A stretch of DNA of 64,000 bases. Source: a virus. Taxonomy: Duplodnaviria > Caudoviricetes. A program made the position numbers and the translations under genes. The notes under the pieces were generated by a model. It saw nothing but the letters and a program-made list of their open reading frames with translations, made no database searches and was not told the origin of the DNA. The stretch is from the IMG/VR virus record IMGVR_UViG_2627853630_000004, positions 1 to 64,000 of that record. One strand, 5' to 3'. Below are positions 1 through 64,000 of the stretch, piece after piece. How positions within the stretch are numbered: position 1 is the stretch's first letter; the number at the start of each line of letters is the position of its first letter.

Positions 1-174
1 TTAAGTTTCGACTTCACGTTTCATGATTTGAAGGCGAAAGACATTTCTGATCTGGAAGGTAATTTGTACGAAAAACAAACCATACCCGGCCATAAAAATG
101 TTGCTCAGACTGCAAGATACGACAGGAAAATAGCAGTCGTTCCAGTTGTTGGTGGTCAGAATATGGCGAAGTGA
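1..174 (+). pseudogene. C-terminal end of a tyrosine integrase from an upstream element (5'-truncated by the window, possibly degenerate)
   Basis: Frame 1 reads LSFDFTFHDLKAKDISDLEGNLYEKQTIPGHKNVAQTARYDRKIAVVPVVGGQNMAK*, colinear with the C-terminus of the 42015-43040 integrase (LSFDFTFHDLKAKGVSDLDG...SGH...QTARYDRKIPIVPVVGGQN). G>D and S>P changes lie near the catalytic motifs. Confidence 0.75.
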
Positions 175-207
175 TATGGCGAAAATATGGTGACGGGGTT
201 ATTTAGA

Positions 208-333
208 TACAAAAAAACCGCCTTTCGGCGGTCTACGACATTGCACATAAGTGCTTGTTTTAATTCTTTTTAAATCAATGGTGCCCGGGGCGGGACTTGA
301 ACCCGCACAGCGCGAACGCCGAGGGATTTTAAA
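208..333 (-). repeat. att site copy 1: 3' half of tRNA-Leu(UAA) (279-333) plus downstream flank and terminator; direct repeat of 43104-43229
   Basis: TGGTGCCCGGGGCGGGACTTGAACCCGCACAGCGCGAACGCCGAGGGATTTTAAA is the reverse complement of a leuZ-type tRNA 3' half ending at the anticodon loop. The 126-bp repeat has 2 mismatches versus 43104-43229. Confidence 0.92.
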
Positions 334-375
334 TTCCGCGCTTTTTAAATGAAAAACAACGACTTAATTGCTAAA

Positions 376-447
376 TTCCTAATATATCAAAACAAAAAAG
401 CCATCAAATATATGAACTTATGGTAACGTAAGCGTGCATTTTAGGAA
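376..447. promoter_or_regulatory. Integrase arm-type sites, left arm of prophage 1
   Basis: TTCCTAATAT (376-385) is the inverse of ATATTAGGAA; ATTTTAGGAA at 438-447. The same decamer is tandem at 43069-43078 and 43081-43090. Confidence 0.65.
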
Positions 448-488
448 CGATAATCAAATGGAGCGCGGTTATTTATTCGCAATTAACA

Positions 489-710
489 ATGAAAACTATC
501 GAATATCACGGAACGACAATCTGCATTTTGGACGACAGCGACATGCTGACTGATTGCCCTATCAACTCATACGCAGTAATCGAAGATAGCGGATTCTATA
601 TCGCTGTACGCGTCGGCGAAACTGACGCGCCAGCGATTCATATCGATCCAGTCCCCACGCTCGAAGACGCGCTCGATGTCATAGCCGGCCGTCTGTCGTT
701 TTTTGCGTAA
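489..710 (+). CDS. small acidic hypothetical protein (att-proximal moron)
   Basis: 73-aa ORF convergent with the tail fibre assembly gene; AT-rich upstream region. Confidence 0.55.
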   Translation: MKTIEYHGTTICILDDSDMLTDCPINSYAVIEDSGFYIAVRVGETDAPAIHIDPVPTLEDALDVIAGRLSFFA

Positions 711-1322
711 TCACGCTGGCTGTTCAGGCCACTCGATAGCGGCAGCATTAACATCGACGCGACTCAATAGCACAGCGTATCGCTGCCACTCGATCAACGC
801 TGCTTTCTCTGCGTCAGTCGCGATATCGAGATTTACTGCGTACGTCAGTTCATTAATGCGCGCTGCGGCTGCTGTTTTACGTGATGCGAGTTGCTGCTGC
901 GCCAGCTTTGCAACTGCGACTTTCTGTGCAGCAACATCAGTCACCCATTTTTTGCCGTTCCATACGTCGAATTCCGTGGTGGGCTCAAGCAATGTAACAT
1001 CGCTGGGCAACTCGCCGAGCTGGCTAACGTAATGAGCCAAGCGGGTTTCAGTGTTGTAAACTCGCTCTCCTCGATAATCTGGAATGTATTCCCAGCTTTT
1101 TCCGTCAGCAGAGCGGCACAGTGCTTTTCCTTCAGCTGGCATTTCTGGTTCATCAACATAACTTCCGGCAGACACCCCGACACCGCGCATCAGGAACTCA
1201 TAATTTGCCTGTAGGTATTCACGGGTTACCTGATTGACCTGATAAACAGTAATCCAACCAGCATCGATCGCCAGTCCCTTTTCGTTCAATTCTGTTGTTT
1301 TAACTTGTGCTGAATATTTCAT
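711..1322 (-). CDS. tfa: tail fibre assembly protein (Tfa/DUF4376-like)
   Basis: WEYIPDYRGE...YNTET, WNGKKWVTD and C-terminal W..Y..LL.RVD...IEWPEQP pattern; follows the tail fibre gene. Confidence 0.88.
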   Translation of the reverse strand: MKYSAQVKTTELNEKGLAIDAGWITVYQVNQVTREYLQANYEFLMRGVGVSAGSYVDEPEMPAEGKALCRSADGKSWEYIPDYRGERVYNTETRLAHYVSQLGELPSDVTLLEPTTEFDVWNGKKWVTDVAAQKVAVAKLAQQQLASRKTAAAARINELTYAVNLDIATDAEKAALIEWQRYAVLLSRVDVNAAAIEWPEQPA

Positions 1323-2581
1323 TATGCTGCTCTCACGATGTAGTTAAATGCGATGTTACGGGGGCGGGTTTCAGTGCCGGCGCTGTTATTAACGCCAGTG
1401 CGTGAGTACAGAGTGCCGCCGCCGTCCTGTAATCCTTTTCCGACATACAGCGGTGTGCCGCTGCCGATTTCCAACGATCCGCTTGCATGCGTGTGTGACT
1501 CTGTTGAAAACGCCTGGTTGGATAAATTCGTTCGTGATGGGTCAATACCGCGTCCGTTATCCCAGCCGCGAATAAATTCGCCGCGCAAGTCTGGCAGCAC
1601 GCCAGACGGGTATCGAGTTGTCAGTATTGGGTACGCTGATGTATCAAATGACTGGCCGGCGCATGGCAGCCATCCTGACGGTATGGTTGTGAGCGGCCAC
1701 GGCTGAGGCATGCCGACGATTTCGCTAATCTGTAGTGCGCCAATATCAGAAGCGGTTAAGTTTTTGGTATTGAATTCACGTCGCCACTCACCGCTACCTG
1801 GCGTAACAGACTCTACATAAACGAACTGGCCCTGTACTGCGCTTGGATCGCTTGATGATGACATTGTTGTCACACGCACAGTGCGTAGATTAAATCGGCT
1901 AGCGAAAACCTCAACGACCGCACCCGCCAACTCAATATGCCCGCAGTTCGTATCAATGATTTTTTTATTTGCAGAGAAACTCCACGTCCCCGCACACACA
2001 AAATACAAGTGCTCAAACGCCCCCATTGCATTCAAAAAATCAATAAACTGTGACGTCGTCCACCCGCCTGAGCTTCCACCGAATTCAATCCATGGGTTGC
2101 CTAGATGGGGAACCTCGGCGTTTCGTGCAAACTGAGATTTGTTGGGAATGTCTGCGCCGTTCTGGTCTTTTGCCAGCTTTCCATCTGCGTTTTGCATTGC
2201 AGCACGAACAGCGAGTGGTGTGGCCGCTAATGTCTCTGCGTCGCTGTTTGTCGCGCTACTGAGTCGCACAATACCCGCCGCCGTTGTTGATGCGACGGGA
2301 ATGTTGCCAGCGGCATTCTTTTGTAGGGCCAGCAATAGCGACTGCTGTAGTGCTGCGATATTCCCGTTATCTAACACGTCGGCATCATTCGTATCTGCAA
2401 TAAACTGAGCCACGACAGACGCAATTACAGAGGCCTGCCGGACCGCTTTATTGATTTGCGCTGATGACGCCTTTCCTGATGTGAACCCACCAAACAGGGC
2501 GGGCAGGTTTTCCCATTCAGATTGTGATGTAACGTTAGCCCCCGCCGCTGTCGCAAACGGTTTAAATTCATTGTTAGCCAT
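1322..2581 (-). CDS. tail fibre protein
   Basis: ASTTAAGIVRLSSATNSD..TLAATP repeat, tail collar motif LPDLRGEFIRGWDNGRG, C-terminal ETRPRNIAFNYIVRAA. Confidence 0.92.
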   Translation of the reverse strand: MANNEFKPFATAAGANVTSQSEWENLPALFGGFTSGKASSAQINKAVRQASVIASVVAQFIADTNDADVLDNGNIAALQQSLLLALQKNAAGNIPVASTTAAGIVRLSSATNSDAETLAATPLAVRAAMQNADGKLAKDQNGADIPNKSQFARNAEVPHLGNPWIEFGGSSGGWTTSQFIDFLNAMGAFEHLYFVCAGTWSFSANKKIIDTNCGHIELAGAVVEVFASRFNLRTVRVTTMSSSSDPSAVQGQFVYVESVTPGSGEWRREFNTKNLTASDIGALQISEIVGMPQPWPLTTIPSGWLPCAGQSFDTSAYPILTTRYPSGVLPDLRGEFIRGWDNGRGIDPSRTNLSNQAFSTESHTHASGSLEIGSGTPLYVGKGLQDGGGTLYSRTGVNNSAGTETRPRNIAFNYIVRAA

Positions 2582-3245
2582 TTAGTGATGTCTCCCACGC
2601 ACCGGTATCAAACCCGGCGATGTATTCATTTTCGATGTCAAAACCGAAAAACTGATTTCCGACTGACGGATACAGAATTTCCCCTGAAAAAACGCCTGCG
2701 GCTTTTACTGTTAAATACCCCTGTCGAATGACTGCTAATATTTCACGCGAAACGGAATCAATAGACGTTTCCGGGAACACCCAGACCGAGATCGTCATAT
2801 CTTGATTATCGATAATCTGCATACTCAGCCCCGACCCTGCTGTCGCAAAAGAGAGGATCGCTGGTAGCGAATCGTTTTGCCCATCCCAACTGTTAATCGC
2901 GATTTTTGTGCGCAGCACAATGCGGTACGCTTCATCTGATAAATCGACGAATCCAGAATCGGGATCGAACTGGCGCTGCCAGACGCCCTGGTCATACCCG
3001 ACGTTATCGGTGTCGAATGAAAAATAAACGCCGACAATCGGTTGCATAACAGTGCGTGAGCGGCCAATCCACTGACCGAGGGTGTCCAACTGATCGCCGA
3101 TCGCGTTATCAATATCGAACGCATTAACAAGCGCCTGCATTTGGCTGGAAACATCGATTAACGGGCGGGTGGATAAGTCAACATGCTGGACGAATAGCGG
3201 TTTTGTTGCGTTGTAGTTGGGAATTATCTCGGTGTATTTGCTCAT
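2574..3245 (-). CDS. baseplate wedge protein (DUF2612-like)
   Basis: FDIDNAIGDQLDTLGQWIGRSR motif; position between baseplate J and the fibre. Confidence 0.8.
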   Translation of the reverse strand: MSKYTEIIPNYNATKPLFVQHVDLSTRPLIDVSSQMQALVNAFDIDNAIGDQLDTLGQWIGRSRTVMQPIVGVYFSFDTDNVGYDQGVWQRQFDPDSGFVDLSDEAYRIVLRTKIAINSWDGQNDSLPAILSFATAGSGLSMQIIDNQDMTISVWVFPETSIDSVSREILAVIRQGYLTVKAAGVFSGEILYPSVGNQFFGFDIENEYIAGFDTGAWETSLNG

Positions 3246-4441
3246 GGCACCACCGTGATCGATATGTTGTCAGCGCTGCATATTGGGGATTCATCGTATG
3301 CAGTAACGACATTTGCAGGAGAAACACTGCCAGACGCACGCCCCAGCATTAACTCGATAATGTCGTAATACCGCGCGTCACCGCCACTCACTACGCCGAG
3401 GTTGGCCGGGGAATAAACACGGCTCAGCAACACATCATCACCGATATCGAGTGAATTGATGTAATCAGCAATCGATCGCTTCATTTGCTCGTCTACTGCT
3501 GTCGTGTACCCCGTAAACACACGCATAGAGATTGAAACGAATATCGGGACATCGATCGGACGAGAGAACCGGATTACGTGATTATTCCCGTATGTGTCTG
3601 GTACCGTGACAGCCGTGCTGCCGAACGTCGCCACGCCCTGCCCTTTTTTCCCCCGAATTGTTTGTGCAATCTGCGTTACATTGCCGCCCTCAATGATTGC
3701 ACTGATCGAATGTGCCGGTAGGCCATTAACATCAACAGAGCCCGTGTCGTTTTCATACAGCTTGTGACGTGTCACGCCGTCAATTCCCGCTATCGCCCCA
3801 TCTACAGCTTCAAATGGGGTCAGGGATGCAATAGCAACACTACGCGCTTGCCGTACGCGCAATGCCGCGTCGGTTTCTGCTGCCGCGCCTACATCTGCCG
3901 CGTTGGGGTTGGTTACAGATAACCAGCCCCGCGTCGGCGTGTTGATTTGATTCACTGAGTTCGCAACAGCGGCCACGGCTCCCGCTGTTGCACACGTCGC
4001 GGTAACGATAACGGTACTGCTTATGCCAATGCTCACAGATGCGGGAAGATTCCAGATAACGCCGTTGGAGTCTTTCACAGATCCGTTCGTGATGGTTGTG
4101 CCTGCTGTGCCACTTAGCGTCACGTCTACCGTTGAATTAACCGCAGCGTGACGTGAAATTCCGTTGATTTTCACATTACGCGTCAGGGCATCAGATAGCG
4201 CGGTTGTCGGAGAGAATGAGTTATAAACAGCAATGGCCGATGTGTTCGCATCGTGTATAGCTAGCGCCACCAGCGCAACCATTTGCCCGTCTTTACTGTC
4301 CGGCTCCAGATAGGCATCGGTACCGTAAATCTGTCTGAAGTAGTCAGTAATTGTGCTGAGTATGGTCTGATAATCGGGCGCACTGATCCCCTGAGCGGTT
4401 ACCGTTGCCGATAAGCCCAGCGTGTCGAGATTTAAGGCCAT
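3242..4441 (-). CDS. baseplate J/gp47-like protein
   Basis: 399 aa, G...ETDAALRVR motif, synteny. Confidence 0.87.
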   Translation of the reverse strand: MALNLDTLGLSATVTAQGISAPDYQTILSTITDYFRQIYGTDAYLEPDSKDGQMVALVALAIHDANTSAIAVYNSFSPTTALSDALTRNVKINGISRHAAVNSTVDVTLSGTAGTTITNGSVKDSNGVIWNLPASVSIGISSTVIVTATCATAGAVAAVANSVNQINTPTRGWLSVTNPNAADVGAAAETDAALRVRQARSVAIASLTPFEAVDGAIAGIDGVTRHKLYENDTGSVDVNGLPAHSISAIIEGGNVTQIAQTIRGKKGQGVATFGSTAVTVPDTYGNNHVIRFSRPIDVPIFVSISMRVFTGYTTAVDEQMKRSIADYINSLDIGDDVLLSRVYSPANLGVVSGGDARYYDIIELMLGRASGSVSPANVVTAYDESPICSADNISITVVP

Positions 4442-4795
4442 TTATGCCTCACTAGTTACTGTCGTTGTTCCGTAGATGGTTTCGATTGTCGCAGTAAACG
4501 ATACGCGCCGCGTGGCGCTGTTTACTGTCGTGTTGAATTCGCTAATGCTGCTGACGCCCTGCGTTTCAAGGATTCGCTGACGAATAGCTAGGTTGTAAGT
4601 GTCAGATCGCTGTTTTCCCAGCACGGACTGAATCCACGGTGTTCCGGCTGCGGTATCCAGAAACCACTGGCCTAGCCATAACTCAAATCGGGTTTTAACC
4701 GCCTGCGCCACCGCCTCAGGTGAATTAACCAGCCAGGTATCATCGCCCTGCCCGAATGTGTAATCGCCGTCCGCACTTTCTCGTCGATATCGCAT
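4442..4795 (-). CDS. baseplate wedge/sheath-initiator (gp25/W-like) protein
   Basis: EAVAQAVKTRFELWLGQWFLDT..GTPW; lies upstream of J. Confidence 0.72.
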   Translation of the reverse strand: MRYRRESADGDYTFGQGDDTWLVNSPEAVAQAVKTRFELWLGQWFLDTAAGTPWIQSVLGKQRSDTYNLAIRQRILETQGVSSISEFNTTVNSATRRVSFTATIETIYGTTTVTSEA

Positions 4796-5550
4796 CAGTT
4801 CGGCGCTCCTGTATTTCCGCTGCCCGGCTGTACGCCGCCGTGCGCGTGCGTCATTACGCTTTTACCTCCCGCAGTAACATCGTTGGTGACGTTTACGGGA
4901 CCGTTCATTGTTGCCGTTCCGCCGCTGTCACCCATGCCCTGAGACAGATTGCCATTTATCGTCACGTCGCCGTTGAGCACAATCGACGGTGATGTGATTT
5001 CTGTCCCTCCCTGCGCACTAGCAGTTAGTTTGCCAGGCGTTGTGACAGTGATATTGTGACCGGCTGCCACTTCGACGAATGCCTCGCCATCATCAGTTCG
5101 CAACTGCGCGGCACTGGTACTGATACCGCTAATTTTGTTCGCCTGCGACTGAGCGCCCACAATGACAAATGCATCAGACAGGCTGTGCATGCGATTAGAT
5201 ACAGGCTCCTGAACGCCGCCAGACTGCCACCAAAAATCGATACAGCGATCGGCAAAGATAATCAGGCATTCATCACCTGCCGACACCGGAAATGTAAGCG
5301 TGCAACCGCCACCGCGTGGGAATACAACAGGGACGTCTGTTAGCAGTTGCAGCGGATTTGACTCTTTATTGCTATCGCTACCTGTGTCCTGTCCCATAAG
5401 CGATGGCAGGACAACGCACGTAACATCGTCTGGATTGAACGACTGAATAACACCGGGCATAGCAACGCGCATATTAGACATAACGCGATTCATCACGGTG
5501 CTGATCAGGTCTTGCTCGCTGTTGGTTTGGGATTTAAGTGGTACGGGCAT
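4795..5550 (-). CDS. baseplate central spike (gpV/Gp138-like)
   Basis: C-terminal HxH (THAHGGVQPG) iron-binding tip motif; start moved to the ATG at 5550, which has a GGAG RBS. Confidence 0.85.
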   Translation of the reverse strand: MPVPLKSQTNSEQDLISTVMNRVMSNMRVAMPGVIQSFNPDDVTCVVLPSLMGQDTGSDSNKESNPLQLLTDVPVVFPRGGGCTLTFPVSAGDECLIIFADRCIDFWWQSGGVQEPVSNRMHSLSDAFVIVGAQSQANKISGISTSAAQLRTDDGEAFVEVAAGHNITVTTPGKLTASAQGGTEITSPSIVLNGDVTINGNLSQGMGDSGGTATMNGPVNVTNDVTAGGKSVMTHAHGGVQPGSGNTGAPN

Positions 5551-5564
5551 ATTTTCTCCAGATG

Positions 5565-5591
5565 AAAAAAAGCCCACATAATAGTGGGCTT
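5565..5591 (-). terminator. intrinsic terminator closing the moron
   Basis: AAGCCCAC-N7-GTGGGCTT hairpin followed by a T7 tract on the minus strand. Confidence 0.65.
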
Positions 5592-5598
5592 CAATTTA

Positions 5599-5799
5599 TT
5601 AATCTTTACCAGTTGTTGGATCAGGAGCAAGAGATCCTTCGGTAGAGACTCTTCCTTTAGGAACAGGTATCGAACTATCAAAATGTACTTTTCCCGGTTG
5701 CTCCGATTCATTTATTTGATGATCTTTAAGCTGTTCGGCCCCCCTGGTTGAATCTTTGTGTGTTACTGAATCATTAGCGTACTTATTTTTATCAGTCAT
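5599..5799 (-). CDS. small hydrophilic hypothetical protein (moron)
   Basis: Likely start MTDKNKY with a GAGG RBS; AT-rich. Confidence 0.45.
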   Translation of the reverse strand: MTDKNKYANDSVTHKDSTRGAEQLKDHQINESEQPGKVHFDSSIPVPKGRVSTEGSLAPDPTTGKD

Positions 5800-5810
5800 A
5801 CAATGCCTCA

Positions 5811-6377
5811 TTAACTTATCTTTATTAATAAAAAAAAGAATAAAAAACCAATAAAAGCCCATGCACCAAAAAGCATAGATTCGAAACAATTAGCTATTAA
5901 TTTAGCGATTTCCGAGTGTTTCACATCTGTAGATATTGTTAGTCTTGAATATTCTTTCGCATATGATGCTAACGAATTATATCGTTTATTAAGCATAAAA
6001 AAATCTTCTAAATCTTGAGCATCAGCGGATGGTTTTTCCGTATTTCTTAGCTGCATTGCGCTAAAAGCAAACCCCCAAGACACCATCGATAAAAAAATGA
6101 ACGTGGATAAGAAAATCCAACAAACAATATGTTTTGGTTCGGGGTTTATAGTAAAAATGGTATCCCACCAATTTCTAACGATCAAGAGAGCCACTGAAAT
6201 AATCACACTTAGTGAGCCAAAAGTCTTCATCGCCTTATCTTCCAAGCGCCTGAGGCTCGCTACTGCTGATATGTATTGCTCCTTTTGATGATCAAATAAA
6301 ATCTTTGCTCGTTCTATCAGCTCTTTGATTTCATCTTCTTCGCTACTTTTAACATTACTGCTTTCTGAGTTATTCAC
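5811..6377 (-). CDS. AT-rich membrane protein with ~3 TM segments (moron)
   Basis: Hydrophobic stretches FGSLSVIISVALLIV, IVCWIFLSTFIFLSMVSWGFAF and MLFGAWAFIGFLFFFLLI. Confidence 0.7.
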   Translation of the reverse strand: MNNSESSNVKSSEEDEIKELIERAKILFDHQKEQYISAVASLRRLEDKAMKTFGSLSVIISVALLIVRNWWDTIFTINPEPKHIVCWIFLSTFIFLSMVSWGFAFSAMQLRNTEKPSADAQDLEDFFMLNKRYNSLASYAKEYSRLTISTDVKHSEIAKLIANCFESMLFGAWAFIGFLFFFLLIKIS

Positions 6378-6721
6378 TACTTAACCTTCACACAATCATA
6401 AGTCCAGAACCGTCTAGGCTCATCCATGTTCTTGCGGATGACTTCGACGTTGAGGATGGGTTTACTATCCCTTCTTATGTAGTCCATACCTAACCAGCGC
6501 CCCAGATTTTTATCCAGCACCATGATTTGAATCTTCATGTTGGCATAATCATCTTTTTCTTTTAAGAAAATGATTTTCTGCGTTTCTGGTTCAACTCCAT
6601 TAACACGCATCAATCCGTCATCTTTTGCCTGAAGATAAAACGGTCCACACTGAAGGGCTGCGAATGATGGCAACGGAAGAAGGACAAGTAACGAAATAGA
6701 CAATATGCGGCGCATGATCAT
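6377..6721 (-). CDS. secreted/periplasmic hypothetical protein
   Basis: Signal peptide MRRILSISLLVLLPLPSFA; two Cys at the ends of the mature chain. Confidence 0.65.
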   Translation of the reverse strand: MIMRRILSISLLVLLPLPSFAALQCGPFYLQAKDDGLMRVNGVEPETQKIIFLKEKDDYANMKIQIMVLDKNLGRWLGMDYIRRDSKPILNVEVIRKNMDEPRRFWTYDCVKVK

Positions 6722-7830
6722 TATTGTAGGTCAGCCTCTTTAATCATCGATGGACTCATTGGACTCATATTCCCTTTCGCCAGACAGAGCAAATCCATGT
6801 ACCAAGCCTGTCCGCGAGTATCACCAGTATAATTGATCATGCCGACAAAGTAATCGCCGTCTGCGTCAACGCCCGGACCCGCATAGGCAATGTCGGTATC
6901 TATCATTTTCGGGCGCTGCGGGGTGTCTACCACCAGCACACCATCCTGATTCCTTTCCGATATCCGCCCGTTCGCCATCGCCACATCACCATTACCCAGC
7001 GCAGCACGATACACTGAAGCCTGATCGATGCGTATCAGCCCACCCAGTTTAATATTTGGGTTAATCAGGCATCGCACATTCACCCCGCCGCCCATCGTCT
7101 GCTGTGGCATACCGATAAGGCCTGTATCAGCGTTCAGCACAACCGCTTTTGCGCCAATATACTTATCCTTGGGGATGATATTGACCTGATTATTGTCATA
7201 CCAAAAATACGCGTTACAGTTTTCGGCGATCTCGGTCATCAGCTTGCTGGTGGTGCTGTAAATAGTGCAGCCGCGCGGGAATACGGTGTTATGCAACACG
7301 TCAGGTACATTGCCACGGGTAATACCGAATGGCTCCAGCGATTTCATGCCGAGGTTAAACAGGTCTTCATACGTCCATCCCGCCGCCACCGTCGTTTTTA
7401 CCCTGCCGTGAAGATGACCTTCCCAGCAGTCGATACATTGCAGCAGTATCCAACTGTCAGTGGCGTTGTCTTTACCTTTGATGGTGAAGCGGATATCACC
7501 GTTAAAAATCAGGCCATAGTTTCGATCATCCATTTGACCGACATCATCAGCATTCACGCTACGAGCAATGCCCACATCAGCGGCCTTAACATCTGGCGCG
7601 ATACCGTCATACCCGGCAATAACGCGGATTTTGCTGAACTCGTTACCCATAATGCGGTTTTGGGTATCGCGTGACAGGTTATAAACCCTGAAATTACCCA
7701 CGAACCCGCCAAACTGAGAGGATGGCATCTTCTCAATGTTAAACGTCACTTTGAAATTACTTAGGCTAATCCCTTCACCTTTATCATTCAGCACTTGCAG
7801 TTCAAAATGACGCATCCAGTTTTTAGACAT
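6721..7830 (-). CDS. baseplate hub protein
   Basis: TGLIGMPQQT..GVNVRCLINPNIK and GDTRGQAWY motifs; synteny. Confidence 0.75.
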   Translation of the reverse strand: MSKNWMRHFELQVLNDKGEGISLSNFKVTFNIEKMPSSQFGGFVGNFRVYNLSRDTQNRIMGNEFSKIRVIAGYDGIAPDVKAADVGIARSVNADDVGQMDDRNYGLIFNGDIRFTIKGKDNATDSWILLQCIDCWEGHLHGRVKTTVAAGWTYEDLFNLGMKSLEPFGITRGNVPDVLHNTVFPRGCTIYSTTSKLMTEIAENCNAYFWYDNNQVNIIPKDKYIGAKAVVLNADTGLIGMPQQTMGGGVNVRCLINPNIKLGGLIRIDQASVYRAALGNGDVAMANGRISERNQDGVLVVDTPQRPKMIDTDIAYAGPGVDADGDYFVGMINYTGDTRGQAWYMDLLCLAKGNMSPMSPSMIKEADLQ

Positions 7831-7832
7831 GA

Positions 7833-8135
7833 TTACTCCGTTACCACATAAAGATGGCTGTAAATGCCGAGATCGGTTTTAGTCGGGTTTTCCTGCCCGG
7901 CAACATCGCAGACAACAATCAGAGAAAAACCCATACTCAGGTAAGCGTATTGCAACAGCAGGTCATAGCCGGTTATTAATGGGATACTTCCTGCTATCAA
8001 CACGCCTGCGCTATCCATCAGATCCAGAGACCAGAACGTTTCGCGCCAGACGATGCTTATCTGGTATGTCCCGCCATTAAGCTGGGTGCTGAACGTCTGG
8101 TTGTTAGGACTTAACGGAATTTCAGTAACATTCAT
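7833..8135 (-). CDS. baseplate plug-like protein
   Basis: 100 aa, IPLITGYDLL.QY; synteny. Confidence 0.6.
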   Translation of the reverse strand: MNVTEIPLSPNNQTFSTQLNGGTYQISIVWRETFWSLDLMDSAGVLIAGSIPLITGYDLLLQYAYLSMGFSLIVVCDVAGQENPTKTDLGIYSHLYVVTE

Positions 8136-8755
8136 AAGCCCCCCACCAATCCAGATATAGCCCCACCAATCGAGCTGAGCACTGATCGGTTATTAACGGG
8201 TGTCGGGGTTTTAACTCCCGAATCAATGACTGCTGATGTGCTGGTTCCCAGCGTCATGTTTTCTTTCGGCGCAACATTGATGTCACTCGTTTCGGAGATA
8301 ATCAGCTCTCGTAACGTGATAACCGCCATCAGCACATTTTCGCTGGTTCTGTCCGTGGTCACGTCCAGCGAGCGGATCAACATATTCTGATACTGACGCT
8401 TGCCTGTGGTCACATCGAATGGCAGTCGCAGGCGTTGCAGATCGAGCAGTTGCTGATAAACCTCCTTGGGGCTAAGGCCAACACTCAGACCGATTCTTGA
8501 TGTATCGAGCAGCGACGAATCCAGCAATGAACCGCCGCCAGCAAACCCCACTTCCATCACGATTTCTGAGGGTCGCCGGTAGGCATGATCGGAGATCGTT
8601 CCTGAATACTGGGATGCAACGATATTCGTTGGTCGCTCAACGGGATGTTCCGTGATTTCCAGCACATCCGAATGTTTTTCTGAAATAACGACATCGGGAA
8701 TTATTATCCCTATTTTCCGGCTTCGCTGGTTAAACAGTACGGATAGGACATCCAT
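8132..8755 (-). CDS. tail tube initiator/Dit-like baseplate protein
   Basis: ITEHPVE...ISDHAY and VTTGKRQYQNMLI; directly after the tape measure gene. Confidence 0.72.
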   Translation of the reverse strand: MDVLSVLFNQRSRKIGIIIPDVVISEKHSDVLEITEHPVERPTNIVASQYSGTISDHAYRRPSEIVMEVGFAGGGSLLDSSLLDTSRIGLSVGLSPKEVYQQLLDLQRLRLPFDVTTGKRQYQNMLIRSLDVTTDRTSENVLMAVITLRELIISETSDINVAPKENMTLGTSTSAVIDSGVKTPTPVNNRSVLSSIGGAISGLVGGL

Positions 8756-10719
8756 TAATTAGGCTCCGGTTGTTGCGTCAGTCGGGAGTTAACGCCATCC
8801 TGACTACCCGCGATCGCGTCGGCTGTTGCTTGCGCATCAGTCGAGCCGTAGACGGTGATATGGGTTTCCTGATTGATACTCGGCATACCGCTTCGCACTT
8901 TAGGGATATATTCGCGCGTCTCTCTCGGCATTAGAGCCATGCCGTGTTTTTGAACGTTACCGATCCCCCAGTTATATGAAGCCAGCGCCTTATCCAGATC
9001 TCCGCCGTTTGCCTGTAGCAACTGGCTGAGATATTTCGCTGCGGCGTTAGCAGACTTAACCGGGTCGAAAGCGTCATTACCACGCAGCCCCAAATCCCTT
9101 CCCGTTCCCGGCATTATTTGGAATAGCCCCTGCGCGCCGGCACTTGATATGGCGTTAGGATTACCCGCAGATTCAGTGGTGGCCACGCTACGCAGTAAAC
9201 CGGATGGCAGCTTGTAGAGGTTCTCCAACTGGTTAAATAATGGTGTCATCCATCCCAGCAGTTGAGCACCGGATTTTGTAGGTTGTGGACTTTTGCCGCC
9301 GCCCAGCCATTCGGGTAAAAATTCGTTCACCTTGTTATTCAGGTTGTGATATTTACCCAGTAACCATTCACGATGACGAACGGCCGCCGCATCGATCCCG
9401 GGCATTGCTGACGGGTTTTCGTCGCCCTGATTCAGCAGTTGTTTTCCGATGCTCGCGGCGTCAGACCAGCGCCCCTCATTTATCGCGTTGAGCAGGTCAC
9501 CGATGAGTTTCAGCATTTTCCCCAGCTCGCCGAGGTTATGAATCAGATTGCTGAATTCCCACTTGAGACTCCACTGTTTCGGGTCGATACCAAACAGTGC
9601 GCCGACTTCGAGCGCCAGCTCTTTAACGGCATCAATGGTGTCGTGAATACCATCGATCGCTGCGTTTATTTCAGGCTCCCATTTGGCCCAGTCGATAAGG
9701 CTCTGTCCACCCTCTTTCCATGTGGCGTAATCTTCAATCAGTGCGGCCAGCGCCACCACCAGCATAATGATTCGACCGATGGGTGACGCAGTGAATGCGC
9801 TATTCAGGACATACCATGCAGTCACCAGCGCGCCGAATAGTGCTATCAGTTGCCTGGTGCTGTCATCCAGTGACTTCCACCAGTCAACAATGGATCCCGC
9901 AGCCTGAACCAGCCGATAGACTACGCGCCCGACGATATCAGCCAGCCACAAAATGGATTTGATAACGGCCGTTATCCCCGCCTCAATTCGTGGGAAATTA
10001 TCGACGATGAGTTTACGGAAGTTATCGATAGAGCCCGCCAGACCGCTGGCGAGATTCGCGCCGATTTTGTCCCGCGCCATACCCGCCATCATGCCGAACG
10101 AGCTCAGCGAGGTCATAAACCGATTCGAGCTGGCTGCCGCCTGCTCTGCATTGAATCCGATCGCCTTGGCGGTGGCGGTATATTCCGCGCTGAACTGCCC
10201 CAGCCCGCGCCGCATTGCCATCAGTGTGTTTTCGTCAATGCCGAGCATCTGCGCATACTGATTAGCCCGGTAGTACGGCATGCTGTTCAGTCGCTGGCCT
10301 ACGCCCGTAAAAATACTGGCCATATCCCGCATCTGGCCGCTGGCGTCCCGCGTCTGCACACCGAGTCGGTTTAAAAATCCCTCGGCACCCGGACTGTTTC
10401 TGATGAACTGCGCCAGATTTTCGAGTGATGAGCGGGCGGCGTTGACGCTCCCGCCCATTTGCCCGACTGCATAGCCGATGCGCTGAATGCCCGCTACCGT
10501 CGCACCCGTGCGCTGGGATGCCCAATACAGATCATCCAGCCCGCTGGCTATTTTGGTGGTAAACGCAACAACAGACAGCGCTGCCGCCTGCACCGCCACC
10601 CCCAGCGTCACGACTTTTGCGGTCGCGCTGACAATCCCCGCCTCAAACTTGCGCTGTCCTGCCTCATCAACGTCAAAGCCCAGCGAGACGAGAAACGATT
10701 TGATAGCCTCAGCGTTCAT
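8755..10719 (-). CDS. tape measure protein with C-terminal lytic transglycosylase (SLT) domain
   Basis: Ala/Gly-rich helical body; ES.GNPNAISSAGAQGLFQIMP, ALASYNWG and ETREY SLT motifs. Confidence 0.9.
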   Translation of the reverse strand: MNAEAIKSFLVSLGFDVDEAGQRKFEAGIVSATAKVVTLGVAVQAAALSVVAFTTKIASGLDDLYWASQRTGATVAGIQRIGYAVGQMGGSVNAARSSLENLAQFIRNSPGAEGFLNRLGVQTRDASGQMRDMASIFTGVGQRLNSMPYYRANQYAQMLGIDENTLMAMRRGLGQFSAEYTATAKAIGFNAEQAAASSNRFMTSLSSFGMMAGMARDKIGANLASGLAGSIDNFRKLIVDNFPRIEAGITAVIKSILWLADIVGRVVYRLVQAAGSIVDWWKSLDDSTRQLIALFGALVTAWYVLNSAFTASPIGRIIMLVVALAALIEDYATWKEGGQSLIDWAKWEPEINAAIDGIHDTIDAVKELALEVGALFGIDPKQWSLKWEFSNLIHNLGELGKMLKLIGDLLNAINEGRWSDAASIGKQLLNQGDENPSAMPGIDAAAVRHREWLLGKYHNLNNKVNEFLPEWLGGGKSPQPTKSGAQLLGWMTPLFNQLENLYKLPSGLLRSVATTESAGNPNAISSAGAQGLFQIMPGTGRDLGLRGNDAFDPVKSANAAAKYLSQLLQANGGDLDKALASYNWGIGNVQKHGMALMPRETREYIPKVRSGMPSINQETHITVYGSTDAQATADAIAGSQDGVNSRLTQQPEPN

Positions 10720-10951
10720 TATCTTCTCTCCATTTCGCTATGCGGTATTCGTTGTCGGCCTTCATATCGAGGTAATCATTCATGCGCGCGATATCCGCCA
10801 GATCGACAGATCCGTCGTTCAGTGCCATATAAGGGATGTACCCAGCATCAACCGGGCGCATGATGTAGTCTTCGCCGTCAGGCAGCGTATCGAGGGTTAA
10901 GCCGCTGGCGGGGTGGGCGTCGCGCTGTCGGGGAGTTCGTGCAAAAAATTT
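10709..10951 (-). CDS. tail assembly chaperone frameshift extension (gpGT-like, -1 frame)
   Basis: Slippery A AAT TTT at 10951-10945; the -1 frame is open to the TGA at 10711-10709 (…TLDTLPDGEDYIMRPVDAG…KWREDNER*). Confidence 0.75.
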   Translation of the reverse strand, partial: KFFARTPRQRDAHPASGLTLDTLPDGEDYIMRPVDAGYIPYMALNDGSVDLADIARMNDYLDMKADNEYRIAKWREDNER

Positions 10952-11307
10952 CCGAGGGAGTCGGCGACCACCCGCGCCACCAGCGACAGCATGGTGAACA
11001 GATCGATATCGTCAAACATCAGCTCGCCGTGGCTGAACACCGGCGTCCAGGCTTTATCGTGCTTACGCGCCACGACAGCCAGGCACGGGTGAATAATCGC
11101 GTTAACATCGTCGTCCGGTAGCGCCGCAATCGCATCAGCAATCTGGGGGAGTGCCTGCGTAACGCCGTCTGCCTGTAGCGACTTCAAATCACCCGCGTTA
11201 GACAGCATGCCCGCCAGCATCGGCAGTAATTTTCGCGTTACCTTCAGTTGGTCAAAAACGCCCAGCTTTGACAGGCGGTAATCATGGCTTTTCAGTGTGA
11301 TTTCCAA
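10897..11307 (-). CDS. tail assembly chaperone (gpG-like)
   Basis: Lies between the tube and tape measure genes; slippery site near its 3' end. Confidence 0.82.
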   Translation of the reverse strand: MEITLKSHDYRLSKLGVFDQLKVTRKLLPMLAGMLSNAGDLKSLQADGVTQALPQIADAIAALPDDDVNAIIHPCLAVVARKHDKAWTPVFSHGELMFDDIDLFTMLSLVARVVADSLGNFLHELPDSATPTPPAA

Positions 11308-11748
11308 TTAAAACTCTCCCAGCAGTTGGTCGATTTTGCCGCAGTCAAACACCCACGACACCGTGTTGCCGATTTTTGCGTTAGCGTGATCCGGCTGTTT
11401 TTGGAACGCGACAGAGCGCGCAGTTGACGTGTCACCTGATGCCTTGTTTCGCACTACGATGACGTTATTGCCCCACGTCGCTGAAGACTGGCTCTGCGCG
11501 TTGTACATCAGGGACAGTTTTTTATTTACCGGGGAAGTTTTCAGCAACGTGACTGTGATGGTGCCGGATTTCCCCGCGTGCAGGCTGTGCATCACTTCGC
11601 CGTCAGCGCCAACAGTCATCGTGTTTTTTGCCTCGGTCATGACAACCGTGATCCCTTCCTCCGAGGCTGCCGAACCGTAACCGAGATCGACAATTCCGGT
11701 TGGGCCTGCAAGGGATGCGGTAACGTCCAAAAATGAATAGGTGCTCAT
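11308..11748 (-). CDS. tail tube protein (DUF3277-like)
   Basis: 146 aa after the sheath gene; MTVGADGEVMHSLHAGKSGTIT. Confidence 0.82.
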   Translation of the reverse strand: MSTYSFLDVTASLAGPTGIVDLGYGSAASEEGITVVMTEAKNTMTVGADGEVMHSLHAGKSGTITVTLLKTSPVNKKLSLMYNAQSQSSATWGNNVIVVRNKASGDTSTARSVAFQKQPDHANAKIGNTVSWVFDCGKIDQLLGEF

Positions 11749-11757
11749 TGATCCCCC

Positions 11758-12906
11758 TTAACGGACAACGTTGATTTGTACGTCAGCGTAATGCACAGCG
11801 CCGGCCAGCTTGCACGCAACCTGAATAACGGGCGCTTTACGGGCTTCGCGGTCTGCCTGTGCCTGCGCGGATATCGGCTGCGCATAGACGTAGTAGCCTT
11901 TTGTCAGCGTGTCACCGCTTGCCAACTGGCCTATCGGTCCACCATTCCACACACCGGGTGCAACTAAGCCATTCGTCACGCTCTGATCCATGGATTGTTC
12001 AACGTTCGCCAGCAGGCGTGTTACACCCGCATCGGTTTGAGGCACTTTGGTTGTGCTGGTGTACAGCACGTTGTAGAGGTTGGTCTGTACGTAGTTTTGT
12101 AGCCAGTCCAGTCCGTGGCGTTCGTCGAAGAAGTCGCCGTTTGCCATAACACCCTGCTGAAGAATTGCCGTATCGTTTTCGTAGTACACGTAAACGTTAC
12201 AGTTTTTCGCATCGACGGCGGCGGCCTGATTGATCTGCAGGGTTTCATACGTGACGCCGGGCTCCTGTTTGAATTTCAGCGTAATGGTGGTGTTGCTGCC
12301 ATTAAAATTCACGGTAAACGCCCGACCAAACGCAGACAGCGCCGCGTATTTGCTGCTGGTGGAATACTGCGTGAATGTGCGTGCGTACCCCGCCGCTTTC
12401 AGTTTTGATGCCAGATCGTCGGTACTGGTTGTACTCAGTGTTGCCGCCGCATCAGTAGTAACGGCAAAGATGCGACTGACGCGGGCCGACTCAATCGCCG
12501 CCGCCACCGCCAGTACATCGACATCCAGCAGATCCGCGCTGTCAGCCACCCCCAATCCGTACCAGTTAGTAAACTGAAGCGAGGCATTGACGGCCTGAAT
12601 CAGCGTTTCGACCGCTCCGGTTTCTCCGGCTGCGAGCGTTTTCGCCCAGCGCCCGATATACACCTGTGTCGGTTTCGGGGATTGTGAAAAGAACACCGTG
12701 GCGGCGGCGTATTCTGGCGAATCCACACCGAAATCATCGCCGATATCTTCAACGCCGGAATAAAGCCGCAGGCGCTCGGTGACGGGAATAACGGTTGATG
12801 TACCGAGAATCAGCAACGAGCCAAAGTTTCGGCCTGTCGCCGCCGTGGGCGACATGATGACATCAACGTTGACAACATTGGACAACGGTAAGCCCTGCTG
12901 TGCCAT
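11758..12906 (-). CDS. tail sheath protein (DUF3383-like)
   Basis: [31 protein letters not shown]. Confidence 0.85.
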
Positions 12907-12909
12907 GAA

Positions 12910-13452
12910 TTAATCTCCAAAGAATACTGGCGCATCCACCAGCGTTTTGATGTTGTAAGTGCGCGTGTTTTTACGGGATAGCGTGACAGTGATGTCGTAG
13001 CGCCTCACCCACTGGTTGTTAATGAGCTCAGGCAGGTTATAGAGCGTCCCCGCCTCCACCAGCGACAGCCCGGTCAGGTTTAGCTCAGCGTTGTTCTGCT
13101 CAACGAAAATACCCGCGCGGAACGTGGCCGCCGTGCTGGCACCGAGAGGACCATAGAAGCAGCAGATAACCGTCACGGTTTCCCATGACCACTGCTCGGA
13201 CTGGTCTTCCGAAACCTGAACGTCTGACTGGCTAAGCGGCTGCGGCACAGTGGTGATACCGAATCCGCACCATGTCACGCCGTTTTTCGGGATTTGTGGC
13301 TGCGGGTCTGTCCAGCGCGGAAAAACCTGCGCGGCAGGCAGGCCAGACACGCCACGGATCCATCGACTGATTTCCCGCTCAAGCTCTTCGTCATAAGCAG
13401 GCGTATCCCCGACCGGGCTAAGATAGCCACGCGATGTGCTGTCATTGCTCAA
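12910..13452 (-). CDS. neck/tail terminator protein
   Basis: Synteny upstream of the sheath; likely TTG start. Confidence 0.65.
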   Translation of the reverse strand: MSNDSTSRGYLSPVGDTPAYDEELEREISRWIRGVSGLPAAQVFPRWTDPQPQIPKNGVTWCGFGITTVPQPLSQSDVQVSEDQSEQWSWETVTVICCFYGPLGASTAATFRAGIFVEQNNAELNLTGLSLVEAGTLYNLPELINNQWVRRYDITVTLSRKNTRTYNIKTLVDAPVFFGD

Positions 13453-13849
13453 CGGGTATCCCTCCGTCAAAATCCATTAACTCGCAGTGCGCCTGAACAA
13501 ATCCCGCGCCATAGCTCGTATACGGATCGACAAACGTCACGCGATATCGGCGGCCGTTATAGGTCACCACATCAGCATCCAGCCGCGGCGTGGTATCTGA
13601 TGGCGGCTGTCCCTGCGTCAGTCGGAATTGCGTCACGATGAGAATAGCCCCCCTGATGTTCTGTCCGGCAGCCATGCGCCGTGCCTCGAGTGAGCGATCG
13701 ACGGTCACCACGCCAGAAAATGGAATGTCTTGCGGCGTGTTGGTTGGGAAGTTGTCATCGTCCACTGTCTGCACCTGCCGATGACAAATCAGCGAGAAAT
13801 CAGCAAAATCGGGATCGAGCAGTATTTCGGAAACATCGAGCAGCGGCAT
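13442..13849 (-). CDS. head-tail adaptor/closure protein
   Basis: LLDPDF N-terminus, ADVVTYNGRRYRV; synteny. Confidence 0.65.
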   Translation of the reverse strand: MPLLDVSEILLDPDFADFSLICHRQVQTVDDDNFPTNTPQDIPFSGVVTVDRSLEARRMAAGQNIRGAILIVTQFRLTQGQPPSDTTPRLDADVVTYNGRRYRVTFVDPYTSYGAGFVQAHCELMDFDGGIPVEQ

Positions 13850-13851
13850 GA

Positions 13852-14352
13852 TTATTTCCTCACAACATAGGTGATAGAGCGCAACAGGTAGCCGTGTGCG
13901 TATAGCGGCTTTTCACCCAGCAACCCGTTAGCCCGTCGTTTTTCTCGTGTTTTTTCGGAAAGCGGCGCGAGTCGGTCACCATCACTGATCACCTTTTTCG
14001 CGCCGTCAGAGGCGATAATCCCAGCACGTTCGAGTTCACGCTCAGCGCCAGCGGCGTTCCCCTCCAGTGCCAGTTCTGCGGCAGCTTTTAGGTGTGCTGT
14101 GGTGCGCTCACGTGTATCTTCAATACCGATATCCAGAAAGGGGCGCGGCGGTAACGTGACGACAGCACCGTCGATCTCAATCGTTGCACCAGTTGATTGC
14201 AGATAACCGATCTCGGCGTTGTTCAACTGACCGTCATCACGCGACGCATTGCCCTCGGGTATCCCCACCAGCACATCCATCCCGGAAAGGCGCGTCAGGG
14301 CATCGATAATTGAGTCAGCGTTATCCGCCGTTACCGTCACGCCACTTTTCAT
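13852..14352 (-). CDS. neck/tail completion protein
   Basis: LPPRPFL and APLSEKT..KR...KPL motifs; synteny. Confidence 0.62.
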
Positions 14353-14768
14353 TGCGGCGTACCTAACTGGACACCACCAGCCCCGAATACCATCAGGTAT
14401 TCCCAGAACTCAGAGCCGTAACGAGAGTTGTTCCAGAATCCCGCATTCGGATCTAGCGTCGCGCTGGCGTCGTAGCTAACCGACACCTTGTCCACTGACT
14501 TTGACGTCTGTATGCCGCTATTTGCGCCACCAGCGGTACCCACGACAACACCTCGCATATCAGCGGCGTAAAGGTACATGTAGTGCGCGACATACAGCCC
14601 AACGAGGTAGGGGAAAAAATCCTCGCCAAAGCGCGACTCACTAAAAAGGACGTCAGCGATAGTAAGACGTGCCTGAATCATTGCGGTCGGGTACTTTGTT
14701 TCGTCAGCGAACTGGGGAAAGGTTTCACGGAACTGGGCAACGGTCGGCAAACTGTTATTTTTTGCCAT
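14349..14768 (-). CDS. head-tail connector (DUF4054-like)
   Basis: [32 protein letters not shown]. Confidence 0.75.
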
Positions 14769-15090
14769 TCCCCGCCACCTTAGAAAGCTCTTCGACTTTT
14801 GCGGTCAGGGTTGCAACCTGTCCCTCAAGCTCTGCAATGCGTGTGTCTTTTTCCGCTGCGTCCGCCACCGACACCTGCAAGTCAGCATCTTTCTGCGAAA
14901 GCAACGCCTCAAGCTCTGCAATGCGTGGGTCATTTGCCACTGCTGGTGCTTCACCATCAGGCGAGCAATGCGCTTTCACAAACCAGTGCTCGGCTACTGC
15001 GTCGTCCACATCGTGGAAACCAGCAGCGAAAGGAGTAATTTTCGCGCCATCGTTGAAGTTGAACGCCGTCAATACATAGATTTTCTTCAT
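14755..15090 (-). CDS. STY1053-like phage protein with coiled-coil tail
   Basis: [10 protein letters not shown] motif; internal RIAELE duplication. Confidence 0.6.
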
Positions 15091-15136
15091 CGGTATTCCT
15101 TAGAAAAAAGCCCCTGTGAAAGGGGCTGTATCTGGA

Positions 15137-16078
15137 TTAAATGCCATCCATGTAGTTCAGGGTTTCCGGGTAAACTGGCTCAACTGCCCCCAGCTTGCCG
15201 TAGTAGGTCACCAGCTGATACAGGCCGCGATACTGAATCGGCACGCTTTGCAACGGCACCATCGGGAACCGTACAAACTTCTTATCGTTGGTGTAGGCCG
15301 CCATGCGATCGGTACCACCGACACCGCGACCCTTCACCCATTTAACCGGACGAATATTCAGTGGCTTGCCGTTCTGGTGATAGGCGATGGTGTTCGTCTC
15401 CAGATAGGTCAGCAGAGACTGGTTACCGGCACTGGAAACAATCGTGCTCGCAAGGAACGAGTATTGCTCAGGCGGAATTAGCAAATCCTCTGGCACTTTG
15501 GAATACGCTGAACGGGCCCACGCGTTACTCAGCACCTGGTTGATGCTGGCGCGGATTTCGTCGGCGGTTGAGGTTGCCCACGGTTTGATAGCATTGGTTG
15601 GCGTCACCTGAAGCAGGTTAAGCAACCCTTTGGCACCTTTCGCAGCGTCACCGATATAAACCTGCTCGTCGGTGTCCATGTTCCATTTCAGCTGCATGCC
15701 ATCGTATTTTTGGGTATCAATGGGGCGTCCAACCTGCGCGGCAGCTTTCAGTTCGATAATTGTCCAGCCAAGCTCCATACCCCACAATTCGAGCGGAAAC
15801 CCTTTTTTCTCAATATCAACATTGATACCAGCAATGGCTGTGGCCAGTGGGCTGATCCAGTTTTTACCATTGGCGTTAGGTGTACCCGCAGCAGCAAAGG
15901 TGGTGTTGGTGAAAGAGCTGATTTCGTCAGCGATAGACACGTCTTCGCGTAACTGAATGTCGCGGCTCCACGTCTGGGACGTCAGCGGAAGGTTCAGATT
16001 CTGGTCGAGGCGTTCCAACTCATGAACAAGAAAGGCACCAGAACTATCAATGGTGGCCTGGTCAAATGTCATTGGCAT
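15137..16078 (-). CDS. major capsid protein (DUF2184-like)
   Basis: 313 aa, GAFLVHELERLD...YMDGI; followed by a terminator at 15104-15128. Confidence 0.87.
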   Translation of the reverse strand: MPMTFDQATIDSSGAFLVHELERLDQNLNLPLTSQTWSRDIQLREDVSIADEISSFTNTTFAAAGTPNANGKNWISPLATAIAGINVDIEKKGFPLELWGMELGWTIIELKAAAQVGRPIDTQKYDGMQLKWNMDTDEQVYIGDAAKGAKGLLNLLQVTPTNAIKPWATSTADEIRASINQVLSNAWARSAYSKVPEDLLIPPEQYSFLASTIVSSAGNQSLLTYLETNTIAYHQNGKPLNIRPVKWVKGRGVGGTDRMAAYTNDKKFVRFPMVPLQSVPIQYRGLYQLVTYYGKLGAVEPVYPETLNYMDGI

Positions 16079-16089
16079 TTGCGATTTCC

Positions 16090-16584
16090 TTAAATATTAA
16101 AGGCGAGTTCAATGTTGCCGTTGGTATCGCCGGGGCCATTGAAGTAAGCGTTAGTGATTTGCACCGTATTGGTTCCGTCAGCAGCAGCGAGGAACGCCCC
16201 CAGCGGGCTGGATGCAGTCGGTGTGTCCACGCGCATATAGACTGCGCCGCCAAGCGTCACCGCGCTGGCGTCAGCACCGAGATTTACTGTCACGTAGCCA
16301 CGCTTCATGCAGTCGCCCGCAAAGTTATAACCGCTACCAATCTGGCGCACCTTGTCAGGCTGGGAAGCTGTTGGGTACGGGCGAACATAGATGCCCACCA
16401 CGACGGTAGCAGCATCAGCCGCCTCAATCGGCACAAACTTACCTGCCGAAAACTTCCCGGCAAGGCCGTACGCGGCGAATACCTTCGTGCTGTCCAGTGT
16501 CTGAGGCTCGACCGTCAGATCCTGCGGGCGAGAGATCGCCCCGGCGATGCCCGCAGGCATCCGGTAAAGAAAAGTGTTATCCAT
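16090..16584 (-). CDS. capsid cement/decoration protein
   Basis: YRMPAGIAGAISR; lies between the protease/scaffold and capsid genes. Confidence 0.75.
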   Translation of the reverse strand: MDNTFLYRMPAGIAGAISRPQDLTVEPQTLDSTKVFAAYGLAGKFSAGKFVPIEAADAATVVVGIYVRPYPTASQPDKVRQIGSGYNFAGDCMKRGYVTVNLGADASAVTLGGAVYMRVDTPTASSPLGAFLAAADGTNTVQITNAYFNGPGDTNGNIELAFNI

Positions 16585-16595
16585 TGAATGCCTCG

Positions 16596-17801
16596 TTAGC
16601 GTTTGGCCCAGATTTCCTTCGCGGCAGCGTTAATTTCCGCGATGGTTCTAGTGGTGCTGGAGTTGATGTTTCGAAATCCATCAACGGTTTTGGCTGCGGT
16701 GTTACGGTTTTTAGCAACCTCAGAAATGGCGGTAAACGCCATATCAATCGTGGCTTTTTTCAGCTTGCTGATATCAGCATCACCGACGATGGAGCGCACC
16801 AGAGACTGATCGGCAGACGCGAGAACCTGACGTTTAAACGCTGTCGGTTTCGCTTTCTCTGGCAACTGGATGCCGGGTTGAATGAGGTCAGCGCGGTAAG
16901 CGGCATCGCCAGTCACCTTGCCTTCTTCCTCTTTCTTCTCCTCTTCATCTTCATCATCAGTGCCAGCAGACGCTGCGGCGGCTGGGGTAAGTTTGGCGAT
17001 CGCTTCAATCAACGCTTTACCCCAGGCTGGGATTTCTTCCTCCGCATCACCAGTGCCGGGCAATGCCGGACCAGGAAGCGGATTTTGCGGGGCAAGGTTA
17101 ATGACCACACCGCCAGGCGTCATGGTGGATGTCACGTCGTCATCCCCGGTCACGGTGCCAGGCGGGTTATCGATAAGGCTCGCCATTTCAGCGGCATCCC
17201 CGGTTTTTCGGGCTTTAAGAAGCCGGGTAAACCAGTTTTTAGTAGTGCTTGGCATAGAATCTCCTACTGCACAACGGAAACCAGCCCGCCCGTTAGGGAC
17301 AAGGGCCAGATGATTAGCGGTAATCGCAGATTGGTTAGCGAGACCGGGTGAAATTTGTTCGTAGTCGGCGTCATATCCGCAACTGACCTCGTCTTCGCCA
17401 TCGTCGATGGCTTGTAACGCCTCAGGTGTTTTAACGATGACGTCAGCCAGTAGCAGATCGGAATCGGTGCCAGTCCCACGCCGCACGTTCTGAATGTGCC
17501 CGTGTGCAAGCTGACGCCAGTTATCTGGTGTGACAAAGATGATTTGGCCGTTAAAGTCGCGGGGGTGGCCGATGGTGACAGCCATCCCCTCGAATGACGC
17601 CATGGCGCGCTCGCTGAATACCTCTTCCGGAGTTCGACGAACGATGACCTTACCTTTGTCATTCGGGACGAGTTCCGGTCGCTCGGTGGCGTCATACTCC
17701 TGCTCACCAGTTCTTGCGATCGGTACGTCTTTAAACAGGACGGAACCGTCAGCAAGTTGATAGCGGGTGTTACCCAGACGGGTTTTAAAGAAATATTTCA
17801 T
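16596..17801 (-). CDS. prohead protease/scaffold (DUF2213-like)
   Basis: [33 protein letters not shown]; acidic scaffold-like C-terminal half. Confidence 0.85.
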
Positions 17802-17857
17802 GAGTTACCTGCTGAATTGCGGGTATAAAAAAGGCCGCGATTAGCGGCCTTGTGGGG

Positions 17858-18289
17858 TTATTTACTCAATCTGTCTTTTAATGCTTTAGCGGACTCTAAT
17901 CCTCTCTCGGCATTTTCTAATTCATATCTCGCCTGCTTCACTCTGAGTGCGTCGCTATTGGGATTATTACCACGCCCACCCCAGTCTGGATGGGAAATAC
18001 GAGTCCATGCATCCCGAGCCCGACTTAAACGAAGTTCAGCTGCCTCTACGTCACTGGCCCCATCTAGCCAATCTTGATAGTAAGCAGATGCGGTTTCATT
18101 ATCCTCCAGTAGCTTAATTACGTCTGATTTTTTGGTTTTCCCTGATGGCAGGCTGTAATAGCACCACTCATGTTTCCCAGTCGGCCTGAAGTACCATGAA
18201 AAAATCCACTGCCCATCCAGATTGAAGCGGTCATGACTGAACTCAAATCCATTCAACTGATGTACTTTCTGCATCATTTTCGAATCCAT
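17858..18289 (-). CDS. hypothetical protein (moron in the head operon)
   Basis: 143-aa ORF with lower GC and its own terminator at 17826-17850. Confidence 0.6.
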   Translation of the reverse strand: MDSKMMQKVHQLNGFEFSHDRFNLDGQWIFSWYFRPTGKHEWCYYSLPSGKTKKSDVIKLLEDNETASAYYQDWLDGASDVEAAELRLSRARDAWTRISHPDWGGRGNNPNSDALRVKQARYELENAERGLESAKALKDRLSK

Positions 18290-18316
18290 CCCAAGTTGAT
18301 GATCACTTATTATGGA

Positions 18317-19069
18317 TCATTTCCTCGGCTCCGGTATGTGTACCTCTGACCAACATTCGCAGTTAGGCAGGCATCCGGCATGCCCGGTCATACCGTCAAG
18401 CGTTGGCGGGTTATCCCATCGCACAAACACATTTTTCATCTTTCTGTGTGATGGGCGAGTTCCAGCGCCCTCAATGCGCCACCAATACCCCTCTGAACCG
18501 ACAGCCAACGCTCGCGCCTGTGTCAGTGCGCCAGTGGCGCGGCCAATCTCAGTACGAGCTATCATTCGGGCGCGTCCGGCAGCCACATCACCCGACTGCA
18601 TGATCATCTCGTACAGCGCATCGGGACGTTCGCCACGAATAACCGCCTCTATGGCTCGCTCCTGTATCTCAGATACACGGCTTGCCGCCTCCAGCGGTAG
18701 CGACTTCATGTACTGAATCTGGCGTGCCACGATATCCCGCGCAACAGCGCCAACGGGGGTATTTCCCACAACGTCGCGCAACCCGATGGATATTTCTTCC
18801 GATACCGATCGCCACTGATTCCATTCTTCCTGCTCAACCTGAGCGAACATTTTCATGCCAACCATTTCCGCCCAGTCACCGATCACGTCCGAATAATCCA
18901 CCAGCGTGTTAGCTATCGAATCAGCGCTATTTTGAGAGCCATCGTAGGAACCAGCCACGATCGCGCCGATTTGCTGCGCTATCGCCTGTAGGCTTTTCAG
19001 GTACTGGCGCTCCGATTTGCGGCGGAGGCCCGGCTTCAAGTTCAGACTCCTCCCACTCTTTGGCCGCAT
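18317..19069 (-). CDS. minor head/head morphogenesis protein (Mu gpF/SPP1 gp7-like); exact start uncertain
   Basis: RARMIARTE, TRPSH, HAGCLPNCEC. Confidence 0.82.
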   Translation of the reverse strand: MRPKSGRSLNLKPGLRRKSERQYLKSLQAIAQQIGAIVAGSYDGSQNSADSIANTLVDYSDVIGDWAEMVGMKMFAQVEQEEWNQWRSVSEEISIGLRDVVGNTPVGAVARDIVARQIQYMKSLPLEAASRVSEIQERAIEAVIRGERPDALYEMIMQSGDVAAGRARMIARTEIGRATGALTQARALAVGSEGYWWRIEGAGTRPSHRKMKNVFVRWDNPPTLDGMTGHAGCLPNCECWSEVHIPEPRK

Positions 19070-20369
19070 TCTTAATATCCTCGTCCGTTATTGAAGCGCC
19101 GACACCAGTAACATCCGCAAGCTCTCGTAAGTCCGTCAGGGCAGCAGCAGGAGACATGCCTAAATCCCGCACGGCGGTAGCCAACGCGGTCGTGGTGTTG
19201 GTTGCTACCGTAGAGCGGTCCACATCGGACATCTGCCACAGGGGGTTAAACTCAAACGTGAAGTCTTCCGGCAACGGCTCGCCAAACTCTGAGCGGTGCA
19301 ACACATCGAATAGCAGGCGGATATGAGGGCGTAAATCTCGCTCCTGTAGCGTTCCGACATCATCGTAGTAATTTGCCAGGTCAGCATCGCCAGTTGAAAA
19401 CCCCTTCGGTGACTGACGGAACAGGCGAACCAGAGGAATACCAACAGCCCCCGCAATATCCTCTTTAAACTCGCTCAACAGATCGGATAGGCCAGCAAAA
19501 GAATAAGAATGGGTTTCGAAAGTGTCATCCGCATCAAACAGGGACATACCCTCATTCGTCTGGAACTGGCGCACCATGTCCATATTTTTGAGCAGCGCCT
19601 CAAAGGGTTTGCCGCCCATGGCGATAATCTCGCGCAGCTTTTTAATTTTCGCGGTACGCAGGTGCGCCTTATAGGCCAACTGTGCAGCGCCAACGCTGGT
19701 GCTGTCGTAGGATGTCAGTCGGTCAAAAATACGCTCAACAATCGACATTCCCCATTCGTTTTCGGTGATTTTCTGCTGATACGGCAGCTTCACACCGTCC
19801 ATACGGATCAAGCGGCTATGGTGAACCGTCCAGGCAGGAAGCCCCTGCGCTGTTGTCACGATATCGTAGAACTCCGGCTTGCCAAGATTTGGTCCCAGCG
19901 TCTTAATGCGCCTGGTAAGCTGAGGATTAATCATCCAACGGTCGAGAACGGACAGCCCCTTAAAACTCCCCTTGCCGACTTTATCCAGCATCAGCGGGGT
20001 TAACGGTGCCTGCCCCTCAATGAGGACCAGTGCAACAGCCCCACCGTACAGACGCGACCACTTCAGAGTTTCGTTGAGCGCGTCCCAAAGTTGCAACTCT
20101 TCGAATTTGGATTCAAGAATACCGCGACGCTTCGGGTCAATCTCGCTGGTGATGCGCACACCTTTTTTCGTCATGTCATCTGCTTTCGAATCGACAGCAG
20201 CGCCGATAATCCATGAGGAACGGTACGTATATTCAATCAGTAGCCGGTTGCGGCTGGTATAGTTCGCTCGATAGGTCGATGCGGCGTGCTGATTAGGCTG
20301 TTGCATGCCGACACGGGCAATGAAATTGTCATAGCTGTCAACCGTGGCCACTTTTTTATTGCGTGCCAT
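18927..20369 (-). CDS. portal protein (DUF1073-like)
   Basis: WSRLYGGA, VHHSRLI, IPLVRLF.QSPKG, FEFNPLWQ; follows TerL. Confidence 0.85.
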   Translation of the reverse strand: MARNKKVATVDSYDNFIARVGMQQPNQHAASTYRANYTSRNRLLIEYTYRSSWIIGAAVDSKADDMTKKGVRITSEIDPKRRGILESKFEELQLWDALNETLKWSRLYGGAVALVLIEGQAPLTPLMLDKVGKGSFKGLSVLDRWMINPQLTRRIKTLGPNLGKPEFYDIVTTAQGLPAWTVHHSRLIRMDGVKLPYQQKITENEWGMSIVERIFDRLTSYDSTSVGAAQLAYKAHLRTAKIKKLREIIAMGGKPFEALLKNMDMVRQFQTNEGMSLFDADDTFETHSYSFAGLSDLLSEFKEDIAGAVGIPLVRLFRQSPKGFSTGDADLANYYDDVGTLQERDLRPHIRLLFDVLHRSEFGEPLPEDFTFEFNPLWQMSDVDRSTVATNTTTALATAVRDLGMSPAAALTDLRELADVTGVGASITDEDIKNAAKEWEESELEAGPPPQIGAPVPEKPTGDSAANRRDRGWFLRWLSK

Positions 20370-21985
20370 TATTGGCCTCCTAGCAGGTTCCAGATATCCA
20401 GTGCGGTATCCATCGGCGCGTAGTTGATCATGACGGTGTCAGCCAGGTTGGGTGATTTCGTCCCGTCTGGTTGCTTATCGACCACAATTTTCCCAACGCC
20501 GTTGATTGAGTAAGTTGGTTGGGATAATTCAATGACGAGCTTGTCTTTGTTTGCCATCTCGCCACTGATTGAAATGATTTCGTCAGGGTGGTAATCCATG
20601 CCCTGAACAGCGCGATACGTGTTGCGGAATAGCTTTCGCAGATGCCACCAGCTCTGTGCTTTCGCATTTGCGAAGAAATCTTTATTGATGCGGGCTGGTT
20701 TCCCGTTGTCGCCTGGTACGGCCTCATCGTCAGGATCAAACACGCCGCCACTGCCACGGAACGGTGTGGCTGTGATTTGCCGGACACCTTCAGCGCTGCG
20801 CAGTTCGTTAATCACTCTCGCGTCACCACGAGCGCCAGCGCCTAATCCATCTTCGTCAAACCGAAACTCATCGAGCCCGTACTCGTCACAGAAGCCGAAC
20901 GACTTCTCAACTGACGCGTAAATGTCGCTGCCAACACCAGACCACTCCTTTACGTCCTGAAGCAGGAAACCGTAACGAGCGGAGAATGCGTTTTTATCCT
21001 TACCTTCATCAGCGATGTCCATTGCGCCCAGACGGCGCCCAGACGGCTGGATCCCCAGCTTAATGTGAGCGTCGACAGCAGCCTGTACCCATTCTGATGG
21101 GATGAGAATGCCCTCGGCAGATGCCTGATAGTTGAGATCCAACTCCTGCGCGACAACAACGGGGTTATCCAGTTTTTCACATTCTTTCCGGTACCATTCA
21201 TCATCCTTGCGTGGATCGCTACGCCAGTGAAACGTGAATACCGGGATACGCCCGCTATGGCGCTTCTGAGCAAAGGGGTTGCTCATTCCGTTTACTGATG
21301 AGAGATCAATACGGCAACGGGTTGTCTGTGATAGCGCAGCGTCAATCAACATCGGTCGCTGAAGGAACGCCGCCTCATCCACGAAATAAAGCGTTGTACG
21401 GTCACCGCGGCCTATATTGTCCCCCGCTTCACCCTTGATGACGGCACCAGTATCGGGAAACTCCACGCGCATATATGGCGCATGTTTTTTATCACTCCAC
21501 GCTCCGCGAAACTCAGCGGGGAGCATTTCGACAAACTTCCGCGCCTTCCAGAACAGCGCCTTTGGGTCGCCGGTACTATCAACGTATTCCTCTTTACGGG
21601 AACCGAAGCCGATTACCATTTCTTTGTTAAAGAGACATAAGGAGCAGGCCAGGCCGATTGATGTCCAGCTCAGTCCCATCTCACGGCTTTTTTCAGTAAT
21701 ACCGTTTTCGAGATTCTGTCTGCGGGTCATGATCCAGTGAATCCATTCCTCCTGTTTGGGGAACAGCAGAAACGGAATAGTAACGGGCAGTCCGTAATCG
21801 ATGTTTCGGGGGTCAGTAGTCATCCCCCAATCGATAATGAACTGTGCCGGGTTATCCTTGTAAAATTGCCGCAGCGCAGGAAGCTGATCAGGGTTCTGGC
21901 GAATGCGCTGTAATCGCTCCATTCGCCACTCAAAAACCTGCGTGTAGTCCGGTTTTTTGAAGTCGAACGGGAACGGAATAGGCAT
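20369..21985 (-). CDS. terL: terminase large subunit
   Basis: Walker A-like [10 protein letters not shown], Walker B YFVDEAA, nuclease [10 protein letters not shown] and SPNLAD. Confidence 0.9.
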
Positions 21986-22204
21986 GAGTCGCTACTCTGA
22001 AAAATGTGTGAGATTTGGGGCTATTTAACATATTGTGGATTTTGCGCACCACCGAAAAAGCACTCACCACGCAAACCGCGTGAAGCGCTTGTTTCTCTAT
22101 GTTTTCTTGCGGAAGTTGGTCAAAAAGTGGTGAATAAATCGTGCATAAAACAGGGGTGAAAGTGCATAGCCTGTTTGCTGCTCAAAGTGGCTATTTTTGC
22201 AGTT

Positions 22205-22678
22205 TTACCCCATCATATTTTTATAAGCGTCAGCTGCTTCCTGCGGCGATAGGTTTGTAACCTGCGTTTGAATGGGGCCGCCATCCTTGCCTGTGCTCTC
22301 TACCTTCAGTTTGTTGGTGTATGCGTCGCCAACCTCTTTAGCGGCCTGCTCCAGTAGTTGCGCCGTCATGCCGAGGTTTTTAATTTTCTCAGCTTGTTCT
22401 GACATTCGGTTTAAAACCCGTAATCGATACGCCTTGTTAGCGATCGGGATATCGGAAATCTCATTCTGAAAACGTTCACGGGTGGCATGAAAAAGATCCA
22501 CCCATTTTTTACTGAGACTCTTAGCCATCGCGTTCGATGGGTCATAAGCAGACACCTGCTGCCTGGTGACAACTAAGTTAAATTCTTCTTTTACAAGCGT
22601 GATGATTTTTGATGTGCTCTCGTAACACGCAAGCGATTGAACTATGAAGGCTTTAACCTCTGTCGATAATGCTGCCAT
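22205..22678 (-). CDS. terS: terminase small subunit (DUF2280-like)
   Basis: FIVQSLAC, LEQAAKEVG, TGKDGGPI. Confidence 0.8.
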   Translation of the reverse strand: MAALSTEVKAFIVQSLACYESTSKIITLVKEEFNLVVTRQQVSAYDPSNAMAKSLSKKWVDLFHATRERFQNEISDIPIANKAYRLRVLNRMSEQAEKIKNLGMTAQLLEQAAKEVGDAYTNKLKVESTGKDGGPIQTQVTNLSPQEAADAYKNMMG

Positions 22679-22708
22679 TGGTCACCTCCATGACAAAGAA
22701 AATAAAAG

Positions 22709-23341
22709 TTATGCCAGCCTGAGCATGCACGTTCCACACGCTCTCGCTACATCGACGTGAGCAACCTCCGGCTTGTTGTTTGCCGCGTCAACCATCTCCT
22801 GCACATCGCGGCTTGCACCATAGCGACGAACGACGCCGACAAACTCTTCAACATCGTGTCCGCGCATTTTCAGCACTGGCAATCCCGAATCTCGTTTAAA
22901 TTTCGGTGCGCCGAATTCATCCGTAGCGTGGCAAATATGGTAAAGCTCATGTTCGATGAGTGCGCAGAAGTCCAAATCGCTACACTGTGCGCAGTAGTCA
23001 GCGGCCAGCGTGATAATGAATGTCGGCACCCGTCCGAACCATTCATGCATCTGTTGTTCCATTCGCGCTTTCTGCCAGCCACCGGCACGGAACGCTACCT
23101 CTTCGGCCTGACCAAGAACAGCGCGCCCCTTTTTGGCAAATGCACTGGATGCCCACATAAACGCGATATCAGCGCCTGTAAGGTGGAAGTGGTCGGGGTT
23201 ATGAAGATGGCCGGCATCGGAGATTATTTGCTCCTGTACCCACTCGTAAACACCTTCAGCGGGTATCAGCCGTATGTACGGTGCGAAATCTTCAACGAAT
23301 GCAGTTGTTGGTAGTGGTCGGTGCTCGTCTTCATTCACCAC
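22709..23341 (-). CDS. putative phage metallopeptidase
   Basis: HExxH (HELYH) plus HDVEEF.GVVRRYG. Confidence 0.75.
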   Translation of the reverse strand: MVNEDEHRPLPTTAFVEDFAPYIRLIPAEGVYEWVQEQIISDAGHLHNPDHFHLTGADIAFMWASSAFAKKGRAVLGQAEEVAFRAGGWQKARMEQQMHEWFGRVPTFIITLAADYCAQCSDLDFCALIEHELYHICHATDEFGAPKFKRDSGLPVLKMRGHDVEEFVGVVRRYGASRDVQEMVDAANNKPEVAHVDVARACGTCMLRLA

Positions 23342-23481
23342 GGCTGTCTTCCTGTTGTTAAGCCATTAAAAAAGCCACTCTGGTGGAGTGGCCTTTGTGA
23401 TGGAAATAAAAAAGCCACCAATGAACGTTAGTGGCCTAAAGAAAAGGATAAGAATAATAATCAATAAAATCAATGCGTTAA

Positions 23482-23847
23482 TCAATCATCAAATTTTAAT
23501 TTATCATAATCATCATCGGCAGCCTTTCGCTGAGCTGCTAGATGAACTTCCTGTGCATTTCTTTCAGCCTCTAACTCAGCAGCATAGTTTGCTGCCTCTT
23601 TCGAAGCTTGCGCACATTGCACTTTCAAATCGTTTAACTGTTGTTGTAACTCATCACGCAAGCAACAGACAATGACATTCTTCCCTTCAATCCTTGCGCG
23701 CCGCTTTTGCATTGAAAAAAATTCTTTATGAACAATATCAAAAAATTGAGGCCAATAAAGAGGGGGATCATCTTCTAAGATGAAATAACGATCCCCCATA
23801 CCTTCGTCTTCGCTACTTAACTCTCTATCTATACCTATGATTTTCAT
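23482..23847 (-). CDS. hypothetical protein (moron)
   Basis: AT-rich ORF with a C-terminal coiled coil; terminators at 23368-23395 and 23407-23436. Confidence 0.55.
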   Translation of the reverse strand: MKIIGIDRELSSEDEGMGDRYFILEDDPPLYWPQFFDIVHKEFFSMQKRRARIEGKNVIVCCLRDELQQQLNDLKVQCAQASKEAANYAAELEAERNAQEVHLAAQRKAADDDYDKLKFDD

Positions 23848-23990
23848 ACACAACCCTTGTTTATATTCGAAGGTTGTAATAATTATCACTCAAACCTTAA
23901 ATTTTCAATACTTAGTATCACAGGCACTCAGTGAATGCCTGCTTTAATGCCTTACTTCACAGCCTCGATAGTCGATCCGTGTGAGTTCAT

Positions 23991-24470
23991 CTATTCCAGT
24001 CGATGATCAATTAAGCCGGATAGGACTAGCTGTTTGATGCACGAACAAACTGCGTAATAGCCTCCATCTTTGCCAGGGTCGGCTACAATGATCTCTTCTT
24101 TCCCGGCCCCAATATCCACAATAAGAAGCCCGTTCTCATAGCGCATTGATATGTCAATGAGGTAATAAGAACCACCCATAATGGAATCATCGATCACCGT
24201 GGCGATGACAAACTTCAACGATAGCGATTCGTCAATATCAAATGAGGATATTGGTTTTCTTTGGTACTCCCCTTTGCTAAGTATTCCTGTCGTAACGTAT
24301 GGGTTATCATCCGCCTGACTGTTACGCCACGTATCCGATTTGAGCGCCAGCGAATCTTTATACTCTGCAACAAGGCTATATGCATCCTGATGCAGCTTAG
24401 CTCTTCTCTCTCCGTGCCTCTTTTTCGTGAGCAGGTATTGCTGTTGAATATCTTGGTAAGTAACGTCCAT
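23991..24470 (-). CDS. hypothetical protein (moron)
   Basis: Likely start MDVTYQ with an AAGGA RBS. Confidence 0.55.
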   Translation of the reverse strand: MDVTYQDIQQQYLLTKKRHGERRAKLHQDAYSLVAEYKDSLALKSDTWRNSQADDNPYVTTGILSKGEYQRKPISSFDIDESLSLKFVIATVIDDSIMGGSYYLIDISMRYENGLLIVDIGAGKEEIIVADPGKDGGYYAVCSCIKQLVLSGLIDHRLE

Positions 24471-24526
24471 TCCTTTCTCCAAGTGATTTAACTGAATGAG
24501 CATAATAAACCCCTTGGTGTTATTTT

Positions 24527-25060
24527 TCAGCGAGCGCGATCTGATTCAGCTTCGCGTATTCCCGCCAGTTGGCTATTAGCCTGGTTAATCACAGTTAGTA
24601 ACGGATCAATCCAATAAACAGCCTGCGCATACGTTAATCGGCAGCCGGAGGCAGCGGAACTAGAACCGGCTGTGTCAACTCCGCTGGCAACGGCGTGCAT
24701 TGCGCTGGCACGTAAACGGTACGTGTAGTCGAGCAGCCGATCAGCAACATCATCAGGGACGCACTGGCGACTAACTGGGTCACGTTTAATAATTGTCCTG
24801 TAAACAATCTGTTTTTCATCTGACTGCCCTTTGATGTTGATAGCGTACTGATTCGCGTTGCGTGCTATCTCGTTGTAGTGCTGAAAATCAAACGACTGAC
24901 GCGCAATGATGGCCTGCTGGCTGGCGCTGATATCGTCAGACTGCTTGCGCCCAATTTCAGCAGCATCAGCATCCCAGCGCAGCCCCTGAACGTACAGACC
25001 AGTAACGAATCCAGCCACCAGCGATACCGCAGCAATGATTACTGAACGCCGGATAGACAT
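24527..25060 (-). CDS. i-spanin (Rz-like)
   Basis: N-terminal TM plus coiled coil; follows the endolysin gene. Confidence 0.72.
   Translation of the reverse strand: MSIRRSVIIAAVSLVAGFVTGLYVQGLRWDADAAEIGRKQSDDISASQQAIIARQSFDFQHYNEIARNANQYAINIKGQSDEKQIVYRTIIKRDPVSRQCVPDDVADRLLDYTYRLRASAMHAVASGVDTAGSSSAASGCRLTYAQAVYWIDPLLTVINQANSQLAGIREAESDRAR
24634..24819 (-). CDS. o-spanin lipoprotein (Rz1-like), embedded in Rz
   Basis: Lipobox LIGC; Pro-rich mature part. Confidence 0.68.
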   Translation of the reverse strand: MKNRLFTGQLLNVTQLVASASLMMLLIGCSTTRTVYVPAQCTPLPAELTQPVLVPLPPAAD

Positions 25061-25587
25061 AGCGCTTTCTCTTTTTCAGCACGAATGACGAGCCCCAGCA
25101 AACGCTGACCGCCGCCGTTAACAAAGTCCGGCAGGCGGTTACACATGTTCGCCCAACTACCAGCCTGCGCCCATTTGTGAATTGACGTTTGCACGCGCTG
25201 GCCGCTTGCTCTGCTGTAATAGGTTTTCAGCCCCGTACAACCCAGCCGGAACGCACCAGAAACCATTGCGCTGAACGTGTTATCTGACATATCACGACCA
25301 CGGAATTCACGATTAATGCAACGCTCAGCGACCAAGATGTTTTTCTCCCAGTCGGCGGCGATCTGCTCGTCGGTTTTTCGCGTTCCGCTCACAACACCGT
25401 GCGTGTTACCGATGCCGTCCGTCAGTACGCCAGCAGGACACACATAAGGGTCACGACGACACGACTCAGCATTGCCGATTAACTCCAGCCCCGCCTTATT
25501 CGTTCTTAGTTGTCCGTTATCCAGCACAATCCCGATAATGACGCTGACGGAACAAATAACCCCTGCTGCAATTTTACGCTTGCTCAT
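25039..25587 (-). CDS. SAR endolysin (GH24 lysozyme)
   Basis: N-terminal SAR helix; E-x8-C-x5-T triad (AESCRRDPYVCPAGVLTDGIG). Confidence 0.87.
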   Translation of the reverse strand: MSKRKIAAGVICSVSVIIGIVLDNGQLRTNKAGLELIGNAESCRRDPYVCPAGVLTDGIGNTHGVVSGTRKTDEQIAADWEKNILVAERCINREFRGRDMSDNTFSAMVSGAFRLGCTGLKTYYSRASGQRVQTSIHKWAQAGSWANMCNRLPDFVNGGGQRLLGLVIRAEKEKALCLSGVQ

Positions 25588-25802
25588 TAGCTCTCCCGCG
25601 CCGCTTTACGACGATCCTCTTTGATTTTGAAATGCAGATTGACGAGAAACGTCAGCAGACCGAAAACGAGGCTACCGAGAACACCGATTGCCGCCCATTG
25701 AGTGGGAGAAACTGTATCGAGTAACTGGAGCATCCAATATCCAGAACTGGCACCGGACGCCCCGTATGAAATACCAGTGGTAACTTTGTCCATACGGATC
25801 AT
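25587..25802 (-). CDS. class II pinholin (phage 21 S-like) with dual start M-I-R-M
   Basis: [14 protein letters not shown]...[31 protein letters not shown]. Confidence 0.9.
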
Positions 25803-25975
25803 GACTCCACCTCCGCTGTACGGGGCGCTGTGTGTGATTTACAGGAAATAAAAAAGGCCGCACATGGCGACCTTGAGGTATTTGGGGCGTTTTAACTAAA
25901 GTGCTTAATAAAATATGATTGCAATATAAAGATCATCCACAGTTGAGCGATAACAACAATACAAGGGAGACTAAA

Positions 25976-26278
25976 ATGAAACTCAAAAGCTTAGGGGTAT
26001 GTCCATTTTGTAAGAAAAATGTACGTCCAGTGGTGGTTGAAGCCAACTACGCCCGTAGAGATAAGTGCCAATGTCCAGAATGCAAAGAGTCGGTATATGT
26101 TTGTCGTGGGTTTGGATGCGAAGATTACACTAAAGGTGGTGAACTCTATGATGATGAGTTTTGCCCCAAATGTGCACAATCGATTTCATCTGGCACTAAA
26201 AGCTCCGTATACAAAGCATATGGATCGGCACTAACTCTTGTGGCCGCTATCGCCTTGATTGCATTTAAATCAAAATAA
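25976..26278 (+). CDS. Cys-rich putative Zn-binding protein with C-terminal hydrophobic helix (moron)
   Basis: CPFC, CQCPEC, CRGFGC, CPKC; GGAG RBS; terminator-like hairpin at 26278-26298. Confidence 0.65.
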   Translation: MKLKSLGVCPFCKKNVRPVVVEANYARRDKCQCPECKESVYVCRGFGCEDYTKGGELYDDEFCPKCAQSISSGTKSSVYKAYGSALTLVAAIALIAFKSK

Positions 26279-26324
26279 AAACCCGCTCAATGGCGGGTCT
26301 GTGAATTAATTCGCGGTGAATGTA

Positions 26325-27176
26325 TCAGGGGCAACCAAATTTATTTTTAGCCAGCGTCCCTTTTTGCGATTTGACGATCGCTGCGATGTTTGCAGGCAGG
26401 GCTGACCAAATACTCAGCTTTGGATTTGTTTTCTGTTCAATGCTGTCAACCGTGACCTGATAACTACAGAAATCAGAACTTTTCAGTGTGTCCTGATTCA
26501 TTAGGAACGCAACATACTCCCCTTTATCTGGACTGGAACCAATGAATATTACTTTCCAATAGCCACTCGGTATCTGAACTGTTGGCGCGCTTGGTAACGT
26601 CGCAATGTTCTTCTCAAATAGTGGGCCAGTAACAGAGTAGACCGCTGATACACCAGCACTATTTGCCAGCGCACGCTCCTTATCTTCTAAGCGTACCCAA
26701 GCCCCTTGGTTTAGGGCGGCTTTTTGAGGGGTGATATTTGAGAGGTAATTTAATGCCTCCCAATCGGATGTTCCGCCCAGACCAGCAAGCGGAGCCTGAT
26801 GCCCACGGTCAACAGCTAACGCTGCATTTGCACCATCATATGCACTAGGAGCTAGTGTATCGGTAGGCGGGAAAGCAGGATCTTGCTTCCAATTTCTGGG
26901 GCGATTGCTGGCCTGGCTGGTCTTGGTGATTTTATACGCCACCCAATTCGCAAATTTGGTCGACGCGTTGTTGTTCAAAGTGTACGCCTCACGAATTTCT
27001 GTTTGTGAGCTACCACCCGTTGGACAACCCACCAGACAATTATCAACTGTTGCTGCCGCAACTGCTGGTGCAGAAGAAGTCAATTCGATTACATCAGACG
27101 TTTGGGCTGGTTGATATGTCGCAGTACAACCCGCCAGCAAAAAAATCGGTAAAAGCTTAATTAAATTAAGTTTCAT
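26325..27176 (-). CDS. nucA: DNA/RNA non-specific endonuclease, Serratia NucA-type, with lipoprotein signal
   Basis: DRGH catalytic motif, LNYLSNITPQK..LNQGAW..LE, DNCLVGCP, IPSGYWKV; lipobox LAGC. Confidence 0.88.
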   Translation of the reverse strand: MKLNLIKLLPIFLLAGCTATYQPAQTSDVIELTSSAPAVAAATVDNCLVGCPTGGSSQTEIREAYTLNNNASTKFANWVAYKITKTSQASNRPRNWKQDPAFPPTDTLAPSAYDGANAALAVDRGHQAPLAGLGGTSDWEALNYLSNITPQKAALNQGAWVRLEDKERALANSAGVSAVYSVTGPLFEKNIATLPSAPTVQIPSGYWKVIFIGSSPDKGEYVAFLMNQDTLKSSDFCSYQVTVDSIEQKTNPKLSIWSALPANIAAIVKSQKGTLAKNKFGCP

Positions 27177-27392
27177 GTTCTTTTCCTATAGATACCTTGC
27201 CAGAGAAATGAAATAGTAAGCATAAGAATAATTATAATGATTACATTTCAATTAGTTAAATCACTTCTCAATATAGATTAGCAACAGGAAAAGAGCATAA
27301 AAGAGCCACGCGCTAGTGCAACCCTTGTAGGTTATAGATCTATCATCACTGTGGCGTTAAAATAGTCAATGGTCAATCAATGGAAGAAACTT

Positions 27393-28316
27393 ATGATCTT
27401 TATTCGCACAGCAGAAGGCAGCAAAAAAATCGACAATTGGGAAGAGATCACCAGTAGAGCTTGCTTCTCAAAACAAATCATCAAGTCTGAACATAAGCTA
27501 TCTGAAATAATTGGTTATTATAGATTTAAAGAAAAAATTCATTGTGGATTGAAAGGCTGTAATCAACCACATCAAATGGGTTACCTAGTTCGAACGGAGA
27601 TTGGTGTCGAAACAAATATCGGCAACATATGCGGTGGCGAAGAGTTTGGCGTTAAATTCACGGAGCTTACAGAGCAATTTGACAAATTCATGAGATTAGA
27701 AACGAACAAGTCTATTGTTTATGAAGCAAAGGAAAAATGTAACATTTGGCAAGCATCTATAGATGTGTTGAGGAACACAAAGCCATCTATAGATGCTTGC
27801 GCAATTAATATTGAAAAAATCCAGAACGCAAATTTTGCGGGTCGCTTAGCTGCCACAGAGATAAGACTTCTAGCCAAGAGTCAGGATGGTATCGTAACGC
27901 TTAACGAGATTGAAACCGAGAAATGGGCCCGTTCTATCTTATTTGCAACCAATAGACACATGCGAGAGTCTGGAGAAGCGACCACCGAATACATTATGGG
28001 GACGGTATCTTTTACTAATGTCCTTTTACCAGAAAACAATTTACGAGAGCGATTTGTTTCCATATCTGAAGACATAAAATCTATACGTCAGCTAGATCTA
28101 GATAATGCTTCTAGCCCAGCGATATTGTCGATTGCGCAAGTTGCCAACACTATAGACGAAAGGATAAGACAATTAAAAAATCTCTTTCACGATGCCAGAA
28201 AATTTCTAACAAAGAAAAATCTTTCAGCTATTAGCTCAAAACTTAAGTATTCATCAACAACGCCGGAAAATGAACTAGCCCATTTCGAATCTTTTTCTCG
28301 TTCTTTAGGTAGATAA
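27393..28316 (+). CDS. hypothetical protein with N-terminal Cys/His cluster (moron)
   Basis: CGLKGCNQPH...IGNICG; AT-rich; antisense to the late operon; start may be 27369. Confidence 0.65.
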   Translation: MIFIRTAEGSKKIDNWEEITSRACFSKQIIKSEHKLSEIIGYYRFKEKIHCGLKGCNQPHQMGYLVRTEIGVETNIGNICGGEEFGVKFTELTEQFDKFMRLETNKSIVYEAKEKCNIWQASIDVLRNTKPSIDACAINIEKIQNANFAGRLAATEIRLLAKSQDGIVTLNEIETEKWARSILFATNRHMRESGEATTEYIMGTVSFTNVLLPENNLRERFVSISEDIKSIRQLDLDNASSPAILSIAQVANTIDERIRQLKNLFHDARKFLTKKNLSAISSKLKYSSTTPENELAHFESFSRSLGR

Positions 28317-28319
28317 ATA

Positions 28320-28419
28320 AAAAACCCGCACTGATGGCGGGTTTCTGATATTCTGCCGCTTGCGAATACAGCTTCGCGAAGCATAGCTGTATTCAATCAG
28401 TGACTGGCTCACTTTGCAA
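28320..28419 (-). promoter_or_regulatory. late promoter pR' and terminator tR'
   Basis: TTGCAA(28419-28414)-N17-TTGAAT(28396-28391) at the end of the Q-like gene, then a hairpin and ACCCGC-N7-GCGGGT plus T-run (28320-28344). Confidence 0.6.
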
Positions 28420-28968
28420 GTAAAATCTTTTGCTATTCGTCTCAAATGCGTCACACATCGGCTGATATAACATTGATTCAGCCATTCCCAGCCACACATC
28501 AATACGGCGCCGGCACGTCATTAGGCTCAATTCTGGATGTGTTGCGTGAAATTCTTCTGCGATTTCACGCATGCTCATTTTCCCCTGATACCGACGCTCA
28601 AGCAGACGCAGTAAGGGGCGATTATCTTTCATTGCTCCAGCTATAACTTTGTCCATCACCAGTCCCTCATCGTCGGTACAGAATACCAGGCTGCTATGCC
28701 TGCTCTGCTGAAGCATGTCGTTTACCCATGATTCGAGCTCTTTTGATGAGCACCCTTTTTTACGCAAGGCTTTAAGGGCTTTGCTCATATCATCTTGGCT
28801 GACAACATATTTACCCAGTAATTTCTTAAACATATCCGTTGCCGTTGGGTTGGTATTTATCGCTGACCAGCGCCCCCACATTTTTAATTTCCCCTGAATC
28901 CAAACACTTTCCAATGTGCGTAAGCGGAGAATCTCTCCACCTTTTCCAACCTCAGATGGATAGATCAT
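28393..28968 (-). CDS. Q-like late antiterminator (DUF1133-like)
   Basis: MIYP..GK.GE.LRLRTLESVWIQGKLKMWGRWS; C-terminal HTH; last gene before pR'. Confidence 0.72.
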   Translation of the reverse strand: MIYPSEVGKGGEILRLRTLESVWIQGKLKMWGRWSAINTNPTATDMFKKLLGKYVVSQDDMSKALKALRKKGCSSKELESWVNDMLQQSRHSSLVFCTDDEGLVMDKVIAGAMKDNRPLLRLLERRYQGKMSMREIAEEFHATHPELSLMTCRRRIDVWLGMAESMLYQPMCDAFETNSKRFYLQSEPVTD

Positions 28969-29249
28969 AGCTTCCCCTCCGCTATCAAAATGTTTAGTGT
29001 TCTCATAACGCCCTCGGCGTGACAAAGGAGTGCCGTTTCTGTCTCTGTGTGCCGCGTTCTGCGGTCTATTTCGTCGTGACAGGAGCTACACGCCCACGCG
29101 CCCTGGATATCGTCGGGCTTAATTCCAGTGCCGCATGTTCCAGCCAGTCGATAATGAGCAAGTACGGTTGTTTCAGGATTGAAATTGCATACGCCTGGTA
29201 TGCGTATCTGACAATCGCGGCCGCGCGCCTCTTTTTTAAAATTGGTCAT
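28965..29249 (-). CDS. DUF1364/YbcO-like putative nuclease
   Basis: ARGRDCQIRIPGVC..NPETTVLAH, ACSSCHD. Confidence 0.8.
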   Translation of the reverse strand: MTNFKKEARGRDCQIRIPGVCNFNPETTVLAHYRLAGTCGTGIKPDDIQGAWACSSCHDEIDRRTRHTETETALLCHAEGVMRTLNILIAEGKL

Positions 29250-29839
29250 GCGGCGTACTCCAGCAGTTGCGCGGCTGCGTTCTCTGCTGCCTGCTGAGTG
29301 GGGAAAGTATGGTAGAGGATGTAATTCCAGAGTACGTTCAGCACCGCTTTATAGAGTTCGCCGAACTTCAGATCATCCATTTTTGAAAACTTAATTGATT
29401 CGGGTTCGTTACGGCGGGTGCCATCGGGCATGTAAAACGTAACGTAGAATCCCGCTTCAATCGTCACCCATGATCTGAACGACTCGAACGATTTCACCGC
29501 CGTGATATTGATTGCTCGTTTCTGTGCAGTATCGCTGAGATATTGATCGGCTAGTTCCTGAATTGTCCCTTCGTGGCCTGCATAGTAAGCAATCCATTTT
29601 ACAAAACCGTTTACAAGGGCTTTATCAGCAGGAGATATGGCACCGCCGTCCGGTTCAAAGTAGTGAAAGCCGAGATTCAGGAGTGAGAAGAATTTACGAT
29701 GAAATGCCGCGTTTCGCGCTTGCTTGAAATCGGCATAAATAACCGCGCCCGTCTTTAGCTTCTTGACGAACTCGTTAGAATCAGGTGTGGCGGGAATTAA
29801 TATTCCACCAGCTGACTTTACAAATGAATGCTGTGCCAT
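29246..29839 (-). CDS. DUF1367-like (NinB-related) protein
   Basis: RNAAFHRKFFSLLNLGF, KSFESFRSW, SIKFSKMD. Confidence 0.78.
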   Translation of the reverse strand: MAQHSFVKSAGGILIPATPDSNEFVKKLKTGAVIYADFKQARNAAFHRKFFSLLNLGFHYFEPDGGAISPADKALVNGFVKWIAYYAGHEGTIQELADQYLSDTAQKRAINITAVKSFESFRSWVTIEAGFYVTFYMPDGTRRNEPESIKFSKMDDLKFGELYKAVLNVLWNYILYHTFPTQQAAENAAAQLLEYAA

Positions 29840-29918
29840 TACCTATCCTCAGTAATGGCGCAGTTGCTTTGTTTGGGTTATCGGGTGTTCAGTCCGATGT
29901 GTTTATTGTACTGTATGT

Positions 29919-30200
29919 TTAGAAAGGTTTGTTAATAATTCTCTGAAATTTATAAAGCTCATTCTCAAAGGTTTCAATCTTACTCTCTTTATCACTTACC
30001 TGTCCCGAGGCCTCATCAGCACAAATGAATGCTGCACTTAATTTATCCTGAGCATACTCACTAAGCGAGCTATTTATCTTATTTTTCAAACCATTAAAAT
30101 TTGAAATATCATTTTTTGCTGATGATTTCGTATTGGATCTGGATATATTTCTTAACAATCTAGCTATTTCATTAAAATCACTTTCGTTTAGTTGATTCAT
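29919..30200 (-). CDS. AT-rich hypothetical protein (moron)
   Basis: AGGAG RBS; 93 aa. Confidence 0.6.
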   Translation of the reverse strand: MNQLNESDFNEIARLLRNISRSNTKSSAKNDISNFNGLKNKINSSLSEYAQDKLSAAFICADEASGQVSDKESKIETFENELYKFQRIINKPF

Positions 30201-30229
30201 CTCTGTTCTCCTTGTGACATGTCACAGAA

Positions 30230-30577
30230 CTATATATCTAATTTTATTTCATGCCACCCGCTTGTATTCCAGCAATCAGAATCACCGCTCATGCAGCATG
30301 ATGCTACTGGCAACGACTCACCGCATTTCCCGCAGCATTGGCGGTTGAGCGACTGAATACGCTGGCGCACTCTGGCATCATCTTGCCGTATCAGCAGTTG
30401 GATATATTCATCCATGTCATAGGGTTCCTTACCCGGACGGCGTAGCACACAATTGCGGCGCAACATATCAAGTTCCTGAGCATCAAGATTCAGTTCCAGC
30501 TTGGTTACGCCAGCCTCCCGCTGGCGCTCACGTTGTGCTCTTTTACGTGCGGCGGCACGCTCTTTAGTGTCTGTCAT
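30230..30577 (-). CDS. hypothetical phage protein with C-terminal Cys cluster
   Basis: AAARKRAQRERQ, RRPGKEPY, CGKCGE...C...GDSDCW; ATGA overlap with the methyltransferase gene. Confidence 0.7.
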   Translation of the reverse strand: MTDTKERAAARKRAQRERQREAGVTKLELNLDAQELDMLRRNCVLRRPGKEPYDMDEYIQLLIRQDDARVRQRIQSLNRQCCGKCGESLPVASCCMSGDSDCWNTSGWHEIKLDI

Positions 30578-32742
30578 GCAGCCACCTGCCATGCGCAGTA
30601 TTCGGGCAAGTTTGCAGCAACTAATGCCCTTGCCTCTGTTGGGCAGACGGCATTGCCGCAACGTGCTACCTGATCTTTCTGTGATATTGGGTTTCCATCT
30701 GGATCGCGATCGATAATGTAATCAGGCGGGAATCCTTGAGCGTTATACAACTCGCGTGGCGATAGCATCCGCATGCAAATATCGATGATGACGTAATCAC
30801 CAACGCGCAGGTATTGACGCCGCGGGGCTGGGAATAGATGGGGGTCATCAGGTAAATCACTGTACGCCTCAAACAGCCGAGCGCAGCACCATGCGTTATA
30901 TCGTTGTTCGTCAGTTAATGGCTGTATTTCGCATTCAACTTCAGTCAGTCCGAATCGATCCCGCGTCGGAATTGTGTGCATCGGTTCAGTGATAGAAACG
31001 CCGTCACGCTCATTGCCGTAGTATTTTGTCAGATACGCCTGAACATGCCCGACATGTTGACCACCAGCGGTGATTGTTGGTACCGGCTCTGTTGATTGCT
31101 GCCCATCTTGGCAGGTTCCACGCAACTTGATGAGGTGTGATGAGCACAAGGAATGATGATCGACCTGAGTTACTGTATGCAGCGGTTCATCCATGCAACA
31201 ACCTGGCCCAGAGTAACCACCGCCGTAATGCTTAATCAGGTTGGCTGCGATAACAGCTTTATGTGATGACGTCGGTACCGTGTCGTATGGCGCGTTAATG
31301 TCACGCGGTTTTCCCGAATACTTGGGGCCACCAGCACCAACCAAAATTGCAGATAATAACTGGCTCTTTCCACCGCCCCCCGCAGTGACAGTTCCTAGCG
31401 GGGTATCTACGGGGTTAGCTGTGCTATTACCGAACTGACGTACAACCACAGGAGCGGCAATACTAAATCCGTGCGCCTGCGTTATCGTCTGTAATGGCTC
31501 CCGCAACGATTGACCTCGGAAACAGTCGTACGCACTGCGATTGCTGGTGTGATTACACTTAACGGCGAATGGCTCTATCAGCAGATGTTCCGCTTTGCTG
31601 GTGACGGTCGTAATGGGCTGATTTACGGAATACGACAGCCGGTCACCACCGAAACCAGTTTGCCCAATCCGCACGATATACGGCTCAGGGTTATTAATCA
31701 CAAACCGATCCAAACCCCGAACGATGCGTTTTAACGTATTGTCTGCCAGCGGCTTTTTCCGGCCTAAAATGGAACGTGTCGGTAGTGGCCAGTCAATGCA
31801 ATCAGCAGCTGTTCGCCACGGTTTTAAATTGCCCTCGGAAAATTCCTTCGATCGTGGATCACCATACTCCGCTGCTGGCCACTCAACTGGCCGCCCGTCG
31901 CATCGTGCAACAACATACAGGCGCTTTCTGATAGTCGGCGCGCCAGACATGTACGCCTTGCGCTCCCTGTGATCAACGTTGTAACCCAAGCCCTTAACCA
32001 ATTTTTTGGCATCAGGGCCGTTAATGTCGATATTCAGGAATTCGCAACACTCAGCCAGCGCCGGATGATTCGCGGGAATGCCAGTGCTCAACATGCCAAT
32101 AAACGCGTTAAATGTTTCACCTCTTTTGGCTGGGTCTGGGTAATAGTTACCCGCCTTTTCAACCAATGGCCCCCATGACCGGAACTCTTCAACGTTCTCC
32201 ATCATCAGCACGCGCGGACGGGTCGCCAGCGCCCAGCGCAGAATCACCCACGCCAAACCGCGTATCTCCTTCTTAACTGGCGTGCCGCCCTTCGCTTTTG
32301 AGAAGTGACGGCAGTCTGGCGAAAACCAGCCGAGCAATACAGGCAGACCACCCGTTGAGACAACCGGATCGACGCTGAAGATGTCTTCGGGGTAATGCAG
32401 CGTACGCGGGTGATTCATTGCGTGCATCGCCATCGCTACAGGATTGTGATTCATTGCGATGTGCGGCTCGAATCCTAACGCTTGTTTGATGCCCTCGCAG
32501 CTCCCGCCGCCACCAGCGAAACCGACAACCACCAGCCCGTTTTCAACATCAGGCCGAGCGATTTCTATCGCTTGGCGCCGCGCCCATTTGTGAGCCGCCT
32601 TTTGAATGTCTGCCGGGTTTTCTCTGCGTAAAAACATTCCGTGCATTTCTGAGAGAAGCGCCTCTCGGCGCTCCGGTGATAATTGATGAACGGGTATCAC
32701 GGATGAGGCGCATTGCTTAACTTCTGTAGGCCAATCACTCAT
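30574..32742 (-). CDS. DNA cytosine-5 methyltransferase (large, repeat-containing)
   Basis: Motif I FAGGGG, IV SPDC, VI ENVEEF, VIII RKR, IX RMLSPREL..AQGFP, X GNAV. Confidence 0.9.
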   Translation of the reverse strand: MSDWPTEVKQCASSVIPVHQLSPERREALLSEMHGMFLRRENPADIQKAAHKWARRQAIEIARPDVENGLVVVGFAGGGGSCEGIKQALGFEPHIAMNHNPVAMAMHAMNHPRTLHYPEDIFSVDPVVSTGGLPVLLGWFSPDCRHFSKAKGGTPVKKEIRGLAWVILRWALATRPRVLMMENVEEFRSWGPLVEKAGNYYPDPAKRGETFNAFIGMLSTGIPANHPALAECCEFLNIDINGPDAKKLVKGLGYNVDHRERKAYMSGAPTIRKRLYVVARCDGRPVEWPAAEYGDPRSKEFSEGNLKPWRTAADCIDWPLPTRSILGRKKPLADNTLKRIVRGLDRFVINNPEPYIVRIGQTGFGGDRLSYSVNQPITTVTSKAEHLLIEPFAVKCNHTSNRSAYDCFRGQSLREPLQTITQAHGFSIAAPVVVRQFGNSTANPVDTPLGTVTAGGGGKSQLLSAILVGAGGPKYSGKPRDINAPYDTVPTSSHKAVIAANLIKHYGGGYSGPGCCMDEPLHTVTQVDHHSLCSSHLIKLRGTCQDGQQSTEPVPTITAGGQHVGHVQAYLTKYYGNERDGVSITEPMHTIPTRDRFGLTEVECEIQPLTDEQRYNAWCCARLFEAYSDLPDDPHLFPAPRRQYLRVGDYVIIDICMRMLSPRELYNAQGFPPDYIIDRDPDGNPISQKDQVARCGNAVCPTEARALVAANLPEYCAWQVAA

Positions 32743-32821
32743 GATCCACCACCTGATTTTTATCAGAGCGAACGACAGTCGCGCCTAGCACGTTTAATTG
32801 AGTGGTTGATAGCGTGGTCAT
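32735..32821 (-). CDS. 28-aa leader-like ORF overlapping the methyltransferase start
   Basis: MTTLSTTQLNVLGATVVRSDKNQVVDHE*, preceded by GAGGCAAGACCAA. Confidence 0.45.
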   Translation of the reverse strand: MTTLSTTQLNVLGATVVRSDKNQVVDHE

Positions 32822-33072
32822 TTGGTCTTGCCTCGTTTTTGGTCGTGATATTCGCGCCAGTAATTTAAGCGCGCTCTAAAATGTTCCCGATACTGCTCCG
32901 CTACCGTGTCCAGCTCTTTTTCAACGTTCCGGCGCAGGGCTTTTCCTGCTATGAGTTGATTTATTAACTGGTTGGCGCGCAGGTCTAGCCATTCCATATC
33001 CCTGAATTCCTGCGGCCACTCACCACGGTTATGAGGCAGTCCGGGCGGCAGGTAATCTGATTGCCCGGACAT
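32818..33072 (-). CDS. hypothetical phage protein
   Basis: SDYLPPGLPHNR.EWP; lies in the pR operon. Confidence 0.65.
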   Translation of the reverse strand: MSGQSDYLPPGLPHNRGEWPQEFRDMEWLDLRANQLINQLIAGKALRRNVEKELDTVAEQYREHFRARLNYWREYHDQKRGKTK

Positions 33073-33075
33073 GGG

Positions 33076-33462
33076 TTATGCCTCTATGGGTTTTATCGTG
33101 TCGAGAAGAAGACGGGCGCGAGTCGGACCACCAGCGCGGGTGCCAGTGTCCTTGTAATAAAACTCGCCAGTGCCAACCACCCACGTAGTCGGGGTTTCAC
33201 GTAATTTAACCGTGCGTTCCCCGCCCACACGGACAACGGTTCCCGTGTGGGTTTTCTTTGTTGTCAGCCGTTTCTTACCTGACGTTTTCGGGAGTGGGGA
33301 AAATTTCGGCGCAACAACTTGCCGCGGCGCGGGAGCTGGCACGTACGGTGAGCGTGTGCGAGCGCGGGCGTTTGCGTTCATAGCCCAAAGAATTGGGCCG
33401 GTGTGGTCGCAGCCGTCATCGGTCATGAATGCGCGTGCGTAAATAACATCAGTTGTAATCAT
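33076..33462 (-). CDS. hypothetical phage protein
   Basis: VKLRETPTTWV...Y.KDTG.R...RLLLDTIKP; start abuts AGGCAAGACC. Confidence 0.68.
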   Translation of the reverse strand: MITTDVIYARAFMTDDGCDHTGPILWAMNANARARTRSPYVPAPAPRQVVAPKFSPLPKTSGKKRLTTKKTHTGTVVRVGGERTVKLRETPTTWVVGTGEFYYKDTGTRAGGPTRARLLLDTIKPIEA

Positions 33463-33508
33463 GGTCTTGCCTCTTTTTTTGGTCGGTTAAGCGCTGGTCA
33501 GGCGCGGT

Positions 33509-34921
33509 TTAAAATTCTTCAATCGGTTGTTTCTTGCTGTATCGCCTGTCTTTCTCCTGCCCTTTCTCTGCCAGCGATCGAGCCTCATTCGTTGGGATAT
33601 TCTTGATATATCCATCAATCATCTGTGCGTACGCTGTTCCGCTCGGCCCCTCACGATTCAGTCGCACAATGAGTTCCATTAGGGTTTTATCCGCCTGCTC
33701 GTTGTAGACAGCGTCACGGTATAGCCCGATCCAAACATCACAATCCTGTTCGATCTGGCCGGTGTCTTTACTGTCTGAGGGCTGTGGCCGTTTGTCCGCG
33801 CGCTCTTCCAGTTTTCGGTTTAACTGCGTCAGCAGCAGCACGATGCAATCCAATTCTTTAGCCAGATTTTTTAAGCCGGTTGTTATCGCGCCGTAACTGA
33901 TGTCGCGGCGTTCCGCTTCCTCGCCTTTCATCAGTGTTAGGTAGTCCACAGCGACTAAACCAACGTGCCCCCGCTGACGTTTAACTTTTCTGCTCTCTGC
34001 TACGATATGGGCAAGTGACACGCCCGGCGTACTGTCGATCATCAGATTTGATTCGGACAGTTCAGCGGCTTTAGCCATTGCCAGCGCCATTTTTGAATCG
34101 TCGTATTCGCCGTTGTAAAACAGGTTTGAACTGATGAGCGCCTCTTGTGCGATCATTCGTTCAATAATCCCCCTGTCAGTCATTTCAAGGCTGAAAACCA
34201 GCGACGGGAGGCGATGATTTAATGCGAAATGCGTAGCGATTTTGTTGTATGTCGCGGTCTTACCCATTTTCGGGCGTGCCCCAACCACGATGAGTGAGCC
34301 ACGCAACGCTTGCTTAGGTGCCATGATTTCATCCAGCCCCTCAATGCCGAGCGTCAAGCCAGCTCCACCCGCAGGATCACTAAATCGGCGCTCAATCTCA
34401 TCAACCCAATCGCCAACGACATCAGTCGCAGGCCGCAACCCTCCCCTACGTCCAGTGCTGGCATGATCGACAACAGCGGTGATCATTTGCTGCACGCTGC
34501 TTAATCGGCTTTCGACTGTAGCGCCGCCGCTGGAGCTGACGATCTCAATGCATGAGTAGAGTTTTTCCAGCGTATAGCGCAGCACTGCTTTTTCACGCAC
34601 GATGCGAGCGTATGCGAGTGTGTTTGCAGCTACTGGCACCCGTGCCATTTCAGCCAGATATGCCATTCCCCCAACGGTCACCAATTCACCGTTTGATTCG
34701 AGTAATTCACTCAGGGTTATCAGGTCGGTCGGCTTTTCAGATCGCGACAGTTCAACCAGACGACGATAAATAATTTGATGTGCGCGCAGATAAAACGACT
34801 CAGCTTTCAGCAGGGACATCACAGCATGGCGGCGCTCATCGTCAGTATTCAGCATCAACCCGCCGATAACGGCCTGCTCTGCTGATGAGCTGTGCGGAAC
34901 AACAGGAATATCATTGGTCAT
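33509..34921 (-). CDS. dnaB: replicative DNA helicase, DnaB family
   Basis: PHS..AEQAVIGG, GARPKMGKT, FSLEM, VDYL, QLNR.LE.RADKRP..SD, GQIEQDCD. Confidence 0.95.
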   Translation of the reverse strand: MTNDIPVVPHSSSAEQAVIGGLMLNTDDERRHAVMSLLKAESFYLRAHQIIYRRLVELSRSEKPTDLITLSELLESNGELVTVGGMAYLAEMARVPVAANTLAYARIVREKAVLRYTLEKLYSCIEIVSSSGGATVESRLSSVQQMITAVVDHASTGRRGGLRPATDVVGDWVDEIERRFSDPAGGAGLTLGIEGLDEIMAPKQALRGSLIVVGARPKMGKTATYNKIATHFALNHRLPSLVFSLEMTDRGIIERMIAQEALISSNLFYNGEYDDSKMALAMAKAAELSESNLMIDSTPGVSLAHIVAESRKVKRQRGHVGLVAVDYLTLMKGEEAERRDISYGAITTGLKNLAKELDCIVLLLTQLNRKLEERADKRPQPSDSKDTGQIEQDCDVWIGLYRDAVYNEQADKTLMELIVRLNREGPSGTAYAQMIDGYIKNIPTNEARSLAEKGQEKDRRYSKKQPIEEF

Positions 34922-35681
34922 TAGCGCGCTCCTCTTTCACGGCGACATAGCAACGCTCAGTAACCAGGTAATCGATGTTTTTGCGTTTCCAGAATCCACC
35001 CCGCCCATTAGATCGGTCTTCCATCATCCAGCGGCAATGCACGGAGATATATTTCAAATAGGCCTGCCAACGCTCAGGAGTGAACTGGAATTTTTTCCAG
35101 AACGCTCGGATCGTTTTTTTTCTCGCGTCAGTCAAAATCTGAACGCGTGGCATGTCTGGAAGGGTTTCGTGGTACACATCCAGAATTTTTTGATAATCAA
35201 TTTTTTCAGCTGGCGGATTATCTGCTGGTGGAGCAGGCTCGCCTGATTCACCAATAACAGGTTCATTGACTGGTTCAGAAGGGTGACTGGTTCTGGTGCC
35301 ATCTGACGCCACAGGGGGTGTGCTTTCTGGTGGTACAGGTGGGTTTTCTGGTGACTCACCTGTGTTTTCTGACACCACAGGGGCTGTGATTTTTGGTGGC
35401 ACAGGGTTATCGAGCGTCAGATAGTAAACGTTCGACGTGTTCCCCTTCCCATTATTCTCACCGAGCCTGTTTTCTTTTGACAGAAAACCCATTTTTATCA
35501 ATGCGGTGATGTGTGCTTTAACGGCACTTTTGCTGCACTCGCACTGATCCGCAACATGCTGATATGACGGCCAGCACTCACCTTTGTCATTCGCGTTATC
35601 GGCCAGCTTAATGAGAACCAGCTTTCGCAGTGGGTTACCGACTTTGCGGCTCATGGCTTTTGCCATTAGGTTCATGCTCAC
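34911..35681 (-). CDS. replication initiator with N-terminal HTH
   Basis: KLVLIKLADNANDKGECWPSYQHVA; Pro-rich repetitive centre (likely ori iterons, ~35310-35405). Confidence 0.85.
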   Translation of the reverse strand: MSMNLMAKAMSRKVGNPLRKLVLIKLADNANDKGECWPSYQHVADQCECSKSAVKAHITALIKMGFLSKENRLGENNGKGNTSNVYYLTLDNPVPPKITAPVVSENTGESPENPPVPPESTPPVASDGTRTSHPSEPVNEPVIGESGEPAPPADNPPAEKIDYQKILDVYHETLPDMPRVQILTDARKKTIRAFWKKFQFTPERWQAYLKYISVHCRWMMEDRSNGRGGFWKRKNIDYLVTERCYVAVKEERANDQ

Positions 35682-35682
35682 G

Positions 35683-35910
35683 CTACACCCCCAGCGATTC
35701 CGCTAACTGACGGCACGCATCCTGATATTCGTCCGGCGATAGATTCATCTCACGCAATTCCGATTTGCGCTGTTCGTATTGCTCCCATACAGAGAGCGCT
35801 TCAGCCCTGCGGCCATCAAAGACAGGTTCAATATCACTGACGCTGGCTGGTTCGCCATTCAGCAAAAAGCCGTTCCTGTACGTGATTCGAATTCGGATCC
35901 TGGTGTGCAT
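35683..35910 (-). CDS. hypothetical phage protein
   Basis: Start reassigned to the ATG at 35910 behind GAGGCAAGACCA. Confidence 0.6.
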   Translation of the reverse strand: MHTRIRIRITYRNGFLLNGEPASVSDIEPVFDGRRAEALSVWEQYEQRKSELREMNLSPDEYQDACRQLAESLGV

Positions 35911-35932
35911 TGGTCTTGCCTCGCTATGCAAC

Positions 35933-36385
35933 TTATGCAACTAACTGCTGAGTAACTGGCAACAGCGCATACATCGCCTCTGTCGCTTTATTTATTCGTT
36001 GTGACATGTCACAGCATCCGAGCAGCACAGCATTCATCGCTGTGGAAAATTCACGGATGGCCACTGCCGTCAGGTAGTTAACAGATCGGTCATTCTGCAA
36101 ACGTGCCCGTCGTTCCCCCGGTAGAGCTGCAAGCATCACCGGAGCCAGCAACTGGACTTTTCTCTGTGCTGCGCGTGAGTCACTACGCAACCAGCGGAAA
36201 ATCTGCTGCCTGTTGTTATTTATCGATTTCCAGTCAGCAACGCCGCGCTGCTCGATTTCATGCAGCCGGATATGTGGATCGCCACCAGCCAGAAAAAATC
36301 GTTTGGTTATCTCGATCGCTACAGTTTCCTGTCCTGCATCAACCGCCCATGATTCGATCTCGTTCTTCAGCTCCTGAATATTCAT
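35933..36385 (-). CDS. CII-equivalent transcription activator, YdaT family
   Basis: W....GQETVAIEIT, NNRQQIFRWL; position after cro; TTGATT-N6-AATCA site just upstream. Confidence 0.78.
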   Translation of the reverse strand: MNIQELKNEIESWAVDAGQETVAIEITKRFFLAGGDPHIRLHEIEQRGVADWKSINNNRQQIFRWLRSDSRAAQRKVQLLAPVMLAALPGERRARLQNDRSVNYLTAVAIREFSTAMNAVLLGCCDMSQRINKATEAMYALLPVTQQLVA

Positions 36386-36403
36386 TGCGTCTCCTGTCGC
36401 AAA

Positions 36404-36421
36404 TTGATTTTTGATAATCAG
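36404..36421. promoter_or_regulatory. YdaT/CII-type binding site (pRE position)
   Basis: TTGATT-TTTGAT-AATCAG between cro and the ydaT-like gene. Confidence 0.7.
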
Positions 36422-36440
36422 ATTTACGCTGATATATCCG

Positions 36441-36635
36441 TCATTGTTTTCGGTACAGTTCCGGGTTGAATTTGAGTTCTCCGTTAGTTCTGATAGCGGC
36501 TTCTGTGGCTCGGCCTTTTGGGATTAGTTTTCCCTCTCGGGTTCGCCACTGATAAATAGCCTCAGTACTCACTTCAAAGAACTGAGCAACCTTCTCAACT
36601 GTTCCGAAATACTCTTCAATTTCGGTTGTAGTCAT
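36441..36635 (-). CDS. cro: Cro-like repressor
   Basis: 64-aa HTH (YFG...KVAQFFEVSTEAIYQW...IPKGRA), divergent from CI. Confidence 0.85.
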   Translation of the reverse strand: MTTTEIEEYFGTVEKVAQFFEVSTEAIYQWRTREGKLIPKGRATEAAIRTNGELKFNPELYRKQ

Positions 36636-36650
36636 TACGCCTCCCGTTAA

Positions 36651-36713
36651 CTAAGTTTGATTAGACATTAACACCTAATCAAACTTAGATCAACGAGTGC
36701 TAAGATAAGTTAG
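36651..36713. promoter_or_regulatory. OR operators and pR
   Basis: Three CTAA-N6-TTAG palindromes (36651-36664, 36675-36688, 36700-36713); minus-strand TTGATC-N17-TAATGT (36693-36665). Confidence 0.78.
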
Positions 36714-36732
36714 TTATTTTTATTTGGTGCGC

Positions 36733-37359
36733 ATGATGGAATCTGTAGGGCAACGAATTAAGCGATTACGAAAAATGACAAAAACGTCTCAAAAGGATTT
36801 GGGGCGCTACTGTGGTGTCTCTGATGTTGCTGTTGGTTATTGGGAAAAAGACATTAACTCACCCAGTGGGGAGCCCGTTTCCAAGCTAGCCAAATTCTTT
36901 AACACCAGCGTTGACTACATTTTGTATGGCACGAAGTTTGAGGGTGAGTTGATCACTAGCGTTCGCAGGGTTCCAGTTCTTTCGTGGGTACAAGCTGGGT
37001 TATTCACTGAATCAACATCGGACCTTATTGATGATTCAACCGAGTGGATTGAAACCGCAGCACCGCTATCAGGGCGAGCATTTGCATTACAGGTTCGTGG
37101 GGATTCAATGACTAACCCTAACGGGCTTCCCTCAATACCTGAAGGGGCGATTGTATTTGTTGATCCAGAGGTGGTGGCAGAAAGCGGGCGGATCGTCGTA
37201 GCGCGACTCAATGGCACATCAGAAGCCACTATTAAAAAACTTGTTATAGATGGCCCAACAAAATTACTCGTTCCCCTAAACCCTCGCTACCCCACACTAA
37301 CGATCAATGGTAATTGCATCATCATTGGCGTAGTTAAAAGCGTTCAGTACACTCTTTAA
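36733..37359 (+). CDS. cI: CI repressor (HTH plus S24 peptidase)
   Basis: HTH N-terminus, VQAG cleavage site, VRGDSM catalytic Ser, TIKKL catalytic Lys. Confidence 0.93.
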   Translation: MMESVGQRIKRLRKMTKTSQKDLGRYCGVSDVAVGYWEKDINSPSGEPVSKLAKFFNTSVDYILYGTKFEGELITSVRRVPVLSWVQAGLFTESTSDLIDDSTEWIETAAPLSGRAFALQVRGDSMTNPNGLPSIPEGAIVFVDPEVVAESGRIVVARLNGTSEATIKKLVIDGPTKLLVPLNPRYPTLTINGNCIIIGVVKSVQYTL

Positions 37360-37390
37360 CCCTCCCTCAGCATAAGCGAAAAACCGATAA

Positions 37391-37441
37391 CTAAGTTTAA
37401 TTCGGTTTTTTGTTGACATAAAATCTAAGTTAAATTAGATT
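37391..37441 (+). promoter_or_regulatory. OL operators and pL
   Basis: CTAAGTTTAATTCG (37391) and CTAAGTTAAATTAG (37425); TTGACA(37413-37418)-N17-TAGATT(37436-37441). Confidence 0.82.
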
Positions 37442-37643
37442 AAATCCATCAACAGCGAACAGGCAGGACGCCCACGAAGTAGCCGCTACCGGCGTATGAA
37501 CAGGTAGATGATTCGCTAAGTAAGGCAAGACCAACCCACGCCGCAGACCACGCTCTATGAGTGGCGACGTGGGAAAACAACCAGGCGCAGTTGCGCTGTT
37601 TGGGTAACACGTTCTGACAGCGGGAAAGACCGCAAATTAATTC

Positions 37644-37719
37644 GGCCCCTTAGCTCAGCGGTTAGAGCTATCCCCTCATAAGGGATTGGTCACTGGTTCA
37701 AATCCAGTAGGGGTCACCA
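37644..37719 (+). tRNA. tRNA with CAT anticodon, Ile2 (lysidine)-type body
   Basis: 76-nt cloverleaf GGCCCCTTAGCTCAG...ATCCC-CTCATAA-GGGAT...GGTTCAAATCC...GGGGTCACCA; acceptor and D arms resemble ileX. Confidence 0.9.
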
Positions 37720-37722
37720 AAT

Positions 37723-37781
37723 TAGCGATCAGGTGATTAACGGGTTTCCCTGCTCGTTACCCGGTTCGACTCCGGGCGCTA
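37723..37781 (+). ncRNA. truncated tRNA-like element
   Basis: T-arm CCCGG-TTCGACT-CCGGG, closing TAGCG/CGCTA, inner stem TAACGGGT/GCTCGTTA; no CCA and no proper D arm. Confidence 0.45.
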
Positions 37782-37884
37782 TTCGAAATCACGTTGCCAT
37801 CGTGATAACTGCGAGAGGTGTGTAGTCATTGGGCGGTGTGGGTTTTTGATCTTTCCCCTATCCGCCAATTTTTTTCGCAGACGT

Positions 37885-38010
37885 AAAAAAGCCCGCCTTG
37901 CGGCAGGCTTAGTTACCTCGGATAACCGACCAAAGTATTTCCGAGAGGTTTGCGGCGCTTACCAGGCGCCGCAAGGCAAGACCAATACCAACTAACGCTG
38001 ATACTGATCA
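37885..38010 (-). ncRNA. predicted trans-acting antisense sRNA (~125 nt)
   Basis: TATAAT at 38022-38017, two hairpins, then GCCTGCC-GCAA-GGCGGGC-T6 terminator (37910-37885); carries the complements of the repeated RBS motifs. Confidence 0.6.
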
Positions 38011-38033
38011 GCCGTGATTATACGAGGAACGCT

Positions 38034-38327
38034 ATGAAAGCGCCAGATATCACAACCACGCTGTACCTCCATCTCAACGCATTTACATCTGAACCGTTAA
38101 TTTGCACATGTGACATGTCACATTTTGGTCATGCGTTAATTTCAACGTGTGAAGTCTCCGTGCCATTTCCTGAAATAACCCCCGAATACCTTGCAGAACG
38201 CAAGATGTCAGCGTTACGGGAACAGCAACAAAAAATTCTCTCTGACGCTCAAATCAAGGCGAATGAACTGGAAGACCAGGTTCAGAAATTGCTGTGCGTT
38301 GAGCGCCAGAACAGCACCATTAAGTGA
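38034..38327 (+). CDS. hypothetical phage protein
   Basis: GAGG RBS, CDMS motif, coiled-coil C-terminus. Confidence 0.65.
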   Translation: MKAPDITTTLYLHLNAFTSEPLICTCDMSHFGHALISTCEVSVPFPEITPEYLAERKMSALREQQQKILSDAQIKANELEDQVQKLLCVERQNSTIK

Positions 38328-38337
38328 GGGTGAAGAC

Positions 38338-38622
38338 GTGGGTGATGTAGGTGATTACTACAGGGACTTAAAGCCGTACTTGAAGGAGCAGCGTCGAAAA
38401 GCACGAGATGGTGCATATGGGCGTATCAAAGCGTTCTTTGTTAGAAATGGTGTTCAGTTGGAAGAAGGAAATAACACACTAATTTTCCGCACACCACAAG
38501 GCACTGTTTGCTACTACCCACCAAGCCAGAGGATGCAGCACAAGCAATTATGGAAAGAATGCAGCCCGACCAGCTGCATGAACTATGTGAAAAAACTAAG
38601 AACTGAGAGGCAAGACCAATGA
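38338..38622 (+). CDS. hypothetical phage protein
   Basis: GTG start with GAGG RBS (MGDVGDYYRDLK); ATGA overlap with the next gene. Confidence 0.6.
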   Translation: MGDVGDYYRDLKPYLKEQRRKARDGAYGRIKAFFVRNGVQLEEGNNTLIFRTPQGTVCYYPPSQRMQHKQLWKECSPTSCMNYVKKLRTERQDQ

Positions 38623-40802
38623 CAACAGCAACATTTACCGCTGCTTTCTTTCCAAAGAAATCAGCTCAAAAAAATGGCGCGATACCGCTAGCAACAGCGA
38701 TCGAAGCAAAAAGCAAAAAACTGGCAGAAATGGCAGCAGTTATGCTGCTGGAAGAAACATTCCCTGGTGCCAGTGATAACTTCTTTAAACCAACCATCAC
38801 CGAGGATTCGATCGGTTCACCCCGTCCAGCCGTTGGAACGTTCGATGAGACATTCCTACAGGAAAATGAGCTGGTAGAGGGCGTCTGGCGGCGCATCGAG
38901 GCACCGACTCAGCCTAACGATCTCGTCGATTTCTCCACCCTCTCTTTGCGTGAAAAAATCGCGGCGTTTGCGTTGTATGCGCAATCTGAAATCACCGAGC
39001 ATGAATTCTCTATGGTGTGTGATTATCTCGATCTGCCGGATTTCGATGGCGATGGGGATACTAACGCAGACACGGACAAACTGATCCGCATACTCAGCGG
39101 TATTGAATTGTTGGAACAGGCTACTGACGAATTGCTACTCAGCGTAGTAAATGCCGTTAACGCTCGGTTCCCATCTATCGCAGATGTTGCGGATCGTGAA
39201 ATTCTGGCCTTTGTTGATACGTTAACATGCGCGCCCGGCGAAAATGACACGCAAGCGACAAAGCCGCTGATCGCTGGATTGGATCGTGAACGCCAGTACA
39301 CGCATACGCATCGAACATTAAACCGAGAAGTCGCCCTGTTCCTGGCTAACGACAACATCACAGATCCGTGGGAAGTAACAGAAGAACAGAAGGTTGCGGG
39401 TGATCAGGTGATGAAAAGCGGTGGTGACACGTATTCACGATGGTCAACCGAGTTGAGTATGGTTGAGGGCGCGTTAAAAATCCCCCGCCCCATAGTTTTC
39501 ATCTTGATAAATGAGGCCAAGAAACGCCCTGAATTATTGCTAGATGCAAACGCGCGTCAGCGGTTCGTTGTTGATTTTCTGGCTGAGCACACACCATCAG
39601 AAATCAAAGTTGAAAGCATGGGCAGCGGACGATTCTCTATTGATGGCCTGATGGGTGAAACCGCATCAAATCAGGGAGAAAAAACGGAAGTGGTCAGCAC
39701 GCCTGAGGCTGAAACAAAACAGACTGAAGCCGTTAACCCGCCAGCAGAAACCATTACGCAGCAGGCCAGCACCGAAGCTGGTGAGCAGATCATTAGCGAC
39801 GGCACAGTGCAGCAGGCAAAAGAAGCGCTCGATCAGCTGGGGTACGGCGTTTACGCGACAGAAACGGACGCACCAGCACCAGCACCAGCACCAGCAGACG
39901 ATTTTCAGCAAAGAGCTGAAGCCATTGAAGCCGAGATCGCCAAAAAACCAGACGCGGCACGCGGCAATCTATCTATTTGGCAGGGTGTCCAGAGAACCAA
40001 CCCTGCGCACACAAGGCGGAAAGAAACATGGAAGTGGGTTAACGGAAAACAAGAGCTATTGCGCGCAGTCACTAGCGTCAACCCTACGTACCAAATAATG
40101 AGAGCCACAGAAGTATTTGGACCGTTCGGGTTAGGTTGGGGGGTGGAAGTTACAGAGGAGCGATTCGATCCCGGATTACCACTAATGGAGCCAGTCTTTG
40201 ATAGCTCAGGGAGAGAGATAAACCGAAAACCCATGCGTGATGGTGATGGATCACTTGTCAGGGCGCTAAACCACACAATGCAAATACGATTATGGTACGT
40301 GCTGGATGGTGTGCGCGGAGAGTTTCCCGCTTTCGGGCATACGAAATATCTCTATGCAAAGAATAGTGGTGGCATGGTGTGTGACGATGAAGTCGGTAAA
40401 AAAAGCCTGACAGATGCCATCACAAAAGGGCTGTCAGCGCTTGGCTTTAGCGCCGATATCTACATGGGCATGTTTGATGATGACGAATATAAGAATAAAA
40501 ACGAAGCGGAATTCGGCATCAAAAACGCAAGTGACAAAGCCGAAGACGTGGTGCGTTTTCGCTCTGAGCTGGATGAGAAATTCACACGGAACGCGGCAAC
40601 GATGGAGACGACAGTCAGCGTCAATGAACTCAATAAGGTGTTTGGAGTTCTCGTACGTGAGATCGAAACACATCGTAAAGATGCAGAGGCAAAAGGTGAT
40701 ACAGAATACGCAAAATATCTATCTAGTCGTCTGCGTCGCCTTACTGAAATAAAAAGCGAGCGTGAAAAAGCACTCAAGGCCACTGAAGGGGAAAAAGCAT
40801 GA
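38619..40802 (+). CDS. recombination protein: RecE-like N-terminus fused to a Rad52/Sak-like annealing domain
   Basis: N-terminal KKSA.K.G...IEAKSKK; C-terminal TEVFGP.G.GWG, KKSLTDA..K.LS.LGFSADIYMG.FDD. Confidence 0.65.
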   Translation: MTTATFTAAFFPKKSAQKNGAIPLATAIEAKSKKLAEMAAVMLLEETFPGASDNFFKPTITEDSIGSPRPAVGTFDETFLQENELVEGVWRRIEAPTQPNDLVDFSTLSLREKIAAFALYAQSEITEHEFSMVCDYLDLPDFDGDGDTNADTDKLIRILSGIELLEQATDELLLSVVNAVNARFPSIADVADREILAFVDTLTCAPGENDTQATKPLIAGLDRERQYTHTHRTLNREVALFLANDNITDPWEVTEEQKVAGDQVMKSGGDTYSRWSTELSMVEGALKIPRPIVFILINEAKKRPELLLDANARQRFVVDFLAEHTPSEIKVESMGSGRFSIDGLMGETASNQGEKTEVVSTPEAETKQTEAVNPPAETITQQASTEAGEQIISDGTVQQAKEALDQLGYGVYATETDAPAPAPAPADDFQQRAEAIEAEIAKKPDAARGNLSIWQGVQRTNPAHTRRKETWKWVNGKQELLRAVTSVNPTYQIMRATEVFGPFGLGWGVEVTEERFDPGLPLMEPVFDSSGREINRKPMRDGDGSLVRALNHTMQIRLWYVLDGVRGEFPAFGHTKYLYAKNSGGMVCDDEVGKKSLTDAITKGLSALGFSADIYMGMFDDDEYKNKNEAEFGIKNASDKAEDVVRFRSELDEKFTRNAATMETTVSVNELNKVFGVLVREIETHRKDAEAKGDTEYAKYLSSRLRRLTEIKSEREKALKATEGEKA
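39870..39896 (+). repeat. (GCACCA)4.5 microsatellite encoding an Ala-Pro linker
   Basis: GCACCAGCACCAGCACCAGCACCAGCA, in frame. Confidence 0.85.
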
Positions 40803-41380
40803 GCAGAATTCACCACAACACGGCAATAGCAATTGCCGCTGATATGTCAAAGCTCCAAAGCCTACTGGAAGATTCTGAGGGTGGTATTGGAGAATTAACG
40901 CCAGAAATGATCGAAGACACAATGTCCGGTCTGGAAATGACGCTGGCGGATAAATTAGATTCCGTTCTGGTTCACGTTAGAAACCTGGAAGGTCAAGAGG
41001 AAACCTGCGACAAAGAAATTAAGCGCCTAAGTGATCGTAAAAAATCATTCCGCAACCAGGCAAAGCATCTGAAGCAATACATTTTAAATTGCCTGCTGGC
41101 GGCCAATCTCGACAAAATCAAAACAACAAAGAACACATTTACTGCGCGAAAAGGCGTGGTAAATGTGGTTATCGATAATGAATCACTTGTGCCTGACGAA
41201 TTCGTTAACTTACAGACAATCATAACGCCAGACAAGAAAGCCATTAAGGAGGCCATAGAATCCGCAGAGGCGGCGGTCGTGGAAATCACCGCGCGTGGCG
41301 AAACCCCTCCGGCTGAGTTGTTAAATCCGGTACCCGGTGCGCACATTGAAATCGGTGCGCGTTCTCTGCAAGTGCGGTAA
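40799..41380 (+). CDS. Siphovirus Gp157-family protein
   Basis: EIKRL..RKK......LKQY, PDKKAIKEAI, VPGAHIE....LQVR. Confidence 0.85.
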   Translation: MSRIHHNTAIAIAADMSKLQSLLEDSEGGIGELTPEMIEDTMSGLEMTLADKLDSVLVHVRNLEGQEETCDKEIKRLSDRKKSFRNQAKHLKQYILNCLLAANLDKIKTTKNTFTARKGVVNVVIDNESLVPDEFVNLQTIITPDKKAIKEAIESAEAAVVEITARGETPPAELLNPVPGAHIEIGARSLQVR

Positions 41381-41415
41381 CGGCTGACCACCGTATAGCA
41401 AGCGAGGCAAGACCA

Positions 41416-41592
41416 ATGCTAAAAATGAGCGCGCAGCGCGGGGACGTTATTCATATTGTTTTTGCTGATGGCCGGAATGGAATGATCGCAGTTCAATCAC
41501 GCAGTGTGCTGGCGATTCATTTTCCGCCAGATGTGAAAATAACGCGTGAACGTCGCCAGCAGGAAAAACTGATTAACGATAATCAGAAATAA
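41416..41592 (+). CDS. CsrA/RsmA-like small protein (58 aa, absent from the ORF track)
   Basis: MLKMSAQRGDVIHI...VLAIHFPPDVKITRE aligns without gaps to CsrA at M1, L2, G9, I14, P37, V40, R44, E45. Confidence 0.65.
   Translation: MLKMSAQRGDVIHIVFADGRNGMIAVQSRSVLAIHFPPDVKITRERRQQEKLINDNQK
41569..41586. promoter_or_regulatory. second YdaT/CII-type site (pI-like)
   Basis: CTGATT-AACGAT-AATCAG upstream of the orf-xis-int genes. Confidence 0.6.
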
Positions 41593-41639
41593 CCCGCCAT
41601 TAGCAATACCGTGTGACCTCCATTTTACAGGGGGTCACA

Positions 41640-41846
41640 ATGCAAGTATGGAAACCGGGCAAGTGCCTGTTATCTGAGTTCGATATTAAAATCGGTCGGC
41701 TGTCTGCAAGCGTAAGGAAGACCACTCTAACGCAACAGGATATAGACCAGTCTTGTGCAGCAGCCGACGCAATCATTGATAAATTAAGGCAAGACCATGA
41801 CCGACCTGTTAACCGACGACGAGCTAATAGAACTGACAGGCTATAA
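41640..41846 (+). CDS. small hypothetical phage protein
   Basis: GGGGG RBS; FDIKIGRLSASVR. Confidence 0.55.
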   Translation: MQVWKPGKCLLSEFDIKIGRLSASVRKTTLTQQDIDQSCAAADAIIDKLRQDHDRPVNRRRANRTDRL

Positions 41847-42012
41847 GTATGCGTCGAAGCAACGCGCCGCTCTAACCCGATCCGGCATTTCGTTTATCAC
41901 CCGTAGGGATGGGCGACCCAGCGTCACATGGGCGGCAATTAATGCCAGCCTATCCACTGTGAAAGCTGAGCAATTTAAAGACGTTGAACAGCCTAATTTT
42001 GATGCGATTTAA
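41797..42012 (+). CDS. xis: excisionase-like protein (DUF4224-like)
   Basis: LLT.DELIELTGY...SKQ...L...GI.F..R.DGRP.V, PNFDAI; directly before int. Confidence 0.82.
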   Translation: MTDLLTDDELIELTGYKYASKQRAALTRSGISFITRRDGRPSVTWAAINASLSTVKAEQFKDVEQPNFDAI

Positions 42013-42014
42013 TC

Positions 42015-43040
42015 ATGGCTCGTAAACGTAAAGATCCCCGCGATAACGCATTACCGCCACGCGTATATCGCGGGAAAAGTAAATATGAATTCCACCCGAT
42101 TGGTGGCGGCTCTATTTCACTATGCCCTCTCGATTCCCCCATTCCACTAATCTGGGAGAAATACGACGCGGCAAATAATTATCGCGAGGAAAAATTTACT
42201 CTGGAACGAATGGCCGGGCGATTTATGCAATCACCAGACTTCCTCGATCTCGCGAGTGAAACACAAAAGGACTACCGGAAATACTCTGCGAAAATAATTC
42301 CAGTTTTTGGGGGGATGTCGCCGGATTCGATTAAACCTGAACACATCAGGAAATACATGGATAAACGGGGCGTGAAAAGCAAGACGCAGGCGAACAGAGA
42401 AAAGGCGTTTCTTTCGCGAGTATTTCGGTGGGGATACGAGCGGGGGCTATGTAAAGGCAACCCATGCAAGGGCGTTAAACAGTTCAAAGAGGTGGCGCGA
42501 GATCGTTACGTGACTGATGACGAGTATAACGCCCTGTACTCCGTCGCAGCTCCATTTGTCCAGGTGGCTATGGAAATAGCCTATCTGTGTCTCTCACGGC
42601 AGGGGGATGTTCTCTCGCTGACTGAGGGGCAAATATTAGATCAGGGGATTTTTATCGCTCAGGGAAAAACGGGCGCAAAACAAATCAAGGCATGGACGGA
42701 CAGGCTGAGAGCCGCTGTAACAAATGCACGTAACTTGCCAATAAAACCGGGCATCAGCAGTATGTACATAATCCATCAACCGACCGGAGGGCGCTACACT
42801 CGCGACGGATTCAACAGCCGCTGGCAGCAAGCCAAAGAAGATGCGGCCACGGCGTTCCCACACTTGAGCTTTGATTTCACTTTTCACGATCTCAAGGCTA
42901 AAGGGGTTTCAGATCTCGATGGGACGTTAGCAGAAAAACAGGCAATATCGGGACACATGACAATCAGCCAGACAGCACGATACGACCGAAAGATACCGAT
43001 CGTTCCTGTTGTGGGTGGTCAGAATAAAAATTCAAAATAA
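42015..43040 (+). CDS. int: tyrosine integrase of prophage 1
   Basis: R (SRQGD), K (QGKTG), HDLK, GH, Y (TARYDR); adjacent to att. Confidence 0.93.
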   Translation: MARKRKDPRDNALPPRVYRGKSKYEFHPIGGGSISLCPLDSPIPLIWEKYDAANNYREEKFTLERMAGRFMQSPDFLDLASETQKDYRKYSAKIIPVFGGMSPDSIKPEHIRKYMDKRGVKSKTQANREKAFLSRVFRWGYERGLCKGNPCKGVKQFKEVARDRYVTDDEYNALYSVAAPFVQVAMEIAYLCLSRQGDVLSLTEGQILDQGIFIAQGKTGAKQIKAWTDRLRAAVTNARNLPIKPGISSMYIIHQPTGGRYTRDGFNSRWQQAKEDAATAFPHLSFDFTFHDLKAKGVSDLDGTLAEKQAISGHMTISQTARYDRKIPIVPVVGGQNKNSK

Positions 43041-43103
43041 TTGCATATTCACCAAACACGCAAAAATCATATTAGGAAGAATATTAGGAAAGGCGGTTTT
43101 AGG

Positions 43104-43229
43104 TACAAAAAAACCGCCTTTCGGCGGTCTACGACATTGCACATAAGTGCTTGTTTTAATTCGTATTAAATCAATGGTGCCCGGGGCGGGACTTGAACCC
43201 GCACAGCGCGAACGCCGAGGGATTTTAAA
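43104..43229 (-). repeat. att site copy 2 (tRNA-Leu 3' half at 43175-43229): junction of prophage 1 and the P2-like prophage
   Basis: Direct repeat of 208-333; includes the ACCGCC-GAAA-GGCGGT-T7 terminator. Confidence 0.92.
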
Positions 43230-43359
43230 AAGTTACACCACATCAAATAAAACAATAGGTTAAGTGATATCAAATGGTTGCGCATACGCAATAACACGAA
43301 ATTTCACGCCACTCCTGTTTTTGCTGCCACCGAAAAACGAGATTCCGCCACTACAATTA

Positions 43360-44364
43360 TTAATCTGTAGTTAATGAATCGAACGGGTTTAAGGTAACAG
43401 CCGCATCCAGATGATCCGGTGCAAAATGGGCGTAACGCATCGTCATGGTGATCGTGCTGTGACCTAAAATCTGTTGCAGTACCAGAATATTTCCGCCGTT
43501 CATCATGAAGTGTGATGCGAATGAGTGACGTAAAACGTGGGTAAGTTGCCCGCTAGGTAGCTCAATGCCAGCCCGTTTAATGGCGTACTTGAAAGACTCA
43601 TAAGCTGGGGTGAAAAGCGAACCACGCTTCTTAGGCAAAAGGCTGCGCATCTTCTCAGAAATTGGCACCGTTCTGTTTTTATTCCCTTTCGTTCTGGTGA
43701 ACGTGACGCGGCTTGGCAGGATTTGAGATTGCTTTAAATCCTGTGCTTCACTCCACCGCGCTCCTGTCGCCAGGCATAGACGAACGATGATACCCAAATC
43801 CTTATTGTCTGATTCGTCACATGCAGTCAGCAGGCGCTTTATTTCATCGGGATAAAGAAATGCCAGTTCCTGATCCCCCTCTTTGAACTGGCGTATGCCG
43901 TCCAATGGATTTTCTTTATCCCACTCCCCCATCCTTTTCAACTCGGAAAAGACCGCGCGTAGGTAAGAGTATTCACGGTTGACCGTCGCTTCTTTCAGAA
44001 CGGCTTTACCCTTTGGATTCCACTCACCTTTAAGGCGTCGTTCGCGATACACGGCAAACATATTTTTATCAACGTCGATAGCAAACGGATCACCCAAGCG
44101 TTCACAGATAGCGAGTAATTTCGTGTAGCGGGAATCACCGGACGATAACGTTTTGCCGTGCATGTCATACCAACGCTGAACCAAATCTTTCAGAGTGATA
44201 TTACTGGTTGTGGTATCAATGCCTTTTTTATCGGCCATAAGGCGGCGCTCATAGGAAAGCGCCTCACCACGGGTGGCAAACTGTTTGCGGATGCGTTTAC
44301 CATCACGGCCATAAGGGAAGCACTGGCAAAGCCATTTGCCGGATGGAAGTTTACTTACAGCCAT
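43360..44364 (-). CDS. int: P2/186-type tyrosine integrase
   Basis: TGARWSEA, TKGNK.R, HVLRHSFASHFM, LGH...MTMRYAH. Confidence 0.95.
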   Translation of the reverse strand: MAVSKLPSGKWLCQCFPYGRDGKRIRKQFATRGEALSYERRLMADKKGIDTTTSNITLKDLVQRWYDMHGKTLSSGDSRYTKLLAICERLGDPFAIDVDKNMFAVYRERRLKGEWNPKGKAVLKEATVNREYSYLRAVFSELKRMGEWDKENPLDGIRQFKEGDQELAFLYPDEIKRLLTACDESDNKDLGIIVRLCLATGARWSEAQDLKQSQILPSRVTFTRTKGNKNRTVPISEKMRSLLPKKRGSLFTPAYESFKYAIKRAGIELPSGQLTHVLRHSFASHFMMNGGNILVLQQILGHSTITMTMRYAHFAPDHLDAAVTLNPFDSLTTD

Positions 44365-44366
44365 AA

Positions 44367-45560
44367 TTAAATGCTTTCTTCGTTAGAAAATAAATTAATG
44401 CGTTCGGCTTTTTTTCCTTCTTCTTTTTTCCAAAAAAAACCTGTTTGCAATAATGCAACCAGATCATCTTGAGTCATAGTCACCGTATCCCACAAAGCAA
44501 CTTTATTTTTCTCATCATTGGGCTTGTATATTTCAAGAGTAACCACACCGGCATCATATGACTGGCTTTCAATTAATATTGGCAAATCAACTAGTGGTTT
44601 AGGGGTTAGTTGTTTATATGGGATGAAATCCCCTGTGAACTTTCCATCAATAGATGCTAGTGTTTCGTATCCAGCATAACAGTCATATTTAACTTTCAAC
44701 AAAACGGCATGTGGTAATTTTATGAATGAGGCCCAATCGCTATAGCCTAATCTATCACTGTAGAATGAATCGCCACGATGGAAAGCAAAAGAATTCCCTT
44801 GAGTCCAAGTATCATACTGAACACCTTCAAAGGTGACTTTAGTTAACTTAATGTCAAGAGCATCCCTAAAAGCGGTGCCAACTGCAAATTTCCATCCGGA
44901 AGCGTAGCCATCAACAAATACAGCCAGGAGCGCGCTGCTTCTCCGTGGTTCCCTTACTGTTCTAAAGGTGGTTACCACTTCATCATGAACGTTTTTTATT
45001 TTTTCTAAAATATCCCCTGAATCGATTTCATAATCATCGGTAGGATCTAAAGGTATTTCACCCGTTTCAATGAAATTGAGAAATTGCTGTTTAGTGAGGA
45101 TAAAGCATCCTTTTTCATTAGCTTCTTTTATTTTTTTCCAACCAGCATTGGCACCACAGCAAAGAAAATAAAGCTTAGCTGTAACGCCAGCCCTCACGAC
45201 AAAATCATTTTCCTTAGCCAATTTAGTTAATTCATCTTTTTCGCTTTTATCAAACCCAGTAAAGCAGATTTCCAAGCCAAGTTTTTTTGTTTTTACTTTT
45301 CTAGAGATGGGATTATTTTTGTATTCATCCTTATCAAAAGATTTATCAAATGAACACAATTCCTCTTCTGAATTAAAAAACCTGACTATTCTGTCAGTGC
45401 TATAAGTTCTATAGCCTTTTTTATTTATTGAATACCCTTGTAAAAAGCCATCTTTATGCACCAAGTTAACTATGTGATTAGGGGATTCTTCATTTTTAGC
45501 ATTAACATAAATAAAAAAGGCTTCTTTATTATCACTCACTTTCCATTCATCAAATAGCAT
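44367..45560 (-). CDS. WYL-like plus BRCT domain protein (AT-rich moron)
   Basis: FIYVNAKNE...FLQGY......RTYSTDRI (WYL-like); ICFTGF..SEKDEL..LA......VT....FLCCG.NAGWKKI..A..KG..IL (BRCT). Confidence 0.75.
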   Translation of the reverse strand: MLFDEWKVSDNKEAFFIYVNAKNEESPNHIVNLVHKDGFLQGYSINKKGYRTYSTDRIVRFFNSEEELCSFDKSFDKDEYKNNPISRKVKTKKLGLEICFTGFDKSEKDELTKLAKENDFVVRAGVTAKLYFLCCGANAGWKKIKEANEKGCFILTKQQFLNFIETGEIPLDPTDDYEIDSGDILEKIKNVHDEVVTTFRTVREPRRSSALLAVFVDGYASGWKFAVGTAFRDALDIKLTKVTFEGVQYDTWTQGNSFAFHRGDSFYSDRLGYSDWASFIKLPHAVLLKVKYDCYAGYETLASIDGKFTGDFIPYKQLTPKPLVDLPILIESQSYDAGVVTLEIYKPNDEKNKVALWDTVTMTQDDLVALLQTGFFWKKEEGKKAERINLFSNEESI

Positions 45561-45607
45561 AGTTCAATCTCCATGATTACTAAATTGCTGTGTGAATTAT
45601 AAAAATA

Positions 45608-46210
45608 TCAATGCGCCAACAGCATCCCCAGCACGATCCCTGCCGCAAGCACTGCGCCAAAAATCCGTGGTTCTGCTTTTAAAGTATTTACCGCATCTTG
45701 CCACGTCTGTACTTTTGGGGGGGGTGTGTTGGTGGTAGTTCTACCCTGCCGCTCATCCAACCACCCCATAGCCTGCTGAAGCTGGGGGCGGGCTAAATCA
45801 TTTAACCGACTGGTTCCAAAATTGATGTGGCAGAACCGTGTAAGCTGTTCGCGTAATTCGTTTTGCTCTGTGCTTCTTAATAACTGAGACACTAGTTTTT
45901 TATTAGCATCCCTTTCCCTGCTACGCTCATGTAGCGCATTCAGGAAACTTAGCGCTGTGGAATACTGGCTGATGGTGATTTCTTCAATACCGTTAACACC
46001 AAGCTCCGCATGTAAGCGACGCCAAACAAAACGCACATCTTCACGCCCTGCTTCCGCAATATCTTTCACCAACTGGTTTAATTGGGAACGCTGGGCGCTA
46101 ACCAATGGGCGCAAATCTTCTTTAGTTTGTGGGGCGGCAATATTGATATTTTTTTCGTAATAATCACGTCCTGCGACCCGATTACTATCCCCTTGAGCCT
46201 CTACGGTCAT
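45608..46210 (-). CDS. membrane-anchored protein with two ORF6C-like helical repeats
   Basis: VWRRLHAELGV..IEEI....YSTAL.FL and FCHINFG..RL.DL...QL.QA..WL; C-terminal TM IFGAVLAAGIVLGMLLA. Confidence 0.65.
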   Translation of the reverse strand: MTVEAQGDSNRVAGRDYYEKNINIAAPQTKEDLRPLVSAQRSQLNQLVKDIAEAGREDVRFVWRRLHAELGVNGIEEITISQYSTALSFLNALHERSRERDANKKLVSQLLRSTEQNELREQLTRFCHINFGTSRLNDLARPQLQQAMGWLDERQGRTTTNTPPPKVQTWQDAVNTLKAEPRIFGAVLAAGIVLGMLLAH

Positions 46211-46232
46211 CCATTACATCCTTGATGCTTCG

Positions 46233-46646
46233 CTACTTCTTGCCTTCGTGATAGTCCCTGCCCGCTACGCGTTGGCCGCTACCCGTTACGTTTATCGATG
46301 CTGTTGCAGAGCTACCCGCCGTCAAAGCGGCTAAGGCGGCGGCTTTTATCGCCAGTGGCGCAGAACGATAGATTTTGATCAGTTCTAATTCGTCATTAGA
46401 AATGTCACCAAGGTCAGGGGTTCTTTTTCCAGTGAGGATATACAAAGTATCCATGCCGTAATTTTCACTAAGAAAAGCAAGCGTTGCACCATCAGGCGCA
46501 GTTTCGCCACGCTCGTATTTTCCCCAAGTCCTTGTTGTCGTGCCTAATTCTTCTGCAATTGCACTCTGACTTTTACCAATCGTTTCCCGCTCTTCGCGCA
46601 AACGCCCACCAATAAGGAATAAAAATTCCTCTTTCGAAGTTGACAT
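46233..46646 (-). CDS. immunity repressor (XRE HTH)
   Basis: IGGRLREER..IGKSQ..IAEELG.T.RTWGKYERGETAP, D.LYILTG; divergent from the cox operon. Confidence 0.85.
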   Translation of the reverse strand: MSTSKEEFLFLIGGRLREERETIGKSQSAIAEELGTTTRTWGKYERGETAPDGATLAFLSENYGMDTLYILTGKRTPDLGDISNDELELIKIYRSAPLAIKAAALAALTAGSSATASINVTGSGQRVAGRDYHEGKK

Positions 46647-46706
46647 AGGAAGTTTTCTTCACTAGATTGTGTTGAACAGGAACTTAGTGGATCACAACAT
46701 ATCACT

Positions 46707-46901
46707 ATGACACAAGAAAATCATGATCAGAGATCGCGTTTACCGCGTGGTATCGCATCCAAGAACCCTACCCCAATGCGCTTATCGGACGATGAGCGCG
46801 ACAAACTGGCGGCACTAGCAGCACAAGAAAGCCGCTCACTTTCAAGCATGGCCCGCCTGGTGTTTCTGCGGGGGCTCGAATCTTTTAACGTTCAAGGATA
46901 G
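46707..46901 (+). CDS. ribbon-helix-helix DNA-binding protein (Cro position)
   Basis: MRLSDDERDKL..LA.QESRSLSSMAR. Confidence 0.7.
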   Translation: MTQENHDQRSRLPRGIASKNPTPMRLSDDERDKLAALAAQESRSLSSMARLVFLRGLESFNVQG

Positions 46902-46912
46902 CAGGTGGTGAA

Positions 46913-47125
46913 ATGGCTAAGGCATTAAACATTAATATCACCGTCCCTACCCCATATGTTTCATTAAAAACATATTCAGAAATGACGGGGATACCATTCA
47001 GAACATGTGAAGGAATGGTTTCTGACGGACGGATTATCATTCGCCCCAAGAAAGGAAGAATGGAGAAAGTCGAGGTTAATTTAATCGCCATGCTTCGGGA
47101 TGCGATAACCAATAGCGAAATTTAA
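46913..47125 (+). CDS. cox: Cox/Apl-like regulator and excisionase
   Basis: P.PYVSL..YS..TGI...T...M..DGR..IRPK...VEVN..AM. Confidence 0.72.
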   Translation: MAKALNINITVPTPYVSLKTYSEMTGIPFRTCEGMVSDGRIIIRPKKGRMEKVEVNLIAMLRDAITNSEI

Positions 47126-47127
47126 TC

Positions 47128-47358
47128 ATGGAAAAAAACAATCTGATATTTTTTGGTATTGATCATGCGTTAATAAAACTCAGTGAACATACCAGCATTT
47201 ATCGCGGCTTTTCTATTATTCGCTGCCCCAGAACGGCAACGAATCCAATGACTCGTTATCGCATAAGTCAAGGCGATCAGTCATTCGGGCTATTTGATGC
47301 GTTAGGTCAAGCGACTTCTTATATCAACGAACTGCACAGCATGAGAGGTTCAGCATGA
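47128..47358 (+). CDS. hypothetical P2-family protein (DUF4761-like)
   Basis: YRGFSI.RCPR......TRY....FGLFDA...A..YI. Confidence 0.6.
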   Translation: MEKNNLIFFGIDHALIKLSEHTSIYRGFSIIRCPRTATNPMTRYRISQGDQSFGLFDALGQATSYINELHSMRGSA

Positions 47359-47552
47359 TTAGCACAGCGCGTTTATTAAAAGAAAAATCACCATCCCCGC
47401 AGGAAAATAAAGGCTGGCTGGAATTACCAAACGGCCGGCGTTTCCAGCCTACTCCCGCGCAGGCTTATTTTGCACCGTGGAGCAAAAAGCCCTACATGCC
47501 AGCGCCTAAAAAGCGGCACTGGTTCGCCCGCCTGATGGGTATTGCGGCCTAA
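47355..47552 (+). CDS. Fil-like protein
   Basis: MIS.A.LLK..SP.....GWLELP.G.RF.P. Confidence 0.6.
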   Translation: MISTARLLKEKSPSPQENKGWLELPNGRRFQPTPAQAYFAPWSKKPYMPAPKKRHWFARLMGIAA

Positions 47553-47557
47553 TCGTC

Positions 47558-47893
47558 ATGGCTAATACCGAAGCCGCCCGCGCCGTTCCGCTGAGTATAG
47601 CGGCCAGAACTGACGGGCTGAACCACATCGCAATGCTGAGGGGAAAGCACTTCAACACAAACAGTGAAAAAGACATGTGCCGCTTTATTGACGATATGCG
47701 TGACAAGATAGACGGCGATTATCATCAAAATATACGCGTACTGTCAGCAATATTTGAATTAGCAGATATTGATAAGAAACGGCGTAACCTGAAATTTAAT
47801 GAACTGACAACTGAAGAAAAAGCAAAGCTGATTAAGGCGATGAATAAACTTAAAGCAGTTGTGAGTTTATTCCCCAAACATTTAATTCTTTAA
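47558..47893 (+). CDS. P2-family early protein (DUF5347-like)
   Basis: R..GLNHIA.LR, LTTEEK..LIKAMN.....VSLFPK.L. Confidence 0.6.
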   Translation: MANTEAARAVPLSIAARTDGLNHIAMLRGKHFNTNSEKDMCRFIDDMRDKIDGDYHQNIRVLSAIFELADIDKKRRNLKFNELTTEEKAKLIKAMNKLKAVVSLFPKHLIL

Positions 47894-47963
47894 CCGTAAT
47901 AACTCCCGTTTTTAAAGGCGTAAACCCGCCGGGCTTTCTATTACCTGAAAAAAGGAAATCACG

Positions 47964-48197
47964 ATGAGAAATGCAGAAGTTAGAGGGATAAAAGTAGATC
48001 TCAATGAAGCACTTATCGAGCTACTAAAAAAAGCACGTCTGGAAGAAAAAAAAGACCAGCACTTAGCGTTTTCCTTGCGTCTGGCTGGGTTGTCTATCCA
48101 TGCCCAGAAAAAAGAGCTTTCCACCGCAGAGGTTATCGAGCTGCTGCGCAAAGAGGCAGAACGCTTCGAACATTCATCGCAGGAGATCATTGCATGA
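47964..48197 (+). CDS. DUF2732-like protein
   Basis: MRN.E, LLKKARLEE, E.IELLR.EAE. Confidence 0.65.
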   Translation: MRNAEVRGIKVDLNEALIELLKKARLEEKKDQHLAFSLRLAGLSIHAQKKELSTAEVIELLRKEAERFEHSSQEIIA

Positions 48198-48778
48198 ACA
48201 ACGTCATGATCGATATTGAAGCGCTCGGCAAAAAAGCTAACGCCCCGATAGGTTCAATTGGCGCGGTGTTCTTCCATCCAGTAACGGGTGAATTGGGTGA
48301 GCGTTTTTATTGCCGCGTAGATTTTGAAAACGACATGCTTAATGGCGCGATGCCGGACGGTGACACGATCAAGTGGTGGTTGCGTCAGTCATCGGAAGCC
48401 CGTGCGGAGTTAATCAGCGATGATGCCTGCCCTATCTGGGATGCGGTTAGTCAGTTTAGTGATTGGCTGACAGATAACGCTGAGAGCCTGGAATCATTGC
48501 ATGTTTGGGCAAATAGCCCTTCGTTTGATTGCGCCATCCTGAAATCATCATTTGAGCGTACTGATACTGATATTCCGTGGAAATATTGGAACGAACGGGA
48601 CGTCAGGACGATGAAAGAAGTTGGGTTCGCCATCATAAATATGAATATGAGCCCATTTCTTGGCACAGCAGAAACCATCGGCGTTAAGCATAACGCACTT
48701 GATGATGCGATCAGCCAGGTCGCGTTGGTTTCTGCTGTTATGTCTCGGTTGGTTCAGAATCAAGGCGGTGAATTATGA
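48194..48778 (+). CDS. 3'-5' exonuclease (DEDDh)
   Basis: MIDIE, SIGAVFF, FDC.IL, RDVRT, HNALDDA. Confidence 0.85.
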   Translation: MNNVMIDIEALGKKANAPIGSIGAVFFHPVTGELGERFYCRVDFENDMLNGAMPDGDTIKWWLRQSSEARAELISDDACPIWDAVSQFSDWLTDNAESLESLHVWANSPSFDCAILKSSFERTDTDIPWKYWNERDVRTMKEVGFAIINMNMSPFLGTAETIGVKHNALDDAISQVALVSAVMSRLVQNQGGEL

Positions 48779-49605
48779 TCCGCCCGTTCATCAAATGGGC
48801 GGGGGGTAAAACCCGCGTCATGCCTGATTTGTTGCCTCTCCTGCCTAAAGGTGATTGCCTCATCGAGCCGTTTGTCGGTGGTGCGTCAGTATTCCTGAAT
48901 ACGGATTATCGCCGTTATGTGCTCGGCGATATCAATCCCGATCTGATTAATTTATATCAGTACGCCGCTTATGATACAGAACGGTTAATAGCCACTGCGC
49001 GTGAGCTATTTAATAGTGGCAATAATGCAGATGCGTATAACGGTAATCGGCTGAGCTTTAACTATCAAAAATCAAACCCCAGCATACTTACAGCCGCTCT
49101 ATTTTTATATCTGAATCGGCATGGCTTTAACGGGCTGTGTCGTTATAACAATGCTGGGGATTTCAATATTCCGTTCGGCAAATACCGTAAACCATACTTT
49201 CCTGAGCATGAAATACGATTGTTTGCTGAAAAAGCCAATGACACGGCAACTATCTTTGTTTGTGCTGATTTTAAAGAAGCATTACTGGCTCATACCGAGC
49301 CAGGTTTCGTCATTTACTGTGACCCTCCTTACCTGCCTGCCAGCGAAACAGCAAGTTTCACCCAGTACCACACATCGGTTTTTACCTCCGCACAACACCG
49401 AGATCTGGTCAGGTTGCTATGGGATATGCACCGCCAATACGCCACTCCTGTAGTCATCTCAAATAGCGACACTCCCGCTACGCGCGAGATTTATCAGCAC
49501 TATCAATTCCATGAAATCGCGGTTCAGCGTTCTATCAGTGCAAACGGCATCACGCGCGGTGCCGCAAAAGAAGTGATCGGCGTGCTGAATAAGGTTTGTG
49601 AGTAA
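48775..49605 (+). CDS. dam: DNA adenine methyltransferase, Dam family
   Basis: KWAGGK, EPFVGG, LNRHGFNGLCRYN..G.FN.PFG, DPPY. Confidence 0.9.
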   Translation: MIRPFIKWAGGKTRVMPDLLPLLPKGDCLIEPFVGGASVFLNTDYRRYVLGDINPDLINLYQYAAYDTERLIATARELFNSGNNADAYNGNRLSFNYQKSNPSILTAALFLYLNRHGFNGLCRYNNAGDFNIPFGKYRKPYFPEHEIRLFAEKANDTATIFVCADFKEALLAHTEPGFVIYCDPPYLPASETASFTQYHTSVFTSAQHRDLVRLLWDMHRQYATPVVISNSDTPATREIYQHYQFHEIAVQRSISANGITRGAAKEVIGVLNKVCE

Positions 49606-52115
49606 TGTCCGCACAGTGGGCCTATCCGTGGAATGCACCACGTCCAGCGATCTCCATGCCACAGGGGATCGCTGATTCATTTCATCCCTCTGCTGCAAAT
49701 ACCACCGAGCCGCATCCAGCCGTCGAGCAGCATCTTAAGCGGTTGGTATCGCGCGCAGCTTTATCCGATCTGGATTTCGATCAGGCCGTCGCGCGGCTGG
49801 ACTACTTCGAGCCTAATTCAACGTTACTGACAATGCGCCGCCAGTTCGCTGAGGCTGAGCGGGATGAGCATCAAGCAGCATTGCAAAACTGGATGGAAAC
49901 ACCGGAAGGTGTTGAAGCCCGCTTGCTCGAGCAGCCGTTTTTTATCCGCGATACCTACAGAAAAAAAATAGAATGGCTGCGCGCCAACCGAGAGTCGCGA
50001 CACGTCAGCGCTTTTTTCATGGGAACCGTGAAAAAAGCCCTGCTGCGTCTTGATGCTGTGCGTGCCAAGCAAGGTGTGCGTGACGGTTTTACGTCAGAGC
50101 TTGCCAGCTACTGGCGTGCACGCTGGCAGCATTTGGCAGAGTTTACGAAACATGAAGCGATTAACGCTGGTCATGCTATTGCGGCCAGCATCACTGAAAT
50201 GTTTGAAACCGAATGCGGCAGCACCTTGCCCGCTAATATGACCAATGACGAGATCCAGTCGCTTTTCTGGCACCTGGGCCGTGAAATGCTGGCGCTACGG
50301 GTAACGCCGCCGTGCTGGGGCGTGATCATTGGCGATAACGAATCAAAAAAACGTATTTGCTCCGCCATTCTGCGCATCATCAGCCCTGAATGGTGGGGGC
50401 GTAAGTTGTGGCGTTTGCGCTGCGAATGGCGAGAAAACCAGTTCCGCGCCATCGGCGTGATCCACAAAAAGCGTATGCCGTATGTCAGTATCGACGCACT
50501 GAACCAGTGGCAGGAGCAGCGCCGCAAAAATCGCGAGTTCTTTAAGGCGCACGAACTGGTTGATGAAGACGGTAACGTCGCATCGCTGGAAAACATGGTA
50601 TACGCCAGCATTAGCAATCCGGTTATTCGCCGTCACGAACTTATGGCGCGTATGGCAGGCGTTGAAATGGTTGCCATATCACGCAGTGATGAAGGGGTAT
50701 TTCTTACTATCACCTGTCCGTCTCGTTATCACTCCAATATTCAAAGCGGCCACCAAAATCCCAAGTGGGATCACACATCCCCCCGCGATGGTCAGCGCTA
50801 TTTATGTAAGACGTGGGCTAAAGCCATGTCGAAACTGAACCGCCGTGGCCTGCGCCCGTATGGTTTTCGCGTTGCCGAACCGCATCACGATTCAACACCG
50901 CACTGGCACGTATTGCTATTCATGCCACCAGATGATCGGAAGGAAATCACTGAAATTCTGCGTGAATATTTCATTTCTGTAGACCGTGCAGAACTTGGGC
51001 GTAATACCGGTGCACGCTTCAAAGCGAAGCGTCTCGATCCTAAAAAAGGCAGTGCCACTGCCTACGTCGCGAAATACATCAGTAAAAACATTGATGGGTA
51101 TGCGCTAGATGGAGAGCTGGACGGTGAAACCGGAAAGACTCTGCGCGAAACCGCAAAGTTTGCGATGGCCTGGGCGTCTCAGCATAACATTAGGCAATTT
51201 CAGCCGTTCGGCCTGCCGCCAGTCACAGTCTGGCGCGAACTGCGAAAACTGGCGAACCAACTTACCGCGGTGCAGAAAGAAGCCGGAACCTTCAAGCGTG
51301 GCGCTGCGCAGCTTGGTGATCCTGCAATGGATGCCGTACTAGCCTCTGCGGACGCAGGCTGTTTCGCTACTTACATCGAAAAGCAAGGCGGCGTGTTAAT
51401 CCCGCGCGAGCTATACACCGTGCGCATCGCGTATGAGGATGCCGACGAGCAAAACGACTACGGCGAAACACCAGAAAAAATATTTGGTGTTTTCTCCCCG
51501 CGCTTAGGTGAGATATCGCGCATCTGTACCCGTCTCGTTAAGTGGAAAATCCGTAAAAAACAGGCAGCAGACGCAGGCGTTAATGATAGCGCCGGACGTG
51601 GTTTGGCTGTTACGCCGCCCACCGGCGGCGCTTGGAGTTCTGTCAATAACTCTACGGGCGATGAAAAAATAAGCGTTTCCGAGCCCGCCGATAGAGAGAT
51701 TGGCAGTACGTCAGAGCCAGAAATTACCGACTTTGAGCACATGACTGACACGGAACGGCGTGGATTGCTCAACCGGCTTCGATCACAGCCGCCGGATCGG
51801 CGACATAAAGAACACTCGTCCACAACTCAGACCCACAAAGAGACTGAAAAACAGACTGTTAGTAAGCGGTCGGACGACTGGTGCGCCAGCGTTGCCGATT
51901 TCGCCCGTTCGCTGGGCTGGGATATCAGTGTCGGTGAGGTGCGGCGGCTGGAAATGGGTAATGCGATCACGCTCGCGGGTTACTCATACGTTGCCAGTGC
52001 TGACGGTTGTCTGTATCGCGCGCCGACAAAGAAACGAAAAGATGTGGAATATCAGGATAGAACGGCGGAACTGCTACACCGAATTGCGGTGTTACGTGAA
52101 GTTTCACAGTCATAA
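49605..52115 (+). CDS. A: rolling-circle replication endonuclease gpA
   Basis: FLTITCPS.YH, EPHHD.TPHWH, YVAKYISKNIDG. Confidence 0.93.
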   Translation: MSAQWAYPWNAPRPAISMPQGIADSFHPSAANTTEPHPAVEQHLKRLVSRAALSDLDFDQAVARLDYFEPNSTLLTMRRQFAEAERDEHQAALQNWMETPEGVEARLLEQPFFIRDTYRKKIEWLRANRESRHVSAFFMGTVKKALLRLDAVRAKQGVRDGFTSELASYWRARWQHLAEFTKHEAINAGHAIAASITEMFETECGSTLPANMTNDEIQSLFWHLGREMLALRVTPPCWGVIIGDNESKKRICSAILRIISPEWWGRKLWRLRCEWRENQFRAIGVIHKKRMPYVSIDALNQWQEQRRKNREFFKAHELVDEDGNVASLENMVYASISNPVIRRHELMARMAGVEMVAISRSDEGVFLTITCPSRYHSNIQSGHQNPKWDHTSPRDGQRYLCKTWAKAMSKLNRRGLRPYGFRVAEPHHDSTPHWHVLLFMPPDDRKEITEILREYFISVDRAELGRNTGARFKAKRLDPKKGSATAYVAKYISKNIDGYALDGELDGETGKTLRETAKFAMAWASQHNIRQFQPFGLPPVTVWRELRKLANQLTAVQKEAGTFKRGAAQLGDPAMDAVLASADAGCFATYIEKQGGVLIPRELYTVRIAYEDADEQNDYGETPEKIFGVFSPRLGEISRICTRLVKWKIRKKQAADAGVNDSAGRGLAVTPPTGGAWSSVNNSTGDEKISVSEPADREIGSTSEPEITDFEHMTDTERRGLLNRLRSQPPDRRHKEHSSTTQTHKETEKQTVSKRSDDWCASVADFARSLGWDISVGEVRRLEMGNAITLAGYSYVASADGCLYRAPTKKRKDVEYQDRTAELLHRIAVLREVSQS
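51628..51654 (+). other. P2-type replication origin within gene A
   Basis: GCGCTTGGAGTTCTGTCAATAACT resembles the P2-family ori consensus. Confidence 0.7.
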
Positions 52116-52208
52116 CCGGCTGTGCTGGCCAGCGCATCGATCACAGTCAGAAATGACGTGGCTGCAGCACAGATGAAAGTAGCTATGTGGTACCACAAGG
52201 GGAAAGCA

Positions 52209-52901
52209 ATGGGATATCTGGGAAGTAAGGCGGCGTCAGGCGCGTATCAGAAAATTATCGCTAATATGCCGCCACATGATGTGTACGTTGAAACGCATCT
52301 GGGCGGTGGTGCGGTCATGCTGAACAAGCCGCCCGCGCGGCTGAATGTTGGCGTTGATATTGATCAGATAACTATTGAGGAATTTTGCCAGTTAAATCCT
52401 GAGTTTGTGGACACGTTGGATACGCGGCTACGAATCATCAATGAGGATGCCGCTGATTTCCTGCAAAGCCATGACCTTGAAGCGATGGGCCGCGTGCTGA
52501 TTTACGCGGATCCGCCGTATTTGCCAGAAACCAGAACCAGCAACGCAAGTTATCGGCATGAATACACGGTTGATGACCACCGGGAGTTGATCGCTATTCT
52601 ACGGCAATGCCCGTATTACGTGATGATTTCCGGTTACCCATCCGCGATCTATGATGAGCTTTTGGGAGATTGGCGTACGGTGACGTTTCAGGTAATGACA
52701 CGCGGCGGTGCTAGGACGGAAAAGCTATGGATGAACTACCAAGAAGATGCGGCGTATAGTACGGCGTTTGCTGGTAAAGACTACATCGATCGTCAGCGCA
52801 TCAAGCGAAAAGCGGAAAGGTGGGCGGCTAAGTATCGAGCGATGACGCCAGCGGAACGGCTTGCAGTAATTGTGGCACTTAATAGAGTTGACAGTGATTG
52901 A
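52209..52901 (+). CDS. second DNA adenine methyltransferase (D12 class)
   Basis: GYLGSK, YVETHLGGGAV, ADPPY, MISGY, RTEKLWMNY; start may lie further upstream. Confidence 0.82.
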   Translation: MGYLGSKAASGAYQKIIANMPPHDVYVETHLGGGAVMLNKPPARLNVGVDIDQITIEEFCQLNPEFVDTLDTRLRIINEDAADFLQSHDLEAMGRVLIYADPPYLPETRTSNASYRHEYTVDDHRELIAILRQCPYYVMISGYPSAIYDELLGDWRTVTFQVMTRGGARTEKLWMNYQEDAAYSTAFAGKDYIDRQRIKRKAERWAAKYRAMTPAERLAVIVALNRVDSD

Positions 52902-52963
52902 TTGTGTTCCTTGTCATCAAGAGTGCTGGCTTATTCTAAAAGAAGTAGCCAGCACTCTTATTA

Positions 52964-53344
52964 TTAGACAGTTGAGTTTTTTGATAGCCAATTTTTGAAT
53001 GTTTGTAGTTCCCACTTTGGACTTTGGCCGATCTTTATGTCGGGAGCTGGAAAGACTATGGAGTTATCACTACTTGACCTATCTATATCGAGAAGACAAT
53101 CCGTAACCGTAAGCCCCATACCTCCAGTTACTGGCGTAGTCCTCATAGAGGTCGGGAGGCCTGCACCATTTTTCATCATTCCTTCGGCTAATTCTTTTAA
53201 GCGATTACTGCTCTTACTGCCGTTGCGTACCCAGCGCTCCAGTGTTGAGCGAGAAATATCTAATCGTTTACAAATTTCGTCTATGCCGAGAAGTGTTGCC
53301 TCGCCATCGGCGATTCGGTCAATTAAGCTTTTCATAAAGGTCAT
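52964..53344 (-). CDS. AlpA/excisionase-like wHTH protein with internal insertion
   Basis: EICKRLDISRSTLERWV ... FPAPDIKIGQSPKW.....NWL, separated by ~55 aa. Confidence 0.65.
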   Translation of the reverse strand: MTFMKSLIDRIADGEATLLGIDEICKRLDISRSTLERWVRNGSKSSNRLKELAEGMMKNGAGLPTSMRTTPVTGGMGLTVTDCLLDIDRSSSDNSIVFPAPDIKIGQSPKWELQTFKNWLSKNSTV

Positions 53345-53575
53345 ACCTCACAAAAAAACAGGTTATAATGGTGCAAGTTGAAGTAACTTGCGTGATGCAT
53401 AATAACGCAAGTTGAAGCAATGTAAAGCATCCGATTTATTTTTTCATGTTCTACTGCGCAACCCCGCACACTAATGCACAATTTTTTTGATGCTATTATC
53501 CCCTCCCCACGCCAGATCTGGCGCGGGTTTACCCCTGCTGCACAACTGCATAAAAACGCACTATTTTCGTGTGCG

Positions 53576-53594
53576 GGCGTGGCGGGGGAACCCT
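53576..53594 (+). other. cos site (P2/186-type 19-nt cohesive end)
   Basis: GGCGTGGCGGGGGAACCCT in the A-portal interval. Confidence 0.75.
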
Positions 53595-53823
53595 CGCGCG
53601 CTGAGGGGGATAAGAGGGGTATGCTGGTTCATATGCTGCTGCATCCTCATCACGTCGCTATTGCGCTGTTTCGATCTCAGTCAATCACTGCATCATTCGG
53701 CTAATATGTTGCTCAGAATCGCATTCAGGCGCTTTTACGCAGACGTAAAAAAACCGGGCAATCTTACGGCTGTCCGGTCTGCTGTTTGATGGCTAGTTGA
53801 GCGGTTTTGAATGACTCTCGCGG

Positions 53824-54891
53824 TTACATTGCACTGTCGGCCAGAGCATACGGCTTGAACCGCAGTACCTCGATCCCCAGCCAGTCGTTAAGCTCTTTCA
53901 GGCTTTCCATTATCGGCATGAGTTCGTTGATGGCGAACACCTTCGCGGCTTTCTCCACGTCACCAAATCCCCCTGCATTGTTCGGCATAATCCCCATTAA
54001 ATTGGGCGGTACACGGTGCGCGGCTAACATATCGTCACGGGTTGCATCCTTGATGCCTGTAAACTCATCTTTGGCCGCAATCTGGCTGAACGGCAATATT
54101 TGCAGGCCGTCTTTCTTCCCGCCTGCCGCGTAAACAAACAGGTTCTTAAATGCCCCGCCGCCGCGTGCATCTTTCAGTGACTTCTTCAGTTGTTCGACGT
54201 CAGCATTGTTGGTGATGGGATCGGTGAGGTAGACGATCACCCCTGCATGGCTACCGTTGATGTAGTAATTACGCCGGAACAATGTGGCTTCGCCGTTCAG
54301 CATCGCTGATTGGATCACCGCCATATATTCCGGTGTGCCGTATATCTCTTGGTGAATGCTGGGGCTTTTAACGTGGAACACACTGCCTGGCTCGAATTCG
54401 TGATCGTTGGCGTAGTACGTCACAAACCAGTACTGATCCAGATTCTCCCCGCGTCGGGTGTACTTGGCGTGGGTGTGCTTTAGTTTCAGCGGCTGGCCGA
54501 TGCGGTTCTTCCTCAGTTCCAGATACGCATTACCGAATACCAACCAGTCGAGTACAAAGGCGCTGGCATCCTGCCGCGATAACAGCGGGTGCGGCTCGTA
54601 GCAGGACATGATGACATTGCGCTTGAACAGTATCGGTGACTGATGATGCACGGCAACGTCAAACATCCGCGCCAGACCGTAGGTGCTGATCGGTGGTTCA
54701 TACCAACGGCCATTTCTGGCGCACTCCATGCAATCCAACAGGTCGCGTCTGTCCATGATGGGTTGTGCGTCGCCAAACGAGAAAGACTGTAGCGACTCAA
54801 TCGGCTGTTGGATCAATTCCCCTGTTACGGGTGCCTGTGCGGCTGGGGCGCGTAGATTGGCCGTGCGCGGGTGCTGTTTCTTACGTGACAT
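53824..54891 (-). CDS. Q: portal protein gpQ
   Basis: WYEPP, HHQSP, EATLFRR.YY.NGSHAG, AAHRVPP, GGFGD. Confidence 0.93.
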   Translation of the reverse strand: MSRKKQHPRTANLRAPAAQAPVTGELIQQPIESLQSFSFGDAQPIMDRRDLLDCMECARNGRWYEPPISTYGLARMFDVAVHHQSPILFKRNVIMSCYEPHPLLSRQDASAFVLDWLVFGNAYLELRKNRIGQPLKLKHTHAKYTRRGENLDQYWFVTYYANDHEFEPGSVFHVKSPSIHQEIYGTPEYMAVIQSAMLNGEATLFRRNYYINGSHAGVIVYLTDPITNNADVEQLKKSLKDARGGGAFKNLFVYAAGGKKDGLQILPFSQIAAKDEFTGIKDATRDDMLAAHRVPPNLMGIMPNNAGGFGDVEKAAKVFAINELMPIMESLKELNDWLGIEVLRFKPYALADSAM

Positions 54892-54893
54892 GG

Positions 54894-56606
54894 TTAAAAT
54901 TCCTCAACAAATCCATCATTACCGCCCGACTCGCTGCCGATTGGTTCATTGTGTAACGCGTGCATGGTTGCCCAGGCAATGTCACCGTGGCTGCTGCCCT
55001 TTGTTCTGTCTGATGCATACGACGTCATGCCACCTTGAGTAACAAATTTCCGCACCGTCATGAAAGACCGCGCCAGCTCCATCATCCCCGCGTCGTACTC
55101 AAATCGCCCCGCGCGGATCAGCATTTGGGCTTTCAGTACCAGTTCGCGTTTAACGCTGGGCGAGTATTGATATTTCACGGCGGCGGGGAAAAATTTAACG
55201 ACAAGCTGATGCACCGCGCTACCGTTGCCGGTGCTATCAATGCCGATAAACTGCACGTTGTATTGGTGGGTCAGTTCCTTGATGACTTCGGCCTGTTTTT
55301 CAAATGTCATGCCGCGTAACTGCCGTACCTCAATCACGCGGAATTTGCCGCCTGGAACGGCGGGAGGAGACACGATAGACAGGCCGGCGCTGTCACCTGT
55401 GCCGCTGTCGCCACTCGGATCGTAGCCTATCCAGACAGGGCGATTACCTAACGGCCGCTGCGTGTACGGTCGCCAGTCCGGCCAGACGTCATCGTTGTAG
55501 CCATCCACACCGCAGTTAATCAGCGCGGTATAGTCAAAAGCACGCTCACCGACGCTGACAAAGCGGCAGGCGTACAGGTTTTCAAAATCGTCAGGGCTGT
55601 TTTCAGACTTAATTTCATCCAGATCAACCAGGTCAAAGCCTTGTTCTAACGTGTCATGAATGGTGACGATCTGCCGCCAGATGTTGTCACCGCACAGTAG
55701 CCCCTTTTTCAGTATCTTATGGGTAACGTCAATTTCTACCCGTTCCGCTTTAGGGCGGCTTTTGTTAAAGAAATCCCCTGTCCAGAACGTGTAGGCTTCA
55801 TGTTCTTCACTGGATGGCGTGGAAAAGTACGTGCGGCGCAACCCTTTTTGCGTCGCCATCCCCGCCGCGACTTTACGCAGGTTAAGAAAGTTGCTAACCC
55901 AAAAAAACTCATCAAAGTACAGATTGCCGGTGTAACTCTGTGCTGTTGCCGCTGACGTACCGAGAAAGTACAGCGTTGCGCCATTCGACAGCACAATCGC
56001 GTCACCGCCTTTCAGCTCCACACCAATGCTGGACGCCAGCAGTTGAATAAACCGCTTGAACTGGTACGCCTGCGCCCGACTGGCCGACAGAAAGATTTGG
56101 TTAGTGCCGGTTTCCAGTGCATCTAACAGCGCCTCACGCGCAAAATACCAGCTAGCGCCTATCTGGCGGCTTTTCAGTATCGCGCGGTTACGCTGCTTGC
56201 GTTTTTTGTACCAGCGTTTTTGGTGCTCGTAGAGTGATTCCAGTACCAGGGCGCGCAACTCTGCGATCTGTTCGTCCGTAAAATGGTTCTTCGGCGCTTT
56301 CTTCCGTGCCTCCTTTTCCTGATCCTTTCGTTCATCGCGTGAAAAACGCGCCATCTGACGCCCTAACAGGTCGATGGTTTTAAAGTCATGCGGTGTGAGG
56401 TCGTCTTTCTCTATCAGCCGCAAATAGCGTACTTCCGTGCGCTCCTGCGCCCGCTGGATCGGCGTGCTGTCATCCCACTTATCTCGACGTCGCCATGAAT
56501 AGAGCGTGTTGTTGCTCACCCCCAGTCGCTGAGCGATTTGAGGGATGCTATAAGCCTGCCAGTAAAGGCTTTTGGCTTCTGTACGGATATCGGGAAGTAG
56601 ATTCAT
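54894..56606 (-). CDS. P: terminase ATPase subunit gpP
   Basis: LKSRQIGA, NLYFDEFFW, IGYDP, HGDIAWA.MHAL. Confidence 0.93.
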   Translation of the reverse strand: MNLLPDIRTEAKSLYWQAYSIPQIAQRLGVSNNTLYSWRRRDKWDDSTPIQRAQERTEVRYLRLIEKDDLTPHDFKTIDLLGRQMARFSRDERKDQEKEARKKAPKNHFTDEQIAELRALVLESLYEHQKRWYKKRKQRNRAILKSRQIGASWYFAREALLDALETGTNQIFLSASRAQAYQFKRFIQLLASSIGVELKGGDAIVLSNGATLYFLGTSAATAQSYTGNLYFDEFFWVSNFLNLRKVAAGMATQKGLRRTYFSTPSSEEHEAYTFWTGDFFNKSRPKAERVEIDVTHKILKKGLLCGDNIWRQIVTIHDTLEQGFDLVDLDEIKSENSPDDFENLYACRFVSVGERAFDYTALINCGVDGYNDDVWPDWRPYTQRPLGNRPVWIGYDPSGDSGTGDSAGLSIVSPPAVPGGKFRVIEVRQLRGMTFEKQAEVIKELTHQYNVQFIGIDSTGNGSAVHQLVVKFFPAAVKYQYSPSVKRELVLKAQMLIRAGRFEYDAGMMELARSFMTVRKFVTQGGMTSYASDRTKGSSHGDIAWATMHALHNEPIGSESGGNDGFVEEF

Positions 56607-56619
56607 GCATACAGGCTAT

Positions 56620-56670
56620 CGCGCCCGCGCGCGGCAAAATATCGGCTCACGTTGTCGTGGTTACGTCACA
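56620..56670. promoter_or_regulatory. Ogr-dependent divergent late promoter region (pP/pO)
   Basis: TGT-N12-ACA at 56653-56670; GCGCCCGCGCGCG element shared with pV. Confidence 0.65.
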
Positions 56671-56752
56671 AACGGCACCGATAGCGCCTGCGGTAAAGCG
56701 TGGCGATGATAGGGGTATCAGACAGACACCCTGTTATCACCGGAGCATTACC

Positions 56753-57598
56753 ATGCCGATTTCAAAACCGTTTCTGGCCGCTGTTGAGGGCGCTACCTGC
56801 GACGGCCGCACCCTTGAACGTGTGCATATTTCGCAAATGGCGAAAAACTTCAACAAACAGGTGCGCGGTGCACGCGTGAACCTTGAGCACATTCGCGGTT
56901 ACTCACCAACCAGCGATTTTCGCGCGTATGGCGACGTGGAAGAAGTGAGCGAGTTTGAGATCCAGGACGGCCCGCTTAAAGGCAAGTTGGCACTACAAAT
57001 CAAAATTGATGCGACAGATGATCTGGTGGCATTGAACACAAAGCGCCAGAAGATTTACCCCAGCATTGAAATTCATCCCTCTTTCGCTGACACCGGTGAA
57101 GCCTATTTGATGGGGCTGGGAATGACGGACGATCCCGCCAGTCTGGGCGTCGGCATTCTTGAGTTTAACGCCAAGTGCGGCGGCAAAGGCCCGTTGGACG
57201 GGAGAAAAACCAGCCCTGAATGTTTCTTCACGGCCGCTGATACCCCCATCACGCTGGAATTTGAAGACAATGCGCCGACTGGCGACGCTGGGAGAAACTT
57301 CTTTTCCCGCATCACGGAACTGTTAACCGGCAGTCAGCAACGGTTCAATAAAGAAAACGGTGAGCTGAAACAGGCCGTTGAACTGATCGCGCAAAGCCAG
57401 CGTGAGTTGTTGGACAAAACCGAAGCATTCAGTGCCTTGCAGACGCAAAACACAGAACTGAAAGGTAGCGTGGCAACGCTGACGCAATCATTAACCGAGC
57501 TGAAAACACAGCTTGCCGGACAGGATGGCAACTTTAGCCAGCGCCCACCGGCCAGCGGCGGCAATCAGCAATCCAACGTCGTGTTAGCAGACTGCTAA
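56753..57598 (+). CDS. O: capsid scaffolding/protease gpO
   Basis: EGATCDGR, NLEH, YPSIE, TDDPASLG, RPPASGG...DC; GGAG RBS. Confidence 0.92.
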   Translation: MPISKPFLAAVEGATCDGRTLERVHISQMAKNFNKQVRGARVNLEHIRGYSPTSDFRAYGDVEEVSEFEIQDGPLKGKLALQIKIDATDDLVALNTKRQKIYPSIEIHPSFADTGEAYLMGLGMTDDPASLGVGILEFNAKCGGKGPLDGRKTSPECFFTAADTPITLEFEDNAPTGDAGRNFFSRITELLTGSQQRFNKENGELKQAVELIAQSQRELLDKTEAFSALQTQNTELKGSVATLTQSLTELKTQLAGQDGNFSQRPPASGGNQQSNVVLADC

Positions 57599-57632
57599 TC
57601 ACCCTTTAAACCGAATATTGCAGGAACCTAAC

Positions 57633-58664
57633 ATGAAGAACGAAACCCGCGTGTTGTTCGACGCCTATATTAACCGCCAAGCCGAGCTTAACGGCGTACA
57701 ACCTGATCACGTTACCAAGCAGTTCAGTGTTGCGCCGTCAATCCAGCAAAAGCTGGAAGATAAAGTTCAGCAATCCAGCGAGCTGTTGCAAAAAATCAAC
57801 ATCACTGGTGTATCCGATCAAGAGGGACAAAAGCTGGGGTTAGGTATCAGCGGCCCTATTTCAAGCTCGAACACATCAACCACGGAGCGACGTGAACCGA
57901 AATCTGTTCACACGCTGGATGATGATAAATTCCGCTGCGAGCAAACCAATACGGATACCTTTATCAGCTATCCACAATTGGATATGTGGGCCAAGTTCCC
58001 TGACTTTCAGCAGCGCATTAGTAATCAGATCATCAAACGAAAAGCGCTTGATCGCATCATGATTGGCTTTAACGGTACGTCGCGTGCCGCTAAATCTGAT
58101 CTGGCAACCAACCCGCTATTGCAGGATGTGAATATTGGCTGGCTGGAGAAATATCGCCTTCATGCCGCACAGCGCGTGATGAAAAACATCACGGTCACCA
58201 GCCGTGATGATGAAAATAAAGTCATCGCTAAGGGGGATTACGGCAACCTCGACGCCGTGATCTATGACGCCGTTAACTCACTGCTGGATGAGTGGTTTAA
58301 GTCATCACAAGATTTAGTGGTTATCTGTGGCCGTCAGATCATGGTCAGCAAAGAATACCCGCTGATTAACGCCATCAATACCAACAATCCTAATTCTGAA
58401 GCGTTGGCCGGTCAGTTGCTGGTATCGCGTAAAGCGATCGGCAATCTGCCCACCTTCATTGCGCCATCCTTCCCTGATGGCAGCATGTTCGTGACCCCGT
58501 TTAGCAATCTGTCGATCTACTGGCAGGAAGATAAGCAGCGCCGTGCCGTGCGTGATGAACCTGAGCGCAATCGTATTGCGACCTATGAGTCATCCAATGA
58601 CGCCTATGTCATTGAAGACTATGGCACAGGGTGCCTGATTGAAGGTATTACGTTTGCTGCGTAA
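57633..58664 (+). CDS. N: major capsid protein gpN
   Basis: FSVAPS.QQ.LE, DRIMIGFNG, NPLLQDVN.GWL, YES.N.AYVIEDY. Confidence 0.95.
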   Translation: MKNETRVLFDAYINRQAELNGVQPDHVTKQFSVAPSIQQKLEDKVQQSSELLQKINITGVSDQEGQKLGLGISGPISSSNTSTTERREPKSVHTLDDDKFRCEQTNTDTFISYPQLDMWAKFPDFQQRISNQIIKRKALDRIMIGFNGTSRAAKSDLATNPLLQDVNIGWLEKYRLHAAQRVMKNITVTSRDDENKVIAKGDYGNLDAVIYDAVNSLLDEWFKSSQDLVVICGRQIMVSKEYPLINAINTNNPNSEALAGQLLVSRKAIGNLPTFIAPSFPDGSMFVTPFSNLSIYWQEDKQRRAVRDEPERNRIATYESSNDAYVIEDYGTGCLIEGITFAA

Positions 58665-58733
58665 GAACCGGCGCAAAGCTAATTTCAACGGCAAGCAGGC
58701 CGGATAAAATTCGGCCTGTATCAAGGGGGCATC

Positions 58734-59555
58734 ATGCTGACACCTGCGCAGCGACATTTTCAAACGGTCATGGCTCAACGCCACGGCAAATCAAACGGCG
58801 GTGATGTTGAGCGCACCGCCTATGAACAGCAACTGCATCGACTGCGGATGGATAAATCCCGTTTAAGCCAGGTGCAATCTGCCTCGACAAAGGCCGAACT
58901 GAAGCGGGAACTGCTGCCCGATTATCAGGGCTGGGTTAATGGCGTCTTGGCGGCAGATAGCGGCCAGGCTGATGAGGTGCTGACCACTATCATGATCTGG
59001 TCGATTGATGCGGGATTGACTAGCGATGCGTTGCGTATTGCTGATTATGTCCTGCGCCATCGTCTGCCGATGCCAGACCAGTACAAGCGTACTGTTGCCA
59101 CCACGCTGGTTGATGAGATTTGCGATCCGGCACTGGCAGCTTTCAAGGCGGATACCAGCCGTGCGCCGTTGCCCGCTGCGCTGCTATTGCAACTGGAACA
59201 GCTTACTGCTGGCGAAGACATGCCGGATCAGGTACGCGCCAAACTTTACAAAACGCTGGGCTACACCCTGCGTCTGGATAATAACGAACTGAGCGCCGCG
59301 CGCGACTGGTTGCAACGGGCGGTCACCTTGTTTGATGGGATCGGTGTTAAACGCGATATCGAACTACTGGGACGTGCACTCAAGAAATCAACTGAGTCAG
59401 AGGCAGGGGCAGAAAATGCGGACGCCCCACCTACGCCACCTGCGGATAAACCAGCCGACAAACCCGCAGCCAAAGCAACGAGAGCGCAGCGTAAATCGAC
59501 GGCGGCGAAAGCATCACGAACTACGACACCACGCGCCCGAAAAAGCGCGCAGTAA
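58734..59555 (+). CDS. M: terminase endonuclease subunit gpM
   Basis: MLTPAQRH, DMPDQVRAKL, GVKRDIE. Confidence 0.9.
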   Translation: MLTPAQRHFQTVMAQRHGKSNGGDVERTAYEQQLHRLRMDKSRLSQVQSASTKAELKRELLPDYQGWVNGVLAADSGQADEVLTTIMIWSIDAGLTSDALRIADYVLRHRLPMPDQYKRTVATTLVDEICDPALAAFKADTSRAPLPAALLLQLEQLTAGEDMPDQVRAKLYKTLGYTLRLDNNELSAARDWLQRAVTLFDGIGVKRDIELLGRALKKSTESEAGAENADAPPTPPADKPADKPAAKATRAQRKSTAAKASRTTTPRARKSAQ

Positions 59556-59651
59556 CCGAACGTGCCCCCGCGCACCAGGCGGCACGGCGTAATGCGAGCA
59601 ATTTATTGTGTCGTGTTACGCCGTCCACCGCCTGTCTTTTGAGGTAACGCT

Positions 59652-60158
59652 ATGAGCCTGATTGCAACAGAGCCGGTAAGGCCGGTCACGCAGGACACCA
59701 TCAACGATGGTGATGCGAAAGTGACGAGCCATGCATTTTGGCCTGTGATTGTTCTGTCTGCCCTGCGTCGCGCGATGCGTCTTGATGGTCAGGTGACAAC
59801 GGATCGCCTGATGGATAAAGCCATAGAGGCAGTCGCACACGTTAACGGCCAGCTTGCAGACTGGCGAGGCGGTCAGGAGCAGCGCGGCGTTGTCCTCCTG
59901 TCTGATGTTAAGACAGAAGGCGCTGACGAAATCGAACAGATCAATGGCGAATCCGTTTTGGTCTGGCGCTACCGTCGTGCGGTGTACTCCATCACCAAAG
60001 CGCTGTTGATCGAGGGTTATCGCGATATCGACACCACGCGCGAGGGGGAAAAGCACGCTGAGGCGTTGAGTTCACAGATTGACACGCTGTGGCGCGACGG
60101 ACGCTGGGCTATCCGCGACATTCTCGGTGTTAATCGTGGCCTGGCTGAGTTGGTCTGA
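59652..60158 (+). CDS. L: head completion protein gpL
   Basis: FWP, YRRAVY, YRDIDTT..G, WAIRDILG....ELV. Confidence 0.9.
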   Translation: MSLIATEPVRPVTQDTINDGDAKVTSHAFWPVIVLSALRRAMRLDGQVTTDRLMDKAIEAVAHVNGQLADWRGGQEQRGVVLLSDVKTEGADEIEQINGESVLVWRYRRAVYSITKALLIEGYRDIDTTREGEKHAEALSSQIDTLWRDGRWAIRDILGVNRGLAELV

Positions 60159-60361
60159 TGGAAGTTCGTGCGCAGCAAAATGACACCGTCGACCTGCTGT
60201 GCTGGCGCTATTACGGCAGAACAGACGGCGTAACAGAAGGGGTTTACGCGGCCAATCCGGGATTGTGTGAGCGTGGGCCATTGTTACCGGCTGGCCTGCT
60301 GGTCACGCTGCCTGATGTCGCTGCGGCAACACAACAGGAAATCATACAGCTATGGGACTAA
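60158..60361 (+). CDS. X: tail protein X
   Basis: DTVDLLCWRYYGRT.GVTE.V..ANPGL, QLWD. Confidence 0.92.
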   Translation: MEVRAQQNDTVDLLCWRYYGRTDGVTEGVYAANPGLCERGPLLPAGLLVTLPDVAAATQQEIIQLWD

Positions 60362-60654
60362 CGACAGATCGCGTGGCATCGGCAATCACCTACCTGCTTG
60401 CCACGCTGATCGCCACCGCAGGACGAATGACGCTGAGCGACTGGGCAACGCTAATAGGGATTGCTATCGGGTTGCTCACATTTTGGGTGAATCGGAACCA
60501 CAAAAAAAACATAGAGCGTGACCAGGCGCAGCGCACAGACTTAATGCGTGAGTTGGTCAGGAAAGTTGATAATGAAAACCTGCCTGAAACGCTGGACGCT
60601 TTGCGCGTGATGAATGGGCAGGACACTGGACGCAGAGGTCGTGATGTTACCTGA
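60352..60654 (+). CDS. holin (HP1-like)
   Basis: Two hydrophobic segments, DW..LIG..IG.LTF.VN; precedes the lysozyme gene. Confidence 0.75.
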   Translation: MGLTTDRVASAITYLLATLIATAGRMTLSDWATLIGIAIGLLTFWVNRNHKKNIERDQAQRTDLMRELVRKVDNENLPETLDALRVMNGQDTGRRGRDVT

Positions 60655-61120
60655 AGCACTGAAACAGCGAATCATTCCCGTCGTTACCGCGTGTGCGTTG
60701 GCAATAGCAACGGTGTTCATTGGTTTTTTTGAGGGCAAAGAGAACGCCGCTTACCGTGATATCGCCGGAGTCTGGACGATTTGCTACGGCCATACCGGTG
60801 ATGTAAAAGCCGGTGACTACAAGACAGATGCTGAGTGCGAAGCATTGTTACAGCAGGATTTAAAACCCGCGTTTAATGCCATCGATCGGTTAGTTACGGT
60901 TCCACTCAGTGAGTTACAGCGCGCTGCATTGGCAAGTTTTATCTACAACGTCGGGACGGGTGCGTTTGAGCGTTCGACGCTGCTTAGAAAGTTGAACCGT
61001 GGCGATCTCACTGGCGCATGTAACGAATTACGCCGCTGGAATAAAGCCGCTGGTCAGGTCTGGCAGGGGTTAACCAATCGCCGCGAGGCCGAGAGGATGC
61101 TATGTCTGGAAAAGTTATAG
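60644..61120 (+). CDS. endolysin (GH24 lysozyme, SAR-like N-terminus)
   Basis: FEG....AYRD.AGVWTICYGHT, GL.NRR.AE. Confidence 0.9.
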   Translation: MLPEALKQRIIPVVTACALAIATVFIGFFEGKENAAYRDIAGVWTICYGHTGDVKAGDYKTDAECEALLQQDLKPAFNAIDRLVTVPLSELQRAALASFIYNVGTGAFERSTLLRKLNRGDLTGACNELRRWNKAAGQVWQGLTNRREAERMLCLEKL

Positions 61121-61527
61121 CGACATTAGCCGCCGCGCTGTTGTTTCTCGCCGCTATCGCACTGGCTGATCACTACCGACAAAAATCACAACGGCTTTCG
61201 GGTGAAGTGGCAACGTTAATCAAAGAACGGGACAGTACCGAGCGCGTTATCAGTAATCAGCAACGTACTTTCCTGATATTCAACACCCTGTCACGCGAGG
61301 CTGAGCATGATAAACGCCGGATACAACAAGATGCCGATACACGCAGCCAGACGATTAATCAGGCACTGGCCGGTCAGGTCTGTGCTGATGAGTTTGTGCC
61401 TGATGGCGCTGCTGTGCCGTTGCTCGACTACGCGAACCGTTTACGCGCCGATAGCGTGCGTTCCCTTGCCAGCGAACCTCACCACGCCGACGGCAATACC
61501 GATGCCGCAGGGCGCGATAGTCAATAA
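61102..61527 (+). CDS. i-spanin (LysB-like)
   Basis: N-terminal TM plus coiled coil, CA...VP. Confidence 0.72.
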   Translation: MSGKVIATLAAALLFLAAIALADHYRQKSQRLSGEVATLIKERDSTERVISNQQRTFLIFNTLSREAEHDKRRIQQDADTRSQTINQALAGQVCADEFVPDGAAVPLLDYANRLRADSVRSLASEPHHADGNTDAAGRDSQ

Positions 61528-61678
61528 CCGTCTGACCTACGGCCAGTCTGTTAACTGGAATAGCCTGCTGCTGGCTGCGCTGGAGAGCGCCAACCACGAC
61601 AAGGCACTAATTCGCCAGGCCGAACAACAGAGAGAGCAACAACATGCTAAAAGCGGAACTGCTGAGAAAAACCATTAG
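61331..61678 (+). CDS. o-spanin lipoprotein (LysC-like), overlapping LysB
   Basis: Lipobox-like LCRC-STT; CVPLPANLT.P, LTYG...N.DK..IR; start uncertain. Confidence 0.65.
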   Translation: MPIHAARRLIRHWPVRSVLMSLCLMALLCRCSTTRTVYAPIACVPLPANLTTPTAIPMPQGAIVNNRLTYGQSVNWNSLLLAALESANHDKALIRQAEQQREQQHAKSGTAEKNH

Positions 61679-62135
61679 CGAACAGGTGTCGTGGTTGCGG
61701 GAAAACCCCGATCAATTGGTCGTCTATGTACAGAAGGGTAATGCAATCAGTACCGGTGTGCGCTCCGCCTCCTTTGAATATCGCTACACGCTGGAAGTGC
61801 TGGCAATGGACTATCCGCATTCTATCGATACGCTGATGGTGCCGATACTGATGTGGGCCCGAATCTATCAGCCGGATTTATTGCTTAACCCAGAACGGCG
61901 TAAAACGGGTATTACGTTTGAGGCAGATTTGCTGAGTAACAGCACTGCCGATTTACTGATCCGCATTCAGGTAGATGAGGCGGTGATCGTCACTCGCGAT
62001 GACGCTGGCGAAATCAACACTCGTCATCGTGCTGACCCGCCTCCTGACCTGATGGAAGGTATGGACGGATGGTCACTGCTGACAAATGGCGATGTGGCCA
62101 ACATGGTTGTTCATGACTCGACAGCAGGTCAATGA
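61644..62135 (+). CDS. R: tail completion protein gpR
   Basis: MLK...LR, SFEYRYTL, QPDLL.NP, FEAD. Confidence 0.88.
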   Translation: MLKAELLRKTISEQVSWLRENPDQLVVYVQKGNAISTGVRSASFEYRYTLEVLAMDYPHSIDTLMVPILMWARIYQPDLLLNPERRKTGITFEADLLSNSTADLLIRIQVDEAVIVTRDDAGEINTRHRADPPPDLMEGMDGWSLLTNGDVANMVVHDSTAGQ

Positions 62136-62773
62136 TGAGCCAGAACGATGCACTGTTTCAGGAGCTGGATGGGTATCTGCAATCTGTTGTCGAGCACCTG
62201 GCCGCTAATCAACGACGTCGCTTATCACGACAGATTGCTACGGGGCTGCGTAAGCGCCAGCAGCAACGGATTGCACAGCAACAGAATTCCGATGGTTCGT
62301 CGTACGAAGGGCGTAAAAAGCAAACGCGCCGCACGCAGGGCGGTGTCCGGTTTCTGTGGAAAGGTGAGGCGCGAGAGCTGCGTAACTGGCACAGCAGCAA
62401 AGGCCGCAGCGGTGAGCGAATGATTACCGGATTTGATGTTGGTCGCGGCGGTTTGCGCTCGTTCCTGCGTGCTGACATCGATCGCTATCTCAGTATTAAC
62501 GTAAGTAGCGTTTCCACCGCACCGGCGCGTAAAGAAAAGATGTTCCGCAAGTTGCGTACCGTCCGTTTTTTACGCATCGACACATCACCCAATAGCGCGA
62601 CGGTTGGTTTCAGTGGTTATGCAGCCAGCATCGCCCATGTTCACCAGTTCGGCGAGACTGACAAAATAGGACGCTCGTCCGTACGTTATCCTATTCGTGA
62701 GTTGCTGGGCTTAACGTCCACCGATCTTGACTGGGTGGCTGATACCATTACGGACTTCATTCAGCCCGATTAG
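62132..62773 (+). CDS. S: tail completion/virion morphogenesis protein gpS
   Basis: QQRI..QQN.DG..Y..RK, MFRKLR, IA.VHQFG, YP.RELLG. Confidence 0.88.
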   Translation: MMSQNDALFQELDGYLQSVVEHLAANQRRRLSRQIATGLRKRQQQRIAQQQNSDGSSYEGRKKQTRRTQGGVRFLWKGEARELRNWHSSKGRSGERMITGFDVGRGGLRSFLRADIDRYLSINVSSVSTAPARKEKMFRKLRTVRFLRIDTSPNSATVGFSGYAASIAHVHQFGETDKIGRSSVRYPIRELLGLTSTDLDWVADTITDFIQPD

Positions 62774-62774
62774 T

Positions 62775-62820
62775 TGTTGCCGCCCCCCTACAATCCCCTT
62801 TCGTTGTGCGCCCGCGCGCG
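62775..62820 (+). promoter_or_regulatory. Ogr-dependent late promoter pV
   Basis: TGT-N12-ACA at 62775-62792, followed by GCGCCCGCGCGCG. Confidence 0.65.
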
Positions 62821-62863
62821 ACACCTGAAACTGGCGCTATGAATTGATTACCGAGCGCCAGCC

Positions 62864-63448
62864 ATGATATCCAATGAGTTTGACCGTCTTCTGAATAACC
62901 TGATCCGTATCGGTACGGTTGTCGACGTCGATCACACCCGTTATTTGGCGCGAGTGGTAACCGGCGGCAATACCACGGGATGGATACGTTGGTGTGTGGC
63001 GCGTGCGGGTGATGCCAAAACATGGTGGCCGCTGTCAGTGGGCGAGCAGGTTCTTATGGTCTCACCAGGCGGCGATCTGGAAACGGCGGTGATCGTATTA
63101 AGCCTGTACTCCAATCAGCACAGTGCGCCCAGCGCCAGCCCAAAGGTACACACTACCGTTTATTCCGATGGAGCCAGCGAAACGTATGATGAAAACACCT
63201 CAACGATGACCGTTAAAGGCGTCAAAAAGGTGATCGTTGAAGCGGCTGAATCAATCACACTGGACACCCCAAAAGTGATTTGTACCCAGCATCTCAGCAC
63301 GCAAACATTCAGTGTAGAAAAAGGCGGCACGATGCAGGGCGATATCACCCACACCGGCGGCCAAATGTCATCAAACGGCGTAGTCGTAGACGATCACGAT
63401 CATGGCGGCGTACAGCGCGGCGGTAGCAGAACGGACGGCCCGCAATGA
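62864..63448 (+). CDS. V: baseplate spike gpV
   Basis: NLIRIGTV, RAG...TWW..SVGEQV, HDHGGV. Confidence 0.92.
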   Translation: MISNEFDRLLNNLIRIGTVVDVDHTRYLARVVTGGNTTGWIRWCVARAGDAKTWWPLSVGEQVLMVSPGGDLETAVIVLSLYSNQHSAPSASPKVHTTVYSDGASETYDENTSTMTVKGVKKVIVEAAESITLDTPKVICTQHLSTQTFSVEKGGTMQGDITHTGGQMSSNGVVVDDHDHGGVQRGGSRTDGPQ

Positions 63449-63804
63449 GCAATGAAAAATATATCGGCATGAATGCCAGTACTGGTCGCGCGATTACTGA
63501 TGATGAGCATATCAGCCAGTCAGTACGCGATATTTTAATCACCCCTGTCGGCAGTCGGGTGATGCGCCGCAGCTACGGATCACAGCTTTTTTCTCTGATT
63601 GACGAGCCTTACGAGCCCGCAATAAAGCTAAAGATAATGTCAGCCATCTACAGCGCATTAATGCGTTGGGAGCCGCGTATTACCCCAACAAAAATTACGC
63701 TGGAAACCCGTGGTGCCGGACTTGCTGCCGTTATGCTTCAGGCGCAGCGCACGGATAATCTTGCGGTGTTTAGCTCTACGATTTCACTACAGGGGGCACG
63801 ATGA
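63445..63804 (+). CDS. W: baseplate gpW
   Basis: HI.QSVRDIL.TPVGSRVMRR.YGS, WEPR. Confidence 0.92.
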   Translation: MSNEKYIGMNASTGRAITDDEHISQSVRDILITPVGSRVMRRSYGSQLFSLIDEPYEPAIKLKIMSAIYSALMRWEPRITPTKITLETRGAGLAAVMLQAQRTDNLAVFSSTISLQGAR

Positions 63805-64000
63805 GCGGATTGATTGATTTATCTCTGCTGCCTGCACCTGATGTCGTTGAAACACTGGACTACGAAACGTTGTATGCGGAACGCCGTGCGATGCTTATCG
63901 CTTTGTTTCCGGTCGAACAGCGTGATGCCATATCGCGCACGCTGATGCTGGAATCCGAGCCGTTAACCAAGTTGCTGCAACTGTCTGTCTATCATGAGTT
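63801..64000 (+). CDS. J: baseplate gpJ (partial, runs off the window)
   Basis: MSGLIDLSLLPAPDVVETLDYE...LESEPLTKLL. Confidence 0.88.
   Translation, partial: MSGLIDLSLLPAPDVVETLDYETLYAERRAMLIALFPVEQRDAISRTLMLESEPLTKLLQLSVYHE

Follow-up and report, generated by a model that had tools for sequence, protein, structure and literature searches.

The operon that ends in the Q-like antiterminator gene of this provirus begins with a leader whose first start codon is held in an RNA hairpin, and the 5' leader RNA from the pL promoter is complementary to this leader, with complementarity that covaries between the two sites in relatives. The two hairpins of the leader, the complementarity and its covariation are shown by our comparisons, and it is very likely that the pairing between the pL leader RNA and the Q-operon leader is functional. 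Our preferred reading, which we regard as likely, is a two-part RNA switch, i.e. synthesis of Q depends on derepression of pL because the pL RNA opens the lock on the Q-operon mRNA; the sign of this effect, however, is inferred from the architecture alone.

The window, i.e. the whole stretch of 64,000 nucleotides analysed here, is contained in an IMG/VR provirus record, and Pectobacterium phage ZF40 is a near relative. On the plus strand, the gene for a CI-type repressor is followed by the pL promoter, a 195-nt leader, a tRNA-Met gene and the early-left genes (exonuclease, Gam-like protein). On the minus strand, the order is cro, a CII-like gene, replication genes and a methylase gene, and then the genes for DUF1367, YbcO and Q. 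The genes and signals of concern here are:

36724 to 37359, plus strand: CI-type repressor gene (S24 peptidase and HTH by Pfam)
29246 to 29839, minus strand: DUF1367 gene (NinB/Orf-like), gene 1 of the operon (Pfam PF07105, E 1.8e-77; phrog_319)
28965 to 29249, minus strand: YbcO-family gene (Pfam PF07102, E 2.6e-42)
28393 to 28968, minus strand: Q-like antiterminator gene with its ATG at 28968 (Pfam DUF1133 and Phage_antitermQ; phrog_753, E 1.2e-58)
28346 to 28320, minus strand: strong terminator after Q, from the terminator scan

As read from the sequence, the DUF1367 stop and the YbcO start overlap in an ATGA at 29249-29246, and so do the YbcO stop and the Q start at 28968-28965. An operator-like motif, CTAAGTTNNATTAG, occurs four times in the window versus 0.17 matches expected, twice at pR and twice at pL, where the copies lie at 37391-37404 and 37425-37438 and one of them covers the -10 element. 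A search of the whole window for this motif found no copy near the Q-operon leader (29905-29940). This distribution in the window agrees with a previous sequence-only reading, made without database searches, which had taken the triggering RNA to be repressed by CI. The same reading had suggested that the RNA link could stand in for N-type coupling, which is plausible as an inference. The first pL open reading frames yielded no N-like family; only 37950-38327 and 38191-38622 were scanned for one. Pfam gave no family for either, and PHROGs assigned the former to phrog_2479 (unknown function) and gave no match for the latter.

The leader of the operon contains the following elements:

29905 to 29910, minus strand: -10 hexamer TACAAT of the leader's own promoter, read from the sequence, with a poor -35 (2/6)
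29880 to 29898, minus strand: hairpin 1 at the 5' end of the leader RNA, with stem AUCGG/CCGAU and a 9-nt loop, ACUGAACAC, that contains a YUNR-like CUGA
29864 to 29879, minus strand: A/C-rich linker ('toehold') between hairpins 1 and 2, AACCCAAACAAAGCAA, read from the sequence
29857 to 29878, minus strand: stretch complementary to the pL RNA, made up of the toehold and 7 nt of the hairpin 2 5' arm (20 of 22 positions identical to 37584-37605, same DNA strand)
29831 to 29863, minus strand: hairpin 2, the lock, with its 5' arm at 29863-29852, the Shine-Dalgarno (SD) sequence GAGGA at 29850-29846, the 3' arm at 29842-29831 and the AUG at 29839-29837

Hairpin 2 (29863-29831 on the minus strand) has the sequence CUGCGCCAUUAC-UGAGGAUAG-GUAAUGGCACAG, in which 11 of 12 pairs form with a single C.A mismatch; in the window sequence the loop contains the SD, and the AUG is paired inside the 3' arm. 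RNAfold forms this hairpin in the minus-strand stretch 29905-29800 (MFE -28 kcal/mol, z = -3.27, with 0 of 200 shuffles as good), and by itself it reaches -15.9 kcal/mol. The linker is mostly unpaired, yet the MFE structure of these 106 nt pairs five linker nucleotides with a UUUGU 3' of hairpin 2; there are no probing data. The promoter scan of the window made no call at the leader -10 (29905-29910). What the sequence-only reading had described here, i.e. a hairpin with the SD in its loop and the AUG in its stem, the TACAAT, the ATGA overlaps and the 20/22 match, all held, whereas its 'unstructured' toehold holds only approximately, given the five paired nucleotides, and hairpin 1 (29898-29880), conserved between the -10 and the toehold, had been missed.

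Two terminator candidates in this region were rejected. A plus-strand 'terminator' at 29879-29899 is simply the complement of hairpin 1, and its T-rich tail is the -10 region, which is not T-rich in other groups. Hairpin 2 itself was not called as an intrinsic terminator by the terminator scan, and its tail, CAUUCAUUUG, is coding and U-poor; a weak attenuator is not excluded.

For a comparison across relatives, 86 loci encoding DUF1367 were gathered, which provide 65-71 distinct leaders depending on the stretch compared. They came from a search of genomes across the family with the leader DNA as query, which matched 7 of 401 genomes and was followed by 18-kb fetches around the matches, and from a profile-based scan of IMG/VR, in which the best 80 of the 564 relatives found were used. 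An alignment was required as the query, since a single DUF1367 protein retrieved only five viral loci and one genome locus. All leaders share the same architecture, i.e. a -10, hairpin 1, a variable linker and hairpin 2. The -10 is TATAAT in 40 of 65 distinct leaders, with a 5/6 match in 19 and a 4/6 match in six, and its spacing to hairpin 1 is 6 nt in 59 of 65. According to RNAalifold on 65 leaders, all five pairs of the hairpin 1 stem show double-sided changes (in 23, 23, 27, 10 and 1 sequences), and the loop of this hairpin contains TGAACA in 64 of the 65 distinct leaders.

In the aligned leaders, the partner of the 5' arm of hairpin 2 (CTGYGCY...) is GCR-CA together with the G of the ATG, and the loop contains the SD. 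At the alignment pair 83/115, RNAalifold on the 65 leaders finds CG in 44, UA in 12, UG in four, CA in four and UU in one, with the window belonging to the C.A group, and these exchanges follow the synonymous third base of codon 2 (GCG versus GCA). Where the protein starts with M-T-Q, the arms become TGCGTCA/TGACGCA. The AUG is paired in all 65 distinct leaders, with two or three of its nucleotides paired in 64 of them, and the 60-nt region of hairpin 2 folds with a mean of -19.6 kcal/mol over the distinct leaders. Thus, hairpins 1 and 2 are maintained by compensatory changes, and the lock is selected as a structure rather than as a sequence, because the pairing of hairpin 2 survives C-G, U-A and U.G exchanges as well as the variant arms of the M-T-Q proteins. 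In the contig of one relative, the two points where homology to the window stops are precisely 29912, just before the -10, and 37630, where the pL hairpin ends, so that the leader and the pL element act as bounded modules.

On the side of the pL promoter, the relevant elements are:

37413 to 37441, plus strand: pL-type promoter TTGACA-17-TAGATT (10/12 in the scan), with the transcript starting at about 37448 and an operator-like site over the spacer and the -10
37455 to 37516, plus strand: separate structured module in the pL leader, outside the pairing, with stem GCGAA/UUCGC, core AGGCAGGACGCCCACGAAGUAGCC and an inner hairpin
37584 to 37605, plus strand: the key, GGCGCAGUUGCGCUGUUUGGGU, in the pL leader RNA, read from the sequence by its match to the Q-operon leader
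37611 to 37633, plus strand: conserved GUUCUGACA and then the hairpin GCGG-GAAAGA-CCGC, just 3' of the key, read from the sequence
37644 to 37719, plus strand: tRNA-Met (CAU), 10 nt after the pL leader hairpin (Rfam 68 bits; ARAGORN)

The key is identical in ZF40, and in the relative L007 it carries one uncompensated change, which leaves 19/22. The GUUC 3' of the key is complementary to the GAAC in the loop of hairpin 1, and among 40 distinct pairs a GTTC lies at most 30 nt 3' of the partner in 35, versus 66 of 800 control windows. In ZF40 and L007, a C-to-U change in the pL hairpin keeps the stem as a G.U pair, which holds on the plus-strand RNA only. On the plus strand, the scan called no terminator-like site from 37605 to 38100; AAAUUAAUUC follows the hairpin at 37620-37633. 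The tRNA-Met gene is absent at the corresponding place in ZF40; where it is present, an RNase P cut at the tRNA might free the leader as an RNA of about 195 nt, a possibility that is purely inferred.

The separate module upstream of the key has a wider distribution of its own. Sequences matching 37440-37525 occur in 47 phage records, including SfV, SfII, SfIV, ST64B, mEp237 and SEN34. The stems of the module (37455-37516) covary between loci, and in locus L069 the module sits inside the key. A second copy of its core was not found in the window. It is possible that this module itself handles termination.

How far can chance explain the complementarity in the window? The sites at 29857-29878 and 37584-37605 match at 20 of 22 positions on the same DNA strand, with no extension beyond, and the transcripts are complementary because these direct repeats lie in divergently transcribed units. 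Among 30 Markov-simulated windows, eight contained at least one direct match of 20/22 or better, with a mean of 0.27 per window. By itself, the match in the window is therefore not beyond chance. Its significance comes solely from the relatives, because there the two sites covary, and even ZF40 is uninformative in this respect because both of its sites are identical to those of the window. RNAcofold of the window sequences pairs nucleotides 21-42 of the leader with the trigger at 37584-37605 (ddG about -19.5 kcal/mol). In this cofold the trigger removes only the lower 7 bp of hairpin 2, and a weak, A-U-rich CAUUAC/GUAAUG helix that still holds the AUG can form. The two mismatches in the window and in ZF40 are A.C and A.G, i.e. 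not wobble pairs.

Covariation was assessed by aligning the leader from -62 to -8 against all upstream DNA on both strands at 78 loci, with the opposite strand as the control. The best local alignment had a mean score of 26.4 on the same strand versus 20.7 in the control, and 37 versus 3 of the 78 loci scored at least 26. A same-strand copy of the linker plus 5' arm was present 3.5-10 kb upstream for 45 of 65 distinct leaders; for the other 20 no partner was found in the available upstream DNA, with short flanks at some loci. The genomic context of the key was read in 17 group representatives only, including SEN34 and Gifsy-1, and in all of them the key lies just after a TTGAC-type promoter pointing away from the Q operon and before GUUCYG plus a hairpin. 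The sequence of the key varies by group and tracks its own leader, with at least 12 sequence-distinct groups, including ZF40, SEN34 and Gifsy-1/2. The linker is thus the variable part of the leader that covaries with the pL element.

The extent of this co-diversification is evident from leader/key pairs such as ACCCAAACAAAGCAACTGCGCC / ACCCAAACAGCGCAACTGCGCC in the window, ACCCAAATTACTGCGCT / ACCCAAACTACTGCGCT in L021, TTCTGAACAACCGCTGC on both sides in L050 and TAAACTCATC-AACAGCTGTGCC / TAAACTCATCAAACAGCTGCGCC in L065. Among the 17 representatives, the own partner ranks first in 12 and second in five, with the lost first places going to neighbouring groups, and own partners score 29.1 on average versus 15.3 for all others. 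For 46 pairs, the mean RNAduplex energies were -42.7 for cognate, -32.8 for non-cognate, -28.6 for wrong-strand and -26.1 for shuffled combinations; RNAduplex ranks were blurred by near-duplicate groups, and the ranking was redone with one representative per group. The system is carried by the isolated phage SEN34 and by the prophages Gifsy-1 and Gifsy-2, and the last two have identical keys and locks. Key/lock groups that can be named include those of the window and ZF40, of Gifsy and SEN34, and a 'TTCTGAACAA' group.

The position of the complementary stretch relative to the lock is also constant. In 42 of 45 distinct pairs it shares 5-9 nt with the 5' arm of hairpin 2, with the other three looking spurious, and its end lies 5' of the SD, 14-22 nt before the AUG. 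Key and lock change together in relatives, as the sequence-only reading needed, and its central claim of a start-codon lock with a key in the pL leader is supported by the comparative evidence, i.e. by compensation within the hairpins, at least 12 covarying groups and this overlap with the arm. Its further claim that the pL RNA activates translation of the Q operon in trans remains an inference as to sign.

Several observations place the constraint at the level of RNA. For 20 of 52 distinct alignments, i.e. those that passed a context filter (a score of at least 21 and, at most 30 nt away, GTTC[TC]G or GTTCAA), the mismatches comprise 21 that are G.U-compatible, four incompatible transitions and 10 transversions. 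The partners of L062, L068 and L089 and some low-scoring ones look spurious and were left out. This wobble bias weakens to about 31 versus 12 when ten alignments that the filter skipped but that look genuine are added, and these numbers lack phylogenetic independence. Key and lock can differ by indels, as in L024 and L025. The key of L069 is split in its middle by a stem-closed module of 60 nt, and its two halves still match the leader; this speaks for an RNA duplex with a side domain, since a DNA-binding site would not survive such an insertion. Contigs of a relative from the RNA run X1 (5% of words), which are 90-96% alike, cover only 35875-37362 and a piece at 29200-29263; this run says nothing either way, because neither the Q-operon leader nor the pL leader is covered.

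In the mechanism that we propose, transcription of the operon would come from a sigma-70 promoter of its own, which lacks operator-like sites. The resulting mRNA would begin with hairpin 1 as a protective or recognition element with the loop CUGAACA, and hairpin 2 would pair the AUG and the first codons, so that the mRNA would be made but poorly translated. With their starts ATGA-coupled to DUF1367, YbcO and Q would also be off as long as the lock is closed. Release of pL from the repressor would allow synthesis of the first 40-200 nt of its transcript, which contain the key; this RNA would pair with the linker and 5-9 nt of the 5' arm, perhaps nucleated by its GUUC on the GAAC in the loop of hairpin 1. 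Displacement of the 5' arm would then free the start codon, and translation of DUF1367, YbcO and Q would lead to late transcription. That the two RNAs meet, that activation results and that a kissing step occurs are all inferred, with no experiment on the window, and the kissing step is beyond the reach of a covariation test because GAAC and GUUC are both nearly invariant. Activation is favoured because the duplex stops upstream of the SD and includes 5-9 nt of the masking 5' arm. Moreover, the circuit makes sense with a leader promoter without operator-like sites, a key behind a repressor-controlled promoter and Q translationally coupled to the locked gene. For Gifsy-1, a transcription start '1,600 bases upstream of antQ' has been published for the operon SL2582-SL2579, citing Kroger et al. 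(PMC4825925), and our prediction places the +1 of the Gifsy-1 leader about 1,606 nt before the ATG of Q, which fits this start.

An important question is whether the pairing could be real but negative, i.e. whether the pL leader RNA lowers or delays expression of the Q operon, for example by creating a substrate for RNase III or by Rho termination, with Q rising once Cro turns pL down. Covariation and complementarity fit any functional duplex, and a duplex of 17-25 bp could be a target of RNase III. Most known phage antisense RNAs are repressors. P22 and lambda aQ RNA are among the antisense RNAs in a review (PMC12197685). Nevertheless, we consider a negative role unlikely: the duplex ends before the SD and the AUG and covers the masking arm instead, a hairpin that is off by default and kept so by compensatory change would be left without an opener, and a repressor would more simply pair with the ribosome binding site itself. 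Even less probable is the reverse direction, in which the Q-leader RNA, made from an operator-free promoter and thus also in lysogens, would be the antisense RNA and pair with the pL transcript at its 5' end, where it would damp leaky early-left expression or direct its processing or termination. In favour of it, the start of the Gifsy-1 antQ operon was mapped in a lysogen (PMC4825925), and the pairing site is located right at the beginning of the pL RNA, with the conserved GUUCYG and hairpin following shortly after it. Hairpin 1 also has a loop of the YUNR type; such loops are typical of the recognition loops of many antisense RNAs. This direction, however, leaves unexplained why the 5' arm is included (42/45) and why the start-codon hairpin is retained, and in the lineages read the pairing site on the pL RNA overlaps no ribosome binding site. 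It could also coexist with our main model.

The absence of any RNA function, with either a chance match or repeats at the DNA level (sites of one DNA-binding protein, or relics of a duplication under gene conversion), could be argued from the window, where a single direct match of 20/22 is expected in about a quarter of windows, and from ZF40, which carries no covariation information. We regard this as all but excluded by the relatives, with at least 12 sequence-distinct key/lock groups that are specific for their own partners, a position relative to promoters that is fixed in 17 representatives, and far lower scores in the opposite-strand control. In addition, the key accepts indels and a 60-nt insertion, and a protein site would not tolerate the latter. 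Gene conversion of patches of 15-25 nt with unrelated flanks, 5-9 kb apart, is inferred to be unlikely.

If an activating switch, our preferred reading, proves correct, it answers how lambdoid phages without N tie their late genes to loss of repression, i.e. by an RNA that acts in trans on translation. It would also add a missing step to the regulation of antQ of Gifsy-1/2 in Salmonella; there, antQ mRNA rises after expression of the antirepressor, which has been attributed to transcription (PMC4825925). Identical keys, as in Gifsy-1 and Gifsy-2, should then cross-activate, and those of different groups should not. For RNA engineering, these would be natural orthogonal pairs of activator RNAs and switches that tolerate mismatches, bulges and inserted domains. 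A bolder reading, for and against which the arguments seem to us evenly balanced, is that N-less lambdoid prophages of Enterobacterales (Gifsy-1/2, SEN34, mEp237-like, ZF40) generally gate Q by natural switches of the toehold type. Their operator-free locked operon with its YUNR-loop start, the key in the 5' leader of pL and a dozen or more largely orthogonal pairs would then constitute a second, RNA-level layer of 'immunity' that decides on cross-activation of the late genes of co-resident prophages.

No described RNA family or pairing was found for either element. Only the tRNA reached the gathering score of Rfam in the window, and at E values up to 5 on 29000-38700 there was no match on either element; pairing between a pL leader and a Q-operon leader was not described in the open-access literature and preprints searched, including a 2025 review of phage sRNAs. 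As regards put of HK022, this phage is not among the 47 records matching 37440-37525, which is a sequence match only and not a structural comparison. Synthetic toehold switches, reportedly described by Green et al. in 2014, resemble the phage system in having the ribosome binding site in the loop, the start codon in the stem, a landing stretch 5' of the stem, which in the phage leader is only approximately single-stranded, a trigger complementary to that stretch plus the 5' arm, and many sequence-orthogonal key/lock pairs. In contrast to these, the phage lock is natural and carries hairpin 1 with its conserved loop in addition, its duplexes with the key contain bulges, G.U pairs and insertions, an operon mRNA supplies the trigger as its 5' leader instead of a designed RNA, and activation is not shown.

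Phage antisense RNAs such as lambda aQ, OOP, P22 sar, P1 c4 and P4 CI also set developmental decisions by short complementarities. All of these are repressing RNAs, with c4 and P4 CI acting in trans via short repeated matches. Whereas such RNAs block ribosome binding sites or cause termination, the stretch described here avoids the SD and the AUG and targets the masking arm. In phage lambda, as in our model, Q cannot be made without a product of the pL operon, so that late genes await early-left transcription. The lambda product, however, is the protein N, whose target is RNA polymerase at nut RNA and which works in cis on the same transcripts, whereas the link proposed here is RNA-to-RNA and operates on translation of an independently promoted operon, with no N-like family in the first pL reading frames.

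Within Gifsy-1, IsrK opens the ribosome binding site of the inactive orf45-anrP mRNA in trans, which ultimately raises AntQ (PMC4825925). The sequence-only reading had cited IsrK as a conceptual precedent, which is fair mechanistically but concerns a different locus: this terminated sRNA targets its own read-through isoform downstream of antQ and exerts its effect via an antirepressor (PMC4825925), whereas the key lies in the pL leader and the lock is at the first start codon of an antQ-type operon. Gifsy-1 carries both systems, with the lock and key upstream of the same antQ. On the bacterial chromosome, DsrA, RprA and ArcZ on rpoS and GlmZ on glmS are cases of anti-antisense activation by Hfq-dependent sRNAs that have a terminator and a U-tail. 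There, too, an inhibitory leader hairpin is opened by an RNA that pairs in trans with its upstream arm, so that the translation start becomes free; the phage key differs in that no terminator-like site is found 3' of it, no dependence on Hfq is known, and key and lock co-diversify within one mobile element. Freeing of a masked start codon by an RNA in trans is therefore known, from DsrA-rpoS, GlmZ-glmS, IsrK-orf45 and engineered toehold switches. What differs here is its likely use by a pL leader on the first start codon of the Q operon, the additional recognition hairpin and the co-diversification into many specificities within a mobile element.

Between its start (about 37448) and the downstream tRNA, the pL leader, i.e. 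the beginning of the early-left transcript, carries more than the key (37584-37605, plus strand) that is complementary to the leader of the Q operon:

37455-37516, plus strand: unannotated structured RNA module, also present in relatives (L103:3400-3470, L069 and others)
37535-37573, plus strand: long stem CCCACGCCGC...GCGACGUGGG, between the structured module and the key
37644-37719, plus strand: tRNA-Met (CAU), beginning 10 nt 3' of the pL leader hairpin

The module consists of a closing stem, a core AGGCAGGACGCCCACGAAGUAGCC and an inner hairpin, which covaries and has the loop GGCAUAYGAA. It is common to 47 phage records, including SfV, SfII, SfIV, ST64B, mEp237, mEp460, YeP1 and phiNP; HK022 is absent from these 47 records. 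As inferred from sequence alone, it behaves like an insertable cassette. No function is known for it, and a put-like role is only a guess. The long stem shows compensatory changes across the window, Pectobacterium phage ZF40 and the related locus L007, in which it is a perfect stem of 10 bp. In ZF40, a protein gene takes the place of the tRNA following the leader hairpin. Downstream of the tRNA, in a stretch common to ZF40 (within 37720-37800), GGTTCGACTCCGGG resembles a T-arm and might be a tRNA remnant.

The window also contains a recurring motif, RAGGCAAGACCAA(TG), with nine occurrences versus 1.6 expected (at most two mismatches), among them:

32822, 33461 and 35910, minus strand: copies of the motif
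37522, 37973, 38607, 41404 and 41786, plus strand: copies of the motif

All but one of the nine copies lie on the coding strand of early genes, in both arms. Those at 35910 and 38607 are arranged as Shine-Dalgarno sequence, spacer and ATG, and an ATG is lacking in two copies within the pL leader. Possibly, the motif represents a common site of translational control.

In a single RNA run from a relative (90-96% alike), which covers part of the window, the repressor-gene contig (36749-37362) reached a word depth of 241, whereas the cro and cII contigs remained at 7-8, i.e. the pattern expected for a lysogen. The prophage is bracketed by a 132-nt direct repeat (202-333 and 43098-43229; 98% identity, 42.9 kb between copies), itself flanked by a 58-nt repeat (83% identity); these are likely att-site or flanking duplications. 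Another motif, TTTTTCGCAGACGTAAAAAAGCC, also found in ZF40, occurs in three copies (37871-37893, 53733-53755 and 5552-5574; 78-100% identity), with the copy at 37871 adjoining a terminator-like hairpin in minus-strand orientation (37910-37889).

Beyond the end of the Q gene lies one further element:

28320-28346, minus strand: strong intrinsic terminator, 47 nt past the Q stop codon

Judged only by its sequence, this arrangement is compatible with a late promoter that overlaps the end of the Q gene and depends on Q, and with a short transcript of pR' type.

The Q-operon leader and the pL key of Gifsy-1 are each identical to those of Gifsy-2, which resides alongside it in S. Typhimurium LT2 (sites at L104:41619-41635 and L105:3722-3738; L104:36583-36650 and NC_010393:11690-11790). 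If the model is true, i.e. if pL leader RNA opens the start-codon hairpin, each of these prophages could unlock the Q operon of the other.

Follow-up and report, generated by a model that had tools for sequence, protein, structure and literature searches.

A start-site motif in the early operons of ZF40-like prophages is probably the target of a phage-encoded small RNA

Why should the early genes of two divergent operons carry the same eleven letters at their translation starts? The window analysed here, a 64,000-nucleotide stretch of a ZF40-like provirus, contains eight exact copies of AGGCAAGACCA (Table 1) against 0.00 expected from 100 dinucleotide shuffles, and every copy lies on the sense strand of the local operon. 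Allowing one mismatch across the window still yields 8 matches against 0.97 expected, while two mismatches give 16 against 15.1, the 8 extra matches being at chance level. The full provirus record of 75,339 bases holds the same eight copies and none besides. The original prediction had listed these copies with their positions and strands, had seen none outside a 9-kb region and had called for exact and one-mismatch scans of this genome, which bear it out. It was equally right in placing six copies on starts: they overlap the SD-to-ATG interval of early cistrons, and the motif ends at −1, 0 or +1 nt relative to the ATG. A G mostly precedes the motif, so that it reads GAGG followed by a fixed 8-nt spacer, and the motif is largely unpaired in local folds. 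Since it is found in non-coding DNA as well as inside upstream ORFs, in two frames, the constraint is on the nucleotides.

The 28-aa leader ORF ends in a stop codon overlapping the ATG of the MTase (32742), and its motif copy also encodes the last residues of an upstream theta-like ORF in another frame. The 128-aa ORF is followed by this theta-like ORF, the 75-aa ORF by an O-like initiator and DnaB, with ORFs that abut or overlap, the 727-aa ORF by an overlapping Gp157/Gam-like ORF, and xis by int. The copy before the 727-aa ORF also encodes C-terminal residues of the ORF upstream, and that before xis falls within an upstream ORF of 68 aa that is conserved. We found no Pfam match for the 727-aa ORF, and PHROGs alone calls it an exonuclease, which corrects the name recombinase that it had been given.

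Table 1. Features of the early region (window positions; duplex energies are for the sRNA seed, in kcal/mol)
Feature	Position	Strand	Basis and remarks
Motif, start of 28-aa leader ORF (ATG 32821)	32823..32833	-	exact scan; duplex -25.9
Motif, start of 128-aa ORF (ATG 33462)	33462..33472	-	exact scan; duplex -23.3
Motif, start of 75-aa ORF (ATG 35910; phrog_2465)	35911..35921	-	exact scan; duplex -28.5
PL-like sigma-70 promoter, TTGACA-17-TAGATT	37413..37441	+	best of 4 promoter-like sites, 10/12
Motif lacking an ATG, leader of PL-like operon	37523..37533	+	exact scan; duplex -24.8
Putative unannotated small RNA gene, ~125-130 nt	~37883..38012	-	covariance model, fold, promoter and terminator signals; start inferred
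Non-coding motif, reverse complement of sRNA seed	37974..37984	+	followed by ATA; 76 such copies in 76 loci
TATAAT, -10 hexamer of putative sRNA promoter	38017..38022	-	-10-like hexamer in 17/17 aligned homologues
Motif, start of 727-aa ORF (ATG 38619)	38608..38618	+	exact scan; duplex -29.7
Motif, start of 58-aa ORF (ATG 41416; phrog_2482, unknown function)	41405..41415	+	exact scan; duplex -30.7
Motif, start of xis (ATG 41797; DUF4224/excisionase)	41787..41797	+	exact scan; duplex -30.9

The remaining two copies, at 37523 and 37974, had been described as non-coding. Both indeed lack an ATG; they differ in kind, the former lying in the PL-like leader and the latter being the antisense of the seed of a small RNA. 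The copy at 37974 marks the sRNA gene and is neither a target nor a translation start. Read on the minus strand, this gene carries the exact complement of the motif, and no other anti-motif occurs in the window. We consider it likely that the motif is the target box of this phage-encoded, trans-acting sRNA and defines a multi-gene post-transcriptional regulon; the presence of the same eleven letters on six early-gene ribosome binding sites would then be explained by their exact complementarity to an RNA encoded by the prophage itself.

The predicted RNA consists, in order, of SL1, an unpaired linker, SL2, SL3 and an intrinsic terminator. The linker is complementary to the SD part of the motif, the 3′ arm of SL1 carries the UUGGUC of the seed, and UUGGUC recurs as the loop of SL3. 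In the minimum-energy fold (−69.2 kcal/mol, z −7.8, with 0 of 200 shuffles as stable) one half of the seed is engaged in SL1 pairing. As expected of an enterobacterial-type sRNA, the gene has promoter and terminator signals of its own, namely a TATAAT (38022-38017) and a Rho-independent terminator with a U-tract (stem 37910-37889 plus U6), which is predicted to function in the minus-strand direction only and is kept in all 17 aligned homologues. The −10 element reads TGnTATAAT or TGnTATACT in some relatives; there is no recognisable −35, and the promoter scan did not list the sRNA promoter. With Rfam 15, positions 30000-44000 searched on both strands at E up to 1 returned tRNA only, c4 and other families being absent. 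Unstranded RNA contigs from a related lysogen cover the region at a depth of 72-105, together with the adjacent tRNA. The gene is convergent with the PL-like operon and overlaps the 5′ UTR of the 98-aa gene. It also lies within the annotated gp08 ORF of ZF40, the annotation of which is affected for this reason. The PL-like promoter is overlapped by operator-like repeats resembling those between cro and cI, and 37446 is where one RNA contig from a related lysogen begins, which can be taken as a hint only. The motif copy in the leader, ~75 nt into the transcript and upstream of the tRNA, is kept in relatives and is a candidate for an additional sRNA-binding site, either a decoy or a leader target.

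The RNA gene is conserved. A covariance model (R1) matches the window at 37885-38005 with 70.8 bits (E 4.5e-14), 76 of 77 non-redundant motif-bearing sources and 5 of 7 further loci. All 17 homologues fold into four hairpins of this layout and leave the linker unpaired, and a UUGGUC loop is present on SL2 in 71 of 76 and on SL3 in 74 of 76. Covariation is strong in the four hairpins and confined to the minus strand. In the alignment, which was fitted to the model and so favours the structure, pairing is present in 95% of cells and double changes in 25 of 34 pairs; the double-change cells number 379, compared with 121 ± 11 in shuffles (0 of 500 reach 379) and 28-56 in slid controls. Strand specificity is seen in 331 G-U cells versus 12 A-C cells.

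The motif itself is not confined to this genome: ZF40-like prophages of Pectobacterium, Serratia and others share it as a trait of the family. In the relatives the same sequence stands before many different early genes, many of them unrelated, and a sister group has AGGAAAGACCA at all its copies. Among 114 loci with at least three copies, 113 are pure for one type: 67 have the C form only (three of these with one extra T form), 46 the A form only, and one is mixed. The association with starts extends to the relatives, as 63 of 87 copies, counted in loci fetched by protein and not by motif, lie −1 to +3 nt from the ATG of an ORF of at least 25 aa, compared with 4% of random positions.

Seed and motif change together. 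The type of the seed equals that of the motif in 76 of 76 loci (41 C, 35 A), and in 81 of 81 by a regex-based count, with the proviso that C and A may be just two clades and the match may thus rest on very few independent events. A third seed type fits only three of its six motifs at position 11, one of the three being the antisense copy belonging to the sRNA gene. Fourteen of 18 start-associated motifs with one mismatch keep the sRNA pairing through G-U, and the four that break it all do so at the last position. For the window, the seed 20-mer pairs with the six motif-bearing translation-initiation regions at −23.3 to −30.9 kcal/mol, compared with −11.3 ± 3.3 (minimum −23.0) for 90 other such regions. 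These features are those of a trans-acting, base-pairing sRNA, whose seed is conserved, complements several mRNAs at their RBS and covaries with them. Additional contacts may exist further upstream. GACCA is the top 5-mer in the 45 nt preceding the motif (65 of 138 contexts), with GACCA boxes missing from about half of the copies, and complements of 7-12 nt to the SL3 loop region occur in three of the six regions of the window, among them 8 nt to the loop itself located 12 nt upstream of the copy at 32823..32833 and 12 nt located 17 nt upstream of that at 33462..33472.

In the mechanism that we propose, the sRNA would pair with the SD sequence and the start codon of each independently initiated early cistron, the unpaired linker providing the part that pairs with the SD and the 3′ arm of the first hairpin the remainder of the seed. 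The loops of SL2 and SL3 may display UUGGUC to the GACCAA boxes that frequently lie a short way upstream of the motif. Since one RNA matches all six starts, it probably restrains the replication, recombination, methylation and excision genes together. Overlapping downstream ORFs could extend the effect to the O-like initiator, DnaB, the MTase, the Gam-like protein and Int, so that a single RNA would keep the complete early set translationally repressed. Production of the sRNA, repression by pairing and its timing we infer. As a guess, the sRNA would be made in the lysogen and early, and the PL transcript, with its full complement and the leader copy, would titrate it. The post-transcriptional regulon at the core of the original prediction is supported by comparative evidence, since the motif complements a conserved, structured phage sRNA with which it covaries, although one of the copies classed as non-coding is no target and the layer of immunity or timing that was also envisaged is conjecture.

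It is unlikely, in our opinion, that the motif is just an optimised initiation cassette that needs no factor and spreads with gene modules, and that the minus-strand RNA acts only in cis as an antisense to the 98-aa gene. A GAGG spaced normally from the ATG, the unstructured C/A-rich spacer and the overlap of the sRNA gene with the leader of the 98-aa gene would all fit. However, a plain RBS does not need eleven invariant positions, and this explanation leaves unaccounted for the purity of the loci for one type, the constant agreement of seed and motif types and the G-U-compatible variants.

We regard as improbable a second alternative, in which a phage RNA-binding protein, the 58-aa ORF product or another small early protein, reads the motif together with GACCA-loop hairpins in a Csr-like manner. 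Hairpins with CYGACCA loops do occur upstream of three of the eight sites in the window (including CCGACCA, 42 nt upstream of the copy at 38608..38618, and CUGACCA upstream of that at 41405..41415), and the 58-aa protein is predicted to form five beta-strands. Yet the C-type motif and the CYGACCA loops are without the GGA core that characterises a CsrA/RsmA regulon. The label 'CsrA-like' for the 58-aa ORF found no support: CsrA was found neither in Pfam (E up to 0.1; no match to PF02599) nor with a PDB sequence profile (E up to 10), Foldseek gave nothing at E up to 0.001, a comparison with a monomer model, which may miss a swapped-dimer CsrA, and VIA-align gave a top Z of 4.8 to unrelated folds. 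HMMER ties the protein to repeats of giant proteins. Its gene is not preceded by the motif in A-type phages. Among the 76 partial loci compared it was seen in 10 of C type and 23 of A type, as against 76 of 77 sources for the sRNA.

The least probable alternative is an action of the motif as DNA, be it as a module-boundary linker for recombinational shuffling, of the lambdoid kind whose repeats coincide with mosaic junctions, or as an oriented, stoperator-like protein-binding site: many unrelated genes follow the motif, one upstream context recurs on both arms and 8 of 110 homology breakpoints relative to relatives lie at most 12 nt from it (2.3 expected), but the other 102 lie elsewhere, the fixed distance of −1 to +3 nt from the ATG is unneeded for a linker or roadblock, and G-U-type variation and a structured complementary RNA are left unexplained. 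An enrichment of only ~3.5-fold seems low for a mere recombination linker, which the original prediction had itself named as an outcome that would refute it, and shuffling is more likely a by-product.

A trans-acting sRNA with many early targets can be compared with several known systems. The T4 proteins RegA and RegB shut off many early mRNAs at their initiation regions by loose recognition. The candidate factor would likewise have the initiation regions of many early mRNAs as its targets, but is an RNA with an exact match of 11-13 nt. Another parallel is the c4 antisense RNA of P1 and P7 (Citron and Schuster 1990, as summarised in PMC12197685), which like the sRNA described here, given the predicted pairing, is a structured phage-encoded RNA whose exposed sequences pair around the RBS and block translation, and for which specificity differences between related phages define types. 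According to the same summary c4 controls one operon (ant), whereas here six or more starts in two divergent operons would be concerned. OOP RNA of lambda and sar RNA of P22 are also small antisense RNAs of temperate enterobacterial phages directed at early or regulatory mRNAs, but as described there each acts on a single gene that it overlaps or neighbours, with no tag common to many genes (PMC12197685).

Repeats at the starts of phage genes have been on record since 2011, in the form of the SAS of Cluster K mycobacteriophages (PMC3203893). As presented in that account, SAS and our motif are both short asymmetric repeats with an SD core, placed a few nt before the ATG in one orientation, before unrelated families of exclusively non-structural genes, at times overlapping the upstream stop and at part of the sites accompanied by a second upstream element. 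The motif thus has the properties by which SAS are defined; as a member of the class it was rejected, since neither the SAS consensus GGGATAGGAGCCC nor Cluster K is matched, and it is an analogue only. SAS, with 11-19 copies of 13 bp, differ in sequence, phage group and host (PMC3203893). Their authors left open an RNA or a protein factor, favouring DNA-binding proteins for the extended SAS (PMC3203893), and a survey of 2025 still calls the role of SAS unverified (PMC12699233). The passages on SAS in these two papers report no complementary RNA, in contrast to the sRNA matching the motif here. A literature search, with supplementary files outside its scope, found no description of this motif or sRNA.

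A start motif that lacked an explanation now has a concrete partner, a conserved and covarying sRNA with a seed that varies in step with the motif, and a mechanism that can be tested. If correct, a phage sRNA governs not a single gene but a regulon formed by the replication, recombination, methylation and excision genes of the same phage, which matters for how stable such prophages are and how they are induced in Pectobacterium and Serratia; related temperate phages may also be affected in their cross-immunity. More tentatively, and we think this possible but doubtful, the motif and its sRNA might together make up a 'translation lock' private to the phage, which would add a second immunity specificity based on RNA, with the C, A and third seed types as heteroimmune classes that would have arisen by escape. 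The resident sRNA would silence early genes on the prophage's own leaky transcripts and those of an incoming phage with the same motif, until at induction the PL transcript, through its leader copy and the full complement, soaked it up. Should this hold, the same logic may explain start-associated sequences of other phage groups.

An exact scan recovered the eight copies of the 11-mer AGGCAAGACCA, hereafter the stamp, at the same coordinates and on the same strands as in the original prediction, against 0.00 expected from 100 dinucleotide shuffles of the window. Allowing one mismatch added no further site in the window, two mismatches added sites at chance level only, and the whole provirus record of 75,339 bases contains the same eight copies. 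Inspection of flanks and ORFs placed six of them with their end -1, 0 or +1 nt from an ATG (see table; gene names were assigned from Pfam and PHROGs). The unstamped early genes are cI, cro and a cII-like gene (own sites), together with ORFs overlapping or directly adjoining the one before. Since the upstream ORFs read the stamp in two different frames, the constraint acts on the nucleotides and not on the protein.

Coordinates of stamped starts, the sRNA gene and neighbouring features (positions in the window)
Feature	Position	Strand	Remarks
Stamped ATG	32821	-	28-aa ORF (32735-32821), ends 5 nt past the MTase ATG (ATGAGTGA overlap)
Stamped ATG	33462		128-aa ORF
Stamped ATG	35910		75-aa ORF, then O-like initiator and DnaB
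Stamped ATG	38619		727-aa ORF, then overlapping Gp157/Gam-like ORF
Stamped ATG	41416	+	58-aa ORF (41416-41592)
Stamped ATG	41797	+	xis, then int
68-aa ORF	41640-41846	+	conserved, ZF40 gp04-like, overlaps xis start by 50 nt
Leader stamp	37523		
PL-like promoter	37413-37441		bears operator-like repeats
sRNA gene	~38012 to ~37883	-	~125 nt
sRNA TATAAT	38022-38017	-	
sRNA terminator stem	37910-37889	-	intrinsic; followed by six U
Antisense copy of seed	37974-37984		stamp copy
tRNA, CAU anticodon	37644-37719	+	in PL leader, between leader stamp and sRNA gene
Palindrome GTGACATGTCAC	30214-30225, 36001-36012, 38110-38121		perfect; all in or beside early genes
Operator-like inverted repeats (CTAAGTTTGATTAG type)	36636-36723		between cro and cI
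Operator-like inverted repeats (CTAAGTTTGATTAG type)	37385-37445		over PL-like promoter
Spacer-like segment	35875-35908		CRISPR-repeat-like flanks in a related strain

The stamp is not confined to this provirus. Pectobacterium phage ZF40, which matches the window region with 85% identity over 67% of the length, has seven exact and two one-mismatch stamps, at equivalent and at different genes; neither a motif nor a ribosome-binding site is mentioned in the searched part of the text of the ZF40 genome paper (PMC3391216). Five loci retrieved via the 727-aa protein contain 6-9 copies each, and many further stamp-bearing loci came from scans of IMG/VR. The 89 multi-copy loci yielded 208 distinct 116-nt stamp contexts: 161 with an ATG at -1 to +2 and an ORF of 25 aa or more, 19 with an ATG and a short ORF, and 28 without an ATG. 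The N-termini encoded downstream are of dozens of different kinds. Among the 87 stamps of the 15 sources that were chosen without regard to the motif, namely the window and 14 protein-anchored loci, 63 are associated with starts, compared to 4% of random positions. The base preceding the stamp is a G in 117 of 138 contexts, producing GAGG, and the most frequent 5-mer within 45 nt upstream is GACCA, present in 65 of the 138.

Nine loci from named genomes, retrieved via the 58-aa protein family, sort into two stamp types. AGGCAAGACCA, the C type, occurs in Pectobacterium polonicum, Serratia marcescens and one contig labelled Martelella alba; the sister stamp AGGAAAGACCA, the A type, is found at every copy in Serratia rubidaea, S. 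quinivorans, S. grimesii, S. proteamaculans, Raoultella scottii and Enterobacter sichuanensis. Among 114 loci with at least three copies, 67 are purely C type (three of these bear one additional T form), 46 are purely A type and one is mixed. This purity suggests a trans-acting factor specific for each type. The factor could have been a protein, and a window-centred BLASTP comparison yielded no clean candidate tracking the C or A type; this possibility gave way to the sRNA explanation. A role of the stamp as a recombination linker is considered unlikely, homology breakpoints being only weakly enriched at it. Nut-like, boxB-like or promoter readings of the hairpins were set aside in view of the fixed distance of the sites from the ATG before many cistrons. 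As to a complementary RNA, a G-U scan with one mismatch and a contiguous-pairing scan of the window returned only the stamps' own complements, one of which, opposite a single one of the eight copies, proved to lie in the sRNA.

The copy concerned had been classed as non-coding, and it is the reverse complement of the seed of an unannotated small RNA encoded on the minus strand, preceded by a TATAAT hexamer and ending in an intrinsic terminator. The hexamer falls within the leader of a 98-aa gene. Its fold has an energy of -69.2 kcal/mol (z = -7.8) and none of 200 shuffles is as stable; no family in Rfam 15 matches the region. BLAST homologues were found at 25 loci (18 distinct), and a -10-like hexamer and a common fold plan are kept in 17 of 17 aligned sequences. 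The UUGGUC of the seed lies in the 3' arm of the first hairpin, SL1. The linker that follows is unpaired and complements the SD part of the stamp; its sequence is UUGCCUU in the window, UUGCCUC in the majority of C-type homologues and UUUCCUC in A-type phages. The loop of SL2 is UUGGUC (CUGGUAA in the window) and that of SL3 is UUGGUC, after which comes the terminator. The UUGGUC loop is kept in 71 of 76 sequences for SL2 and in 74 of 76 for SL3.

RNAalifold on a MAFFT alignment put SL2 and SL3 out of register; a structure given by hand and a covariance-model alignment were used instead. The model, based on nine homologues, has a single full-length match in 76 of 77 non-redundant stamp-bearing sources, the only one without a match being a 7.8-kb fragment (L057), and also matches five of seven further loci; the window sRNA scores 70.8 bits (E = 4.5e-14). 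In the resulting alignment, which is fitted to the model and leans towards it, 95.0% of the cells pair, both sides have changed in 25 of 34 pairs, and all nine pairs of SL2 covary. The same model-fitted alignment contains 379 double-change cells, versus 121 +/- 11 in shuffles (0 of 500 reach 379) and 28-56 in slid controls. With 331 G-U cells against 12 A-C cells, the structure exists on the minus strand only. On the opposite strand of ZF40 (L009), the annotated gp08 ORF (162 aa, 10613-11101) spans the sRNA gene (10657-10785); the conserved part of gp08 seems to begin ~65 codons later and the annotated start probably lies too far upstream.

The seed is of the same type as all other stamps in each of 76 loci (41 C, 35 A). 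These loci hold 384 stamps, of which 249 are start-associated, 76 represent the sRNA gene itself and 59 are others (leader copies, longer offsets, cut ORFs). Eighteen start-associated stamps carry one mismatch: 14 are C-to-U or A-to-G changes that keep pairing through G-U, compared to 15 G-U-compatible changes among 39 background one-mismatch matches, and the four that break pairing do so, every one, at position 11. We conclude that the RNA gene is conserved, structured and specific to one strand, and that its seed complements the start tag and varies along with it. Duplex prediction between the full-length sRNA and translation-initiation regions failed to discriminate, and a 20-nt seed was used instead. 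Its predicted duplexes with the six stamped starts range from -23.3 to -30.9 kcal/mol (-24.8 with the leader copy), versus -11.3 +/- 3.3 kcal/mol with ninety other starts (minimum -23.0) and -5.2 to -17.3 kcal/mol with the unstamped early genes. In three of the six targets in the window, a stretch of 7, 8 or 12 nt just upstream is complementary to the invariant loop region of SL3; two of these stretches lie in or beside small hairpin loops reading CYGACCA. Scanning for the SL3 pattern, independently of the seed, retrieved 59 new loci, 46 with a G seed, 11 with a T seed and two with a third type. This third seed, UCGGUCUUUCCUA, goes with an altered SL2 loop (GUGGUU) in L345, L365 and L184; it occurs in prophages of the Serratia rubidaea type and was also found in S. 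rubidaea. The stamps that go with it have G, A or C as their last base, and only three of six match the changed end position, one of the three being the antisense copy of the sRNA gene itself.

Pairing with the sRNA is, in our estimation, quite probably the reason for the motif. The original prediction is supported in part: a post-transcriptional regulon covering replication, recombination, methylation and excision is likely, to judge from a conserved sRNA whose seed changes with the stamp. The sRNA is presumably transcribed; its unpaired linker would contact the SD sequence, pairing would run on into the SL1 arm over spacer and ATG, and the loops might kiss GACCAA boxes. Translation would thereby be blocked for all tagged cistrons and for the ORFs coupled to them. 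The sRNA gene and the PL-like operon converge, so that PL transcripts carry the full sRNA complement as well as the leader copy; they could titrate the sRNA after induction, and both this model of the timing and a role of the sRNA in immunity are guesses. In the RNA runs X1-X4, contigs only, from a related lysogen (share of words 0.08), cI is covered most deeply, and 37446-38126 has a depth of 72-105, an unstranded figure without ends that includes the tRNA.

This would be a case of phage control by an antisense or trans-acting sRNA, here multi-target via a shared start tag. In the portions of the sources covered, the mechanism most like it is that of the c4 antisense RNA of P1 and P7, and the closest description of a stamp-like motif is that of the start-associated sequences of Cluster K mycobacteriophages. 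No report of the stamp or the sRNA was found in the literature searched, supplementary files being outside its scope.

The 58-aa ORF had been described as CsrA-like, a reading that is unsupported: no CsrA was found with Pfam, a PDB sequence profile, Foldseek (pdb) or VIA-align (wide; top Z 4.8). An exhaustive HMMER search linked the protein to repeats in giant proteins, and its best remote matches are repeated stretches, 29 of which occur in a 3,251-aa protein (E = 1.2e-26). Two other small ORFs deserve mention. Translation of the MTase is probably coupled to the 28-aa leader peptide. The 68-aa ORF, which contains the xis stamp in frame, is present in 24 loci of the C type and 22 of the A type.

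The tRNA is assigned to Met by ARAGORN, and large phages of Serratia and Erwinia have close matches annotated as tRNA-Met. The palindrome is probably a protein-binding site; relatives have four copies, and with up to two mismatches six sites were found versus 2.5 expected, which is not above chance. cI is followed by a hairpin that T-runs flank on either side. In RNA contigs of a related strain the segment 35875-35908 is flanked on both sides by CRISPR-repeat-like sequence, and this strain thus seems to possess a spacer that targets the 75-aa gene at its 5' end, directly beside the stamp.

What the first reader, a model, noticed from the sequence alone, without database searches (positions are those of the whole stretch)
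37885..38046. Candidate master sRNA: minus-strand transcript complementary to both target elements
Seen: TATAAT (38022-38017; weak -35); then a single-stranded 5' tail containing UUGGUAUUGGUCUUGCCU; hairpin UUGCGGCGC-CUGGUAA-GCGCCGCAA; hairpin CUCGGA-(…UUUGGUCGGUUA)-UCCGAG; and terminator GCCUGCC-GCAA-GGCGGGC-U6, whose U-G pair and U-tract work only on the minus strand. The tail pairs with AGGCAAGACCA(AUG): GCGAGGCAAGACCAATG at 35924-35908 and 41402-41418 differs from the locus only by A>G, i.e. G-U wobbles. The second loop pairs with the CYGACCA loops in the correct antiparallel order. The motif copy here has no start codon, as expected for the template rather than a target. Inference: a multi-target antisense repressor active in the lysogen and neutralised by the overlapping pL transcript on induction; analogous in logic to P1 C4 and P4 CI RNAs, but I see no sequence resemblance to them.
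Basis: partly seen in the sequence, partly recalled or inferred. Interest (0 to 1): 0.92.

Follow-up and report, generated by a model that had tools for sequence, protein, structure and literature searches.

The report
Prophage small RNA matching tagged early-gene starts
A ZF40-like prophage encodes a conserved, highly structured small RNA whose exposed bases are the exact complement of an 11-base tag placed just before the start codons of six early genes, so one RNA could silence a whole block of phage genes.

Summary
Window 37885-38010 (minus strand) is a promoter-to-terminator gene for a ~125-nt RNA. It is 86% identical in Pectobacterium phage ZF40.

The fold has four hairpins. In 50 sequences 98.7% of cells pair and 18 of 34 pairs change on both sides. 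There are 220 G-U cells, so the fold exists only on the minus strand.

The RNA carries UGGUCUUGCCU, the exact complement of AGGCAAGACCA. That tag occurs 8 times in the window (about 1 expected) and 422 more times in 147 related loci. It is always sense to the local operon, and 386 of the 422 copies sit at an ATG. In five host genomes the copies cluster around the RNA gene.

One correction: the "single-stranded tail" is the 3' arm of a conserved 5' hairpin. One addition: the RNA is a distant relative of Salmonella IsrB (Rfam RF01386), an expressed Gifsy RNA of unknown function.

Multi-target translational repression is inferred, not shown. The scan's first readers had noted the tag and the loops on this same genome, not on other DNA.

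The parts
38017..38045 (-). Promoter of the small RNA: -10 TATAAT (38022-38017), weak -35 TGGCGC (38045-38040). It abuts the Shine-Dalgarno and ATG (38034) of the divergent ORF1.
   Evidence: A TANNNT hexamer lies 2-12 nt before the 5' hairpin in 58 of 65 unique relatives. The other 7 printed rows also show TAAAAT or TATAAT, but my estimate of the hairpin start was displaced there.
37980..38009 (-). HP0: a 5' hairpin of 13 bp with 4 G-U pairs. Its 3' arm holds UGGUC, the first half of the seed; its 5' arm (GAUCA...) resembles the target word GACCA.
   Evidence: Helix 1: 98.6% of cells paired, 3 of 9 pairs changed on both sides, U-G at one pair in 47 of 50 sequences.
37974..37984 (-). Seed UGGUCUUGCCU, the exact complement of the tag AGGCAAGACCA. 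With its flanks it gives up to 17 bp (2 G-U) with the starts at 35908-35924 and 41402-41418, covering SD and AUG.
   Evidence: No true family member with another base at seed position 5, 9 or 10 was found in IMG/VR.
37950..37974 (-). HP1: a 9-bp hairpin with loop CUGGUAA here. In most relatives the loop is UUGGUC, although the search pattern did not demand it.
   Evidence: Helix 2: 9 of 10 pairs changed on both sides.
37916..37946 (-). HP2: a lower stem of 7 bp in the window's own fold (5 model pairs), an inner 3-bp stem, and the apical loop UUGGUC within CUUUGGUCGGUUA. It is complementary to CYGACCA/CCGACCAAA loops upstream of tagged starts, with a 12-nt exact complement TAACCGACCAAA at 33478-33489 (-). 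This is the part shared with Rfam isrB.
   Evidence: (helices 3 and 4).
37885..37910 (-). Rho-independent terminator (9-bp stem, GCAA loop, U6), preceded by the conserved GGUAA(A/C) linker.
   Evidence: helix 5.
37413..37441 (+). pL: TTGACA-17-TAGATT, flanked and overlapped by repeats of the operator-like word also found between cI and cro. Its transcript runs antisense through the whole small-RNA gene to ORF1.
   Evidence: The contig of RNA run X6 begins at 37446 (weak hint).
37523..37533 (+). Non-coding copy of the tag in the pL leader, followed by a hairpin with AGACCA in its loop. Candidate extra pairing or decoy site.
   Evidence: A pL-sense tag copy lies within 1200 nt beyond the terminator in 28 of 125 loci long enough to show it, mostly without an ATG.
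38608..38621 (+). Tagged start of the 727-aa exonuclease (38619-40802). A GCAGC-CCGACCA-GCUGC hairpin lies about 40 nt upstream.
41402..41418 (+). Tagged start of the 58-aa ORF (41416-41592, phrog_2482). An ACGG-CUGACCA-CCGU hairpin lies upstream.
41787..41799 (+). Tagged start of the 71-aa DUF4224 protein (41797-42012), just before the integrase. Its ZF40 counterpart is annotated as excisionase.
35908..35924 (-). Tagged start of the 75-aa ORF (35683-35910, phrog_2465), upstream of the replication genes.
33460..33505 (-). Tagged start of the 128-aa ORF (33076-33462). It is preceded by a GCGC-CUGACCA-GCGC hairpin and by TAACCGACCAAA.
32819..32833 (-). Tagged start of a 28-aa leader ORF (32735-32821) whose end overlaps the start of the 722-aa DNA methyltransferase (30574-32742).
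38034..38327 (+). ORF1 (97 aa, phrog_2479), the first pL gene. Its start stands 42-53 nt from the seed in the relatives listed.
   Evidence: (132 of 150 loci by tblastn).

Best explanation
The locus is the gene of a ~125-nt phage small RNA transcribed leftward (minus strand) from its own promoter. It sits between pL and the first early-left gene of a ZF40-like prophage.

Its most likely action is antisense repression of translation. The seed UGGUCUUGCCU pairs with the tag AGGCAAGACCA, which forms the Shine-Dalgarno-to-AUG interval of six early genes: the exonuclease, a 58-aa protein, the excisionase-like DUF4224 protein, a 75-aa and a 128-aa protein, and the leader ORF of the DNA methyltransferase. 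The apical UUGGUC(GG) loops can make kissing contacts with GACCA loops 10-30 nt upstream of many of these starts.

Because pL fires through the gene, the RNA is also fully complementary to the pL leader. When pL is repressed the RNA is free to act. When pL is on, the leader can mop it up or be cut with it.

The seed is half-hidden in a 5' hairpin, so either 5' processing or strand invasion is probably needed.

Shown here: the gene, its strand, its fold, its conservation, the complementarity, and the placement and co-occurrence of the tags. Inferred: pairing in the cell, repression, its timing, and the sponge role of the leader.
For: 1. A real minus-strand RNA.
- 50 of 50 distinct relatives match the covariance model. 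The window scores 58.1 bits, E 1.7e-12.
- 98.7% of 1663 cells pair. 18 of 34 pairs and 240 cells change on both sides. The covariation score is 0.457 against 0.195 in shuffles (0 of 500 reach it) and at most 0.11 when the partners are slid.
- By my count from that table there are 220 G-U cells and 22 non-pairs. The plus strand would therefore carry about 220 C-A mismatches.
- The -10 box and the terminator are conserved.
- Compensatory changes are already visible against ZF40.

2. The tag.
- 8 exact copies in the window and 7 exact copies in ZF40.
- 415 further copies in 1.37 Mb of 146 loci, against 0.65 expected.
- Of 422 copies in 147 loci, none is antisense to the local operon and 386 are followed by ATG within 0-3 nt.
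- In 262 unique contexts the ATG lies at offset -1 to +2 in 234.

3. The second element.
- GACCA occurs 0.645 times per 80 nt upstream of tags, against 0.10 in random 80-mers, and peaks at -30 to -11.
- The complementary word TGGTC occurs 0 times in those leaders.
- 108 of 169 upstream GACCA words are unpaired in the minimum-energy fold.

4. Linkage.
- In five host genomes 8 of 9, 6 of 8, 2 of 4, 6 of 6 and 7 of 8 copies lie within about 12 kb of the RNA gene.
- 5 of 5 viral contigs picked only for carrying several tags hold the RNA at 145-157 bits.

5. Seed constraint.
- 34 stretches matched the patterns with a changed seed position 5, 9 or 10. None of them is a family member.

6. Variation that fits RNA pairing.
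- Of 44 unique one-mismatch tags at starts, 28 are A>G or C>U, which keep a G-U pair (8 of the 33 possible changes would do so).
- Pairing beyond the seed is longer with the cognate RNA than with other subfamilies' RNAs: 2.35 and 2.58 bp against 1.82 and 2.08.

7. A relative is expressed.
- Salmonella IsrB was seen by Northern blot and primer extension (passages of PMC2330248).
- It scores 99.3 bits in Gifsy-2, antisense to the leader of the exonuclease gene.

8. RNA-library contigs of a relative.
- One starts at 37446, 5 nt after the pL -10.
- Another covers the region up to 37987 and stops there, followed by letters that I recognise from memory as an Illumina adapter. It does not cover ORF1.
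Against: - No experiment on this RNA or on any tagged gene exists. No read-level, strand-specific data were available. Contigs cannot show strand, ends or level.
- In the full-length fold only 5 nt of the seed are free.
- The seed never varies, so true seed-target covariation cannot be tested. The two variation tests use related, non-independent sequences, and their effects are modest.
- Complementarity to the tags follows automatically from the fact that the plus strand of the gene carries one more tag copy. In Proteus-type relatives that copy even starts a 4-codon ORF. A purely cis-acting antisense RNA would therefore look the same.
- 115 of 262 tagged starts have no upstream GACCA. The window's own HP1 loop has lost UUGGUC.
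- The Salmonella relative IsrB has neither the seed nor a multi-copy tag.
- The covariation counts come from an alignment fitted to the model.
Confidence: 0.6

Rival explanations
1. Cis-only antisense RNA, like IsrB. The RNA acts only on the overlapping pL leader and ORF1 transcript, by RNase III cutting, transcription interference or attenuation. The 11-base tags at the other genes are read by something else: a phage or host RNA-binding protein, or the ribosome.
For: - The RNA is fully complementary to the pL leader.
- Gifsy-2 IsrB is a plain cis-antisense RNA with no tag system.
- Most of the seed is buried in HP0.
- The plus-strand tag copy in relatives is itself a start site (AGGCAAGACCA-ATG plus 3 codons). 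The match could therefore be a by-product.
Against: - An abundant RNA with 11-17 nt of perfect complement to SD-AUG regions would be hard to keep from pairing.
- The seed is invariant while the stems around it change freely.
- Tag variants favour G-U-compatible changes.
- TGGTC is absent from 262 tagged leaders.
- No candidate protein reader was identified. The 58-aa ORF shows no CsrA likeness.
Confidence: 0.2
2. The RNA does pair with the tags, but the outcome is not repression in the lysogen. It could instead shut off early-gene translation late in lytic growth, as T4 RegA protein does (recalled). Or it could guide processing or stabilisation of the early transcripts.
For: - The promoter has a good -10 but a poor -35, so it may need an activator.
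- The targets are accessory early genes rather than cro, cII or the replication genes.
- Nothing here fixes the time of expression.
Against: - In RNA run X4 a contig of a relative covers the RNA gene and stops at 37987 without covering ORF1. That looks like a state with pL off (weak).
- Pairing across SD and AUG gives no obvious route to activation. The leaders contain no TGGTC that an RNA could displace.
Confidence: 0.12
3. The functional strand is the plus strand. The locus would be a protein-bound leader or a CsrB-like decoy presenting GACCA loops to a phage CsrA-like protein (the 58-aa ORF). This was proposed in other first-reader notes.
For: - On the plus strand the two hairpins present GACCA-type loops plus a tag, the same layout as at the target genes.
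- The 58-aa ORF begins ML.. and has an FPxxVxI stretch.
Against: - 220 G-U cells would become mismatches on the plus strand.
- The U-tract terminator and the -10 box work only on the minus strand.
- No CsrA match for the 58-aa protein in Pfam at E up to 1, in a PDB profile search at E up to 10, or by Foldseek with a pLDDT-84 model.
- tblastn found that ORF in only 22 of 150 loci, although many loci are too short to hold it.
Confidence: 0.04

Closest known systems
IsrB small RNA of Salmonella prophages Gifsy-1/Gifsy-2 (Rfam RF01386)
   Same: - It shares the hairpin with the CUUUGGUCGG loop followed by a GC-rich terminator.
- It is encoded antisense inside the early-left (recombination) operon of a temperate phage.
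- Relatives of the window RNA score 28.4-36.3 bits on the isrB model.
- IsrB is experimentally expressed, with two 5' ends (PMC2330248, passages). It is listed as ProQ-associated with a 'likely role in lysogeny maintenance' (PMC5391140, one passage).
   Different: - The window copy scores only 17.5 bits, against a threshold of 35.
- IsrB lacks HP0, the seed UGGUCUUGCCU and the UUGGUC loop of HP1.
- Gifsy-2 has no multi-copy tag.
- No function of IsrB was found in the papers searched.
c4 antisense RNA of phages P1 and P7
   Same: A phage immunity RNA whose exposed loop sequences pair with two short sites in a target mRNA, one of them covering a ribosome binding site. (Recalled; Citron and Schuster 1990 was seen only as a reference and in a review passage.)
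   Different: - No Rfam C4 hit at E up to 10.
- c4 is cut out of the same transcript as its single target operon (recalled). Here the RNA has its own promoter on the opposite strand and 6 or more dispersed targets in both early operons.
CI RNA of satellite phage P4 (seqB pairing with seqA and seqC)
   Same: A small immunity RNA encoded within the early leader. It pairs with repeated sites upstream and downstream of itself in the same leader (recalled). Compare the non-coding tag at 37523 plus the full antisense overlap.
   Different: P4 CI causes premature transcription termination and is processed from the sense transcript (recalled). Here most sites are translation starts and the RNA is antisense. 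Not tested.
Start-associated sequences (SAS) of cluster K mycobacteriophages
   Same: An exact short motif stamped immediately upstream of many start codons, sometimes with a second element upstream, and of unknown function (recalled; no paper read).
   Different: A different sequence and host. No complementary small RNA has been described for them, to my knowledge.
T4 RegA translational repressor
   Same: One trans-acting factor that represses translation of many early phage mRNAs at their initiation regions. (Recalled; PMC3014915 was seen only in a search listing.)
   Different: RegA is a protein with loose sequence specificity.

Membership tests
Rfam isrB (RF01386) | Covariance-model score at or above the gathering score of 35 bits | tested here: not met
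   The window scores 17.5 bits, E 2.2. Relatives: 9 of 12 sources hit isrB at 28.4-36.3 bits, and 3 of them reach 35. Gifsy-2 itself scores 99.3 bits.
Rfam isrB (RF01386) | Hairpin presenting CUUUGGUCGG, followed directly by an intrinsic terminator | tested here: met
   Alignments. HP2 spans 37916-37946 and the terminator 37885-37910.
Rfam isrB (RF01386) | Encoded antisense within the early-left operon of a temperate enterobacterial phage, near the exonuclease gene | tested here: met
   In Gifsy-2, isrB lies at 5993-6080 (+) between STM1010 and the exonuclease VIII gene, both on the minus strand. In the window the RNA is antisense between pL and ORF1, with the exonuclease gene 600 nt further on.
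Rfam isrB (RF01386) | Association with Hfq or ProQ | not testable with these tools
   Known only from the Rfam title and one passage of PMC5391140.
C4 antisense RNA family (P1/P7 c4, Rfam C4) | Match to the family model | tested here: not met
   No C4 or isrK hit among the 6 matches at E up to 10 in 37400-38500.
C4 antisense RNA family (P1/P7 c4, Rfam C4) | Processed from the same transcript as its target (recalled feature) | tested here: not met
   It has its own -10 box and terminator on the strand opposite to pL.
C4 antisense RNA family (P1/P7 c4, Rfam C4) | Two exposed sequences complementary to two sites of a target, one of them at the ribosome binding site | tested here: met
   The seed matches the tag, and the HP2 loop matches the upstream CYGACCA/CCGACCAAA. 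This shows a likeness of working, not membership.
CsrB-type protein decoy with a phage CsrA homologue | The partner protein belongs to the CsrA family | tested here: not met
   Pfam gives no family at E up to 1. The PDB profile search gives no CsrA at E up to 10. Foldseek gives no CsrA in the rows printed (about 40) and nothing at E up to 0.001. The model is a monomer, whereas CsrA is an interlocked dimer (recalled), so the fold test is weak.
CsrB-type protein decoy with a phage CsrA homologue | The structured RNA is the strand that presents the protein's binding motif (here GACCA, plus strand) | tested here: not met
   G-U asymmetry, the terminator and the promoter all place the RNA on the minus strand.
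Type I toxin-antitoxin pair (divergent small RNA against the 5' UTR of a toxin gene) | The neighbouring ORF is a small toxic, usually hydrophobic, peptide | not tested
   ORF1 is 97-115 aa with a coiled-coil-like C-terminal half and no evident membrane helix (read by eye). Toxicity is unknown.

The most novel reading that the evidence does not exclude
The RNA and its 11-base tag form a family-wide 'address system'. The seed and the tag are letter-for-letter the same in every family member found, in prophages of about ten enterobacterial genera. A resident prophage's RNA could therefore silence the early genes of any incoming phage of the family, whatever its CI immunity type. That would be RNA-based cross-immunity.

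Two further elements would complete the switch. The 5' hairpin HP0 would act as a built-in pseudo-target that keeps the seed locked until the RNA is processed; a possible natural 5' end lies at about 37987. The pL leader, with its extra tag copy, would act as the sponge that flips the switch on induction. This reading would also give orphan IsrB-type RNAs a function.
Probability: 0.25. Interest if true: 0.88.

Novelty: new variant of a known kind. Interest (0 to 1): 0.78.

Why it matters
Antisense immunity RNAs are known from a handful of phages (P1/P7 c4, P4 CI, P22 sar, lambda OOP). Each acts on one transcript.

Here a single conserved RNA is matched by an invariant tag on four to eight early genes in both divergent operons. 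This holds in every family member found, in prophages of Proteus, Providencia, Morganella, Xenorhabdus, Photorhabdus, Yersinia, Serratia, Pectobacterium and others.

If the pairing is functional, four things follow.
- It is a phage-internal post-transcriptional regulon with a built-in second layer of lysogeny control.
- It explains why an RBS spacer can be frozen across phages whose proteins are only 30-40% identical.
- It gives a testable function to the IsrB family.
- It offers a compact, portable tag-and-RNA pair for synthetic control of translation.

The full-text searches found no description of the tag or of this RNA.

Tried and rejected
- Seed-target covariation. I looked for family members with a changed seed so that compensating tags could be sought. 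IMG/VR patterns with a non-canonical base at seed position 5, 9 or 10 gave 12, 15 and 7 stretches. None matched model R1. A fourth pattern (22 stretches, none a member) was mis-designed: it demanded that positions 6-8 all differ, so it says little. Covariation of the seed therefore cannot be tested.
- Order-level model search. In 151 genomes only the centre genome had a strong hit. The 13 other genomes had hits of 24-32 bits, which on reading were terminators, apart from two partial relatives. L210 is a short isrB-like form. L214 has UUGCUCUUGUCUC in place of the seed. The complement of the L214 variant occurs only at its own locus, where it starts an ORF, and once elsewhere in that genome. 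This is uninformative.
- Ranking of all 587 ATG starts of the window by RNAduplex energy. Long imperfect duplexes swamped the score: the median was -50 and the tagged starts scored -66 to -72. Rejected as a test. No accessibility-based tool was at hand.
- Idea that the tag pairs with 16S rRNA and the RNA mimics it. In the 16S rRNA of a host (G001) the longest shared word is 7 nt, and 1245 of 5000 shuffled seeds do as well. Rejected.
- CsrA likeness of the 58-aa ORF. See the rivals; not supported.
- RNAalifold on the raw MAFFT alignment. It gave a poor consensus because the stems were misaligned. It also suggested a UUGCC/GGUAA closing helix, which cannot be tested because both sides are invariant.
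- Public runs. No run held half or more of the sampled words. RNA runs held 4-5%. Runs X3 and X1 covered only the tRNA and leader part, which says nothing about the RNA.
- E. coli and sequenced phages. There were partial matches in 2 of 5426 E. coli genomes and, among phage records, in ZF40 only.
- Literature. 'IsrB' of E. coli (AzuCR) is a different RNA (PMC12612679, one passage). The ZF40 comparative paper (PMC3391216, passages and Table 3) mentions neither the tag nor an RNA. One search was too loosely phrased to be useful. Supplementary tables (the IsrB mapping, the lists of ProQ-bound RNAs) were closed and may bear on expression and partners.
Full report
**Setting.** The window holds a prophage that is 86% identical to Pectobacterium phage ZF40 across 37722-38200. 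The layout is lambda-like.
- Early-right genes lie on the minus strand: a cro-like gene (36441-36635), a CII/YdaT-like gene (35933-36385), an O-like gene and DnaB.
- The cI repressor (36724-37359) lies on the plus strand, and the early-left genes follow it on the same strand.
- The early-left genes are ORF1 (38034-38327, phrog_2479), a 727-aa exonuclease, a Gam-like protein, a 58-aa ORF, a DUF4224 excisionase-like protein and the integrase (42015-43040).

A strong plus-strand promoter, TTGACA-17-TAGATT (37413-37441), follows the cI terminator. Repeats of the operator-like word CTAAGTT(T/A)(G/A)ATTAG overlap it, and the same word fills the cI-cro spacer. I take this promoter as pL. Its leader runs for about 590 nt before ORF1. 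In order, the leader passes a non-coding tag copy (37523), a tRNA-Met gene (37644-37719) and the whole candidate RNA gene in antisense.

**The observation.**
- The scan calls the minus-strand terminator at 37910-37889.
- The 133-nt stretch folds 6.9 standard deviations better than shuffles.
- Rfam at gathering scores reports only the tRNA in the window.
- At E up to 10 there is no C4 or isrK hit, but there is a weak isrB hit (17.5 bits, threshold 35) that shares the loop CUUUGGUCGGU and the terminator.

**It is a conserved gene on the minus strand.**
About half of the genome hits are chance matches in unrelated phyla.
- The real genome hits are in Proteus, Providencia, Morganella, Xenorhabdus, Photorhabdus, Yersinia, Serratia, Rouxiella, Pectobacterium and Symbiopectobacterium, plus one record titled Martelella alba.
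- After filtering for the linker and terminator, 147 loci with 57 distinct sequences remained.
- Folded one at a time, every one of the 74 distinct extended sequences that I could see gives the same four hairpins (the output was cut in the middle).
- The hairpins, in order: HP0, whose 3' arm is ..UUGGUC; a free UUGCC(U); HP1 with the hexaloop UUGGUC; HP2 with an inner stem and again UUGGUC; GGUAAA; and the terminator.
- The HP1 loop was not part of the search pattern, yet it is UUGGUC in most sequences. The window has CUUGGUAA-like CUGGUAA instead.

I built a covariance model from nine gap-free sequences. It matched 50 of 50 distinct sources.
- On that model-fitted alignment 98.7% of cells pair. 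18 of 34 pairs and 240 cells change on both sides. The covariation score is 0.457, against 0.195 in shuffles and at most 0.11 for slid partners.
- From the same table I count 220 G-U cells against 22 non-pairs. One U-G pair of HP0 occurs in 47 of 50 sequences, and one of HP2 in 50 of 50. On the plus strand these would be C-A mismatches, so the fold belongs to the minus strand.
- A TANNNT hexamer (TAAAAT, TATACT, TATAAT, TATTGT and others) stands 2-12 nt, mostly 6 nt, before HP0 in 58 of 65 distinct upstream regions. The other seven printed rows also show such a hexamer.

**The tag.** AGGCAAGACCA occurs eight times in the window.
- Six copies span the SD-to-AUG interval of early genes in both operons.
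- One copy is non-coding in the pL leader.
- One copy is the complement of the RNA's seed.
- ZF40 has seven exact copies in the same places.

Across 147 related loci there are 422 further copies (415 in 146 loci against 0.65 expected).
- 212 are pL-sense on the pL side, and 208 of these sit at an ATG.
- 175 are pR-sense beyond cI, and 174 of these sit at an ATG.
- 35 are pL-sense in the leader between pL and the RNA gene, and 31 of these have no ATG.
- None is antisense to its operon.

In five complete or draft host genomes nearly all copies lie within about 12 kb of the RNA gene. Counts of the reversed control word are 0-5 per strand. The tag is therefore a phage-internal signal, not a host one. 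Conversely, five viral contigs chosen only because they carry two or three tag-plus-ATG copies all contain the RNA at 145-157 bits.

**A second element.**
- In 262 distinct tagged leaders GACCA is six times enriched in the 80 nt upstream (0.645 against 0.10). It is concentrated 11-30 nt before the tag and is unpaired in the minimum-energy fold in 108 of 169 cases.
- Its complement TGGTC never occurs in these leaders.
- The commonest forms (C-U/C-GACCA in a small hairpin loop) are the complement of UGGUCGG in HP2, with U or C opposite G.
- The window has a 12-nt exact complement of the HP2 loop next to the tag of the 128-aa ORF.
- However, 115 of the 262 leaders have no upstream GACCA.

**How it probably works.**
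- The seed with its flanks can form up to 17 bp (two of them G-U) across SD and AUG of the starts at 35908-35924 and 41402-41418, and at least 11 bp at the others. That should block ribosome binding.
- The loops could supply fast kissing contacts.
- In the full-length RNA UGGUC is paired in HP0 with GAUCA, a wobble copy of the target word. Access therefore needs strand invasion or removal of the 5' arm.

One hint for removal of the 5' arm comes from RNA run X4.
- A 1781-nt contig of a 90-95% identical relative covers the cI side, the leader, the tRNA and the RNA gene, and ends at 37987. That is 2-3 nt before UUGGUCUUGCC on the minus strand.
- The contig end is followed by 24 letters that I recognise from memory as an Illumina adapter. 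It does not cover ORF1.
- In run X6, a contig from another sample of the same study starts at 37446, five bases after the pL -10, and runs through ORF1.

Contigs cannot show strand or ends, so this is only a weak hint. It would mean one state with pL off and the small RNA present, and another with pL on.

The pL transcript contains the perfect complement of the RNA and, in 28 of 125 loci, one more tag copy. It could therefore titrate the RNA on induction. That step is inference.

**Tests that bear on RNA pairing versus a protein reader.**
- Among 44 distinct one-mismatch tags at start codons, 28 are A>G or C>U changes that keep a G-U pair. 8 of 33 would be expected if all changes were equally likely, and more with a transition bias. 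At internal positions the count is 14 of 20.
- Pairing beyond the 11-mer is about half a base pair longer on each side with the cognate RNA than with RNAs of other subfamilies.
- Both samples consist of related sequences, so these are supports, not proofs.
- The seed itself never varies. This fits a reader locked by many targets, but it rules out a covariation test.
- The proposed protein reader, the 58-aa ORF, is an all-beta protein (five strands, pLDDT 84). It has no CsrA likeness in Pfam, in a PDB profile search or in Foldseek. tblastn saw it in 22 of 150 loci, but many loci are too short to hold it.

**Comparison with what is known.**
- The nearest named family is Rfam isrB. Nine of twelve related loci hit it at 28-36 bits, and three reach the threshold. 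Gifsy-2 isrB scores 99 bits.
- Gifsy-2 isrB lies antisense in the leader of the exonuclease VIII gene. Its loop faces an ACCGACCAAAGCG hairpin of that leader.
- IsrB is an expressed 88/94-nt RNA with two 5' ends (PMC2330248, passages). It is cited as ProQ-associated with a likely role in lysogeny (PMC5391140, one passage). I found no functional study of it.
- Gifsy-2 has neither the seed nor a repeated tag. The window RNA is therefore an elaborated relative, not a plain member.
- In logic it resembles P1/P7 c4 and P4 CI (recalled), but it fails the tests for membership.
- I found no paper that holds the tag in a phage context. 50 papers hold the letters, and the 15 listed are all unrelated. 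Neither the ZF40 papers nor a 2025 review of phage small RNAs mention such an RNA.

**Verdict.**
- That this is a real, widespread, strand-specific prophage small RNA: I put this at about 0.9.
- That it represses translation of the tagged early genes by pairing: about 0.6.
- That it does so in the lysogen and is neutralised by the pL leader: about 0.35-0.4.

It is a new variant of a known kind. It is unusual for its invariant multi-gene tag, its locked seed and its breadth across genera.

Noticed in passing
window 38034-38327 (+); relatives in alignment A9: Most homologues of ORF1 (phrog_2479, first pL gene) end in an acidic tail D/E-x-(I/L)-P-(Y/F). This looks like the C-terminal tip of bacterial SSB (recalled). 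The window and ZF40 copies lack it. It may be an SSB-tail mimic in the recombination operon.
   Followed up: no
L001 (ZF40) gp08, locus 6121-6609: ZF40 gp08 is annotated as 162 aa, but it matches ORF1 (97 aa) at 88% identity. The annotated start lies inside the small-RNA gene, so the N-terminus is probably over-extended.
   Followed up: partly
window 37644-37719 (+): A tRNA-Met (CAT) gene sits inside the pL leader, between the non-coding tag copy and the small-RNA gene. ZF40 has a protein gene (gp09) there instead. A relative seen in RNA runs has 394 extra letters right after the tRNA.
   Followed up: no
e.g. L002 5520-5534 (-), Proteus-type relatives: In Proteus/Providencia-type phages the plus-strand complement of the seed is followed by ATG and three codons (a 4-codon mini-ORF) about 25 nt before ORF1. 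In the window the ATG is ATA.
   Followed up: partly
window 32735-32821 (-): A tagged 28-aa ORF overlaps by 8 nt the start of the 722-aa DNA methyltransferase. It looks like a leader ORF for translational coupling.
   Followed up: no
window 41416-41592 (+): The 58-aa ORF (phrog_2482) is a conserved five-strand all-beta protein (pLDDT 84). Its profile weakly matches repeats of a biofilm-associated surface protein (7dm0, E 2.8e-7). Its own start usually carries the tag or a near variant.
   Followed up: partly
L098 11136-11258 and 12171-12317 (+): One viral contig holds two copies of the RNA 1 kb apart. The second (48 bits) has the same seed and HP1 loop but a 36-nt insertion in HP2.
   Followed up: no
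L229 (G044) around 9984-10075 (-): This is a partial relative whose seed reads UUGCUCUUGUCUC. Its complement AGACAAGAGCA-ATG starts an ORF on the other strand, and AGACAAGACCA-ATG follows 70 nt further on. This may show how the RNA arose, as the antisense of a tagged start.
   Followed up: partly
window 43360-46646: A second tyrosine integrase (43360-44364, -) lies just beyond the ZF40-like integrase. It is followed by a 397-aa ORF, a membrane-anchored 200-aa ORF and an HTH repressor-like ORF. This appears to be a separate integrated element.
   Followed up: no
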